DNA of 64,000 nt from Octopus sinensis (Eukaryota). The DNA lies in contig NW_021833116.1 in assembly GCF_006345805.1 (NCBI RefSeq), positions 150,621 through 214,620 of the forward strand, given 5' to 3'. Both the position numbers and the translations under genes were made by a program. This document shows, piece by piece, positions 1 through 64,000 of the stretch (position 1 is its first letter; each line of letters begins with the position of its first letter). The notes under the pieces are model-generated. The model made no database searches. It saw only the letters and a program-made list of their open reading frames with translations, and was not told the DNA's origin.

Positions 1-256
1 AGCCTTGAGATCGATCATTTTTACAGACCCGTTTGAATTCATGAATGGCTTAAATTCAAATAATTAAATGCTAATAATAATAAAAGCATGCGACCACAAA
101 GACCACAAACAGTAAATATTAATTAAAAAAAATTACACTAGATTTTTCCCCGTATACTGAGTTACAAAAAGCTATGCAATTATGATGAAGCTTTATTCTA
201 AACGTTTCTAAAATATCTATTCAAACGTTTATGTAAATCAGTTGATAGGAAAAATG

Positions 257-713
257 GGATCACATAAAACAAACGCCTCCAGGGGCGTTTGTTTAATATG
301 TGTTTATCTGTGAAGTAATTCTGCCAGGATCAATTATCCATAGTGATGAATGGATCAATTCCAATTTGAATGTTTTTGGGTATGACCACGCTACTGTAAA
401 CCACTCAATTAACTTTATTGAACCAACCACCGGTGTTCATACCCAACATGTGGAGTTCTATTGGAATAAAAACAAATTGCGTTGTAAGAAAATGAAAGGT
501 GTCAAAAAAGAATTTTTACAAGACTACCTAAACGAATTTATGTGGCGTGACAACGTAATTGGTGATCCTTTTGAAAAGTTAATGGAGCTTTTGAAAAATT
601 ATTATGTTGTTCAATAAACTTTTTTAATGTTTTCGTCGAATGTTTGACATGTATAAATTTAGGGACGTTTGTTTAATATGTGTAAATTTGGGGGCGTTTG
701 TTTAATGTGATCC
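257..713 (+). mobile_element. Merlin (IS1016/ISXO2-like) DNA transposon, internally deleted
   Basis: TIRs ggatcacataaaacaaacgcc / ggcgtttgtttaatgtgatcc; 8-bp TSD gaaaaatg at 249-256 and 714-721; subterminal repeats gggcgtttgtttaat; ORF 300-617 is a transposase C-terminal part (IHSDEW, VNHS, GVHTQHVE, YLNEFMWR). Confidence 0.85.
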
Positions 714-933
714 GAAAAATGTTTTATTATTATCAGCACTGCCGAGAACACATATAAAAAACAAAAATCATTTAAGGTTCCCTCGTGCCGCACCGACTAC
801 ACTTTCCACCAATCCTATCCATAGGTCTCTCCCTTTCGCAAGATCTCTTAGTTCATCTAGGTCACCCATTGTTTACAACTGCCTGCTTATGGCTTATTAT
901 AAAAACATATATTTCAAATCAAAAGAGAAATAG

Positions 934-2616
934 TCATTGGCAGATAGCCAGAGTATTGCCTCTGACTATTGCTATAGATATTCTTTCGATTAAATACCGG
1001 TGCTCACACGGGTCGCCGGTAACCCTTTCGATTAATGAGGCAATGCGCTGGAGTAGGGTCCGAGTAGAAGGACCCTGTATTCCTGACGTCTCAACAGCCA
1101 GGGGGACAAACACTCTCCCATTCCCGATTCCAGCGTATTTCTCAGCTTTTCTCTTCTCTGCCCGTTCAGACGGGGCTCCAGGATTCTCGATGCATAATTT
1201 GATGTTCTGATTGGAAAAGGAGTTCACACACGTGACGTCCCAAACCAGACACTTTCCCCTCTGAAATGGAAATGTGGTCATCCCATCGGGTCTTCTGCCG
1301 TCCTCTACGAAAATCCCTGCAGGTTCCAATTGTGTGTGGAATCCAGCAGTTCGAAGAGATCGACAGATGATCTGGTTCAGTTCGGAATGCCGTGAGGAAC
1401 GTCCAATTCCGTTTCGACATGAAAGGGAGTGATATCCAAACTCGTCAGTCCACACGCCGCACCGGCATTGGTGTTTTTCATAGACGCGTAGACCGAGGCG
1501 CAGACAAACTCCAATTCTTACGGCTTCATCATTAAGAAGGCAGCCAGTTGTATTACAAGGGTAACAGTTTAGCCACGCGCCGCTTAGGGGCTGGCTGCCC
1601 GCTTGTAAACAAGCCAACCTTCTCTGGTCCATGGTTTCCTTTAGGCATGAAAACGTATTGGCGTGGACTTTCGACGTCCACTCCGATTGGCAGGTCACAT
1701 CAGATGGCAATGGCAATCCCAGCTTTTCCCATACGGCGACGCAATCATCCACAGCAAATGATTTCCTCTGTTCGTTTATTTGAGAAAGAACAGTGTCGAT
1801 CATATCTCTGGACGAGAGTACTGAGGAAAAATATGCGCCGTGCGCTGAATCTGCGGGGTGATCAAGCCGATCCCTCCCAGGGAAATTGGAAGAGTCGCCT
1901 GTCTCCACGACTGCGTATCGAAGCTAACGTTGAGGATGTCCTCAGTGCAAGCTCTCATATGCTCGGAATAGTCTTCGAGAAGATCTGTTTCCTGATAGCA
2001 TTGGGCCGTCCTCAAAAGGTATGTTAACTTCGGAATAGATAGACAGTTCCTCATTAAAAAGAGCCCAATGTGGCTATCCACACAACGTAATTTTTCAGAG
2101 AGAAGGAAAATTCCGAAATTTAGCCTTCATAACAGCTTTGATACCACTTCAAAAATAGGAGATCCAAGAAAAATCAAGTCCTCTTTGAGGGGGAAGGTGC
2201 ATCCAGGTAGCAGTTTGTCGAATTCGGTCATCCACTTACGAAAGGAAAGTTCGTCCGTGTTGACATTCACAATTTCGCATTTGCCGCAGTTGAATTCAAG
2301 CCCAAGCGCTCCAAAATTAAAAACAAGAGACTTCAGCGTTTCCAAGATGCCTTCGGGGGCTCCTCCAATTACTCCATCATCCAAATACCACATGTTAAGA
2401 TCATTTTTACACGATCTCGTTGTTTGGTGAATTGCGAGGGAGAATAAAAGAGGACCTAGAGGGTCACCTTGTTGAACTCCATTGGCAGAATCAAGTATTG
2501 TTGTTCCGAATACAAGCGCGGAAGGCTTGGAGTATGCCAAATTTACAATCGGTAGGATGTGCGGAATTTCTTTGGCACTCTTTGAGCACTTATTTGAAAA
2601 CGTTTTAACTTTGGAC
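934..2616 (-). mobile_element. CRE-clade-like non-LTR retrotransposon (RT + restriction-like endonuclease), 5'-truncated and frameshifted
   Basis: RT motifs QQGDPLGPLLFSLAI and WYLDDG (ORF 2127-2663); CCHC knuckle and REL motifs RHSELN, RRPDG, LVWDVTC, AEKRKAEKY (ORF 934-1908). Confidence 0.8.
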
Positions 2617-3070
2617 TTTTTTTTTGATATAAAAGAATGTTTATTTATTACAAAATGAAACAAATCAGATTAAAATTATAGATTTACTCAGGGGTTATAG
2701 CCCAGCCGAACGGATTGCTTGCGCGTTCCTGCGCACGATTGCGAGCGAGATCCTCTGCCTCAACCAAGAGGACTCGCGAGCATCCATCTTCTTCCGAGCA
2801 ATGAGGATTCCGAGGTCTTTTAAGAAGCATGAGGTCAGCGGACTGGAAGCGCCTGATGTCTCAAAAGCCACAGGCACGAAGGAATGCCGAGTGGCAAGAT
2901 TCTTGTACTTTTCTACTTTGCGGGCTTCCGCCAGGGCCGCGGCCGAGCCGGAAGAAGAAGCAGATGACATTAGAGCGGATGGGGACCACGTGTCTGCGCA
3001 CGTGGCGTCCCTAATCAGGCAATTGCCATTCCGGAATGGGAAGGTGGTCACTTGGGACTTATTTTTATAA
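2617..3070 (-). mobile_element. CRE-like 3' fragment (REL domain + 3' UTR/poly(A)) abutting the 5' end of the previous element
   Basis: ORF 2695-3051 with DATCADT, AEARKVEKY, FVPVAFETSG, RQRISLAIVR; followed on the minus strand by aataaataaa and an A-run near 2617-2625. Confidence 0.75.
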
Positions 3071-3181
3071 TATATTTATAAAACAAAATTATTCATTTTT
3101 TAATGGAAAACCTTCAAATATTTAATTCGATTATATTGTTAGCATTCTCATTTCATTTCGGAATTAATCTTACTTGCATAA

Positions 3182-5003
3182 ATGAGGCCGTATGCAGCAC
3201 AAATAATAGAAATCACTGACGACAACACATTCAAACTAAATGAACCTTTGCTACAAAAAATTCTCATGGCAAAAAATGTCATTGACAAAAAAGTCATGGT
3301 TCTTTCAGTTGTCGGCGCTTACAGACAAGGAAAATCGTTTCTCCTTAATTTTTTCCTCAAATATCTCTCCGCAAAAGTACTCTCAGCTTAAGATGAGACC
3401 ATAGGACAAAAAAAATTGGTTAGACAACAAGCAGGCTTTTGGCGGTTTTAGTTGGAGTGGGGGATGCAAACGCAACACAACTGGAATTTTAATTTGGAGC
3501 GAACCATTTTTATTGGTCAATTCTAATGGAGAAGATGTTAAATACATTTAAAATGATTTAAAACTACAGATTGCTGTTTTCTTAATGGACACCCAGGGAA
3601 CTTTTGACAACAAATCCACCCTCAGCGATTGTTCGACTGTCTTTGCTCTTAGTGGATTGATAAGCTCAGTTATGGTTTGTGCTTTGACACTATTATTTGC
3701 ACTGACATTGTGATTGGTGCATTGCGCTGATATCTGTTTATTTGTTAAAATCTAATAGATATACAATCTGTCCAAGAACCTTCAAGAAAATGATTTACAG
3801 AATTTGCGCATTTTTGTTGACTATGGGCGAATGGCTATTGAAAAAGACGATTCGAAGCCTTTTCAAGCACTGCTTTTTCTTGTAAGGGACTGGCAATATC
3901 TGGAAAGCGCAAATTACGGCTTTGAAGGAGGGCGTGTTCTACTTGAAGATTACCTGAAAGTGGCTATTTGTTAGTTATTGAGTCGAATAGACACCTGAAA
4001 AACAGTGCAGTGAATTAAATGATGTCAGGAAATTCATTCGTCGTAGTTTTGAAGACATTCAATGTTGTTTAATGCCTTATCCAGGAATTTCGGTGGCTAA
4101 CAATAAATTTAATGGAAATATCAAAGGTTCGAAATTTATAACTCATTGGGAAGATATTGAAACGGATTTTTTGGCTACTTTGTCAGAGCTGATTTCAAAG
4201 TTGTTTGATATGCGTAATATTGTAACCAAACATGTGAATGGCGCGCAAATCACATGTAAAGAACTCTTTGAGCACTTTAAGGTAATTTTTAAAATTAAAG
4301 TTGGTGTATTGAGAATGAATTTCAGCTTGTTAATGCCAAAATAACATTTTTAGATCTATTTTAAGACTATTAAAACAGAGAAGCTGACGACACATTATGA
4401 GGCGATTGCAAATGAGGAAAACCGGCTTGCGGTAGAAAATGCATTTAATATGTACAAACAGGCCATGAAAAAAGTTTGTATCGTCTATCTAGTTGTAGTT
4501 TTTGGAATCAAATTTATTATATGCTGATAAAAACAATCTCAGTGTTGCACACCAGAACAACATGCACGATACTTTGATAAATTCCAAATGTAGAAAAAGG
4601 GGCAGCGAAGAATTGATCAAGAATTTCGAATCTCAACTGAAATTAAAAATTTCGGAGTACAAGGAAGATTTAGATTATAAACACTCTGCGATGGAAGATG
4701 CATTTAATACGTACAAACAGGCCATGGATAAAGTTTTTTGCCAGTTTATCTATAGATCATGGAATTTAGATCATTGAATCAGAGAAACCATATATCGATT
4801 TAAAAAAATTCCGGGTTGATCACGAGAACAAACAGTGCTATTCGTTAGCAGCTTTTTCAACTTCTCAAAAGATGGGGACTGAAGAATTGATTGAGATATT
4901 AATAACTATACTGAAATCGAAAATCGCGGAGCTGTATAAAAACTATTCCGAATTAAATCTGTCCAATTTCAAGAGTTGCACGAGATCTCTAATTCGTGAT
5001 ATA
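3182..5003 (+). CDS. Atlastin-family (GBP/atlastin) GTPase domain plus two three-helix-bundle repeats; N-terminal part of a fusion gene
   Basis: G1 GAYRQGKS, G2 NTTG, G3 DTQG, G4 LVRDW. GT-AG introns at 3377-3404, 3537-3569, 3675-3758, 3960-3990, 4127-4153 (in-frame, may be retained), 4282-4353, 4474-4498 and 4733-4769 keep one frame. Confidence 0.88.
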
Positions 5004-6464
5004 CAGTGGGCGCAAAAAAAATCCGGTTTTCTTATTTTTCGAATTTTTCAATATAAATTTATATTATTTTTTTTTAATTTAGTATCATTTTGAAATGTAA
5101 ATCGAGTATGTTTTTAATTTTAAGTATTTTTTTATTTTTCATAGAGATATCTTGAATTTAATTTTAAAATGCGCAAAAAAACTCGGTTTTTTTAATTATT
5201 GAGTCTTTTATCTCAAAAATTTGAAATTGTTGTCATTTTTGTTGTTGTTGGATGTCGTGTATTTCAGAAATTGTGAAAGGACAAATTATTCAACTTTATT
5301 TCCTTAATTGGACATATAAACAAATTTCAGAAGAAGTAGAAATTCCCAGATCACAGTGGGAGATTACATACGTAAATACAAAAAATATGGAACAACACAG
5401 AGACTGTCCGGTTCTGGAAGACTAGGACATTAAATAATGATGATATAAATACTTTATTGACGCTTGTTTCTGACAATCCGAAAAAATCTTCCCGTTGCCT
5501 GTCAAAGGATCTTCATTCTTTGACAGGAAAAATCGTCTCAAAACGAACAATTGGGAATTATCTGAAACAAAAGGAAATATATTCACGTGTGTGTCAAAAA
5601 AAAACCGTATCTGTCTAAAATTAATATCGAAAAACGATATTCCTTGTCAAAAAAATTTATCGCACTGAATATGACGTCATGGAAATCAACTATTTTTAGT
5701 GATGAATGCTGTTTCGAAATTTTTAATCACAAAAAAAGGAATTTTGTTATAGGAAAAACAACACACGTCTAGAAAAATCGCACTTATCTCCAACTGTTAA
5801 ATTTGGAGGGGGAAAAATAATGGTGTGGGGATGTTTCGGGTATTATGGAGTAGGCAATCTAGTATTTATAAATGGAACTATGAACTCAGCAACTTATGTG
5901 AACATATTATCAAATAATCTGTGGGAGTCCGCTGCGAAAATGTGCTTGAATGAATTCATATTCCAACAAGACATGGCTCCTCCACACACATCAAAGATCA
6001 CGAAAGATTTCTTTGCCGAAAGAAGCGTCAAACTATTGGATTGGGCACCGCAATCGCCAGATTTAAATCCAATAGAACATCTTTGGGCATATATTAAAAG
6101 TAAATTGTACGAAAATCCTCCAAAAAAATATGCATGAGCTGAAAGATAAAATTATCGAAATTTGGGAAAATATGCCGAAAGATCTAATACAGAAACTCAT
6201 AAACAGCATGCCGAGAAGGGTGTACGATGTTTTTATGGCTAAAGGACGGCATATTAAATATTAATTTGACATTTTTTAAAAAACCGGGTTTTTTTGCGCA
6301 TTGTAAATTTAAATTGGAAATATCTCTTGAAAAAAATAATGAAAATAATCAAAATAAAAAAATAAGAGTTACTTTTCACTAAAATTTAAGATTAAAAAAA
6401 AATATTATATCGCAAATATAAAAAAATAGAGAAATTAGAAAACCGGATTTTTTTGCGCCCACTG
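5004..6464 (+). mobile_element. Tc1/mariner element, IR/DR type, frameshifted transposase
   Basis: Ends cagtgggcgcaaaaaaatccgg / ccggatttttttgcgcccactg; TA TSD at 5002-5003 and 6465-6466; inner repeats near 5170 and 6280-6300; DDE motifs IFSDEC, VWGCF, FQQDMAPPH, SPDLNPIEHLW. Confidence 0.92.
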
Positions 6465-6466
6465 TA

Positions 6467-7237
6467 ATATCAGATATTGATCAATTGATTTCCTGCAGAT
6501 ATGACCAGATCAAAATCCTCAAAAAGTTCATCGAAAAAGTTGAAGAATTTGCTACTGATTCCTGCGCTGGACCAGCTACGATAGCATCGACGGCCATGTT
6601 GTTATTTTCTCCGACAGCTATCATTGAAGCGACTGGGTTGGGTCTATCCGGCGTGGTTGTTGGAGGAGTGATCGGTATAAAAGGAATGATCAGTGACTTT
6701 TGCGATTCCAAAGATCTGAAGAAGATTATCGAACTTTCCTCGATAAAAGAAAAAAACCTAAGTAGAAGTTTACGAAAATTCGACGATTTTGTAAATGACT
6801 TGTCTGTCAATTTGAATATAACCCCCGATGATGCAATCGTGTTGATCACATCAGAAGGTATAGTGCGTACCTGCTATATTGCGAATAATATTATTAATAC
6901 GGCTAAAATGGTTCCGAACCTGATAAATATGGGTAATGTGATGGTTTATTTCGGATTGGATGTAATGGAAGCTGGGCTTGTTGCTGGAAGCAAAGCAGTC
7001 AACTTGGTGTTTGAAGGAGGTGAGGCGGTTTATCAGGTCACCGGAAGTGTAATCTCTGCCACTTCCAAAATTCTCGGCGGAGTAGGAGTTATCATCAGTT
7101 TTGGCGAGCTTATTTACAGCTGGTCTAAGGACAATCCGAACGTTTCATCCGCTAAAAAATGTGTGGAGTCGTTGGAGGACAATATTAAGTCTCTCAAGGA
7201 GAAAAAGTCTGGGTTTAAAAAAATTGATAGTTCCTAA
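6467..7237 (+). CDS. Apolipoprotein-L-like membrane/pore-forming domain; C-terminal part of the atlastin fusion gene
   Basis: In frame with 4770-5003 once the Tc1 is removed. Amphipathic helix, Gly-rich hydrophobic hairpin (ATGLGLSGVVVGGVIG), ~110-aa spacer, second hydrophobic segment (LGGVGVIISFGELIYSW), terminal zipper-like helix. Family call by eye. Confidence 0.6.
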   Translation: MSDIDQLISCRYDQIKILKKFIEKVEEFATDSCAGPATIASTAMLLFSPTAIIEATGLGLSGVVVGGVIGIKGMISDFCDSKDLKKIIELSSIKEKNLSRSLRKFDDFVNDLSVNLNITPDDAIVLITSEGIVRTCYIANNIINTAKMVPNLINMGNVMVYFGLDVMEAGLVAGSKAVNLVFEGGEAVYQVTGSVISATSKILGGVGVIISFGELIYSWSKDNPNVSSAKKCVESLEDNIKSLKEKKSGFKKIDSS

Positions 7238-7334
7238 AACACTAACTAACTGAAAATACTAATAAGATGTTATGTTTGATGTGAAACAAGCTAATTACTG
7301 TCAGCCAGTCACTTTGAAGCACTTTTTAGATCAG

Positions 7335-7429
7335 CATCAAAGTAGCTAGTATCAAAATAGCTAGTCGACAAAACAGCTAGTATCAAAATAGCTAGTCGAC
7401 AAAAAAACTAGTGCATCAAAATAGCTAGT
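7335..7429. repeat. Short tandem repeat of ~14-18-bp units with core aaaatagctagt
   Basis: About six imperfect copies of the (a/c)agctagt core. Confidence 0.75.
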
Positions 7430-8173
7430 GAAGATTGGTTAGGTCAGTCCGCGACTTCCTTATAACAAAAATTGAAATTTTTTACTTCAATAATTCCATT
7501 GGCAAGCGGAGGCATGTACAAATATTCGGGAAGATTCACTGTCTTTACATTTTTTATTGGTTTTTTTACAACAAAAATTATTATTTTTTATCTAATTTTT
7601 AAGATTAAAAATGACCATTTCCTTTTATGGTCGGTAATATAATATCTCCCACAATCCATTTTATGCTGTTACCTTATTTGCATACTTACTGCACGAAAGT
7701 CTGACCAACATAGCCATCAGCCATGCGGCCACATTCTATTCTTTTTAATGATTAAGAGCGTCTTTAATTAAAACAGTGGCTTTTGGGAGTTGGCGAAATA
7801 TTCTTAGCCCACTAGTCCTCTTTTCCTTCGAAAACAAAAATTTTTATTTAATCACTAGTTTCAAAACTTATAATTTAGACCAAAAAAATCAATTTCTATC
7901 TTCCAAATCCATGACCAAATGTCTCAACTTTGCTTCAATGATTAGTAGTGATGCGCGCAATCGATACTACAAGGACGTTTGCGGATTCTGTAGAACAAGT
8001 TGAATTAATTGCCGGCCACTTCAAGAAATTGTTTAAATAAGAAAACAACGGAATTGCAGCATTTACTGGCCATCCTAGGAAATTGGAGTTAGAAATGAAT
8101 CTTGCAGAAGTGCAATTATTAATTAAAACGTTAAACAAATTAATAAAATTAAATAATAATAATTAAAACTACT

Positions 8174-11100
8174 ATGCAACGTGCTACTATCTCGATGTGT
8201 GCTCTACCTGGACAACAAGAAACTAACAATATTATTAATAATAATATACCTAGAGCAGGATGGACAACCGCATCGGAGAGACAGACGTCCGATGGCAAGA
8301 ACATCGTCTTTGCCATTGCAGAAGGGATCGAGTGCACGACCCGGGAGGACTGGGTTAAATCCGCCCTTTCCCAAGTGTTGGGAAGAGCTTCCAGGATGCC
8401 CAGAAATGGGTGGCCTACCCTGCTTCAGTGTTTCAATCGACGCTTTAGCTCGAACCTATCGTTAGATGCACTGAAGAAGCTGGCCAAGACCCCTCCTCCT
8501 GGCTCGCGGGGAGGACTGCCGCTGCGGTTACGCCGTCAGGATGCCCCCCGTGTTCTGAACAACACGAGCACCAGAGTAGTGAGTTATCGCTACTCTTGCA
8601 GGTTAAGGAGATATTTAGTAGGCATATCTCTGCGAATCGTGTTGTCCCCCTTGCGGACCGCAGAGTGACCCGAAAGATACCTCGGTGGCAACTCAGAAGT
8701 GACGTGATGGGTTGCATCAATCGTGCCATAGCTTACGCGATCGTGCGTGAGCCTCCGGAGACAATGGACGAGATTTCTCTCTATTTGTACTCGGCACAGA
8801 CAACCTATGATGAAATCACTCAGAGGCCTGCCCCAAAGAGTAGATGGAGAGAAAACATTGCCGCAAAAGTAGCCGCAAGGAAAGCCGAGCTGGAAGCGCT
8901 GACTGGGCACATTTTGAATGTGAGCAATGGGGTCAAGGGCAAGACTCCCCCCTTGGTGCGTACTTTACTTCGTCGGGAACGAGCTGCCAAATGGGACCTC
9001 AACGACTTGAGGCGTGTCCGGGCAGAGAGGGAGGAGCTGATTCTCGTTTATCAGAAGAAGCTCTCAACTCATGAGTCTCGGTGTCAGCGCAGGCGGGAGA
9101 ACAACCTGTTTGAATTTAATCGCAGGTCGTTCTATCGTCGGTTGCACGGAGAGACGAAGGAGGGTACCCAGCAAAAGGCCGAAATGCTTGACACATGGGG
9201 GAGTATGTGGAAAGCACGTCCTCGCAAGGGTGTGTCGTTTCCGTTTTGTGGACCCGATGCTCCCTTGATGACCGAGTCTTGTGGTGTCTCTGACATCCGC
9301 AAGAAGTTCGATGAAGCAGTAACCCGTCTCTCTGACTGGAAGACACCTGGGGTCGATAAAGTGTATAATTTCTTTATTAAAAATTGCAAACCTATCCATG
9401 ATTGCATGTGTCGAGCAATCGAACAGTTTACACTAGACCCTGGCTCGATTCCAGAGTGGTTATGTACTGGGGTCACTTATTTGATCCCTAAAGTAGATAA
9501 CCCTTCCGCTCCGACAGATTATCGTCCGATAACCTGTATGCCCAACCTGTACAAGTTGATGACTAAGGTGGTGGCTACTGAGGTCAGAAATTTCGTGGAG
9601 GTGAATGGGATTCTGTCCGAGAACCAGTTAGGTACTCGGCGGGATTGCCAGGGAGCTAAGGAGCAGGCACTGATCAACAAATGCCTCGCGAGAGCCCACG
9701 GAAACTCACTAGTGTCAATGTGGGTGGATGTGAAGAAGGCATATTACTCGGTTGATCATGCCTACCTCGTTGAGTGTCTGCGAAGGCTTAAGTTGCCAAT
9801 GTGGTTTATCAAATTTGTTGCAACTGTGATGGACAGGTGGAACGTGCATCTACATTACAACAAATGCGATATAGGCGAGGTGAAACTAGAGAAGGGCATA
9901 TTATGTGACATGGGGAACGCGTTACGCATGGGCAACCGGTTACATTTTTTGACCTTGTAGATGTCAAAATTAAATCCTTTGATTATCACAAATAATATTT
10001 TTTATGGGCCAATTATAAAGTTTAACTATGCCTTGTATTGATTTAAATTAGTTTTTGTTCATGTACTTAAATAATTTAAAAAAGTTATTTTTTTTAATGT
10101 TGGTAAACCTAAACTTATTGGAAAATTTTTAGCGTGCTAGATTTGTTTCTTGTAATGGCTTCATATAGAGGTTATGTCAAAGATTCTTCAGAGTATCGAA
10201 TTTTAAAAGATGCTTTGGAAAATAAATTCGCGGAAGATTCTTTTAGGCAAGCAAAATATAGACTTATAAAAAAGATCGAGAATTTTACAATAATCAATGA
10301 AAGGTACTCTATATTTACGATTAATGCGCAGATTGTATCTCAAATCTGACGATCCAAAGCTCGTCATTACTTTGGACAATGAAACTGAAATGGAGCATGT
10401 AGCTAAATCTCTACACGAATATTCACACGGTTTCAGTCCTAAATAATAATTACAAATGGATTTTAGCAGTCATCGATGTTTATAGTAGGTTTGTAGTAGG
10501 TCTCTCAACAATTTATTCAGATTTGCATTTGTCAGACCACTTTTCCATAAATCTTCAAAAGAAGTATGCAGCGTTTTAATCAAACCATCACCCGAAAACT
10601 CTCCAAAATGATAGATACGGATGAAAAAAAGTGGCTGGAAATTCTCGAAAAAGCAGTGTACTGTTATAAGAAGGCTGTACATTCATTTTCAAATCAGAAT
10701 CCTTTTGAAAGACATCGAGGGATAAGCGGAATAAACACTAATGTTGCAGGTTATAATTATAAAATTATGTTTTAGAAAATATTAAAAATCAATTTGAAAA
10801 TTCAGAGATTTGTTCAAATTTAGACTCAATTGAAAATTCAAGTATTTTAACTTTGAATTTATATTTAGGCGATTCTAATTGTCCAAGTCCAAAAAAATTC
10901 AAATTTAATTTAAATCCGATTGATGGAAACTCAGCCTACTATAAGGCAATGAATAGAAAAATGAATGTCCACAATAGTAAATACGAATTTAGTGTCGGAG
11001 ATAAAGTTTAGATAAATAATTATAGATAGGTTCGAGTTAAAAAAGATTATGGAACAAACCCTTCGTTGCGGTTGGATAAATTCGAGTCTCCATTCTATCC

Positions 11101-13118
11101 GACGGCTGAAATAATTAACATTTTGTCAAATAATCGAATCGAGGTAAATCAATTATTTTTATTTAATAGATAAAATATGCTAAAGGAAAGATATGGACGG
11201 TACCAATGGCAAGACTTAAAAATGATTAATTTTAATTTTTTTGTTAAAATGCATTATTCTTTGAAGTTATTCAATGATTAATAATTGACATCACAAGGTC
11301 AAAAAATGTAACCGGTTGCCCATGCGTATCCAGCCGCCCATGTCACATATTACAGGGCGACAGCATGTCTCCGCTGCTGTTTGTCCTCTGCCTAGAACCG
11401 TTGAGTAGAGTCCTCACTGCCCAATTCGAACAAATGTCGATCGAACATGAAGGAGGGTGTTTTAGCACCAACCATCTCATGTTCATAGACGACATTAAGC
11501 TGTTCGCTCGGTCTTCAGAGATCCTCCACTCAATGGGTAAAGTCCTGAAAGGTTTCATGAAGGCCGTGGGGTTGGAGCTCAACTACGACAAGTTGGCGAC
11601 TAACACCCCTGTGTGTGGTGACCTAGTCAAAGTCTTGGAGGAACACCAAGGATATAAGTATCTTGGTGTGGTTGAGAGTCCAGCCTTATTAATCACACCC
11701 GAAACGAGAAAGTGTGTAGTGGAGGGTGTGCGTAGTAGGGCGGCAATGTTATGTCAGACTCGGCTCAATGCACGGAACTTATTTCATGCCTTGAACGAGT
11801 ACGCCATCTCATTGCTAAACTACTACGTTGGCCTGATCGAATTCGAGCCGAGTGAGTACGATGAAATGGACCTTATTGTCCGAAGAGTACTCCGAGAGAA
11901 TCATGTCCACGTGTTGGCAAGCAATAAGGAGAGATTGTACTTGTCTCGCGGGCAGCTAGGACGTGGACTGAGTAACATCGTACACTTAAGTGAGCGAATT
12001 CTTACTAAGATGCACGACACCTTGTGGAGTGGGTCGAGTGTATCCCAAAGGAAGGCTGCCATCCTTGCTGCTGAAAAAGCGCGTGGTACACACCTAGGGA
12101 CCATAAAAGGCTATGTGTCGGCTAAGTATGGTCTAGGTGTTACCCAAGTTAATGTGAAGGAGTTGATCAAACTTCAAAAGGAGTCTTTAATTAAAAAGAT
12201 CAACTTAAAAGTCCTTCACAAGACTCTCTTTAGCAGCCTGGACAACCCGCACATTGACGTATCGTCGTCATCTACGTGGCTGAAATATGGGAATAACTCT
12301 CCCCGATCAGAAGGGTTGTTCTCATATTTGCAGGATAGAAACTTTTTTAATGGTCAACGGAAACAGTGTAACCACTGTAAGAGTAAGGCAATGACCGTTG
12401 ACCATTTAGCCACGAAGTGCGGGAGTATGTTTACCATGATTACAGATGGAGGCATAACGAGGTGGTGAGGTCCCTCCATCTTTTGCTCTGCAATAAGTAT
12501 GGCTTGAGGCGGTCCAGAAAGTTGCGAACCCATCGAGTTCAATCTGTGTGTGAGAACTCGCGGGTGTGCATTAAGGTGGATACCCCCATACGCACCTCGA
12601 TTGTTGTCCAGCACAACAGACCCGATATTGTGGTCCACGATAAGGTCACCGGGGAGATTGTTATCGTGGAGGTGGGCATCACGTGCCTAGACCGTTTGCA
12701 GATAGTGGAAGTGGAGAAAAGGAGGAAGTATGACCTCCTTGCAAACGAGCTAGGACTGATGCACCAGTGCAAAGTCCATGTCATCCCGTGTGTGATGACA
12801 TGGGATGGACTGGTCACCAAATACCACAAGCGGTACTTAAGACAGTTGGATGTAGATAAGTCTCTACAGGCTTATATACAGTCAACTGTTCTTAAGAGGA
12901 CTCTGGAAAGAGTCTCGTTTGATGCTCGCCGATCCAGCCCTTTCCTGACGTTTAGTCAGCAAGAGGCGCTGGACTGCACCTTCTCGAAGGTCTACAGTGC
13001 CAGAGAAGAGGAGGAAGAAGGGGAGGAGGTGCGTGGAGTGCCACCTTCTGCTCACTTCGAAGGCTCTGGACTTAGTTAGCAAAATTACTTAGTTAATTAG
13101 TTTCTTTTTTTAATAAAC
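8174..13118 (+). mobile_element. R4/Dong-clade non-LTR retrotransposon (copy A), near full length, split by a Ginger-like insertion
   Basis: 16-bp TSD aataattaaaactact at 8158-8173 and 13119-13134; RT motifs (YLIPK, YRPITC, QGAKEQAL, GIL^QGDSMSP, FIDDIKLF), RLYLSRGQLGRGL, CCHC and REL (RPDIV, EVGIT, EKRRKYDLL); ends in aataaa. Confidence 0.92.
9904..11347 (+). mobile_element. Ginger-like (Gypsy-integrase-related) TIR DNA transposon, internally deleted
   Basis: 63-64-bp TIRs (9904-9967, 11285-11347) with TGT...ACA ends; 5-bp TSD tatta; integrase remnants (LHEYSH; RFNQTI; VYCYKKAVHSFSNQNPFE; VRVKKDYGTNP after a 24-nt intron). Confidence 0.85.
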
Positions 13119-13139
13119 AATAATTAAAACTACTGAATT

Positions 13140-13409
13140 TTAATTATCTGTCTCAACCCCAAAGCCTAATCTATCCATATCCCTAACAATGTATGCAGCG
13201 GAGGAAAGACTGCGAATCCCTGCCAATGACCCTAGGGTCTCCACGGCTATTGGTAAGAATAGGTAGTCTTTGGCCAGGGACGAGTACTTCTTTTTGGAAA
13301 GTTCCACATGTCTTGCTGTCGAAACCGGCTCAACAACTGATGAAATCAAATTTTGAGCTGAGAAGGTGTTGGTGCAGGTTGCGTCAAAAATGAAATATTT
13401 CATAGTCAA
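13140..13409 (-). mobile_element. CRE-like REL 3' fragment
   Basis: IFDATCTNT, KKYSSLAKDYLFLPIAVETLG; 13143-13197 matches the reverse complement of 15905-15955. Confidence 0.65.
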
Positions 13410-15791
13410 TATTAATAAGTCGTAGATTAATAGTCAATATTTGAAACTTTTTGGATTCGCCAATATTAGCTGTCCTAGAGATTAGATACTTTTCAAAATT
13501 TTTTTAGTATGTAACAAATAAGCCTCCAAATTTTTTATATTTTTTTTAGTAATTGGTACATACTTTTCTTAAAGTATGTACTATTCGATTTGTTAATGAC
13601 CTTCAAAAAATCGGTCTACGGGCATGAATAAAAAAAATAGTCTTAATTTCATATTGCAGAAATTATAAATAAATTAACTCTAAATACATCTGTACTTTGT
13701 TCGCAAAAGCCTTGGTCTCTACCTTCAGGAGCCATAATTTTTTTTGTCGAACTTTGCGAATTCAATTATAATTTTCTCTTGTGAAAGAATCGATGAGTAC
13801 TTTTTTGATCAGTTCTAGTTTAATTGAATCAATTTTTAACAAATAAAAGAAAAGATTAGGAAAAGTAATTAACGTTAAAAATAGTTTAGCGTTCTTAAGT
13901 TATTTTTTAGAATGAATAATGCGGTTAAATCTAACAAATCCAATCTGATAACTATTTCCATATAAACGACACTCCAAAGTGTCGTATTCCTTAAATTAAA
14001 TATTTTTGCAAACATCTTACTTTATGAGAAAATTTTTCTGAAAAATCCAGTGAAAAATAGAATTTCGTTGCTTCATTTGCAATAGTCGGGCAGTCTGGTT
14101 TCATTAAAAGGGCGAATTAATCCATAAGTTAAACGCGAGTTTTTCAAATTTATTTCTACTTTGATATTTTGATATGATTTTTCTGTAAGAAATATTTTAA
14201 TAATTATACTCATTATTATTTTCATATAAATATCGATGCTATTCCTAACTTCTACCTCACAAGGATCTGATTTGCATGAGAAGACGTCGACATTAGTAAC
14301 ATTTAAATACTCTAATTTAAATTTAAATGTGTTTGTAAATACTTTCAATAGTGTCAAATTCAATTTGATAGCACACCACATTAAAAAATATTCCGACAAA
14401 AACTGGGCCAAGCATCTATAATAAATATCTATTATTATTTCAGAAAATGGGTTGCCTAAAGATTTTTTTATATAGCTAAAAGTAAATATACAAAACTTTA
14501 AACAAAAAGTGTGATTAATCGAAATAGTTATCAAAAATGTTTTTGGATTCTCATATAAATATTATTTTGGCTCAATATTGTTTTCTTATTTGTCAAAAAA
14601 TGGAATCTGGCATTAATTGGCCTGAAGATTTGTGAAAACCATATGAAAGTTACACTGTAATAAATGACTTTACAATTTTTAAAATAAGCTCAACATAACT
14701 TAAAATGAGATAGAATTAAATCTCTGGATTCTTCATTGAGGAAATCTCTGAGTTCTTCATGGATTCTCCAATAGAGCTTAGTTCTCGTTTTTGTGTTAGT
14801 TCTATTAAATAAGTGCGATTGGAAAAATAAAAACGACACAGTGCGACCTTAAATAGGGAAAAACAAATAATGGGAAACCTTCCTTTTTGGGAAAATATTG
14901 CTTTTGGGGAAATATTTCCACCATCCAATAATTTGATTATTTTTCAAGAAATAAACCCCTTACTGAGAAAAAAATTTATAGATTTCTCTTCAGAATGTAA
15001 TAACATTCTCAAACAATTTCTTCTCCTTTCATTTTCTCTTCTACTTTTTGTTGGAATAGTACAATCTCCTGTTTTGCTAAGAAGGCATGCAGAAATTCAT
15101 TTTTGTTTAAACGATTTGCATTTGCATTATAATTTCGATTTTTGACAAAGTACATAGTTGTGTTTTTAATGAGACCTTTTCAGACAGCTAGTTTATGAAT
15201 TAATTGAAATAAAATTCCTTTGATTAATCTAATCATTAGGTCATATTTAGGAACAAAATAAAATATGCAAATTTGGGTCCTATATCTAAAAAAATATAGA
15301 CATATATTTCATTAAAATAGACCCATACGTAAAAAGACCTGTATATTCAGACGCGCAAAATTTTATTTGGGATTCAAAACTGCTGAATTCCTTAAGGAAA
15401 TTGGGCGATGTTGGGAATACAAAAAAGGGAAGGCCGCGACCGGTATTGGCTACGCCGACGCATTGGAATTGCAGTTCTTCGGGGAAACACGCATGCAGTC
15501 CTGGCTGCCGCAACGTAACAATATATAGTTTTTTTAATAATCAAAAAATTTTTTATGCCTCAAAAAATCAAAAATCAAAATAAAAAAATAAGAGTTCTTG
15601 CTAAAAAGCATGGAAGCGCCGGGCGGTTTCCACATCATACGGAAATCAAGCTTATATAAGAAGAAACGGCCTAAAACTTCAATTTTTTTTGTATCGAAGT
15701 CGCAGAACTAAAATTACTAAGGATTGAGGTACTGGTTGTATCATTTAAAAATAGTCCGAGCATATCTGAAGACAGTCACTCTTAAATATTA

Positions 15792-15831
15792 TGTCAACGA
15801 CCTAGGCTCGGATCATGCTAGGCTCGTGACA
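15792..15831. mobile_element. 40-bp minimal Ginger-like unit (solo-TIR-like)
   Basis: tatta-TGTCAacgacctaggctcggatcatgctaggctcgTGACA-tatta; its reverse complement resembles the left end of the Ginger-like element at 56422. Confidence 0.7.
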
Positions 15832-15904
15832 TATTACAAGTTATTATTCAATGCGTCTTTTATCGGTAAAAACATGTAGACTTTTTAGTCATCTGAAGAC
15901 AAGG

Positions 15905-16095
15905 GCATACATTGTTAGGGATAGGGATAGATTAGGCTTTGTGGTTGAGACAGATTAGGGTTAGGGTCGGTGTTAAAATTAGAGTTAGCGATAAGTTGGG
16001 TCAGGGGTAAACAAGATTTAGGATAGGAGTAAAGTTAGATTAAAGATTGAGTTGAAGTTAGGTTAGGGTTGAGGATACTTAGTGGTTAGGGTTAT
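15905..16095 (+). repeat. Degenerate TTAGGG-like tract
   Basis: ttagggttaggg, ttagag, ttagcg, ttagga, ttaggttaggg and ttagggtt units on a G/T-rich strand. Confidence 0.55.
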
Positions 16096-16109
16096 AGAAA
16101 AGTTGAACA

Positions 16110-18240
16110 GAAAAGAATAATAATTTATTTGAAAAGTCCAGATAAAATTGATTTTTAATTATTGCGTCTGCTTTCAGTCGATTCTCCTCCTCTTCGAGCC
16201 TGAGCAAGTGTCTTCGACGGGTAGACTTATCCATTTTACATGGCAGTTCACTTTTGTGGTTGTTCTCGAGTCCGATTTAATTGCATGCTTCGCCGCTGTA
16301 GGAAGGAGTTTATACTCCGGGCGCATGCTTTCCAATGTTCTCTTGATCACGATTGACTGGATATAAGCTCGCGTAGATACCTGGACTTGTAAGGAGTTCT
16401 GGTATTGTTTATAGAATCTGGATGTTATTCCATCCCACGTAATAACCAACGGTATGATATTCACTTTTGCATTATGGATTACCTTCAATTCGTTCGCCAA
16501 AAGGTCATATTTATGTAATTTTTCTACTTCTACTTGCTTCAAGGATTGCTCAGAAGTAATCCCAATTTCGATAAGCGTAATAATATTCCGAACTTTGTCG
16601 AAGACAAAAATGTCCGGTTTATTATTACTCACTATAGTGTCCGCCTTGATGGTAGTGTCCACACGTATTTCGACCACCTCATTAGAGACAGTCGACTGAA
16701 CGGAGTGAGCCTTTAACTTCCGAGACTGTTTTATTCCATATTTTCGGCAGATGTGCAGGTGCATGCACCTTACAACCTCAATGTGGCGACGTAGGTAATC
16801 ACTGTTCAACATTCTGCCACATCTTGTAGCAAGATGATCCACAGTTTTTTTGGCGGCGTTGCAATGGTTGCAACAACCACCACCGTTGTCAAAGAATAAG
16901 TTGCGGTACTGAACCATGGTCCCTCCGACCTTGGAGAGTTGTTCCCATGAGATAACCACCAGGACGATTCTTTCAGATCCACGTCCAAATCATCATAGCA
17001 ATTGAATAAAATCGAGTGAAGTGGCTTTTTTCGTATCTGTTCAAGTATGTGCTTTCCTTGCAAATCCTTCAGAACATTCAGTTTGAGGCTTTCCGGAGTT
17101 GCAAATTGGTACTTTCTGCATAGGAATTCCTTGATAGTGGCCATATGAGTTTTCTTGAATCTGACGGTCTTCAGGATTCCTTCTCTCCTCAAACAATAGG
17201 AAGCCTTCATCTCAATGTCCTTGAGGAATTCAAGAAGCATTCGCTCGCTTTTACGCACCACAGAAACCAATCCTCTTCCTAGTCGGTCTCTTGAAAGATA
17301 AAGTCTATGTTTGTTTCCAGGTTTCATGTGTATTTGGTGGCGTATCAAAATCTTGCGCACATTCTTGTCGATATTCGCATGGTTCGATATCAATGAGCCC
17401 GATGTAGTAATTATACAACGATAATGCATGCTCATTGACAGCCTTGAAAAAATTTGCAGAATTTAGCTTCGAGTCTGCCAGGCTATTAGTTCTCTCCTCG
17501 ATTGCATCCGATATTGAGTTCATCGTGTCATTCTTCAAAACTCTGCTATCTTTGTCTTCCAATACTCCAAGGTAACAATAGCCATCAATCCCGTCAAGCA
17601 GCTTAGCTTTGCTACTCAACCCTTCAAGATTAGTTGCAGACTTTTCAGCGTTTTGCTCCAATCCGGCAGATCGAAAGAATTGATCAACCTCGACCATCAT
17701 CCTCATTACAGTGTCTTTCTTCCGAGCAAACAATTTTAGGTCGTCCATGAACAACAAGTGGTTCGTTGAGCATACCCGAGGACTATTGCCAGACTTGTCC
17801 ACTAGCACATTTGGGAATTTCGCATTCAATATTCTACTCAGGGGGTCCAGGACAAGAACAAAGATTTGCGGCGATAAAGAATCACCCTGCAAGATCCCTC
17901 TCTCCATTTTCACGTCACCAATCTCTTTTTGATTAAATCTCAGCTTGATCTTCCATTTCGTGACAATTGCCTTGATAAAATCCACAATCCAATGGGGGAG
18001 GCCGGAGTTATCGAGGACTTGATACAGAAACTCGTGATCGACAGAGTCAAAAGCCTTCTTTACATCAATCCAAGCAGAAGGCAAATTATTCCCATTTCGT
18101 TGATGGACACATTGGTTGAGCAATGCCTGCTCTTTGGCTCCTTGACACATTCTTCTCGTCCCCAATTGATTGTCGCTGATCAAATCGTATGCTTCAATGT
18201 AGTCCGTCAATTTTTTGTTCACCATTTTATGGAGGCCATA
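16110..18240 (-). mobile_element. R4/Dong-clade retrotransposon (copy C), 5'-truncated, frameshifted
   Basis: ORFs 17305-18225 (QGAKEQAL, GILQGDSLSP, FMDDLKLF), 16806-17435 (RLYLSRDRLGRGL) and 16174-16959 (CCHC, KPDIF, EIGIT, EKLHKYDLL). Confidence 0.88.
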
Positions 18241-18258
18241 TGCTATGCGATAGTATGA

Positions 18259-18740
18259 ATAAACAAGTCATTAATCCAACATCCCAAGATGTCGTAGATT
18301 TTATAAATAATCGTTAATTATTTTATCATTCGATTTTAGAAATTGTAAATCAGAGTTTTTACATCAACAATCGGATAACGTGGGATGATAACATAATAAT
18401 GTATGATGATGGTCCATTATTGGTATACATAAATAGTTGATTTAGATGACACCGAATTGGGATGTACATCAACCTCATGTCATTGATGAAATGCTGGCTT
18501 GTATTAGCATTAATCACAATGGAAAGTGGAAAACAGATTATTGTGGAGAATATAAAATTCCGGTGTGCTCTGACAAAAATTCGACTTACTCGACTAGCAG
18601 TATTCTTTTATCAAAATTGAATTTTAAAAAGGAAGCACTGCTCGAAAAGCAGGAATGGGATTCGGGATATTTATTGGGATAGCTGCGATTGTGGGAATTT
18701 CAGTAGGAATATTTATATTTCTCCGGTTGAAATACTTTTT
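18259..18740 (+). CDS. C-type-lectin-like domain plus transmembrane helix, 3' part of a gene
   Basis: NWDVHQP...C...GKWKTDYC...PVC pattern, then LLGIAAIVGISVGIFIFL after a 1-nt shift; micro-introns upstream; 5' end not found. Confidence 0.5.
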
Positions 18741-19149
18741 ATTTATATTTTAGTAGAAAAAATATTTCAGTTACCAGTCTGAAATCTTTTGGAAGCCTAA
18801 AAAAAGTATATTATTTATTCAACATTTATAGAGCGGAGTTTCTCAGGAGATTTTGAATAAATATGTTAACTATCGTTTAATGTTCGCTACTTTTAATGCG
18901 ATTTTTTGATTTAAAGTTTCCAAAAATTGTTTAAAAAACAAAAATTATTTTTAACGGTGTTAGATTTTCCAGTCAAGAATTCATGTTTCATTCTTTGCCT
19001 AGTGATTCCCAGAATTGTAGAAATCTAAATAAATTTTTAATTTTAGTTTAATTATCAATTTAACCCTGAATAACCCCTGAATAAATTTTTAATTTTAGTT
19101 TAATTATCATTGAAACATATTTGTTTTAAAAAAATCAAATAAGTAGTAG

Positions 19150-20313
<1,164 letters not shown>

Positions 20314-20489
20314 TTGGTTAGATTGGTTCTTTATTCTTTCGGATTTTTGATTTTGGGGTGTTTTTTTTCATTAAAGTTCTCGATTTTTATTTATTTAATC
20401 ATAAAGAGTTCGGTAGTGACAAAACAACCCATCTTTCATATTTCCAATAAGCTTTTAACTTTATAACTTTTATATAACTTTATAACTTT

Positions 20490-21270
20490 ATTTTATTTTT
20501 TTAAATATAAAATTTTTTTTCAAAGAAATCATAAATTTTATCTTTTGTATTTGATTTTCTAAGCTGTTCGCCAATTTTCATAATATTTTCGTGATCATCA
20601 ATATTTGAATTTTTGATTTGAGAAATGTAAGTTTTGATGGTCTCTAGTGCTCTAAAAGCTTCCGATAGCTCGACTTTTTTCAACATAATCCTCCTCATTA
20701 CTTGTTTTCTAATTTTAGATATTAAATAAAATCAAGTACTGGTTGAAGTTTTTCATCTTCTCGAGATTGCCCTTCCAAAAATTCAATTAGTTCTTCATTT
20801 TCAATATAGCCATATTCAAAAAATACACTTTTTGAAGGAATTGCCTTGTAAAAAACACCGGTTTCATCAGCATTATAGACGTTATCCAATCCATATTGAT
20901 GAATTTTAAAACTGTTTACATAGTTGAAATCAGTAATGGATTTTTCATTATGATTAATTGATCCCATATCGCCGTGATGTTTTCTTAGCTTAAGACCATT
21001 TCGGGTTTTGAACTTTTCAAACCATCCATAGCTTGCTTAAATGCTCCATTATTTTCTCCAAATTTAAGAGCCTTTGAAATGATTATTGAATCAGATAAAA
21101 TTGCTCCTTTTGACTCCATTAGGTTAAACCACGCTACCATTTTCTCATCAATTTCATTAAACTTGAGTTTAGGAATTCTTGTAGCGTTGAATGTGTTTAT
21201 ATCAGTCCTGTTTTATAGGTCGGATTTTGACTTAAGATCGTTTATTTTTTTTATAGATTAATATATTTGT
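20490..21270 (-). mobile_element. pogo/Tigger-like transposase remnant
   Basis: CENP-B HTH (EKMVAWF, ASYGWFEKFKTRNG) and NVYNADETGVFYKAIPSKS. Confidence 0.75.
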
Positions 21271-21510
21271 AATGATATCTAAAAGTAAAAAGATAGCTAA
21301 GCTAATTAAAGGCCTCACGAGACACCCGGCCAGCCTCGCGAATGGCGAAGCCGTTCCCTCGGATCACAGCAATCGACAGACGTTCCAGGAGCCAAGAATA
21401 CTCTCTTGGATCGTGGCTAGTCCTTGAAATCCGTCCACCGAGCAAGCGAAGGAAGCGGAGTGTCTTGGGGCCGAAGATCCCGGAGGACTCCACGATCGCT
21501 TTGGAGAAAT
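21270..21510 (-). mobile_element. CRE-like 3' terminal fragment next to or inside the pogo remnant
   Basis: ESSGIFGPKT...ERLSIAVIRGNGFAI; A-run downstream on the minus strand. Confidence 0.7.
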
Positions 21511-22156
21511 CGTCTTTTTCAGTCTGTCAGAAAAAAATTCTTGAAATTTGTGGATTCGATAATCTTCCATAGAAAATTCAAAATTCAAAATTTTTGACTA
21601 AAAAAGCGATTCGAGAGGTTTTACTGTATTATTGCAACACTGTTTGTTTATTTTTTAAAAATGTGAATTTTTTATTTATACCAATTAAGATAATGGTCAT
21701 AGGACTATATATAGTCAGCATAACTCCACTCAATAAATGCCGCTGACCTCATTATTCTTCATACAACTCATCAAAGTTGTTATGGCAGTTCCAATCTCGA
21801 CCCAAAGAGTTCTTTTCTACTCACATAAACATGTTGAATTTACAGAACATTTCGAAACTCTATTCAGAGGATCCTACTGACTATCTTGAGAAGGGACACT
21901 GCATTCTCAAGATACCATATTGAAAACATATTAAGAAAACATATCAATTAAGCTGTTCAATTAAATTTTCAATTCAGATCGTCGGTCCCTTCTTTGAAAA
22001 AGAGAGTTTGTTGTCGGCTTCCTTGTATCTTCTTTTCTCAACTTTGGGTATTCTGTGACTTAATACACATTAACTTGTAATTTGTTTATGAAATGTTGAA
22101 GTGGATCTTCTTAAATAAAATGAAAAATAGAATAAATAATAATTTCCATAACAACA

Positions 22157-22659
22157 ATGAAAGATCTCAGCACGTCCAGACAGCCCATAGTATTCCAAAT
22201 CTAATCATTTGCAGAGATCCCTGTTGTTGTACCAACTACTTCTATTTCTAAACAAAGCATATAGTGTTCTCTTCCTGTTATTCGAACTGTTCCTGTTTAT
22301 CTACAAAGGCACGTTAAAAAAGTGATTTTGCAGGTACTGAATTGTACTATGGAACACCCTCACTTGTACTCGATATCCTCATTGTCTTGGTGGTCTTTGT
22401 TCTGGAGTATTTGAGAATTTTTTGGGGTTTTTTGATTATTCCGGAATATTTAGGCATAAAAGGGAATGTTTTGGAAAGTGTAGCGGCGATGGGAATTTCT
22501 GTTTTGATATCCCTTGGGTCGATCGGAGGGCTTATCTACTTGTTACGGTGGCAAACCTATGTTCTCAAAATTGAATTGATTTTTGTGGGAATTGAATTAG
22601 GTTTGGTGGGCGTATCGTTTTTAATGTCCATCATTAGTCTGGTTATTTTCTCTCAATAA
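22157..22659 (+). CDS. TMEM216: TMEM216/TMEM17-family ciliary transition-zone membrane protein
   Basis: Spliced product LLLYQLLLFLNKAYSVLFLLFELFLFIYKG...LVLDIL...LRIFWGIKGN...QTYVLKIE matches the family pattern; three micro-introns of ~25 nt, one GC-AG (22309-22333). Confidence 0.8.
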
Positions 22660-23089
22660 ATATATTTTGATGAATTTTTGAATTTATTTTAATAAACAAT
22701 ATAGTCAATATAGGAATTTAATTAACTGTCACCATAGCCGTCAAAATATGACTATTTGTGATGATTAGCTCTATCCCTTTTTACACGTTTTATTTGGCTT
22801 TTTATAACCGAAATTTTCACATTTGTATACAAAGGGACCATAAGCATATTAATTTTGCAAAGACTGCACTTGACTATGCAACAACATCACTTGATATTGT
22901 AATTGTTTTGGTGGTCTTTGCTCCAAAGCTGTTATGAATTTTGCCTTGGTTTGGTAAAACTAAATATTTAGCCAAACGCGCATGAGATATCTTCCGATGT
23001 AATATTTTGATTCACTCTAAATCGATAAAGGACTATTTTTACTTATTATTCTGGTTAACTTGCGTTTTTAAAATTGAATCGATTTTTGT

Positions 23090-23560
23090 GAAAGTAGACG
23101 TCCTCCAAATACGGTTCAGCGTCAAACACACGTCCGTAGTTAACGTATATGCACCCATAGTGGACGGGTTGCCAAAGATCTAGACGAACTTAAGCCTTTT
23201 AAACGCAGCTCTCGGGAACATTGGCCAAACTGGAGTCGTCTTTTCTAGTCTTCATTCCAGGAAACTGGAATGCTAAAGCAGGAGTACGTCGAGAACATGA
23301 GACCACTATCGGAAGACACAAATAAGGAACCTCCCGAGGGCTATGGTGAGTGTTCGACCTATTTCTGTGTAACAATGCGTTTTCGGATGCTGCACGACAT
23401 AAGTCCACCTGGACAGGCTGTCGAAGAAACGAGTCTGGAGACCACGTAACGATCTATAATCAGGTCGACTACATACTTTGCAAACAGAAAGACAGAACAC
23501 TATTACGGGACTCGAAATCTTACGGAGAGCCCATCTTGGAAAGTGACATGAAAGAAAATA
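23090..23560 (+). mobile_element. APE endonuclease fragment of an RTE-like LINE
   Basis: VNVYAP, GNWNAKAG, LFLCNNAF, HKSTW, YNQVDYIL, ESD. Confidence 0.7.
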
Positions 23561-23699
23561 AATTTTAATGTGAATTGTTGGAAAGAAATTTTAATGCATT
23601 TAATTGCTCCTGTGTGTCGTATTTGGAATTGTGGAAAAAAATTATAGCGGAAGGGAATTCTTTCTTTGGACACAAAAAATGATATTGAATGGGTTGGTG

Positions 23700-23940
23700 T
23701 AGAAGCATCGGAGAAAAGTTGAAGCAATTGAATTCGAAGATATAAATGTCGACGATTTATTTGATGAATTTGTTGATGTTAAATCTTTCTGGTCAACAGA
23801 AAATAAGGAATGGAAAACTAATCAGGATAATTGCAAATTAAATTGGATGCATGTTTGTAAATATTTTAATGAGAAGAATATTCAAATTCGAAATTTTATT
23901 AAAATTATCGAATATGTTTGTTGCTTACCTGGCACTATAA
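23700..23940 (+). mobile_element. Possible hAT dimerisation-domain remnant
   Basis: DDLFDEF...W...F...IKIIEYVCCLPGT pattern only. Confidence 0.35.
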
Positions 23941-23989
23941 AAATTAATTTACAGAAATTTCATTATATGGTTATATTGTGGTTACAACC

Positions 23990-24400
23990 ATAATTTATTA
24001 AGTTTTTGATGTCTGCATTCCAACATAATTTACTGCTTGTGCTTCAAAACTAAGGATACTGCTTACGGGGTTCATTGTAAATAGTTGTGAGAATATTTGA
24101 GCATTGATTTATAAGCGCCTGATCTTTAGCACCCTGGCTCTGTTCCTTCCCCAAGTCTCTCTAGTGGTACCATAAGGTCTTTCAGCGTGTGACAATCGTC
24201 TTTAGTTATCAGCTATATCATTTCTAGGGAGTACTAATTCGGATATAGACAAAGACCAAACTTTTAATAAAACAGTTATATTCCGACATTTCCGCAACCC
24301 ATCCAATCAGTAATATATTATATCCATGATTTATCCAGAATAGTTCATTTCAGGTAATTATCCATTTAGAAGAATGCGATTTACTCTGAGACGTGTCATC
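23990..24400 (-). mobile_element. Degenerate R4-type RT fragment
   Basis: QSQGAKDQALINQC motif on the minus strand, with many stops. Confidence 0.5.
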
Positions 24401-25070
24401 ACAGTAGACCCGGCTGAAATTCATAAAAAAGTGATCCTTTTAAATTGAATGAATGCAACTCGAATCTGATTTTATTGAAATAAAAATAATTAATCAACAA
24501 AATTTAATTATTATTTAGTGACTTCCAAAAATTAAGTCGCTGTCGTATCATTTCATCTCTTTGAGAAATAAATTGCGATATTGTCATTCTGAAAAATTAT
24601 ACGAATAAACGACCCTTCAATTCTAAACGACCTAAAACTATTCAAACACAAAAAAATCAACCCATTATCAGAATCCAGTTCAATATCACTTATTCTAAAT
24701 ATTAAAACAAAATACAAAGACGAAGTGTCCCCTTCATTATACTCATCCTCATTCTAAAATCGTCGAAGGAACGTTACCTTCGGAGAATTATTTTCCTTTA
24801 ATCTGTACGGCTTATCAACCATTTGTAATGATATCGAAAGTGGATGGTTTTTATATTATTATTTACGTTGTAAATTATCAATATGATAAAGTATGCTTAT
24901 CAAGTTCAGTTCTTGGCTGATAAAAGTTCCCAAATCTGTTTCCGGTCTTTAATAAAAAACACTTTCTGTATATACAAAAAAATGTTGTCCCATGGAATAC
25001 AAAAATATAATAAAAATTATTTATCTTTAGATTGTAAATTTAAATTGTAATTCAAGTGTGGTGGTGGATA

Positions 25071-26413
25071 ATGAAGCACCTGATAATGGACAACGGAAGT
25101 AGTACAATAAAAGTGGGTTATTCCACCATGGACAAACCCCTGTGCCCCCTAAATGTCTAATACTCCAGAATAGTCCCCAATTCAATCACTAAATCCAAAC
25201 TCGTAAGAAACCGCCTTTTCATCGGAAATGAAATAGACGAAATCTCCAACACGAGTGGACTATATTTCATGACTCCATTCCACAAAGTGAGTCCCCCACC
25301 TCACCAAAGGGGTACATCACTAACTGGGAGACACAGAAACACATATGGGACTACGTCTTTGCCAAACCAGAACTAAACGTAGAACGACCGTGTAAGCCAG
25401 CAGGTCGACTTTGGGGACACGTCTCTGATCATCTCCGAACCATATTTTAATTTCGTACACTGCCAGGACTCGATGACTGAACTACTATTCGAGCACTACG
25501 GGTTTCCCTCAATCCTCAAAACGAATGCCGGCTGCATGAGTGCACATGGACAACACCACAAAGAACAGGCCCTGGTTATTGTGGACTGCGGATATTCCTT
25601 CACTCACGTCCTCCCCTTCATCGACCTCCGCCAGTATAAGGAAGGCACTTTGAGAATGGACGTGGGGGGCAAAGTCCTCACCAATTTTCTAAAGGAGGTT
25701 ATTTCCTATCGCCAGTTGATGGTGATGGGGGAGACCGTCCTGATGAACGAGTGCAAGGAGGACTGCTGCTACGTGTCCCTCGACCTCCACAAGGACTTGG
25801 ACATTTCCAGGTTGAGTGTTTGGGGGAGACTAGTCGACGCACTGAGGAGAACAGTGTGGCCAGGGACTATGTGCTTCCCGACTACTGCGACACATTTCGT
25901 GGGACTGTGAATGTCCCACACATGTCCTCCCTCAGTGACCGACAAGTCTGCCTGTCTGACTATTCCAGGCAATAAGAATGAACAACGAACGGTTTTTTGT
26001 GCCAGAACTGCTTTTTAACCCATCGATTGCTGGAGTTTAACCAGATTGGACTGTCGGAGGCAATTTATGAGAGTGTCAGTCGATGTCCTGCCGAGTTCCA
26101 CGAAGAACTGTTTGGGAATATTGTGTTGACAGGAGGGACATGTCGACTCCCCAACATGGCCACCCGACTGTTTGCTGTGTGTGTTAATCATAGACAAAAC
26201 GAGGTGCGTGCACGTGTGTCGACGGATTACGACGTGGTGGTGAGGGAGAGTGTGGATGAGTGAGTTATTGGTGTTACGAGTAGTCCTCTCACGGCTGCCT
26301 GGTCTGGGGGGACTGTCATTAGTCGGGATGCCGACATTCAGGACAGTTCCCTCAGTAAAGCCCAATATGAGGAATATGGCTTGCAGATATCACGTGAATA
26401 TTTTTCTGTTTGA
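25071..26413 (+). CDS. ACTR6: Actin-related protein 6 (SWR1/SRCAP subunit)
   Basis: LIMDNGSSTIKVGYS, GYITNWETQKHIWDY, ISEPYFNF, VDCGYSFTH, GGKVLTNFLKEVISYRQL, KEDCCYVS; multi-exon with micro-introns. Confidence 0.9.
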
Positions 26414-26511
26414 TTTATTCAATTTTTGGTTTTTTATTAAATATTTAAACATGCGATTAATGATCCTTCAAAGTGGTTGCAGATTTAATTTAATTAGGGT
26501 TTAACCATTTA

Positions 26512-28230
26512 ATGTCCTGTCAAAATTTGTCCAAAATTGCTGCCTGCATTTCTGTAGTGAAGAATGGCCCTGCGGGTCCCGGAGGTTGGGGACTGTCGGA
26601 GATTGGTCGAAGGCTGGACGAAGAATCAAACGGGGCCATTTCTCGACAAATGAACTGGTCAGGAAAGAGTGTTATTTGGCAGTTTGGGGAAGGTTAAATC
26701 TGGGCAGTCGAGGCTGATTTATGGGGCACATGACAAATATTCAGTCATTGCTCTTAATTTTGTTGAAAGTGGTGATTCCGCGGATGCAAAAAGAGAACAA
26801 ATGGACCTCACCAGAGAAATCACAAGACGTGCAATTGGCGGTAAAATGAGTACATTTTATTGTTTTTAGATGGAGTGGGTAAACTCAAGGAAATTCATGT
26901 GAACAAAATATTCGTAGATTCAACACATGAAACATTTGGTAAATTAATTAATATTATCAAAGCTTGTGCCGAGGCTGCATATTTGAGGAATTTTGAGTTT
27001 GATGAATTCAAGCAAAAGAAACAGCCTCCCTGTGAAATCAGTCAGCTGACCATCGAGGATATTCCTACATCCACTAAAATGTGGCGGGAAGGTCAAATTT
27101 TTGCCGAGGCCCAAAACTGGGCTCGATATCTAACGGAATATCCAGCCAATTATTTAAATCCCCACGAATTTACTCGCCAAATAGAAAATGAGTTCAAAAA
27201 TGTAGGAAAATGCCGAGTTGTAAACCAGTGAGCACGATCTGGGATTTTTAGTGACGAAATGTGGATTCGACAGCAGAAAATGAACTGCCTTCTTTCCGTA
27301 GCCGCAGGATCCTCATTTCCCGCCCATTTTGTTGAGATTTCCTACATCGGCCGGGACACCAGTCAGTTGGATTGTGTGTTGGTTGGGAAGGGGGTGACAT
27401 TTGACACGTGGGTGTACTGAGGGTATATATAGAGGAGGAATATCCCTGAAGCCGGCCTCCAAAATGGGGGAAATGAGGGGGGACATGGGGGGAGCGGCAG
27501 CAGTGGTGTCCGCCATGAAGGGCATTGCCAAGCTCTCCCCCAAAATGAACATTACAGCCTATCTCCCTATTTGTGAGAATGCGATTGGTCGGGGCTCAAC
27601 CAGGCCGAGTGACGTGGTGGTGGCCTGTAATGGGAAGAGTGTCCAAATTGACAATACTGACGCAGAGGGGCGACTTATTCTGGCTGATGCCCTCGCCTAT
27701 GCCACTACTCATCATCACCCGGCTGTTGTCCTCAGTGTGGCTACCCTCACTGGTCAGTCGTCCATGGTTTAGTGATGAGGGGCTGTTGGGATTGCACTGG
27801 GGTCTGTCTGTACGGCGGTTTATTCTCAGTCGGATAAATATTGGGAGTCCCTTTTGAACGTAGGTGACCAATCTGTTGTTGTAGGCGTCTATTGTGACTG
27901 GGGACCGTGTTTGGAGAATGCCCCACTTTGATTCTTACGCAACAAGAATGAGAAAGGCTAAATTGGCAGATCTGAATAATATTTCCAATTCATCTGAGGG
28001 TGGTTCATGTACAGCTGCCGCGTTCCTGAGAGTGATTTGTGCTGTGGCTGAATTTTAAGGAATTCATCGTGGACAAGTCACTTCCCTATGTACACCTTGA
28101 TATTGCTTCTGTTGCTTTCTCGAATGAGACACAGGAAAACTATTTGAAGCCTGGAATGACTGGTTTCATCGTTGGTTATATTGCAGGACGACCTACCAGG
28201 ACATTGATTGAATTTATTAGCAAATTGTGA
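26512..28230 (+). CDS. Cytosol leucine aminopeptidase (peptidase M17)
   Basis: VGKGVTFD, GGISLKP, MRGDMGGAAAV, NTDAEGRLILADAL, HLDIA; micro-introns. Confidence 0.9.
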
Positions 28231-28759
28231 CTTATTTTTTCTTGGTTATAACAACTTGTTTTGATTACTCTTTATCTTGTTTGAGTAAAATACACTTGGG
28301 AGTCCAGATTATGTTTCCTAATAATTTATTTTATACATTTGTGACCAAAATAATGCTATTTGTACAGTACTTGTTGGCTTATGTTCGAAATATTGTTCAA
28401 ATTAAGTAATCAAAGTCAATCAGGTTTTCTTAATTATTTAAATGTGTGAATGCGCATATGAAACCAGCTTGCAAAGAAAGACTTTACTTATCGAGGAATA
28501 TGTTTGGAAGGGGACTGATATCAATTACTTTCAAGGCTGATAAATGTTGCTTGATTTCAAAACAAGTCTGGAAAGGCGAAAACTTACTTCTCTGAGGAAT
28601 GCAGGAATTCTGTGAGCTGAACAACAAAGAAAGTCACATATGGCCACAATCACAGAATTCTTGTGAATAAAATATGAATCAACCCAGCACATTGAACAGA
28701 CACTAAAGAGTCTGCAGATTGAGTGTCTCTTATCAGCTATTAAAACTCTTTATTAAAAA

Positions 28760-29529
28760 CAAGGATATTCTTAATACGTGAGATTTTTGCCTTGAAGGTT
28801 TTAATGGACCTCGCGTTGTTCATTTTAACCAAAATGCAGAAAATTTTTTTTTAATTTTTGGGGGAAGGTTTTAAGGACTTCATCATGTAGTCGAGGACAT
28901 TGTAGTTGTTCATTTTAACAAAATGCAGAAATTTTTTTTTAATTTTGGGGGGGAAGGTTTTAAGGATCATCATGTAAGTCGAGGACTTGTAGTTGTTCAT
29001 TTTAACCAAAATGCAGAAAATTTTTTTTTAATTTGTTTGGGGGGAAGGTTTTAAGGACTTCATCATGTAAGTCGAGGACATTGTAGGTGTTCATTTTAAC
29101 CAAATGCAGAAAATTTTTTTTAAATTTGTTTGGGGGGAAGGTTTTAAGGACTTCATCATGTAAGTCGAGACATTGTAGTTGTTCATTTTAACCAAAATGC
29201 AGAAAATTTTTTTTTAATTTTTTTGGGGGAAGGTTTTAAGGACTTCATCATGTAAGTCGAGGACATTGTAGTTGTTCATTTTAACAAATGCAGAAGAAGA
29301 AAATTTTTTTTTAATTTGTTTGGGGGGAAGGTTTTAAGGACTTCATCATGTAAGTCGAGGACATTGTAGTTGTTCATTTTAACCAAAATGCAGAAAATTT
29401 TTTTTTTAATTTTTTTGGGGGGAAGGTTTTAAGGACCTCATCATGTAAGTCGAGGACATCGTATTGCCAATTTGAAGTTGGTGTGCACACACAGACAGAC
29501 AGACACACACCATACCATTTTTATTAAGA
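28760..29529 (-). mobile_element. Non-autonomous Helitron-like element, 5' part (copy 1)
   Basis: Reverse complement of 57818-58725: TCTTAATAA start, (CTGT)n/CA microsatellite, ~95-bp tandem array. Confidence 0.7.
28810..29460 (-). repeat. Tandem array of about seven ~92-98-bp units
   Basis: Repeated aaggttttaaggacttcatcatgtaagtcgaggacattgtagttgttcattttaaccaaaatgcagaaaa; units differ mainly in homopolymer lengths. Confidence 0.92.
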
Positions 29530-30019
29530 TTATTGAATCACTTGATAATGAGACTTTCGATATACAGACATCCTCAAAATGGATTGTAAAAGAAATATTT
29601 CCCCTAAATCTGAAGCCATGTTCTTCCTTCTGCAGGACAGGAATATTTTCTCCGCGAGCTTGGTTCGAAATGCCCACATTGCAAAACTTCTAATAAGACA
29701 GTCGACCATTTGGCAACTCGATGCAATAGAATGCTTAATTCTGATTATACAAGGCAACATAACGAAATTGTTAAATGCATACACATGCACCTATGTAGAA
29801 AATTTGGATTCAAAAAATCAAAAAGGTTAAAGACTCACTCTATCCAAAGCGTAATTACCAATAATCTTGCTGAAATACGAGTTGACACTACTATCCTTAC
29901 CGAATCAAAAATTCAATATAAGAAGCCGGGCATTTTGCTATACGAAAAAAAAATTAAACCAGATATGGCTAATAGAGATTGGAGTGACGTGTATGGATAA
30001 TTTAAAAGCAGTTTTTTTT

Positions 30020-30690
30020 AAATAAAAAACTCCAGCCAACTGCTGATCAGGATGATTCTCCAACTCCAAACTGAATCATCTGAAATCACAGAGATGGAGC
30101 ATTCGAGAAGGATGATGCCTGAGCAGAAAAATCGTTACAAGCCCATCTGCGAGGATAAATACGAGAGGCTTCTGAACCAATCAAACCAACACAGACGTGC
30201 TTGTCTAGTGACTGGAAGATGCGAATCGAGTGGAGCTTGGATCAATGCACTCCCCGTTGATAGTGTCGGAACCCACCTTGACGACGATACTGTCCGCACC
30301 AGCACCAGACTTGGACTGGAGATTTGTCGGACTCACAAATGCTGGTGTGGGGCCACCGTCGATTGTTATGGACACCATGCTCTCTCTTGTCGAAGAAGTG
30401 CAGGACGATTTCCAAGACACAAGGCAATCAACGAAATTGTCAAGCGAGCCCTGGAGTCTGCAGGATACCCAGCCGTACTTGAACCGGTCGAGCTTGACCG
30501 AGGAGATGGAAAACGTCCTGATGGGATCACAATTTTCCCATTTGAAGAGGGGAAACCCTTAGTTTGGGACGCAACCTGTGTGGACACTCTCTGCCCGTCC
30601 AACATTGCCGGGAGCGCAGTGGACAGACTGTATGCCGCGGAAAAAACGATGAGGGCGAAGGAGAGAAAATATGAAGCGCTGCGAGATCGA
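30020..30690 (+). mobile_element. CRE-like fragment (zinc knuckle + REL) within R4 copy E
   Basis: ORF 30052-30711: SGAWINALP, CWCG, HALSC, RHKAIN, KRPDGIT, LVWDATC, KERKYEAL. Confidence 0.8.
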
Positions 30691-31429
30691 TTAATTAGAA
30701 ATCATTTATAAAGCCAAAGTCAAAATACTTCCGATTGTTATTATCTGGGATGCGATCACCTCCAAGTATTTTAAAATATATATGGATTTGATTGGCATTA
30801 AAGACAGTGTTCTGGCATACATCCAAACGATTGCATTAAAGAAGACGTTAGAAAGTATGTTTGTAGAATATAAATATGGTTTCGAAGACGTAATGACTAA
30901 AGCATTGATTCTCAACAAAGATTATGCAGTGTGAAACACTCACCAAAGTTTGTACATCTCAAAAAATAAGATGAATTGGCAATTCTGTGGCTAGCTTTTT
31001 TGATACGTTCTTTTAGGTAAAGACTTTAACAAGACTTCAAATATGGCTTTAAAAAAATGTTAAGTATTCTTTTCTTGTCTCTTAAGTTCGCTTTTATTTT
31101 TGACATTCTGCAATTTGGTATTTTTCTCATAAAATATTGTTTGAGTTTCAGTTAATTTACCGATTCCACAATCGCATCTAAAATTGGGAATAATGCAGAC
31201 GTTGAAAATTTTTAAAAATAAATTTTAAATCGCCGTAAAGTCCTTAAAATATTTTCTTTTGCAGTCAAAAGACACTGATTACAAAGTCAAATTAATTACA
31301 TAAAATACCAGTTTCATTGAAGTTGTGACTTGGTTCTGAAAAAGCACGTCTTTATCATGCTTAAATTTAAAATCCCTGTTCACCATAGTGTTCGAGGTCT
31401 CTCATCTTTAAATCAAAAAAGAACAATTA

Positions 31430-32150
31430 ACTGAAGATCTGTCCCGCTAAAAAACCGATATCTGCGCCTTACAGGAGACAAAGAACGCTCTTGGGTATGG
31501 AGAAATCTTACTTCCGTTTAACAGTCGTCACTACGATCTTTGTTTTACAATAAACTGGAACCTAATGAGGTGGGTGCATAAAATCTGGACAGTTTGTGAC
31601 TATTATTGTAATGGAACTTTGTTTATCATCTTCAAACAACACTATAATGACTGTTATTAACGTCTGGCTCTACACATGGCCAGAGTCTCAAAAGAAATCG
31701 ATGAACTGAATTACTAAACCCTGACGAAAACATACACGCATGTTTTCGATATGTATAAATGTTCAATGAATTTCATCTGCGGCGTCTGGAATGCCAAAGC
31801 TGACATAATGAAATTTGCATGAGGAAACACGGGAGAGGATACCGAAATCTATTTGGACATTCTCTCACTGATTTATGTAATTCATCAAACCTGTATCTCT
31901 GCAATACCACTTTGAACATTCTGCAAAGCATAAAACTACCTAGGTTGGCACAAAGAGATTCAAAGACTGTGCTTACATATAAAATTCAATCGACTATATT
32001 CCATGTCTAACCTTATTAAAGAGATTGTTGTCTTGCTCTAGGAGCTAGGAGGAACTATAATTGAGAGTGACCACAAACTGACAGTCCCAGATTGAATATT
32101 AAAGATCTTGGAAAGCATGATGGAAAAATTCAAAAACGGAGATTAAGTTC
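31430..32150 (+). mobile_element. Degenerate RTE-like LINE APE fragment
   Basis: ICGVWNAKA, LYLCNTT, and (N)QIDYI-like and ESDHKL-like motifs. Confidence 0.55.
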
Positions 32151-32466
32151 AAATACCAAATCATATTCAATTGAACATCACATTCCCGGATAGAGAGCAC
32201 TCAGACCCGCCTACAGGAGGATCCAGTCCCAAGTGAAGGAGTAGAACATTTAGCACTGAGCGAACTCTGAGCCAAGGACACGAAATAAATAATCACAATG
32301 AATAGTGTTTCATATTTTTTAATAAAAGGTTCTATAATCTGTTATTTATGTCCATATATTTGATTTTACCGTTTTAAGTTAAATTTTTTTGTCAATATAG
32401 TTTTGACACTTAATATTTTATAGATAAGGAAAAATTATTATTAGATAAATGAGTTAAGCTACCAGC

Positions 32467-33386
32467 TTAATCATCAATAAGTGAATTATGAATTTCTGCC
32501 AGATCTAAAATTGTATTAAATAAACAAAACCCTGGAAATATCTTATAGTTGAATACTCCAATTTACTGGTAGCGTCTCTGTCGACGATAAATATTACCCT
32601 TGGGTGGTACTGGAAGGCAGAACATGTCCACATATGATTTACCCCACATTCAATTGCGTGATGAAGAGCAAGTGCCTTGGACATTCCAGTAGCCAATATT
32701 ATGACCTAAGGTATTAAGAAATGACGTAAATTCACCTCTCGTGCATTCATAATTGTTTGTTTGTATTCCTACAGTTAACGCCTGCTTTGGTGTATCTGAA
32801 AGACACCCAAAATATCTTGAATTGTCCAATATGGTGGATTTGTTTAAAGTTTTAACACGAGTAATTAAACTTAGAGACGATCCCGGTTCATTAAAAGCGA
32901 CGTGGCCATCAGTACCGATTCCACCCACAAAGGTATCAATTCCTCCAGCATCCTTGATACTCTGTTCATATTTGCAACATTCATCTTCCAAATTGGGAGA
33001 GGTTCCATCCGGAATGTTGACATTGTTTGGATCGATATCAACGTGTGAGAAAAGGTTATCCCACATATATGTCCTGTAGCTCTCTATGGTTTAGTGGGAG
33101 GCCTAAATGAGTATTTTTGACACAAATAAAATACCTACGTATTCATCCATGTTAAAAGTTTTTATATATTTAAAGGATAATTCATCGGAATTATAATACT
33201 CAACTAATTTTTGTACATGCCAATTGGGGGTGTTGCCTAATTGAAGTTTGTATCGTTTCTACCTGTAGGCAAACCAAGAACAAAGTAATTTTCTGCAGAT
33301 GGATTAAAGGTTTTAATTTTCTTTTTTAAATATTTTGCAGCCCATGTTGTCACATCGTCAGCACTTTCCAATATTATGAGCCTCAT
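32467..33386 (-). CDS. GNPDA: Glucosamine-6-phosphate deaminase
   Basis: MRLIILE...WAAKY...[57 protein letters not shown]; micro-introns; one apparent 2-nt loss in an AG repeat near 33080. Confidence 0.92.
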
Positions 33387-33559
33387 CAGAAACAAGTTCA
33401 CGAGAATAATAATTTACAATATTCACAAATATCATCTTAAGCTTAAGTGATATTAATTTCTAATTTTATTAAAATTTCATTTATCAAGTAAGGCAACGTC
33501 CCTCTCTTGCACAAATGTCCTTCTCACGGTATCTGCTAGCCCTTTTTAAATACAACATC

Positions 33560-33802
33560 CTCAGTTCTTTATATATGTGCTTCATGGACTGGAACGTCAG
33601 ACCTGGAAGAGCCTGACCCTGGAAACATGTTTTGGATCCCATAGAAGAAACCGGAGAAATACATTTGGAGTGGCCTTGTTTGAATTTTGTACCTGCTTAG
33701 ACCTATTTTTATGTAACACGGCATTCCGTCTTTCAACCAGACACAAAACGACGTGGGCTGGAATCAGTAAGCACTCAAATATACAATCAAATTGTAGTTA
33801 AA
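33560..33802 (+). mobile_element. RTE-like LINE APE fragment, cut by the downstream Tc1
   Basis: LFLCNTAF, HKTTWAG. Confidence 0.55.
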
Positions 33803-33804
33803 TA

Positions 33805-36800
33805 CAGTATGGTCCCAAAATAGTACACCCTTGTTTTTTTGTCGAAAAAGTCTTATATCTGCTAAAATAATACATTTATTTAATTATTTTTTGTGAATTA
33901 TATCTGTTTTAGAGTTTAATGAATTTTTCACTTTATAGAAAATCGAAATGAATTAATTATACATATATTTTAAAAAATTAATGAATTTTTAATGGTCCAT
34001 AAAAACTATATCCCGTTTTTAAACCAATAATAACTTAATAGTTAATCAGAAACTAAGCAGATCTCACTCCAGCTCGCTGATATCCACTCTCCTTCTCTTG
34101 GAAGAAGAGTCTACTTCCAGCTGCCTCTTACTCCCCACTACCACATCTGATTCAACCATTGCATCTTCTTTAGCATTCATTGGGTCGTCTTCATTTTTGC
34201 ATGCCATCTCCACATACCGGTTGGAAGCAGAAGCGTATTCTTCACCAGATACCTTCATTCCGTGCTTGTGTTCGATCATCATACTTTCGAACGTTCTTTT
34301 CAGTACAACGGATTGGATGTATGTCCTCGTTCCTGCTTCAATAGATAGTTTCCGAGACAACTCCATCCCATGTCATAACCACAGGAATTATTTTTACTTG
34401 ACAGCTATACAGAAACGAAAGCTCGCTTGCCAGTAGGTCATACTTGTGACACTTTTCAACCTCCACTTGCTTGAGGCGATCCTGTGAAGTAATACCCACT
34501 TCAATTAGATTTATTTCGTTTCTGACTTTGTCGTGGACAAAGATATCTGGCTTGTTATATTCTACTTTTGTTTCGGTGAGGATTGTACAATCAACCCTGA
34601 TTTCAACTTTTCCCGTCGACAGTGTTGACTGAACAGAATGTCCCTTCAATCGTCTTGCTTTTTTGAGTCCATACATTCGGCACAAGTTAAGGTGAATACA
34701 CTTCACAACTTCGTTGTGTCTCCGGAGATAATCACTGTTGAGCATTTTACCACACTGAGAGTAGCCATGTGGTCAACAGTTTTCTTGCTTTTCTTACAAT
34801 GATTGCATAATGAGTCAGCGGATGTAAAGAACAAGTTTCGATCTTGCAGAGACAATACATGCTTCACTTCGTGGCCCATTATTTCCATTAGATAGCCATT
34901 CTGAGGATGCAGGTAAATCAACATTAGGTTCATCCATACATTTGAAAAGCACAGAATGTAGTGCTTTAGAACTAATTTCTTTTGTAAATATTGTATCTGA
35001 TTGGACTTTAGAGACTCCATAGTAATACTCTTCTTATCAATAATTGCATATTTGGAGGATAGAAATCTCGCGATCATAGCCAAATGCCATTTATTCATTT
35101 TAATTACACGCAGAATCCCCGCCCTCCGTAAGCATATAGTTGACATATTTTCCAGACTCGTAAGGAACTGGAAGAGCATTAGTTCACTTTTGAAAGTAAC
35201 TGATGAAAGCCCTCTTCCAAGAGCTTTCCGGTTTAAATACAGTCTCTCTTTATTTGCAGGTTTGAGATGTAATCTGAGCGACGTAAGCAATTGCCGTATT
35301 TGTCTGTCAATATCATCAATTCAGAAGGTTCAATATTGATTAGCCCAATATAATAATTATATAGTGACAATGCATATTCATTTATAGCACGAAACAGATT
35401 CACACAGAGTTGAGTTTTGTTTTCGATAGCATAGTTATCCTCTTCTTAACATTCTCAAAGATAGAGTCCATAACTCTATTCTTAAGAACATTGCTTCCAC
35501 CATCTTCAAGTACACCCAAATACCGATATCCATTGATTCCGTCAATAGTCTTACAACATGATAATGATTCCAAATTAGACGCTGATTTTTCTGAATTCAT
35601 CTCCAAACCAACAATTTTAAAAAATCCGTTAACAGCTTCCATCATTTTGAGTAAAGTGTTGTTTGAGAGCAAATATTTTTAGATCGTCAATAAATAGCAA
35701 ATGATTAGTAGAATATGTTAACATATTGGGATCTTCCTGGTTAATTTCAAGTTTTGGAAACACGGAATTAAGGATCCTGCTTAGAGGATCTAATACCATA
35801 ACAAATAGTAAAGGAGACAATGAGTCTCCCTGTAAAATTCCTCGGTTTAACTTCACTGATCCAATTCTTCTACCTTCCATATGCAGCTTTACTGCCCACT
35901 TCTTAACTACGCTCTTCACAAAGTTTACGATCCAAAGCGGGATTCCAGAACAATCCAAAACGTGAAACAAAAAATCATGATCAACTGAGTCATATGCTTC
36001 TTCACATCGACCCAAGCAGAATAAAGGCCATTCCCGTACTCCTTGTTCAAACATTGGTTAATGAGAGCTTGCTCCTTGGCGCCTTGACAATACTTCCTCG
36101 TTCCAAGTTGGTTGTCTGAAATTAGGCCAAATGCCTCGACAAAATCAGCCAGTTAACATTAAAACATTTGGTGACAAGTTATACAATGTCGGCATACACG
36201 TTATAGGACGTAAGTCCTTCGGGGTTTCACAATCATCTTTTTAGGAATCAAATATGTTATTCCAGTGTAAAACCAACTTTCAGGCATGTACTCTCCATTA
36301 ATTATTCGGGTTATATCGTGACACAGAAATCCATGTAATGACTCCATCTTCTTAATGAAAAAGTTATATATCCCATCACATCCACATGCCTTCCAGTCAG
36401 GAAGATACTTAATAACATTTCAAAAAAACTCTTCCGTAAACTCTGGAAGCATATGTTCAGCACAAGTAGTTCGTTTTCCAACAACGTCATAAGATTGAGG
36501 CCTCCCATTTCTCTCGCTCCAGACTTTTTGCCAAAAAGAGACACATTCTTCATCATCAAATCCATACAGCGTCACTTCCTCTTTCTTTGTTAAATCTCGA
36601 TAGAATCTTTTTCGATTTAATTCAAAGCACTGATTATCCTTACGAAATTGCTTCCTTGAATTATGAACTTCTATTTTCTTATTGTTAATCCTAATCAGGT
36701 CTTGCAATAATATCTGAATCCTCGACAGCTCACCTTCTTAGTTTTCTTATACCCATAGCGACAGAGAACATCCATTACCTTTTGCTTTTCAGATGGAGGT

Positions 36801-38956
36801 AGTGTTTGATTGGAATGGGACTTAACAATTTCCAATTCTGCAGATAATTTTGAAATTTTCTTTTCAATATTTTCTACCCATGTGCTCTGTGCTTTGTCTC
36901 TCATGGTTAGAGATAAATACGCACATTGAGCAGCATATAGAATATCAGAAATGCTATTGATATCATTAGGATGATTATCTTTCGTAATATAATATATCGC
37001 CGAATTCAATCCTGTCAATATATCAGTTTTCAAATATTTATTTTGAATTTTGGAGTTGGTTTACGTGAATCCCTTGGAATCGATTCAATATTCTTAATTT
37101 GTATATCAACTCTTCTAGACACTTTCTAAAAGTGGAAATTTCTGAGCTCTCAAGAAATTGCTTCTGATGGCAATTGCTTCCATAATTATTATCCACTCTC
37201 ATGGTTTAACCATTCTTTGAGTTGACTGAGACTTGCACTCTTCGAGAATTTGAATTAAACTTCTCACGGATAAGGTTCCATCCACCTCTTGGTCTCCCAA
37301 TTCTTTGCTTCGTGGCATAAACAATCTGAGGCACCCACTCAGCTTCAGAAACACAAATAGCATCATCGATAATGGCCGAAAGGGAATGCAAGTTAGTTGG
37401 GATAGTAGGATTCCCAGCAATTGGATTGTCATGAATACTAGTCCTTGTGCTGTTATCCAGCCCCAGAGACGACACTCCTGCACTTGTTATGTTATTTTTA
37501 TCCTTTTTCGCAGGAAGGCCCCTAGGATTCGATTTCCTCATATCATTAGGAACGGACATGCACAACACCACAACAACTATTCTCGGTCCATAAATAGTAC
37601 ACCTTAACAAATTCAACATTGTTGTGCTTTAAATACCTAATAAAGTTTTATTTAATATACAAAAATATTTTTATTTTTAGTTTATGTTTTTTATTTTTTT
37701 AAAGTAATTATTTAACTAAATAATTATCTTATTGTCAAAATAATTAACATGAACTTTCGTAATGTTGATCTCTCTTCAGATATTAAAAATCGTATTATTT
37801 CCATACACGAGGACAACTATGGATACAAAAAAATTGCCAAAAAACTTGAGATTAGCAAGAACACCGTTGCTAAGATTGTACAAAAATACCGAAAAACGGA
37901 ATAATAAACGGCATTTTAAATCGAGAAAGAGGGAGACCGAAGAAGTTATCTATCAGATCTATCCGTCTAATCAGACGTTCTGCTGAAAAAAATCCAAGAA
38001 TCTCTTCATCTGCAATTGCAAAACAATTGGAATCTTATTCTGTTATTAAAATATAAAAATTACAATAAAAAAGGAGACTACATGAATGCAATTTATATGG
38101 CTGATACTTCGAGAAAAACCGTTATTGTAAAAAGGTACAAAAGAAACCGTTTACAATTTGCAAAAAAATATGTAGGCAAAAATATGGATTTTTGGAATAG
38201 AATTCTGTGGTCAAATGAGACCAAAATCAATTTGTTCAGATCAAATGGATTAAGCATATGTGGCGCAAAAATGGCGGTGCACTAAATCCAAAAGCATAGT
38301 ATCTACAATGAAACATGGCGGCGGAAATATAAAGATATGTGGATTATGAGCTTCAAAGGACCTGGTGAACTTTATACCATAAATGGAATCATGAATGCAG
38401 ACATGTACATTAATATACTTGAGAAAAAAATGATGCCCTTTATCAACGATCATTCAGAAAATCCGAATTTCCAACAAGATAACGATCCGAAGCATACTGC
38501 AAAGAAGACTAAAAGTTTTTTGACAGAAAAAAAAAATTTGCCAGATTAAATCCAATGAAAACATGTGGAGCTATTTAAAAAGAAAAATCGAAACATTTGA
38601 CATCAAAATAAAAAAAATCTGATAATAAGATAATTAAATAATTACTTTAAAAAATAAAAGAACATAAACTAAAAATAAAATATTTTTGTATATTAAATAA
38701 ACTTTATTAGGTATTTTTAAAGCACAACAGATGTTGAATTTGTTAGGGTGTGTACTATTTATGAGCCGGCAGTTTTTACGTTTTTGTTAATAAATGTTAA
38801 ATAAATTGAATTTTGGTCTTAAAAAAATTAAAAATTAAACTCAGACTTAAAAAAAACTAAATTGCAAAAAAAAAGTTCAGATAATTAATTATTAGTACCG
38901 AAAATGGATTTTTTCGTCAGAAAAAACAAGGGGTGTACTATTTTTGGACCATACTG
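33805..38956 (+). mobile_element. IR/DR Tc1 element with long inverted repeats and a degenerate transposase (~37749-38600), containing R4 copy D
   Basis: Ends cagtatggtcccaaaatagtacaccc / gggtgtactatttttggaccatactg with TA TSDs; 37595-37700 is inverted at 38640-38765; HTH plus WSNETK and FQQDNDPKHTA motifs. Confidence 0.88.
34004..37584 (-). mobile_element. R4/Dong-clade retrotransposon (copy D), near full length, frameshifted
   Basis: RT (QGAKEQAL, GILQGDSLSP, FIDDLKIF), ERLYLNRKALGRGL, REL (KPDIF, EVGIT, EKCHKYDLL); candidate 10-bp TSD ggtccataaa at 33994-34003 and 37585-37594. Confidence 0.88.
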
Positions 38957-39229
38957 TATGTTAGATTAAATAGGCGTTTTATGCTTGAGAAACGATAATC
39001 ACTATCAAGTATTTTTTCTTTCATTAGTTGAACCCCCAAAAAGTCCATTTTGTAACCCAAAACTTTTGTTAATAATAAAAAATAGTGGCGAGATTTAGAA
39101 TTTGGTGAGGAATAGAGGTTTCTTTAGAAACTTTCATTTTTTTGAAAAAATGTTACGAGCAATAGAGGTTTGACCGTATAAACATTTTATTCTCAAATTC
39201 ATAAAACGTGATGAAAATTCTAATCCAAA

Positions 39230-39980
39230 TTCCATAAATGTTTTCATATTCATGAAGATTCCAAGACCTTATGAACCCATGGTTTCTCCAAAACCGAATG
39301 AAGATATCACTTGGGAAATCAAGCACTACGATTATCTCTTCATACAGGAAACATACAGCACTGGACCCAAAAATAACTTGGGATGGACAACTAATCCCAG
39401 TTAAAAGGAACCCTTCAATCATTGGGGTTACATTCGACCCACTAATGACGTTCAAAAATCAAATGAAGTCAGTGGCTTCACAAATCCAAAAGAAGATCGG
39501 AATTCTCAAAGCTTTTGCCAGATCTCCAGTATATTCTATTCCTCATTTCGAATTATTATACAAACAATATATACTGCCTACAATTGAACACGCATGTGCG
39601 TCGTGAATCACGCCATTGTCAATATCCGCACAAAATAAACTGGAAGTCGTACAGAACCAGTGCTTACGGATTTTACTGAAACGTGATAAAATGACGCCGC
39701 CTTCGGAATTGAGAAATACACTCAACGTCAAAAAATTAATGGACTATCTTACAGAAAGACAGCACATCTTCTTAACGATGGCAAGATCTACCGGAGGTCC
39801 CCTTGAAGAGGAATATCTTGCCTATGAGAAGTATGGTAGGAAATTTGAGAAAAAACCATCCCCCTTTTGGAAGTCGAGACAAGGAAGAGATAAAAGGAGA
39901 CGCACTGACACCGGGGTCACTTAATTAGACGATTACTATTCCTCTTTCCTGTGTTCCCAGGATTAAATAATAATAATAAT
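39230..39980 (+). mobile_element. 5'-truncated LINE 3' end (RT thumb) with (TAA)n tail
   Basis: IGVTFDPLMTF, LYKQYILPTIEHA, LEVVQNQCLR; taataataataat at ~39968-39980. Confidence 0.7.
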
Positions 39981-40339
39981 TTATAAAGATCGGTATAATT
40001 TGTAGAAAGAAAAATCAAAAAATTCCTCATATCTTTTCGTAGCTGTAATTTTTATAACGTGAATTTATTTTTTTAAAATAAATAATAGGCCATTTATTTA
40101 TTTATTTGGTTATTGTTAAACTTCCATCAAACTGTATTGCTTTTCAAATAAGAAACACACTTTTTTACTTATCGATATTTTTAATGAATTCTGAGCAGCA
40201 TTTTTAGCAAAACAGAACATCTGAATATCAAGGTCCGAATATAGGTCAAAATATCGATCAATAGGTAAAAAGTGTAACACGATAAAATAGATAGAGTACG
40301 GCTTGCTTGTCACAACTAATTTAAAATAAATATAAAAAT

Positions 40340-40460
40340 ATTTTACTAGTGGCTCACGGGCCAATTTTATCTAGTAAAATTTCTCGGCTGGTAAATTACC
40401 TTTAGTATTAAAATTTTGTTCGTGGGCCATTTGTTATTCTTTACGGGCCGCCGCTATTTA
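40340..40460 (-). mobile_element. Possible Helitron 3' end
   Basis: Minus strand ggcccgtgagccaCTAGt with repeated gggcc motifs. Confidence 0.3.
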
Positions 40461-41499
40461 CCGATCTCTGGTATAAATTTTTGTACAAACAAACCATACT
40501 TGTCAAATATAAATAAAGAGTGCCAGTTTTCTCAAACTATTTTTCATAACTGGGAAAATACAGTGGACGCAAGAAAATGGTTTTCCAATTTCTTGAATTT
40601 TTTTATTGTATGATATGTCAATTTATTTAAATTTTAATTCTCGGAAAGTAAACTCTTGAGTTTTTTTAATTTTAATTATTTTTTCTCAAAAATGAGTGAC
40701 CTGGAAAATTATCTCAGTTTAGTTTGTTTGTTCTCAATCGAATTATTTTTATTTTTTTTCAATTGCATATAAGACTTTTCAGATGGGCACATGTTTCGAA
40801 AATTTAAGATAAATAAAATCAAAAGAAATTAAGAATTCTCACTCAATCAAAAACGATAGTAGAAATTGCGTGAATACCGAAATGAATCATTAGAAAAATT
40901 AGTAAAATGCATTATATTAGACTAAAGAATGAATGGGAGGTCTAAATTTTTTTGCCCGAGTCCCCAGTACAGACTACCAAATTTGCAGGTTCCTGGAATA
41001 TTGTAAAAGACATATCCGGGCCATTGAAGACTTCAGATTGTCACAAGTGCACTTCCACCCTCAAATTGAAGAATCCAGGATTCTAAATCATTTGATCACA
41101 TTTAGGAACTATGGTGGACAGAATTCTCAATGCTATTAAATATATCAATCGAACTTTCGTAATCTCCGCGCTGAGCCACTGCCTCGACGTGTGAACTGAA
41201 GTGGAGCTAACTCGATAAAGAGTAGACATTATGAGGTTACAGAAAACGAATACTCCGAGGAAGGACAAAATACTAGCACGAGGATTGTTCAGGGAGGCCC
41301 AGACCAGTAAATTGAAAATTTTATTAATCTAACTATTTAACTTCACGCTTTATTTTGAATAAATGGTTTTAATTAATCGTATAGTTCTATAAAGAAAAAT
41401 GTCATTGAAATATCTATGTTCCTAAAATTGTCATTCCCGATAGTTTAATATCTCTATTTTTTAGGTTGGAATATTAGTGACAAACTATACCATTTACAA

Positions 41500-42365
41500 G
41501 TCAATTTTGCTGCTGAGAAACATCATTTTGCAATCTGGAAATTAAATTTGCAGTCAAGAATGTCAATTTTGCAATGAAGAAATCCGGTTTCCGGTTGCGG
41601 TTAGGAAAATCATTTTTGCAAATAGTAAATGAATTTTGCGGCTGGGAAAATCGATTTTCCAATCAAGAAATTAAATTTGCGGTCATGAAAACCAATTTTG
41701 CAAGTGAGAAATTCTATTTTGCAAGAAAATTTTTATTACAAAAAGAATTGTCAGTTAAATCTTCACATCGAATAACTGAGGGGTAATATCTCTCCTCATG
41801 ATTCGAGAATTCCATTAAACTTTGTGGAGTTAATACTTCTTTTGCCTCAATTGCAATCCTTTCCAAGATTCTCATTCTGAATTCGGTTATTGACAGTCCC
41901 TCTGCAGTTTTTTTATAATTTATAATTTTTTTTTTTTAAATCCTAAATTTTTATTATTAAGATAAGCGAAAAGAGTTAAAATGCGCAGCGGATCGACTGG
42001 CAATTTCCGCGTATGATGGCCATTTATAATTATATCCATATTTTCACGAATTCTTTTCTTTACTTCAGCTTTGAATGAACTCCAAGCAAGCTCTATTGGG
42101 TTGATTAAATAAAAATATGGCGCTAGTCTTAATAATTCACTATTTTCTCCTGGATTTATTACAGACTCAAATTGACTGTGAATAGGAGCATTATCAATTA
42201 CGAATGTTAGATGTGTAACTCATGATGCATCACATTCATTAATAAGTTGCCTAAACCAGTAATATTCCTACTAGCAAAATCGATTTTCTTAACCGCAAAA
42301 ATCATTTCTTACTTGCAGGAATGAGTTTACTGACCGCAAATTAAATTTCGTACTTGCAAAATAGA
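41500..42365 (-). mobile_element. IS630/Tc1-like DDE remnant flanked by inverted modular ~20-nt repeats
   Basis: Minus strand IDNAPIH, LRLAPY, NPIELAWSSFK; ttttgcaa/aaatttgcggt modules at 41500-41730 are mirrored at 42270-42365. Confidence 0.55.
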
Positions 42366-43401
42366 GTCGTACTCCCTAAAGAAACTGGGACATCTTTGTT
42401 CTTCGCGGTCAAGGACCTAGGGAATTTACTTCCTCATTCAGAGGATCCTGCTGGCTGTCATGCGTGGCAACAGCTGTTCCCTCCGTCTCGCTGGGAGAAT
42501 TTATTAGTTTGTTGACTTTACTTAGTAGTTTGACTTATTTATTTTGAATTTGTTAGAGTTGTAAATGGTATAGAAATATCAATTCCTATTACTTGTCAAA
42601 ATATTATTAACCAGCATAATATTTATTGCTATTGGTTCGATTCTAGTCTCCCGGGTACTGAGAAGGATTCACCCGTCGTTACTACCGATGGATGAGGTTG
42701 TTCGATTTTGTGCAACAAGTGGACACACAAGCCTACTCATTAAAGAAAGAAACCTGATTTCTGTAAATGAATTTGGATCACAAATGAGACGACTGGTTAT
42801 AAAGAGAATGATCTGTCCTCAGAATAGGCGCATAGTATTTTCAAACACGTGAGATACATAATTGAAAGCACACGTATAGTATCAAGTGGACTAATTATGG
42901 TATTCATGGCTGCGAGTGGACCATACCCCAAAGGATACCATAACAAGTGCAAGTTGATTATGACGACTCGAAGATGACCATACATGACGTGTATAACGAC
43001 TTATCTGTCAAATTAACTGGCTTTGAAACTTAATGGCCCAATGAGTTGTTGATTGTTACCTGCCTGTCAAATTGAGAGTGCTACAACGGTTAAATAACCC
43101 AGATGTTCAAAAGTGAGCCCAAATGGAAAACAAAAGCGTACCCTATCAATGCTTTTATTTTTATAAGCTTAGTCAAAAAAGTTTATTACAGCGATACTTG
43201 GCTGGTGACATCCATGTGTACATAATGGCGGAATTTTTTAATCCTCGATGTTGGCTCTTATTATTGCGAAGAATAGATTAAAGGTTTAGGATTGTTCATT
43301 CACTAACAGTAAATATAAGCTGAGTTTTGGAGTATTTTGCATTGTCCCATCCACTCCGTAGAAGATTTGGAGGCTAATGCTGATCGGCACAGACAGTTCC
43401 T

Positions 43402-44133
43402 TCTTTCATTGGCTTCTTCATTCGATTAGTTAGCTGTGACTGTTTGTGCTGGGTTTGTTTTGCAAGCTTGGGGGTTAATAAATAAAAATAAATAAGCTGA
43501 GTTTTGACCTGAATTAGTTTCACCCTACTGATTTTCTAAATATAAGCTGAGTCACAGTAATTCTGCACATTAAGTGAGTAACCTCAGGGTCAGACATGCA
43601 CTTGATTGAAAAAGCAGTGATGCCAGTTAACAATTGCAAATTTATCCTGCACCTAACAACACTAGAAGCTGTTGTCATAACTTTGAATTTGACTGAGAAA
43701 AAGTACGAGAATGACATATTCTGGTACTCAAACTATACGTTCGAAGTATAGTGAAGATCTACTTATGTCCATCTTTATGTCTAAAATTTGTAAGAACATA
43801 CAATAATATTGCATGTTTGCAGGTGGATTGGCAATTATTCATGGTGGAAAGTGAGAATAATTCCCCAATACTTACTTAAAACGGAATTGTCTCAAAGTAG
43901 TACTAAACCACCAAGACACTCTTAGAATTGAAAAAGCAACCAAGGAAACATCTACTCTGTCGTGTTTAGGAGACATTGGAGAGCATTCAAGAGGAGAAAA
44001 ACATGGATTTTCTATATATTTCCATGAAGATAAGTTTGAAATTGAAAATAACTACAGAATAGCTCCGAATCTAAATTCAGATGTTTAATCATTGAAACTG
44101 ACTATTCGGCGTTGCTTGATCGTAAACAATCAT
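43402..44133 (-). pseudogene. Truncated TERT 5' part (duplicate lacking the RT domain at this position)
   Basis: Identical in order to the sequence upstream of the TERT RT motifs in copy 2, but diverges below 43402. Confidence 0.5.
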
Positions 44134-44357
44134 TTAATTTATTTATTTTTTTTTTTTTTTTTTTTTACAATAAATTATAATTAATTTAAATAGTTATTAA
44201 CTAACTAAATTCCCGCATCGTAAATGGAAACACAGTTTCCACGTACTATGGCCAAGGAAATTTATTTATCTTTAACAAAATGGAAATAAGTTATACCGTC
44301 ACGTAATTTTTAATAGAGAATTAAACACTATAAAGACTTTATCAAACAAATCAAAAA

Positions 44358-44429
44358 TGCCCAAGGTCGGAATTGAACCAACGACCTTTAGATCTTCAGT
44401 CTAACGCTCTCCCACTGAGCTACTTGGGC
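44358..44429 (-). tRNA. tRNA-Phe (GAA)
   Basis: gcccaag acceptor stem, ttaga-ctGAAga-tctaa anticodon arm, ggttcaattcc T-loop, followed by a T-run terminator. Confidence 0.95.
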
Positions 44430-44469
44430 GTAATTAATATCGTTTTAGTTTTAACGATACATACTATGA

Positions 44470-45542
44470 AATTATCCTGGTGATAGGTTAAGACTGTCCT
44501 GGTCGATCAAAAGGAGTACGACAACTTTATAAAATCAGTCCTTTTACAAGGAGGGAATAATATCATAGAGCTGACTGTTGAGTAATGTGGAGGTAATATT
44601 GTGGTGATGTCTTTACATATATGTATAGTCTGTATCCCTCATTGCTCGACCAGTTAAAGTATTTTTGTACAATGTGAAGATCGAGTGGATCTGTTTGTTC
44701 TAGTTAAAAAAGGTTGTTTGACTTGAGTGAGTGGTAGATGTGAATGGAAAGAGCTATCGACAACTACCGTCGACGTTGCCATCCTCCGTGTTGTAAAATT
44801 GATTTGTAGAATCTAAATGTAACACACGTGTCATACCCCTCATATGAGGACGATGAGAATTTGAGGACAAAGAAGAATTATCATCAAGACCAGTTGACCA
44901 AGTGACCCCTCCTTGTTGTGGGTGGAGGATGAGAGGATTGAGTATGATTATGTATTGACGAGGACACACGACTGTATTATGACATTACGGGAAGTTATTC
45001 AGTTATTTGTGGGATGCACAACCCTAACAATGTCAAGTTAGGAGACTTCTTGGGATTGTTGTCACCGATGTTGGTTCATGCAGTGCTCGATCGGTACTTC
45101 TACTTTGAGAATGTGTAGAGTATTCCACGAAAAGAATTGTCTGTGGTCCATTCGTTGGAATGGTGATCCCAATTGTGTTGTCGAGGTTGTGGATGTTTTC
45201 GAATGTTAGGTTGGAGAAGATCTACAACAAGTTATTTACCAGAAGGACTGGTCTATACGAGGATTGGAGGAGAGTGCAGAAGAGGACGTATTTACAGTCA
45301 CTCGACCATCAAAGTTCATTTTTCGAAACAGCCGAGGCCAAATCACTGCGTATCGAGCACTGTGTGACGAGATTGACATGCGATATGTTGGTGGCCACTC
45401 TCATTCCCAGCTGTTAAGAGACCCAACTGTCGAATCACATGCCACGTTGGACTATTCGACGCTCGGAGTGATGGAATACACCGCTGATTTGTTGATATAT
45501 TACGTCAATAGACAGAACTGTATTGACTGGGTGACCATGTAG
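44470..45542 (+). CDS. Unassigned multi-exon protein-coding gene
   Basis: Open segments separated by ~25-nt GT-AG gaps; last exon ORF 45264-45542; conserved in copy 2; no family recognised. Confidence 0.4.
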
Positions 45543-45723
45543 ACTCCAATGAGTACAAAACGAGAATTAAGAAAACAGATTTAGGAAAAATGTTTATCTA
45601 CCAATCAATTTTTGTGTATGTTAATTTAACTCAAACATTATCGGGCAGTCAAATCAGTCATTTGCAGACCACAATAAACAATTATAAAAATACATGAATT
45701 TATATCTCAAAATATAATTCCCA

Positions 45724-47192
45724 TCAAAGTTTGAGCTTTTTAGAGCCCAATGCCATTTTCTTACGAGAAGTACAATTCGAAGACTTCCTCTTGACCCCCT
45801 CACAACTTTATTATTCTCAATCGCAGAAAATAACGCTGCAGACGACTTGAGTGCTTTACTATTCCCCCCCTCAGCCACAACCCGTTTAGCCTTAGACTCC
45901 CCGACCTTCACCTTTGGCTGAAAATGCTGCCGAATCTTCTTTTTCCTCCTCTCCCTCTTCTTGTCCGTCGCCGACCTCTCATCCTTCCCCACAACACGCC
46001 CACTTTTACTTTTATTCTGCCAACATAATCCCCAATCCCAACAGTGATTTCCTCAGGTGCCAACATTTCCGTGGCCGCAGACGCTGTGATCGGGACTTTC
46101 TCCTCCGCGTACATGGCAGCCATATTATTCACCACCACCGCCTCCGGTTGTGTCTGCACTACACCACACTCCACCAACACTCGCAGGAGAGTAATAAAAA
46201 CTGGACAGGGCATTCAGTTTGGAGAACAGGGAGTTGAGAGAGGACCTCAATTCGTTGTGTGTCTCCACCAACTTCTGCTCAGACTGAGACTGGGAGACAC
46301 TCTGTCTGGTCACCTGAGTTGATTCCTCGTATATCTCCGCCAAACTCTTCTTGCTCTTCTCCTGGTCAATGGGGGCCTCCTTCCTGTACTCACCAGTCCC
46401 CTCCACTGGCCGCACCTTCCTCTCCACGTCGTCGAAAACCTTATTTTTGATCCTCTCAATGATCATGTCCTCCAAAGTCTGGTTGGACTCCACCGTCGTG
46501 GGGGCGGCTGAGTCATCACCACCAAGACAACCCGGAATGGAGGAGTAGTCGAATTTTAGATTCTCCTCGACCAATGAATCGACCGGTCTCGCCCTGGCCG
46601 TCACTTCCCCCTTCATTTGCCATTTCGGACATTCCAGTGACTTGGCCTCCGCCTCCTTTATTATTTTAGACATCTATTTGGGGGTTTCGGGGGGTGGCTG
46701 CCTGTCTTTCCTGCTTCTGGAATGCCGTGTCCTCTTCCGAGGATATTTCCTCCCCCAAATGTGTGTCGTACAGTAAATCGTCATCCTCCGAACTCAACCC
46801 CTCTTCTACGTCCTTTTCGAACTGTTCGAAGGCTGCCTGCTCGTCCTCCTCTTCGGAGAGGGAATTGTCCGACTCGCACTTTATTTCCTGGTCGGTGGAC
46901 TGGTTGGAGATGCAGTCGGAGGTGGACTCTTCAATGGCCGGGGTTTCTGGCTGTAGGAAGAGTGTGTGGTTGGGAGGGGGGATTGAGGGAATCAAGTTGG
47001 TGTTGATGAGTTGAATTTGCTGCCATATCTGCTCATGGTCGAGGCCTTGGGTGTATAACTGAGTCGGCAGGGTTGTTTTTGTTGGATTGTATGTTTGACG
47101 TAATTTTGTGTACTTTTCTGCTAATTTGTCGAGTTGTTGGGAAGATTGGCTTGAATTAAGTTATTTAGACGATACCTACGAAAAGTGACCAT
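45724..47192 (-). CDS. MPHOSPH10: U3 snoRNP protein MPP10
   Basis: QGLDHEQIWQQIQL, WQMKGEVTARARPVDSL, DQEKSKKSLAEIYE, LFSKLNALS, EMLAPEEI, C-terminal KKLKL*. Confidence 0.92.
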
Positions 47193-47439
47193 TAGATGCA
47201 ACAAGAGTGAACGTGATGTTGATCAATTTTTATTTTAAAATATATTTTTGATTTATTTTTAATTTAATTATACTACAATTAAAATATGCATAAACTAAAA
47301 TATTTCACTTTACTTGTTTCCTTATAAAAACGTCAAAATTATATTAAAAAACTGTTTAGAAAATATTTATTTAATATTTTTATTATTTAAAATATTATTA
47401 ATTTTATAGCTGCAAACTCTATTCACGTGTGTCAAACAT
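47193..47439. promoter_or_regulatory. AT-rich divergent intergenic region (probable bidirectional promoter) between MPP10 and TOE1
   Basis: Head-to-head start codons 247 bp apart; repeated at 61568-61812. Confidence 0.5.
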
Positions 47440-48776
47440 ATGACCTCCGACATTCGGGCACTACCAGTCATCGACATAACAAAGAATAATTTTGAGGCAC
47501 TCACTCCCGCCATAATCCAAGCAATCCAAACCTCTTCATTCCTCGCCTTCGATCTAGTCCTTCATTCCATTAATTTGATAGGAATTGAGTGGCCTCGGCC
47601 AACAACATGTTTTAAAATGCCAGTTTAACCCACAAAACTATTTTTAGAGATATGGAAGAACGATATTTAAAGTTCTCCGAAATAGTAAAGACACGTGCAG
47701 TCCTCTCTCTGGGAATATCCGCCTTCACTCATCTGAAAACACTCAACGACGGAATCCAAAGCTTCCTCGTGCAGACATTCAACCTGTCCCTCCTCTCCCA
47801 AGACCTCTACGTGGTCGACCCCTCCTCCCTCCAGTTCCTGACCAGCCACGGATTCGACTTCAACCAGCAGTACTCCCACGGAATACCCTACCATGCTGGG
47901 AATGACCAGGTGGGAGTGTTGTGCTCATTTAAGGGCACTCCCAATCCAGTTCGGGTCCTTTTTGGCCAAATTGTGAGGGCAAGGAAGCCGGTTGTCCTCC
48001 ACAACGGATTTATTGACATTATGTTCATGTATCATCACTTTTATGCACAACTACCCCCCAAACATTCCACCTTCGTCGCGGACTTGACACAAATATTTTC
48101 TGGTGGTGTTTATGACACGAAATACTTGGCTGTGCATGTCCTTCACTGGGGTGTCTCATTCCTGGCATACCTTTTCAGGAAATGGTCGTTGTTCCTCTTA
48201 TTCGTAGTCAGAGACTCAACATGGAATATTGCGATGGGGGGAAAAGAGGGCTGGTTTTGACATTCCCGACTTATCCCCCTAATTCTTTGTCCGTCAACCA
48301 AATTTTGTGTCGCTTCGAACATTCCGCGGACAGTTATGTTTCCACGTGCAAGAAGAGTCCAATCTGCAAGCAATTCTCCGTCCGTTCTGTTTATAAATTG
48401 GCAGAATCACGGCTGGTGTAGCGCGGGAAATTCGAAATGTTCGAAATCTCACAACATCGACCTGGCAATAGACCAGGAGTTGTTCGGGGTTGTGGGAGAT
48501 GAGGAAGATGGAGAGGAGACCGGTGGGTTGTCCGACAGTCTTGGGGCACATCGGGCTGGTTTCGACGCGTTTATGACGGGCTACATTATGGGCTTTATTC
48601 TGTCGCGACACGGGAAGAAGAGGCCGACCTCATTCGAAGACTTTGGGTTGGCACATCAGTCCAATCGGGTGGCATTGACTGCCAAAGGCATTCCCTTGTT
48701 AATTACTAAGAGTGTCTATTCCAAGTACTCTTTACCACATCGTTCTAAGTATGATCTTATTTTCAGTTCACAATAA
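47440..48776 (+). CDS. TOE1: Target of EGR1 (CAF1-family deadenylase)
   Basis: FDL^ELSG, HGFDFNQQY, VLHNGFID, YDTKY, CCCH finger (C...GWC...C...H), HRAGFDAFMTG; 25-nt introns. Confidence 0.92.
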
Positions 48777-49139
48777 TAAATCATTTTTTCTTTTTACTCT
48801 GCGTGGGTGTGGTCTGGCGCAATATGCCAGAATTGATGGAAATTAGATTCCAGCTGCTAAGTCTACTCGCCTCAATTTTTCATTGTCAGTGAGGTTGTAG
48901 ACGGGGATTGTTAAAATGGGACTCCCTACCTTCGCTGATTTAACATTACCAATGAAAAAACCTTTCCGATAAACAAATGAAGTTGGGTTAGGCAATGTTT
49001 TCTCCTGAAATCTCAAGAATTTCCATACGTAGCCAGTAATGATTTTAAACTTTAGTGTTGAGGTGTTTTTACACTTTCTGAAAATTATTTTGACATAAGA
49101 GATGTGCATGGGGAAAGACCTAGCAACCTACCCTGTACC

Positions 49140-50100
49140 TGAGACACAGTATCACACCGTCTGACAATCACCACTACGGTCATGATTTTGCTATTAACCT
49201 ACTAATTGCATCAAGTATGGAAAATCAATGACCGTGTTCCTGTTATCCTACTACTTTTATTATCTACAAAGAAATCCATGATGACTGTTATCATTGTTTA
49301 GGCTCCAATTGATGAACTGGACGAATTTTACAAAATCCTCGCGAAAACATACATCCGAGTTAATAATTCTTCAATGACGTTTATCTGTGGTAATTGACAT
49401 GCTAAAGCTGGGTTGACAGGACATAACGACGTTTGTAGGAGAAAACATGACACCCTGCAAAGCATAAAACCACTTGGGTCAGGACCAAGCGATCCAAGAT
49501 GACAGGTGTGTGTATATACATCAAATCCCCTATATTACCTCCCAATCGCATTAAAGAAATTGTTCCGACTCAGAAGTTATGAGAACGATAACTGACAGTG
49601 ACCACACCTGACAGTTCTCAGATTGAAATTTAGATGATACTTTGGAATCGAAGCAGTAAAGAGAAAAATTACTACTATGTTTGGCCGATACAGGTGAACC
49701 GAGAAGTAGGCAGATTCCAATCCTCACAGTGGCAACCAGCTGTTCAAAAAATAAGATTTCGCCCAAGCACGGGTCAGAGGGAAACTACTCATTTTTAAAC
49801 ATGCCAGCTAGCCCTAGTCTATGTGTTCGTACAACGTTGAAACTAATCAATGCATTAAAGACAATCGGTCAGCGGGCTATGATGGTAGACCGGGCGAGTT
49901 ACTAAAACATACCCCGACCAGGGTGCCAGAAATAGGAACTGGGCATTTCCCCACCTCTAATATGGAAAACTGTAATGAAGATTTTGAGGTCTATCGGCAC
50001 ACACGACTCCTTCACTCTGTCTCTGCCTTCGATTAGCTTGTTATGACTTGTTTTTGCTTGAGTTGCCACCTATGATGTGCAACTTTGGGGTTATGAAAAA
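49140..50100 (+). mobile_element. Degenerate RTE-like LINE fragment
   Basis: APE-like pieces (ELDEFYK, HAKAG, DSDHT-like) with many stops. Confidence 0.5.
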
Positions 50101-50363
50101 ACTCAGGAGATTGACCAAGTAAGTAGTTCACAGACGAGAAATACATAAAAAAACGTTTATTATAACATCAAAAATGAAATAATTTATCTTCAAAGAGTGT
50201 TCATGATCAGTAGAATACAAGCGTGACACAAAACGTTATACTTCGTGACTTTTGTGGGTCTTTTGAAGACTCGGGTTTGTCTCTCTTTAAAGGTTGCCGC
50301 CTCCTGGACGTGCTAATCATGACAAATCGGGAATGCATTAAAATGATTTAAAATCAAAAATGA

Positions 50364-50747
50364 CTATCCATAGACAGGCTTCTTGCTGTAGCTGAGATAA
50401 AGAATGTCGTTCACTGCAAAGCACTGGAAATTAAAAGTTAAGAAATGACGTCGTATAAGTCACCGAGGAGGGAGTAGAGAGAGGGGGAGAAAGACTTGTT
50501 GACATACAATTGCTATGAATGGGGGATATGAAATACTAGCTGGTCGGTAGAAGGAATCTTAAGAGTAGCCCGCAGTGTTTGGACTAATGTCTTGACTGAG
50601 TCTTCAGCATTGGCACTACATCTCGGGTTTTTGAGCATTGGGACATCATTGGACAGTGCTTCGCAGATTAAATTCACTTTTAATTTTAAGAGTCAATTTA
50701 CATTTTCTTGATTTTGGTTTTATGCAGTCCACATCACTCTCGGCCAT
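50364..50747 (-). CDS. ATG12: Ubiquitin-like autophagy protein ATG12 (4 exons, ~102 aa)
   Basis: Splicing 25-, 24- and 26-nt introns gives KLNLICEALSNDVPMLK...LKIPSTDQLQLYVNKSFSPS...GDLYDCFAVNDILYLSYSKKPVYG* with the C-terminal Gly; absent from the ORF track. Confidence 0.85.
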
Positions 50748-52591
50748 TATGGGAATATATATTTACTAAAATTCCACAAATAAAAAATGAGATAGGCAAA
50801 TCGAATCCCATGTATCCCAAATAGAGAATAATTTGAATATAAAGTATCCCTTCAGTGTGACGTCACAAGTTATTATTTGGACTAATAGATAGACTATACT
50901 CCCACTACTCCTCTCACTGTCCACGACAGTACGACTCTCGGTCTACAAAGAAGTACTTTGTTCTCCACTTGCCTGAGGACAAAAACTCGGGGATCTACGG
51001 CAATCAACGGTATGAGCTGTTGGAAAAGGACCCTTCTCATTCACGGAGAATAAGTCGTCTTCAGTGCTTATTTTTTACTCCTCCATTACTCACAAATCAC
51101 TCAAACTGCGACTATTAGTTTTTGACAACTATAAAATCGTTTTCTGGTCACTTATGGACGTTCTTATCATTTTTGACGTCTCCTACAAAGCCACCACTCG
51201 GCTCTACGACGTGATTCTCGGTCACTCGAAAGGGACCCCACTACCCAATGAAGAGCCACCAAGAACAGCAAATAGAACAGTATGGACCCCTTGTGCACAG
51301 ATTGATGGGGGAAATACTCAATCTGGACAAATAGAACTATAATAAAGAATAATGAGGAAAATAGTCAAGGATAACCTAAATGTGTATGTGAATAACACAA
51401 GAGGGGAATCTGTGGTCTATCAGATGCACATTGTCGTGGACTAATCAAACAAGCAAGACTTTTAGTGTGCCAAAGAACACTTTTTTATTGCCCAGTTGTG
51501 TGCAAACTGTCATGAAAATAATTTAAACGTGGAATGCCAAACCAATATAAAAAGTGTCGTTCTGGTAAAAGTTAAAAGTACCTCAAATAATGAAAATCTA
51601 TGAAAACATGCCTTCAGAAACCTTTGCTATATTGAGAAGGTATGATGTGTGGATAACACTGCGGGACGACAATTTTTATGGGAAGCTAGTGTTTCTTAAA
51701 GATCTCAGAAGGTTGGGGTCCGGCCTAATTTTTACGAAAAAACCTTTGACAGAGAAGACAGAATAAATTCTATGTTTTTAAACCGCACGATGCATCCTTT
51801 GACAGTACGAATACTGAATGAATATGCCTCTGTCTGCAGAAATAAATGATGTGTCATTTTTATACAGATGAATACTCCGGCGGGGGTTGAGTTGGCGAGG
51901 GTGTTGACAGGACTCGGAACTCAACGGGGAAATAGGGTAAAAGATGACGTCTATGGAGGATATGAGTGATGACACAAAGAGGTACGCCACATTCTCCATC
52001 GACTTGACTACAGGGCGACTGGAAACAAGCAAAATAAATTCCTCGTGACCTCCGAGCCTCTGACTCAGGACCTTAGAGTCTGTTTGAAGATTTACACTGT
52101 CTTGTCCAAGTCGTAGATTCCACCTTTTTTGTATTTCTACAACTGAAGTGGACGAACAAAAAACATGGCACAAGCGAAACCGAACGTGCATTACTAACTA
52201 CTGTATATTAACAAATAACCCATTTTAATCCGCTAAAAATGAACTTATCCGATTTAAAATTTCAGCAGGAATTAGTTTCCTGACGTTCGAGTAAAATTAC
52301 AAAACAATTTTGAACGAAGATACTTCTCGAATGGGTTCCCAATGGGAGGAGTGTGGAGCATAAAACACAAATTGGAATCGAATTCTTCTGAAATAAACAA
52401 AATCTTGTGGAAATGATTAATGGAATTTGCAATCACTTAAAGATATTCGAGAATTGATCGAAAGTACGCCGAATAGATCTTATTTAATAATCGTCGACAC
52501 TAACGTTTCAATTTTGTAAGTGTTACAGTCATAAAAAAAAATTTGTATTTGAAAAACCGTTTTTTTCTACGAGAAATGTGAATCACAAAGA

Positions 52592-55146
52592 TTAGAAGGT
52601 CGAAGGAAAAGACATGTCAGACCTCAAAAACAAGTGTCGACATTCATCACAGTCCCAGCCTTCGACCGACGCCTGAGTGTAAACGAAATGTTTTACGTGG
52701 CATTGTAAACGTCGAGCAATTCGTCGAGTCTTGGCAATGATCTTTCTATGTCTGCTCAGCTTGACTCGGAAGACAAAGCCAAAGGCCAGTGCAACAACCC
52801 TGTCAACTAGGACAACATGAACAACAAGACACGACAGCGCGAGACAGTGCCCCATTGACCTTCTACAACAAATACAGACAAAGTACATTGACAGCAGTGT
52901 AGAGAACACGACTGACCACCCCAACCATCCCTACACTTATAAAGACCACAAACATTCAAGACGGGCATAAACAGCCCGTTTATCGACAGCACGGACAAAG
53001 GAGTAGAACACCTTGACACTGGCAATGACACTCAATTCATATAAATTGGTCATTCGAGACACAGATGTCACAATCTGGCCTGAATTAATATAATGTCACC
53101 CGAGGATCAAATAAGTATAACACGACGGAGGGACCCAAGAGAGACCTGACGACTTTGCCAATACTCTGCGTGCTGCCCTTAGCAATGGAGAGGAGTCGTC
53201 GGGAATGTCGAGAGAGAAGAGGAGGTCGGGGGAGTGGAGAGAGTGTCCATACCAGGACATGGCCTCTGCATTCACAACACAAGTCAACCACAATAGGGCA
53301 AAGTGGGATGATGGAAATTAGCACATGATTTGTGTAGGTTGAGTGAGAGGGCATACACTTTGAGCACTAAGGGTCACACAGAGTGAGCACATTCGACGTA
53401 TTCCTCGATGAACACACGGGCAGAATCAAGTCCAGTTGACACAAAGAGACTATCATCCACGTGCCGTAGCAAAATCTGATGTTGAGAGGACATACTCAGA
53501 TTGCTCTCCAAGTCACGGAGGTACAAATCCCCCAACAACTTGGCCACAATCGAGCCCTGGAAGACCCCTCTGGTGGTGTGACACGCCCAGTTGGAGACCT
53601 TTCATCACAACAACCGGCCTACCGTCACGACTGACTGGAAGAGAGTGTGTTCGAGGGTTGCCTTGTGCTTCTCGAAAATAATGGCGGATTCACTCGAGTC
53701 CCCCAAATTAGAGATTATTTCCCTTTCCAACACCTTCAGGAGTCTATCCCGGCCAATCGAGTCAAAAAACGAAGACAAGTCACATTTCACAACATAAAAA
53801 CGACTTGTGGTGATTCGGCAATAAACCTGCAACTTTTATTTCTCTGCTTAAATTCGGCCAGTCTTTCATGGCTTCTTCATTCGATTAGTTAGCTGTGACT
53901 GTTTGTGCTGGGTTTGTTTTGCAGTTGGGGGTTAATAAATAAAATAAATAAGCGAGTTTTGACCTGAATTAGTTTCACCCTACTGATTTTCTAAATATAA
54001 GCTGAGTCAAGTAATCTGCACATTAAGTGAGTAACCTCAGGGTCAGACATGCACTTGATTGAAAAAGCAGTGATGCCAGTTAACAATTGCAAATTTATCC
54101 TGCAACTAACAACACTAGAAGCTGTTGTCATAACTTTGAATTTGACTGAGAAAAAGTACGAGAATGACATATTCTGGTACTCAAACTATACGTTCGAAGT
54201 ATAGTGAAGATCTACTTATGTCCATCTTTTAAGGTGGATACCCCCATACGCACCTCGATTGTTGTCCAGCACAACAGACCCGACATTGTGGTCCACGATA
54301 AGGTCACCGGGGAGATTGTTATCGTGGAGGTGGGCATCACGTGCCTAGACCGTTTGCAGATAGTGGAAGTGGAGAAAAGGAGGAAGTATGACCTCCTTGC
54401 AAACGAGCTAGGACTGATGCACCAGTGCAAAGTCCATGTCATCCCGTGTGTGATGACATGGGATGGACTGGTCACCAAATACCACAAGCGGTACTTAAGA
54501 CAGTTGGGGGTAGATAAGTCTCTACAGGCTTATATACAGTCAACTGTTCTTAAGAGGACTCTGGAAAGTGTCTCGTTTGATGCTCGCCGATCCAGCCCTT
54601 TCCTGACGTTTAGTCAGCAAGAGGCGCTGGACTGCACCTTCTCGAAGGTCTACAGTGCCAGAAGAGGAGGAAGAAGGGGAGGAGGTGCGTGGAGTGCCAC
54701 CTTCTGCTCACTTCGAAGGCTCTGGACTTAGTTAGCAAAATTACTTAGTTAATTAGTTTCTTTTTTAATAAAGGGGATTGTCCATCTTTATGTCTAAAAT
54801 TTGTCAGAAAATATAATAATATTGCATGTTTGCAAGTGCATTGGGAATTGTTCATGGTGGAAAGTGAGAATAATCCCTCAATACTTACTTAAAACGGAAT
54901 TGTCTCAAAGTAGTACTAACCACCAAGACACTCTTAGAATTGAAAAAGCTACCAAGAAAACATTTAATCTGCCGTGTTTAGGAGACATTGGAGAGCATTC
55001 AAGAGGAGAAAAACATGGATTTTTTAATATATTTTTAAGAAAATAAGTCTGAAATTGAAAATAACTACAGAATAGCTCCGAATCCAAATTCAGATGTTTA
55101 ATCATTAAAACTGATCATTCGGCGTTGCTTGATCGTAAACAATCAT
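52592..55146 (-). CDS. TERT: Telomerase reverse transcriptase, compact, interrupted by an R4 insertion
   Basis: Motif A FYVVKCDLSSFFDSI (~53760-53800), B' RGVFQGSIVAKLL (~53545-53572), C LLRHVDDSLFVS (~53440-53472), D LNLHKSCANF, E MSWYGHSLHSPDLLFSLD (~53215-53262); 5' extent and start are inferred. Confidence 0.8.
54230..54778 (+). mobile_element. 5'-truncated R4 copy B, near-identical to the 3' end of copy A
   Basis: Matches ~12572-13117; 11-bp TSD tgtccatcttt (54219-54229, 54779-54789); empty site at ~43766-43776. Confidence 0.93.
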
Positions 55147-55277
55147 TAAATTTTTTTTTTAAGACAAAATTGTTTTATAGTGAATGGAAGTGAATTATAC
55201 TATCTTTTAATTATACTGTCACGTAATTTTTAATAGAAAATTAAACACTATAAAGACTTTATCAAACAAATCAAAAA

Positions 55278-55349
55278 TGCCCAAGGTCGGAATTGAACCA
55301 ACGACCTTTAGATCTTCAGTCTAACGCTCTCCCACTGAGCTACTTGGGC
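55278..55349 (-). tRNA. tRNA-Phe (GAA), second copy
   Basis: Identical to 44358-44429. Confidence 0.95.
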
Positions 55350-57817
55350 TTTTTTAAAATCGTTTTAGTTTTAACGATACATACTATGAAATTATCCTGG
55401 TGATAGGTTAAGAACGTCCTGGTCGATCAAAAGGAGTACGACAACTTTATAAAATCAGTCCTTTTACAAGGAGGGAATAATATCATAGAGCTGACTGTTG
55501 AGTAATGTGGAGGTAATATTGTGGTGATGTCTTTACATATATGTATAGTATGTATCCCTCATTGCTCGACCAGTTAAAGTATTTTTGTACAATGTGAAGA
55601 TCGAGTGGATCTGTTTGTTCTAGTTTAAAAAGGTTGTTTGACTTGAGTGAGTGGTAGATGTGAATGGAAAGAGCTATCGACAACTACCGTCGACGTTGCC
55701 ATCCTCCGTGTTGTAAAATTGATTTGTAGAATCTAAATGTAACACACGTGTCATACCCCTCATATGAGGACGATGAGAATTTGAGGACAAAGAAGAATTA
55801 TCATCAAGACCAGTTGACCAAGTGACCCCTCCTTGTTGTGGGTGGAGGATGAGAGGATTGAGTATGATTATGTATTGACGAGCACACACGACTGTATTAT
55901 GACATTACGGGAAGTTATTCAGTTATTTGTGGGATGCACAACCCTAACAATGTCAAGTTAGGAGACTTCTTGGGATTGTTGTCACCGTTGTTGGTTCATG
56001 CAGTCCTCTATCGGTACTTCTACTTTGAGAATGTGTAGAGTATTCCACGAAAAGAATTGTCTGTGGTCCATTCGTTGGAATGGTGATCCTGATTGTGTTG
56101 TCGAGGTTGTGGATGTTTTCGAATGTTAGGTTGGAGAAGATCTACAACAAGTTATTTACCAGAAGGACTGGTCTATACGAGGATTGGGGGAGAGTGCAGA
56201 AGAGGACGTATTTACAGTCACTCGACCATCAGAGTTCATGTTTCAAGACAGCCCAGACCAAATCATTGCGTATCGAGCACTGTGTAACGAGATTGACATG
56301 CGATATGTTGGTGGCCACTCTCATTCCCAGCTGACGAGAGACCAACTGTCGAATCACATGCCACGTTGGACTATTCGACGCTCGGAGAGATGAAAGACAC
56401 CGCTGATTTGTTGATATATTATGTCGCGAGCCGAGCGCGCGACCGAGCCCAGCAAGCGACTTTGACACCTGTAATACCTGTCATCCACCTGTCAGTCTAA
56501 TTGATGAATATTCTTCTATAAAATAAAATCATCATATTTTTTTAATAATTTGGATTATTCTTTACGCTATTCACATTTAATTTATTTTATTCATACAAGA
56601 TGTAAATAATTTTTGCCGGCGTAACATACTCACCCAGATAAAATATTATCCACGCTAGCATAAATTTGTCTACACTTTTCATGTCAGGCCAGCGTTTGTT
56701 TGTAAAAGATCAAGATGATATAATTTCCTGAGATCTATACTCAATAATGAGGAGGTCGATCTTCCCACACATAAGAAGTATCGACTCAAAAAGAAAGCAG
56801 AAATTTCCTAATTAAAGAGGGGAAACTATATCTTAAAGATGTAAACGGCCTACACAAGCTCGTAATTGCTTCCACGAGCTTAGAAGAGATGAAATTAATT
56901 GCACGTGAGATTCATGAAGCTAATCATTGCGGACATAATGCTTTGGAAGCCTTATGTAGGCGAAGATTTTTTATATTGAGAAGAGAGATCATTCGCCAAG
57001 TTGTTAAAGAATGCAATATCTGCAAATTTTCAGTTCCACTAAAAACAATATGATGATTTAATTCATATTGTTGCTGATTTACCTAATGAAAGATTTCAAG
57101 TAGATTTAATTGATCTTAAACGGTATAAAATTAACTTATTTTGTAGATTTAAAATGAAAACAATGATTTTTCTTGGTTAATGTCTATAATAGACGTATAT
57201 TCGAAATATGCATTTACAAGGAATCTTAAAAATAAGTGGAGTAGAGGTGGCGAATAATCTGAATGATATTTTTATGGATTTTGGTCCCTGCAAGTTTCTC
57301 CAATCAGACAACGGAACAGAATTCAAAAATTCTCATGTGACAAAAGTATGTGAAGAGTTTTGTGTTCGACAAATACATGGAAGACCAAACAATCCCCAGA
57401 GTCAGGGAATTGTTGAACGATTTAATCAGACGGTCACAGGAGCCTTTCAAAAATATGAGTTTGGATGACACCAAAGAGTGGGTAAAAACACATAAGAAAG
57501 ACTGTATTTTTGTACAATCAAACACCTCATTCATCTACAGGTGAATTATTTGTTTTAAATTTTTTGCAGGCGTTAGCCCCTTTGAGAGATATCGTGGAAT
57601 TCCTGGATTCAATACTGTTTCAGGAAATACTGATGTAGAGGCAGCTGAACTTCAATACACTCCCGAAACTAACAGTAAATGTTTTAAATTCAACTAAAGA
57701 TGAATTCGAATTCAATTTCCCAAAAGTTAACTTGGATTCTCCATATTATAAGAGAATGAACAGGAAGATGGGAGTGCATGTGTCTAAATATGAATTAAAC
57801 ATTCGAGACATTGTATT

Positions 57818-59770
57818 TCTTAATAATAAAATGGTATGGTGTGTGTCTGTCTGTCTGTCTGTGTGTGCACACCAACTTCAAATTGGCAATACGATGTCCT
57901 CGACTTACATGATGAGGTCCTTAAAACCTTCCCCCCAAACAAATTAAAAAAAAATTTTCTGCATTTTGGGTTAAAATGAACAACTACAATGTCCTCGACT
58001 TACATGATGAAGTCCTCCTTAAAACCTTCCCCCCCAAAAAAAATTAAAAAAAAATTTTCTGCATTTTGGTTAAAATGAACAACTACAATGTCCTCGACTT
58101 ACATGATGAAGTCCTTAAAACCTTCCCCCAAAAAAATTAAAAAAAAATTTCTGCATTTTTGGTTAAAATGAACAACTACAATGTCCTCGACTTACATGAT
58201 GAAGTCCTTAAAACCTTCCCCCCAAAAAAAATTTAAAAAAAATTTTCTGCATTTTGGTTAAAATGAACAACTACAATGTCCTCGACTTACATGATGAAGT
58301 CCTAAAACCTTCCCCCCCAAAAAATTAAAAAAAATTTTCTGCATTTTGGTTAAAATGAACAACTACAATGTCCTCGACTTACATGATGAAGTCCTTAAAA
58401 CCTTCCCCCCCAAAAAAAATTAAAAAAAAATTTTCTGCATTTTGGTTAAAATGAACAACTACAATGTCCTCGACTTACATGATGAAGTCCTTAAAACCTT
58501 CCCTCCCAAAAAAAATTAAAAAAATTTTCTGCATTTTGGTTAAAATGAAAAACTACAATGTCCTCGACTTACATGATGAAGTCCTTAAAAACCTTCCCCC
58601 CAAAAAATCAAAAAATTATTTTCTGCATTTTGATTAAAATGAACAACGCGAATGTCCTCGACATTCATGATGAGGTCCATTAAAACCTTCAAGGCAAAAA
58701 ATCTCACGTATTAAGAATATCCTTGATGAAAACGACAGCGAGAATATAACAATGATGAACTCCCAATTATTCGCGATAAAGAAATTCAATTCATCCTATG
58801 TTTTCTCTTTAAAATTAAATGCATATATCATTATCGACCATGAATCAAAATTAAAGCTATTATCATATTTGACTTTGACAGAATGTGCAATCACAGATTG
58901 CACGACTTTGATAGAGTGTGCAAGTAACAGATTTAGAAAACCATTGATAGTTGAAACCACATTAGAACATTAACACATTGACAATCATTAACACAATTTA
59001 CCACCAATTGACGCACGACCTTGAATAGAGTGTGCAATTAACAGATTTTGAAAAACACTTTGATAGTTGAAACCACATTAGCACAACCATTAACACAATT
59101 TACCACCAATTGACAGCGCAATCAGAAGAATTTGCGTAAAAATATTAACTATTTACTTGAGTTTTTCGTAAAGATAGAATTTATTTTCGGTATGCCTCTT
59201 TTCCTAAACTTTTTTATTATTCAAAAATAATTTTTTAAAATAGATAACCGAAGGAGGAAAAACGAAGCTGAAGAAAAAACGGTCAGCTTAATAAGGTAAT
59301 AATTAAATCTTTTTTGTGTGTCGCTTTCTTGCCTGCCGCATCTCCCCCTGCCCCATTTCCGCCAGTTAAAAAACAAAAAATAAAAAAGAAAAAAAAGGAA
59401 TTACAAAGGAAAAATGAAAAAATTAAATATAAAAAAAATAGACCACAAAAAAATGAAAAAAAAAGTTTGCAATGACAATAAACAAGGCCCAGGGACAGTC
59501 ATTAAAGTAGTAGTTGGGTTATTTTTTTAGAGAGTGAGTGCTTTTCACATGGACAGCTGTATGTGGGATGCTCGAGGGTAGGCAGAAGAGAAAATTTATT
59601 CATATATGCCAAGGAAGGACGGACGACAAACATCGTTTATCAACAGGCGATAGAATAGGGTTACATTAAACCAGGTAGTTTTATACATCTACATAAACTT
59701 ATAGTTGTTTGATGAAACAGGCCCTCCGCAGGAGCTAGGTCGCGGTGAGCGAAGCGAGCTGCCGAGCTAG
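57818..59770 (+). mobile_element. Non-autonomous Helitron-like element, complete (copy 2, 1953 bp)
   Basis: 5' TC, 3' GC-rich segment then CTAG, no TSD, inserted at T^T; removal restores a 26-nt GT-AG intron. Confidence 0.75.
57895..58690 (+). repeat. Tandem array of about 8.5 units of ~92-99 bp
   Basis: Unit starts at 57895, 57990, 58089, 58182, 58277, 58369, 58465, 58559, 58653. Confidence 0.93.
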
Positions 59771-60111
59771 TATTTTATAATTACTTAAAAGGTTCGCATT
59801 CAAAAAGATTATGGGACGAATCCTTCCTTGAGATTAAACAGGTTTGAACATCCATACGGGGATCCATTCACTATTGTTGGAAAATTGTTACGTCAAGAGA
59901 CAGAACTGTATTGACTGGGTGACCATGTAGACTCCAATGAGTACAAAACGAGGATCAAGAAAACAGATTTAGGAAAAATGTTTATCTACCAGTCAATTTG
60001 TGTGTATGTTAATTTAACTCAAACATTATCGGGCTGTCTAATCAGTCATTTGCAGACCCCAATAAACAATTATAAAAATACATGAATTTATATCTCAAAA
60101 TATAATTCCCA

Positions 60112-61567
60112 TCAAAGTTTGAGCTTTTTAGAGCCAATGCCATTTTCTTACGAGAAGTACAATTCGAAGACTTCCTCTTGACCCCCTCAGCAACTTTATT
60201 ATTCTCAATCGCAGAAAATAACGCTGCAGACGACTTGAGTGCTTTACTATTCCCCCCCTCAGCCACACCCGTTTAGCCTTAGACTCCCCGACCTTCACCT
60301 TTGGCTGAAAATGCTGCCGAATCTTCTTTTTCCTCCTCTCCCTCTTCTTGTCCGTCGCCGACCTCTCATCCTTCCCCCCACACACGCCCACTTTTACTTT
60401 ATTCTGCCAACATAATCCCCAATCCCAACAGTGATTTCCTCAGGTGCCAACATCTCCGTGCCCGCAGACGCTGTGATCGGGACTTTCTCCTCCGCGTACA
60501 TGGCAGCCATATTATTCACCACCACCGCCTCCGGTTGTGTCTGCACTACACCACACTCCACCAACACTCGCAGGAGAGTAATAAAAACTGGACAGGGCAT
60601 TCAGTTTGGAGAACAGGGAGTTGAGAGAGGACCTCAATTCGTTGTGTGTCTCCACCAACTTCTGCTCAGACTGGGAGACACTCTGTCTGGTCACCTGAGT
60701 TGATTCCTCGTATATCTCCGCCAAACTCTTCTTGCTCTTCTCCTGGTCAATGGGGGCCTCCTTCCTGTACTCACCTGTCCCCTCCACTGGCCGCACCTTC
60801 CTCTCCACGTCGTCGAAAACCTTATTGTTGATCCTCTCAATGATCATGTCCTCCAAAGTCTGGTTGGACTCCACCGTCGTGAGGGGGCTGCTGAGTCATC
60901 ACCACCAAGACAACCCGGAATGGAGGAGTAGTCGAATTTTAGATTCTCCTCGACCAAAGAATCGACCGGTCTTGCCCTGGCCGTCACTTCCCCCTTCATT
61001 TGCCATTTCGGACATTCCAGTGACTTGGCCTCCGCCTCCTTTATTATTTTAGACATCTATTTGGGAATTCGGGGGGTGGCTGCCTGTCTTTCCTGCTTCT
61101 GGAATGCCGTGTCGTCTTCCGAGGATATCCTCCCCCAAATGTGTGTCGTACAGTAAATCGTCATCCTCCGAACTAACCCCTCTTCTACGTCCTTTTCGAA
61201 CTGTTCGAAGGCTGCCTGCTCGTCCTCCTCTTCGGAGAGGGAATTGTCCGACTCGCACTTTATTTCCTGGTCGGTGGACTGATTGGAGATGCAGTCGGAG
61301 GTGGACTCTTCAATGGCGGGGGTTTCTGGCTGTAGGAAGAGGTGTGGGTTGGGAGGGGGGATTGAGGGAATCAAGTTGGTGTTGATGTTGAATTTGCTGC
61401 CTATCTGCTCATGGTCGAGGCCTTGGGTGTATAACTGAGTCGGCAGGGTTGTGTTGTTGGATTGTATGTTTGACGTAATTTTGTGTATTTTGCTGCTAAT
61501 TTGTCGAGTTGTTGGGAAGATTGGCTTGAATTAAGTTATTTAGACGATACCTACGAAAAGTGACCAT
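60112..61567 (-). CDS. MPHOSPH10: MPP10, second copy (more apparent indels)
   Basis: Near-identical to 45724-47192. Confidence 0.8.
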
Positions 61568-61812
61568 TAGATGCAACAAGAGTGAACGTGATGTTGATTA
61601 ATTTTTATTTTAAATATATTTTTGATTTATTTTTTAATTTAATTATACTACAATTAAAATATGCATAAACTAAATATTTCACTTTACCTGTTTCCTTATA
61701 AAAACGTCAAAATTTTATTAAAAACTGTTTAGAAAATATTTATTTAATATTTTTATTATTTAAAATATTATTAATTTTATAGTTGCAAACTCTATTCACG
61801 TGTGTCAAACAT

Positions 61813-63141
61813 ATGACCTCCGACATTCGGGCACTACCAGTCATCGACATAACAAAGAATAATTTTGAGGCACTCACTCCCGCCATAATCCAAGCAATCC
61901 AAACCTCTTCATTCCTCGCCTTCGATCTAGTCCTTCATTCCATTAATTTGATAGGAATTGAGTGGCCTCGGTCTACAACATGTTTTAAAATGCCAGTTTA
62001 ACCCACAAAACTATTTTTAGAGATATGGAAGAACGGTATTTAAAGTTCTCCGAAATAGTAAAGACACGTGCAGTCCTCTCTCTGGGAATATCCGCCTTCA
62101 CTCATCTGAAAACACTCAACGACGGAATCCAAAGCTTCCTCGTGCAGACATTCAACCTGTCCCTCCTCTCCCAAGACCTCTACGTGGTCGACCCCTCCTC
62201 CCTCCAGTTCCTGACCAGCACGGATTCGACTTTAACAGCAGTACTCCCACGGAATACCCTACCATGCTGGGAATGACCAGGTGGGAGTGTTGTGCTGATT
62301 TAAGGGCACTCCCAATCCAGTTCGGGTCCTTTTTGGCCAAATTGTGAGGGCAAGGAAGCCGTTGTCCTCCACAACGGATTTATTGACATTATGTTCATGT
62401 ATCATCACTTTTATGCACAAACTACCCCCAAACATTCCACTTTTGTCGCGGACTTGACACAATATTTTCTGGTGGTGTTTATGACACGAAATACTTGGCT
62501 GTGCATGTCCTTCACTGGGGTGTCTCATTCCCGCATACCTTTTCAGGAAATGGTCGTTGTTCCTCTTATTCGTAGTCAGAGACTCAACATGGAATATTGC
62601 GATGGGGGGAAAAGAGGGCTGGTTTTGACATTCCCGACTTATCCCCCTAATTCTTTGTCCGTCAACCAAATTTTGTGTCGCTTCGAACATTCCGCGGACA
62701 GTTATGTTTCCACGTGCAAGAAGAGTCCAAGCAAGCATTCTCCGTCCGTTCTGTTTATAAATTGGCAGAATCACGGCTGGTGTAGCGCGGGAAATTCGAA
62801 ATGTCCGAAATCTCACAACATCGACCTGGCAATCGACCAGAGTTTTGTTCGGGGTGTGGGAGATGAGGAAGATGGAGAGGAGACCGGTGGGTTGTCCGAC
62901 AGTCTTGGGGCACATCGGGCTGGTTTCGACGCGTTTATGACGGGCTACATTATGGGCTTTATTCTGTCGCGACACGGGAAGAAGAGGCCGACCTCATTCG
63001 AAAGACTTTGGGTTGGCACATCAGTCCAATCGGGTGGCATTGACTGCCAAAGGCATTCCCTTGTTAATTACTAAGAGTGTCTATTCCAAGTACTCTTTAC
63101 CACATCGTTCTAAGTATGATCTTATTTTCAGTTCACAATAA
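61813..63141 (+). CDS. TOE1: TOE1, second copy (several apparent frameshifts)
   Basis: Near-identical to 47440-48776. Confidence 0.8.
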
Positions 63142-63489
63142 TAAATCATTTTTTCTTTTTACTCTGCGTGGGTGTGGTCTGGCGCAATATGCCAGAATTG
63201 ATGGAAATTAGATTCCAGCTGCTAAGTCTACTCGCCTCAATTTTCATTGTCAGTGAGGTTGTAGACGGGGATTGTTAAAATGGACTCCCTACCTTCGCTG
63301 ATTTAGCATTACCAATGAAAAAACTTTCCGATAAACAAATGAAGTTGGGTTAGGCAATGTTTTCTCCTGAAATCTCAAGAATTTCCATACGTAGCCAGTA
63401 ATGATTTTGAACTTCACTGTTGGGGTGTTTTTACACTTTCTGAAATTATTTTGACATAAGAGATGTGCATGGGGAAAGACCTATCAACC

Positions 63490-64000
63490 TACCCTGTACC
63501 TGAGACACAGTATCACACCGTCTGACAATCACCACTACGGTCATGATTTTGCTATTAACCTACTAATTGCATCAAGTATAGAAAAACAATGACCGTGTTT
63601 CTGTTATCCTATTACTTTTATTACTTTTACAAAGAAATCCATGATGACTGTTATCATTGTTTAGGCTCCAATTGATGAACTGGACGAATTTTACAAATTC
63701 CTCGCGAAAACATACATCCGAGTTAATAATTCTTCAATGACGTTTATCTGTGGTAATTGACATGCTAAAGCTGGGTTGACAGGACATAACGACGTTTGTA
63801 GGAGAAAACATGACACCCTGCAAAGCATAAAACCACTTGGGTCAGGACCAAGCGATCCAAGATGACAGGTGTGTGTATATACATCAAATCCCCTATATTA
63901 CCTCCAATCGCATTAAAGAAATTGTTCCGACTCAGAAGTTATGAGAACGATAACTGACAGTGACCACACCTGACAGTTCTCAGATTGAAATTTAGATGAT
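63490..64000 (+). mobile_element. Degenerate RTE-like LINE fragment (duplicate of 49140-49640)
   Basis: Near-identical to the copy-1 sequence. Confidence 0.5.

Follow-up and report, generated by a model that had tools for sequence, protein, structure and literature searches.

An atlastin GTPase joined in frame to a remotely apolipoprotein L-like domain in a transposon-split gene from the Octopus sinensis assembly

Within the published Octopus sinensis assembly (GCF_006345805.1) lies a gene that joins an atlastin GTPase, in a single reading frame, to a domain remotely related to the pore-forming apolipoprotein L (ApoL) proteins, and whose last exon is split by a Tc1/mariner transposon. The window analyzed is a stretch of 64,000 nucleotides (contig NW_021833116.1, positions 150,621 to 214,620 of the forward strand), and coordinates are given as positions in this window. 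A preliminary description made from the sequence alone had reported an atlastin-type frame separated by a Tc1 element from a frame of ApoL layout; that observation is confirmed, and its interpretation as a whole is partly supported. Judged from sequence, the combination of atlastin with an ApoL-like domain is a new domain architecture, a pairing not found elsewhere. The preliminary description knew of no account of the arrangement, and a search of 5.8 billion proteins returned no fused relative. The explanation that we favor, with modest confidence for the whole, is that of one gene, a lineage-specific atlastin paralog whose membrane anchor was swapped for the ApoL-like domain, which would act on membranes in a GTP-gated manner, probably in a host other than the octopus.

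Atlastin-like GTPases with Other Tails

Of 47 proteins returned by the search for relatives, none matches the tail, and in 46 of them coverage of the query does not go beyond about one half. The exception is a shark protein (P0023, 73% coverage), in which an atlastin-like G domain is followed by a duplicated helical region and a different, TM-rich tail. Other atlastin-like G domains are joined to a coiled coil (mite P0008 and chironomid P0017) or to a PX domain (P0026-P0046). Given these swapped tails, tail exchange is a known evolutionary mode in atlastin/GBP-like GTPases; unlike the gene described here, however, none of the others carries an ApoL-like domain.

Gene Structure and Reading Frame

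The gene comprises nine coding segments on the forward strand (within 3182-5003 and 6467-7237), which encode a 741-aa protein once the Tc1 element and one TA are deleted. Deletion of 5004-6466 leaves the junction ...CGT GAT ATA/ATA TCA GAT..., translated as SLIRDI-ISDIDQ, in frame and without a stop. The single frame proposed in the preliminary description is thus borne out, as is the single protein, although with 741 aa it falls slightly short of the 750 or so first estimated. Seven introns of 28, 33, 84, 31, 72, 82, and 37 nt interrupt the coding sequence, all GT-AG and all in phase 0.

Exon 1 (3182-3376, aa 1-65) supplies the start codon and the P-loop, and its N-terminus resembles the start (MKGYPAQIVF...) of a canonical atlastin present in the same assembly on scaffold C7757. 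Switch-1 lies in exon 2 (3405-3536, aa 66-109), the intron position of which matches that of the C7757 paralog, the G3 motif in exon 3 (3570-3674, aa 110-144), and the guanine-specificity motif in exon 4 (3759-3959, aa 145-211). Exon 5 (3991-4281, aa 212-308) completes the G domain and contains a nine-residue insert relative to human ATL1. The three-helix bundle starts in exon 6 (4354-4473, aa 309-348) and continues through exon 7 (4556-4732, aa 349-407), an extra, tandemly duplicated bundle segment of 177 nt, a length at which the frame would survive exon skipping. The left part of exon 8 (4770-5003, aa 408-485) encodes the last bundle helix (KMGTEELIE...ELYKNY) and a linker ending in ...SLIRDI, and the right part (6467-7237, aa 486-741 and the stop codon TAA) encodes the ApoL-like helical membrane domain, which belongs to an unnamed eukaryotic family. 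By direct reading of the sequence, all six introns of the C7757 paralog lie at positions matching introns of the fusion gene, the seventh being part of the duplicated segment, and the last exon of the paralog likewise spans bundle to anchor.

The Tc1/mariner Insertion

The element that splits exon 8 occupies 5004-6464 (forward strand, 1461 bp), with TIRs of about 190 nt at 5004-5195 and 6275-6464. It is flanked by a TA at 5002-5003 on the left and by the duplicated TA at 6465-6466 on the right. Its ends are exactly defined, as 12 of 12 full-length genomic copies read TA-CAGTGGGCGC...GCGCCCACTG-TA in otherwise unrelated flanks. In its TA target duplication, TIRs starting CAGTG, Tc3-type HTH and DDE_3 transposase (fragments match Pfam HTH_Tnp_Tc3_2 and DDE_3), and many near-identical copies, it is like other Tc1/mariner elements and in no respect unusual, the transposase of the copy at the locus being frameshifted and broken into several frames. 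Because the copies, of which the genome holds at least 25, are 97-99% identical, the one splitting exon 8 is, on sequence identity, a very young insertion. Since the exon is split, the assembled allele is predicted to yield a 514-aa product without the tail, unless the element were excised or spliced out.

Could the two sides of the element belong to two separate genes, a truncated atlastin paralog on the left and an independent ApoL-like gene on the right, or have been mis-joined at a collapsed Tc1 copy? Each of the many near-identical copies lies between two TAs, and the TA/TA pair alone is accordingly no proof of a simple insertion; the unplaced scaffolds include redundant haplotigs, and the other members found of the tail family are stand-alone, including all six other homologous loci. 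Such an origin would nevertheless require two independent exon hits with exactly complementary domain boundaries in the same frame, and the missing halves are absent from the assembly, which holds just two atlastin tails, each joined to its own gene, and no other ApoL-like sequence. An assembly chimera was rejected on the same ground, no orphan halves having been found. Moreover, any start codon that the right-hand frame offers ahead of the hairpin lies inside atlastin-homologous sequence, and the assembly is presumably a long-read one, in which single reads would cross a repeat of 1.5 kb. We judge two genes or a mis-join very improbable. A single gene is indicated because the in-frame junction is defined by the exact ends of the element, because the last atlastin bundle helix lies to its left and the start of the tail family to its right, because the introns match those of a paralog whose last exon runs from bundle to anchor, and because neither an orphan atlastin tail nor a second ApoL-like copy occurs in the assembly.

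A Tc1-free allele or paralog was looked for genome-wide in the assembly and not found; only fragments matched. These comprise a 98% match on C10228, which is 296 nt long, covers exon 1 and the first part of exon 2, and lies amid other repeats, and a fragment on C8596 that matches exons 4-5 at 81%. The only copy of the fusion gene in the assembly is the disrupted one; it has no known ortholog and sits between retrotransposons in repeat-rich DNA. These circumstances, together with the internal tandem duplication and the presence of a canonical atlastin for the housekeeping job, would suit a pseudogene in decay, or a chimera of recent origin that never functioned, in which a rearrangement of repeat-rich DNA fused a duplicated atlastin with an ApoL-like sequence lacking introns and the Tc1 insertion is a mark of decay. 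Against this, once the Tc1 element is set aside, none of the 741 codons is a stop, the seven introns all retain intact splice sites, and no G motif has been lost; the GTPase part has diverged to 53-57% from its paralog without a single stop; and the tail keeps the characteristic residues of its family, which in tail numbering are G207, S218, W219, and P224, at only about 20-35% identity to its full-length relatives, which implies long-term constraint. A chimera or pseudogene of this kind appears rather unlikely.

The GTPase Module

Atlastins are ER fusogens of the dynamin superfamily, and established work on them has shown that their two-TM hairpin and C-terminal amphipathic helix are required for fusion. 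Residues 1-485 of the fusion protein are atlastin, matching human ATL1 at E 5.5e-93 with about 45% identity over 317 residues; matches to GBPs are at 1e-11 or weaker in every case (GBP2, E 4.7e-11; GBP1, about 1e-5). The Pfam GBP N-terminal domain (PF02263) is found over residues 14-289 with 219.9 bits against a cut-off of 21.1, whereas GBP_C (PF02841) reaches 16 bits in the fusion protein, under its cut-off of 24.3, and no CaaX box is present at its end, which reads ...KKIDSS. Of the earlier assignment to the atlastin/GBP family, the atlastin part therefore stands, and GBP proper does not. All four motifs of the G domain are intact, namely G45AYRQGKS52 with Arg48, RNTTGI (88-93), DTQG (116-119), and VRDW (186-189), as had been claimed for the motifs including the P-loop arginine.

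The protein shares with atlastins (ATL1-3 and Drosophila) the GBP-type G domain, P-loop arginine, RD motif, and three-helix bundle, as well as the intron positions of the canonical atlastin in the same assembly. It differs from them in that part of the bundle is duplicated and in that the two-TM hairpin and C-terminal amphipathic helix are missing, with an unrelated 256-aa domain in their place. The duplication is visible in the DNA, where 4428-4477 resembles 4687-4736 at 88%, intron start included, with collinear matches on the flanks; of the two copies, it is the second (residues 393-472) that pairs with ATL1 359-438 in the alignment. What had been described as two helical-bundle repeats is accordingly a repeat, though one that arises by partial tandem duplication of a three-helix bundle.

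The Tail Domain and Its Family

The tail (residues 486-741) belongs to an unnamed eukaryotic family, here termed IYSW-NP (P0048, P0050, P0055, P0070, and others), whose members are stand-alone proteins of about 270-330 aa. P0048 matches the tail over its full length (tail residues 2-250) at E 5.6e-22, and 26 matches were obtained in all. The family alignment starts at residue 2 to the right of the Tc1 junction. A consensus of the family finds the fusion locus in the genome at E 4.5e-29 and no second ApoL-like copy in the assembly. Protein searches returned eight proteins with the family alignment and, with P0055 as the query, P0055 alone. Trp704 (W219) is invariant in the family, and S218, P224, and G207 are nearly so.

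For the tail, AlphaFold2 predicts a helix at the N-terminus followed by a Gly/Ser/Thr-rich hairpin, then a long helix and a second segment of weak hydrophobicity, with a further helix at the end. The model, built from a 24-sequence alignment, is of medium quality (pLDDT 66), and a single-sequence prediction was uninformative (pLDDT 34). The hairpin (6569-6706, forward strand, aa 520-565) is a hydrophobic helix-loop-helix that aligns to the TM hairpin of ApoL (APOL1 about 177-228). The family signature ...GELIYSW closes the second weakly hydrophobic segment (7049-7123, forward strand). The amphipathic helix at the C-terminus (7142-7231, forward strand, pLDDT about 87) gives a weak collinear match to the leucine-zipper helix at the C-terminus of ApoL. 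Kyte-Doolittle maxima of the tail are 1.8 and 1.6, compared with 2.3 for the TM hairpin of the C7757 paralog.

Direct Pfam and PDB sequence searches with the tail gave no match, and Foldseek with the better tail model gave none below E 1 in the PDB; its top rows (long-helix alpha-pore-forming toxins and ExbB, TM score about 0.15-0.2) are too weak to serve as evidence. That the tail might be a diverged atlastin anchor is ruled out by profile comparison of its family with canonical atlastin tails (hhalign, E 0.32), and on the same comparison the resemblance of its GPATI to atlastin TPATL was dismissed as coincidence. A domain of about 256 aa that replaces the atlastin TM hairpin, as first proposed, is hence upheld, and it belongs to another family.

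Relationship to Apolipoprotein L

ApoL proteins have flexible TM hairpins that insert only under certain conditions and for which a fusogenic role has been proposed (PMC10937811). The tail has in common with APOL1, APOL3, and APOL6 the order of amphipathic helix, flexible Gly/Ser/Thr-rich hydrophobic hairpin, and helical spacer, followed by what may correspond to their second hydrophobic segment and terminal zipper-like helix. The ApoL layout asserted in the preliminary description thus stands on AlphaFold2 and hydropathy, while homology to ApoL is remote and, by sequence comparison, appears detectable only through the tail's own family.

Taken by itself, the tail sequence has no match to Pfam ApoL (PF05461) at E<=10, and a PF05461 scan of the whole assembly gave three chance-level matches elsewhere and none at the fusion locus. 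Among Pfam matches of the tail family, PF05461 is the only one that recurs near significance, though below its cut-off: P0055 scores 23.8 bits (E 3.5e-5; cut-off 25.9), and the family consensus matches at E 3e-4. A two-exon homolog reconstructed from locus L040 has no Pfam ApoL match, so the link at the level of Pfam is inconsistent between family members.

Comparison of profiles gives a stronger match. The family alignment (A5) was matched by hhalign to four ApoL sequences, each validated by Pfam (278-431 bits), with a probability of 90.9%, E 1.2e-6, and a score of 53.3 over 65 columns; the matched region is the helix and hydrophobic hairpin, aligned to APOL1 152-230. In 60 block-shuffled controls the score was 19 +/- 3.6 with a maximum of 29, and a reversed-template control scored 39.9, indicating that part of the signal is a generic hairpin pattern. 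The tail sequence alone reaches E 0.12. The C-terminal parts give a weaker collinear match to ApoL (E 3.4e-4, probability 38%), and with both profiles reversed the same regions come out on top (E 6.9e-8). The N-terminal four-helix bundle of ApoL (profile positions about 1-64) is absent, all matches beginning at profile position 65 or later, and in the fusion protein the atlastin bundle directly precedes the hairpin. Unlike ApoLs, the tail family also falls below the Pfam cut-off throughout and has a signature of its own, ...ADxIYSWxxxNP..., which ApoLs lack.

Proposed Function and Host

In the last exon, the 256-aa domain of an otherwise stand-alone family has taken the place of the atlastin TM hairpin and amphipathic tail; the family is distantly ApoL-like in its core of helix and flexible hydrophobic hairpin and perhaps also at its C-terminus, in the hydrophobic segment and the helix that follows. 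In the uninterrupted protein, GTP binding may drive G-domain dimerization and bundle crossover, as in atlastins, and dimerization would draw two ApoL-like modules together. The weakly hydrophobic hairpins could then insert into bilayers and destabilize them, resulting in GTP-gated tethering followed by fusion or local permeabilization of an internal membrane. Anchoring and bilayer destabilization, the two roles of the lost atlastin tail, would thereby both fall to the ApoL-like module. That a working single-chain machine of this kind, with an atlastin engine and an ApoL-type conditional insertion domain, existed before the recent Tc1 hit, or exists in Tc1-free alleles today, is a tentative and rather doubtful proposal.

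Human GBP1 and APOL3 cooperate in cell-autonomous immunity as separate proteins, and immune families are often patchy and lineage-variable, with fusions such as those to RING-like fingers seen in two tail-family members (P0079 and P0080). The fusion might by analogy, as the preliminary description suggested, be a defense effector, a single-chain equivalent of GBP1 and APOL3 in which GTPase assembly on a foreign membrane would deliver an ApoL-type lytic domain. Like the human pair, the fusion protein would bring a dynamin-superfamily GTPase and an ApoL-type membrane module to one membrane, the two being covalently joined in its case. Its tail family is likewise patchy and lineage-variable in occurrence, and ApoL hairpins are capable of killing both bacteria and trypanosomes (PMC10937811). 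The human proteins, however, are interferon-induced and separate, and their GTPase is a farnesylated GBP, whereas that of the fusion is an atlastin with neither CaaX box nor GBP_C, which makes the analogy loose. In addition, this genome has one copy of the tail family and no expansion of it, nothing at the locus suggests immunity, and the likely host has few cells and few genes, as described below. A role in defense is quite unlikely.

Because of intron sizes and the distribution of repeats, the scaffold probably derives from a co-sequenced short-intron metazoan rather than from the octopus, plausibly a dicyemid, a parasite of about 30 cells with a reduced gene set (PMC6736024).

Significance

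The value of the gene is limited by its being single-copy, disrupted by a transposon, and known here from genomic sequence alone. The analysis nonetheless assigns the tail to an unnamed and widely scattered eukaryotic family that extends the ApoL-like fold class past the current Pfam model, and it points out that a published octopus assembly probably contains parasite DNA in its unplaced scaffolds. Atlastin-mediated fusion requires an anchor and a bilayer-destabilizing tail, and ApoLs have been argued to permeabilize or fuse membranes through a flexible hydrophobic hairpin. A natural chimera of the two would offer a direct way to ask whether an ApoL-type module can substitute for the atlastin tail and whether GTP-driven dimerization can gate ApoL-type membrane activity. 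If the proposed function is true, the protein would be a natural covalent version of a partnership between GTPase and ApoL that is otherwise known only in trans, from human immunity, and it would show that ApoL-like hairpins can be the membrane-active part of a dynamin-superfamily fusogen or permeabilizer.

Gene Structure and the Interrupting Transposon

The fusion gene is a single gene on the plus strand, at positions 3182-7237 of the window, and its model was built by hand from the reading frames. Exons lie at 3182-3376, 3405-3536, 3570-3674, 3759-3959, 3991-4281, 4354-4473, 4556-4732, and 4770-5003, the last of these being followed by a 1463-nt interruption, to the right of which the exon resumes (6467-7237) and ends at the stop codon TAA. 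All seven introns (28, 33, 84, 31, 72, 82, and 37 nt) are GT-AG and in phase 0. At the sequence level this model has independent support from a canonical atlastin paralogue elsewhere in the assembly (scaffold C7757), with a G domain 53-57% identical to that of the fusion gene. Its six introns (23-31 nt), read directly from the sequence, all fall at fusion-gene intron positions, and its last exon, like that of the fusion gene, leads without a break out of the helical bundle, in its case into the membrane anchor. Deletion of 5004-6466 joins ...SLIRDI to ISDIDQL... in frame; the preliminary description was right that one frame crosses the removed element, but the product is 741 aa long rather than ~750 aa. 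A short tandem array (7338-7429), 2.7 copies of the 31-nt unit AGCTAGTATCAAAATAGCTAGTCGACAAAAA, lies about 100 nt past the stop.

The interruption contains a Tc1/mariner element (5004-6464) that starts CAGTGGGCGC and ends GCGCCCACTG, with inverted ends of ~190 nt and TA on both sides. Its boundaries agree with those previously proposed and are set by comparison and not by eye, because 12 of 12 full-length genomic copies fetched have identical termini, each beside TA, within unrelated flanks. Full-length copies number at least 25, at 97-99% identity; the family is therefore young and the insertion in the fusion gene recent. Fragments of the transposase match HTH_Tnp_Tc3_2 and DDE_3, and the transposase frame of the window's copy is split into several pieces. 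As the sequence stands, the frame continues 29 codons into the element before a stop, predicting a tail-less product of 514 aa. The sole copy of the fusion gene is disrupted by this very recent insertion. Two candidate Tc1-free alleles were ruled out. One, C10228:33938-34229 (locus L020, 3938-4230), is just a 296-nt piece, 97% identical, that runs from upstream sequence through exon 1 and intron 1 into the first part of exon 2 and is embedded among other repeats; the other, C8596:15143-15556 (locus L023), matches part of exons 4-5 at 81% identity and has stops.

Because TA flanks every Tc1 copy on both sides, a mis-join of the assembly at a collapsed copy needs to be considered, as do two separate genes. 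Had a mis-join occurred, an atlastin tail and an ApoL-like start, each without its partner, should be present at other places in the assembly. No orphan atlastin tail was found there, the only two tails each being joined to their own gene, and the tail-family consensus found no other ApoL-like sequence in the 2.7 Gb. Directly left of the element lies the last atlastin bundle helix (KMGTEELIE...ELYKNY), the tail-family alignment begins two residues right of the junction, and the right-hand frame has no pre-hairpin start codon except within atlastin-homologous sequence. These observations make two genes or an assembly chimera very improbable, and uphold the original observation of one gene in which an atlastin continues in frame across the Tc1 into a 256-aa tail.

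The Atlastin Half

The N-terminal 485 residues are, by sequence, those of an atlastin. They match the Pfam GBP N-terminal domain at 219.9 bits and, among solved structures, human atlastin-1 (E 5.5e-93) far ahead of GBP2 (4.7e-11) and GBP1 (about 1e-5); in Pfam the GBP_C domain scored under its cut-off in the fusion protein. The G motifs are intact, as noted initially: GAYRQGKS with its P-loop arginine, RNTTGI, DTQG, and VRDW. The two helical-bundle repeats described earlier are a real repetition, but one that amounts to a partial tandem duplication: DNA at 4428-4477 matches 4687-4736 at 88%, reaching into the start of an intron, with additional matches collinear to it. ATL1 359-438 aligns to the second copy (residues 393-472). 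The extra copy is exon 7 (177 nt), and its skipping would preserve the frame.

The Tail and its Relatives

The 256-aa tail takes the place of the atlastin transmembrane hairpin, as first suggested. That it might be a diverged atlastin anchor was rejected on profile comparison, in which the tail family gave no meaningful match to canonical atlastin tails (E 0.32). Its hydrophobic segments are weak, with Kyte-Doolittle maxima of 1.8 and 1.6 vs. 2.3 for the true hairpin of the C7757 paralogue. HMMER, run exhaustively against 1.8 billion representative proteins, yielded 26 relatives, the best of which (P0048, 286 aa) aligns over tail residues 2-250 with an E-value of 5.6e-22. The full-length ones, about 270-330 aa, stand alone, and the family signature, ...ADxIYSWxxxNPxxxSA..., holds an invariant Trp. 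One member is a single-exon gene on a 146-Mb chromosome record (LR722969.1), which we take to be from a teleost fish assembly; genes of two exons, each with a start codon of its own, occur on one 858-kb contig and four metagenome contigs. No GBP-type domain was found in the flanks of the tail-family loci fetched. In two high-GC metatranscriptome members (P0079 and P0080) a RING-like zinc finger follows at the C-terminus; the domain has thus been joined to other partners as well, in unrelated eukaryotes. The family has neither a Pfam model nor a source annotation, and is a previously unnamed, ApoL-like one.

The evidence for ApoL likeness is weak to moderate, direct sequence tests failing and indirect ones being positive. 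The Pfam ApoL model PF05461 did not match the window's tail at E<=10, nor the fusion locus in a scan of the whole assembly; the tail alone against an ApoL profile gave E 0.12, and a homologue reconstructed from locus L040 had no ApoL match in Pfam. Among the tail family's members, PF05461 is nonetheless the sole Pfam family to come close to significance more than once (P0055, E 3.5e-5, with 23.8 bits where the cut-off is 25.9, over profile positions 65-253; P0075, E 0.14), and the family consensus reaches E 3e-4. For profile-profile comparison, sequences of APOL1, 2, 3, and 6 were checked against Pfam; with 278-431 bits across the whole model, they are valid ApoL representatives. Against these, hhalign placed the tail-family alignment at a probability of 90.9% (E 1.2e-6, score 53.3, 65 columns), pairing the pre-hairpin helix and the Gly/Ser/Thr-rich helix-loop-helix with APOL1 152-230. 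Sixty shuffles, with ApoL columns permuted within 20-column blocks, scored 19.0 +/- 3.6 (maximum 29). A reversed template still scored 39.9, and the signal therefore owes something to hairpin pattern in general. Taken by themselves, the C-terminal parts give a weak collinear alignment (E 3.4e-4, probability 38%), and the same regions were the top hit when both profiles were reversed (E 6.9e-8). The alignment has ...VADxIYSW... of the family opposite ...LDVVYLVYES... of ApoL and the terminal helix opposite the terminal zipper. An AlphaFold2 model from a 24-sequence alignment is all-helical, with a mean pLDDT of 66, three long helices being confident and the hydrophobic parts low; Foldseek against the PDB returned no significant match. 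The tail lacks the N-terminal four-helix bundle of ApoL and falls outside the Pfam family in its present definition, but it is probably a distant homologue of the ApoL core. The initial interpretation is partly supported: an atlastin GTPase joined to a non-atlastin, remotely ApoL-like tail stands, with no direct match to PF05461.

Origin of the Scaffold

The published Octopus sinensis assembly comprises 13,516 scaffolds and 2719.2 Mb, 86% of it in chromosomes (PMC10700109), and the assembly searched has 13,516 sequences and 2,719,151,902 bases. The window sits on an unplaced scaffold. Both of its young repeat families, the Tc1 and a LINE with copies 99-100% identical, turned up on unplaced scaffolds only and on none of the chromosome-scale sequences. 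Several copies of non-LTR retrotransposons, in which reverse transcriptase is followed by a nuclease-like domain at the C-terminus, lie at 8153-13079, 16174-18267, 934-2669, 30022-30711, 34703-35320, and 54168-54731; since one such family has 99-100% identical copies on many scaffolds, it is active now or was very recently. Complete atlastins number two: one on chromosome C1, with matched exons over about 15 kb, and the C7757 gene. Genes of the window's scaffold and C7757 have introns of 23-84 nt. One Tc1 insertion recurs with identical flanks at C10438:47301-48766, C10729:34014-35478, and C9061:57670-59134 (loci L030, L032, and L033), implying that the unplaced scaffolds include redundant haplotigs or sequence from several individuals of the co-sequenced organism. 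From these sequence features, a second, short-intron animal was probably sequenced along with the octopus, and the window probably derives from it. The renal sac of O. sinensis harbors Dicyema japonicum, whose genome has a GC content of 36.7%, LINE-rich repeats that make up 49%, and introns averaging 38 bp (PMC6736024). A dicyemid parasite fits the window (37.9% GC), because GC, repeat content, intron size, and host agree, and is our best guess as its source, a moderately probable one.

A segmental duplication of 4.15 kb (45500-49638 and 59888-64000; 97.6% identity) has broken frames in its second copy; by ORF translation alone it appears to encode an MPP10-like protein (minus strand) and a CAF1/PARN-like ribonuclease (plus strand). 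A putative actin-related protein exon (25383-25910) was the one further piece of a clearly conserved cellular gene noticed; it could place the organism phylogenetically.

Architecture and Possible Function

Tail swapping is common in the atlastin/GBP GTPase family. Among 5.8 billion proteins, the whole 741-aa query had 47 hits, none with a match to the tail, and in 46 of them coverage of the query is about half or lower. The remaining hit, P0023 of the basking shark (73% coverage, 26% identity), has a duplicated helical bundle and a different, TM-rich tail. Atlastin-like G domains occur with coiled-coil tails in a mite and a chironomid (P0008 and P0017), with PX domains in many metagenome proteins (P0026-P0046), and as tandem duplicates in a tick and Macrostomum (P0001 and P0002). 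Full-text literature searches likewise found no ApoL fused to a GBP or GTPase, in keeping with the earlier impression that the architecture had not been described.

A recent, non-functional chimera is a serious rival, although an unlikely one: the frame is fully open, splice sites and motifs are intact, and family-invariant residues are kept despite only about 20-35% identity to full-length relatives. A defence role like that of GBP1 plus APOL3 is possible by analogy, but no evidence at the fusion locus supports it. A swap of the atlastin tail for an ApoL-like one is mechanistically plausible, because, in the view of Pays, the flexible hairpin of APOL3 is fusogenic in its own right (PMC10937811). 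The predicted fusion protein combines an intact atlastin engine with an ApoL-like, putative conditional-insertion domain in place of anchor and tail. Atlastins work by GTP-driven dimerization of G domains and bundle crossover. In the fusion protein these movements would bring two ApoL-like modules together, whose flexible hairpins may insert into and destabilize bilayers, the predicted outcome being GTP-gated fusion or local permeabilization of an internal membrane. As read from its sequence, the fusion adds a new domain architecture to a known GTPase family; it is present once and hit by a transposon.
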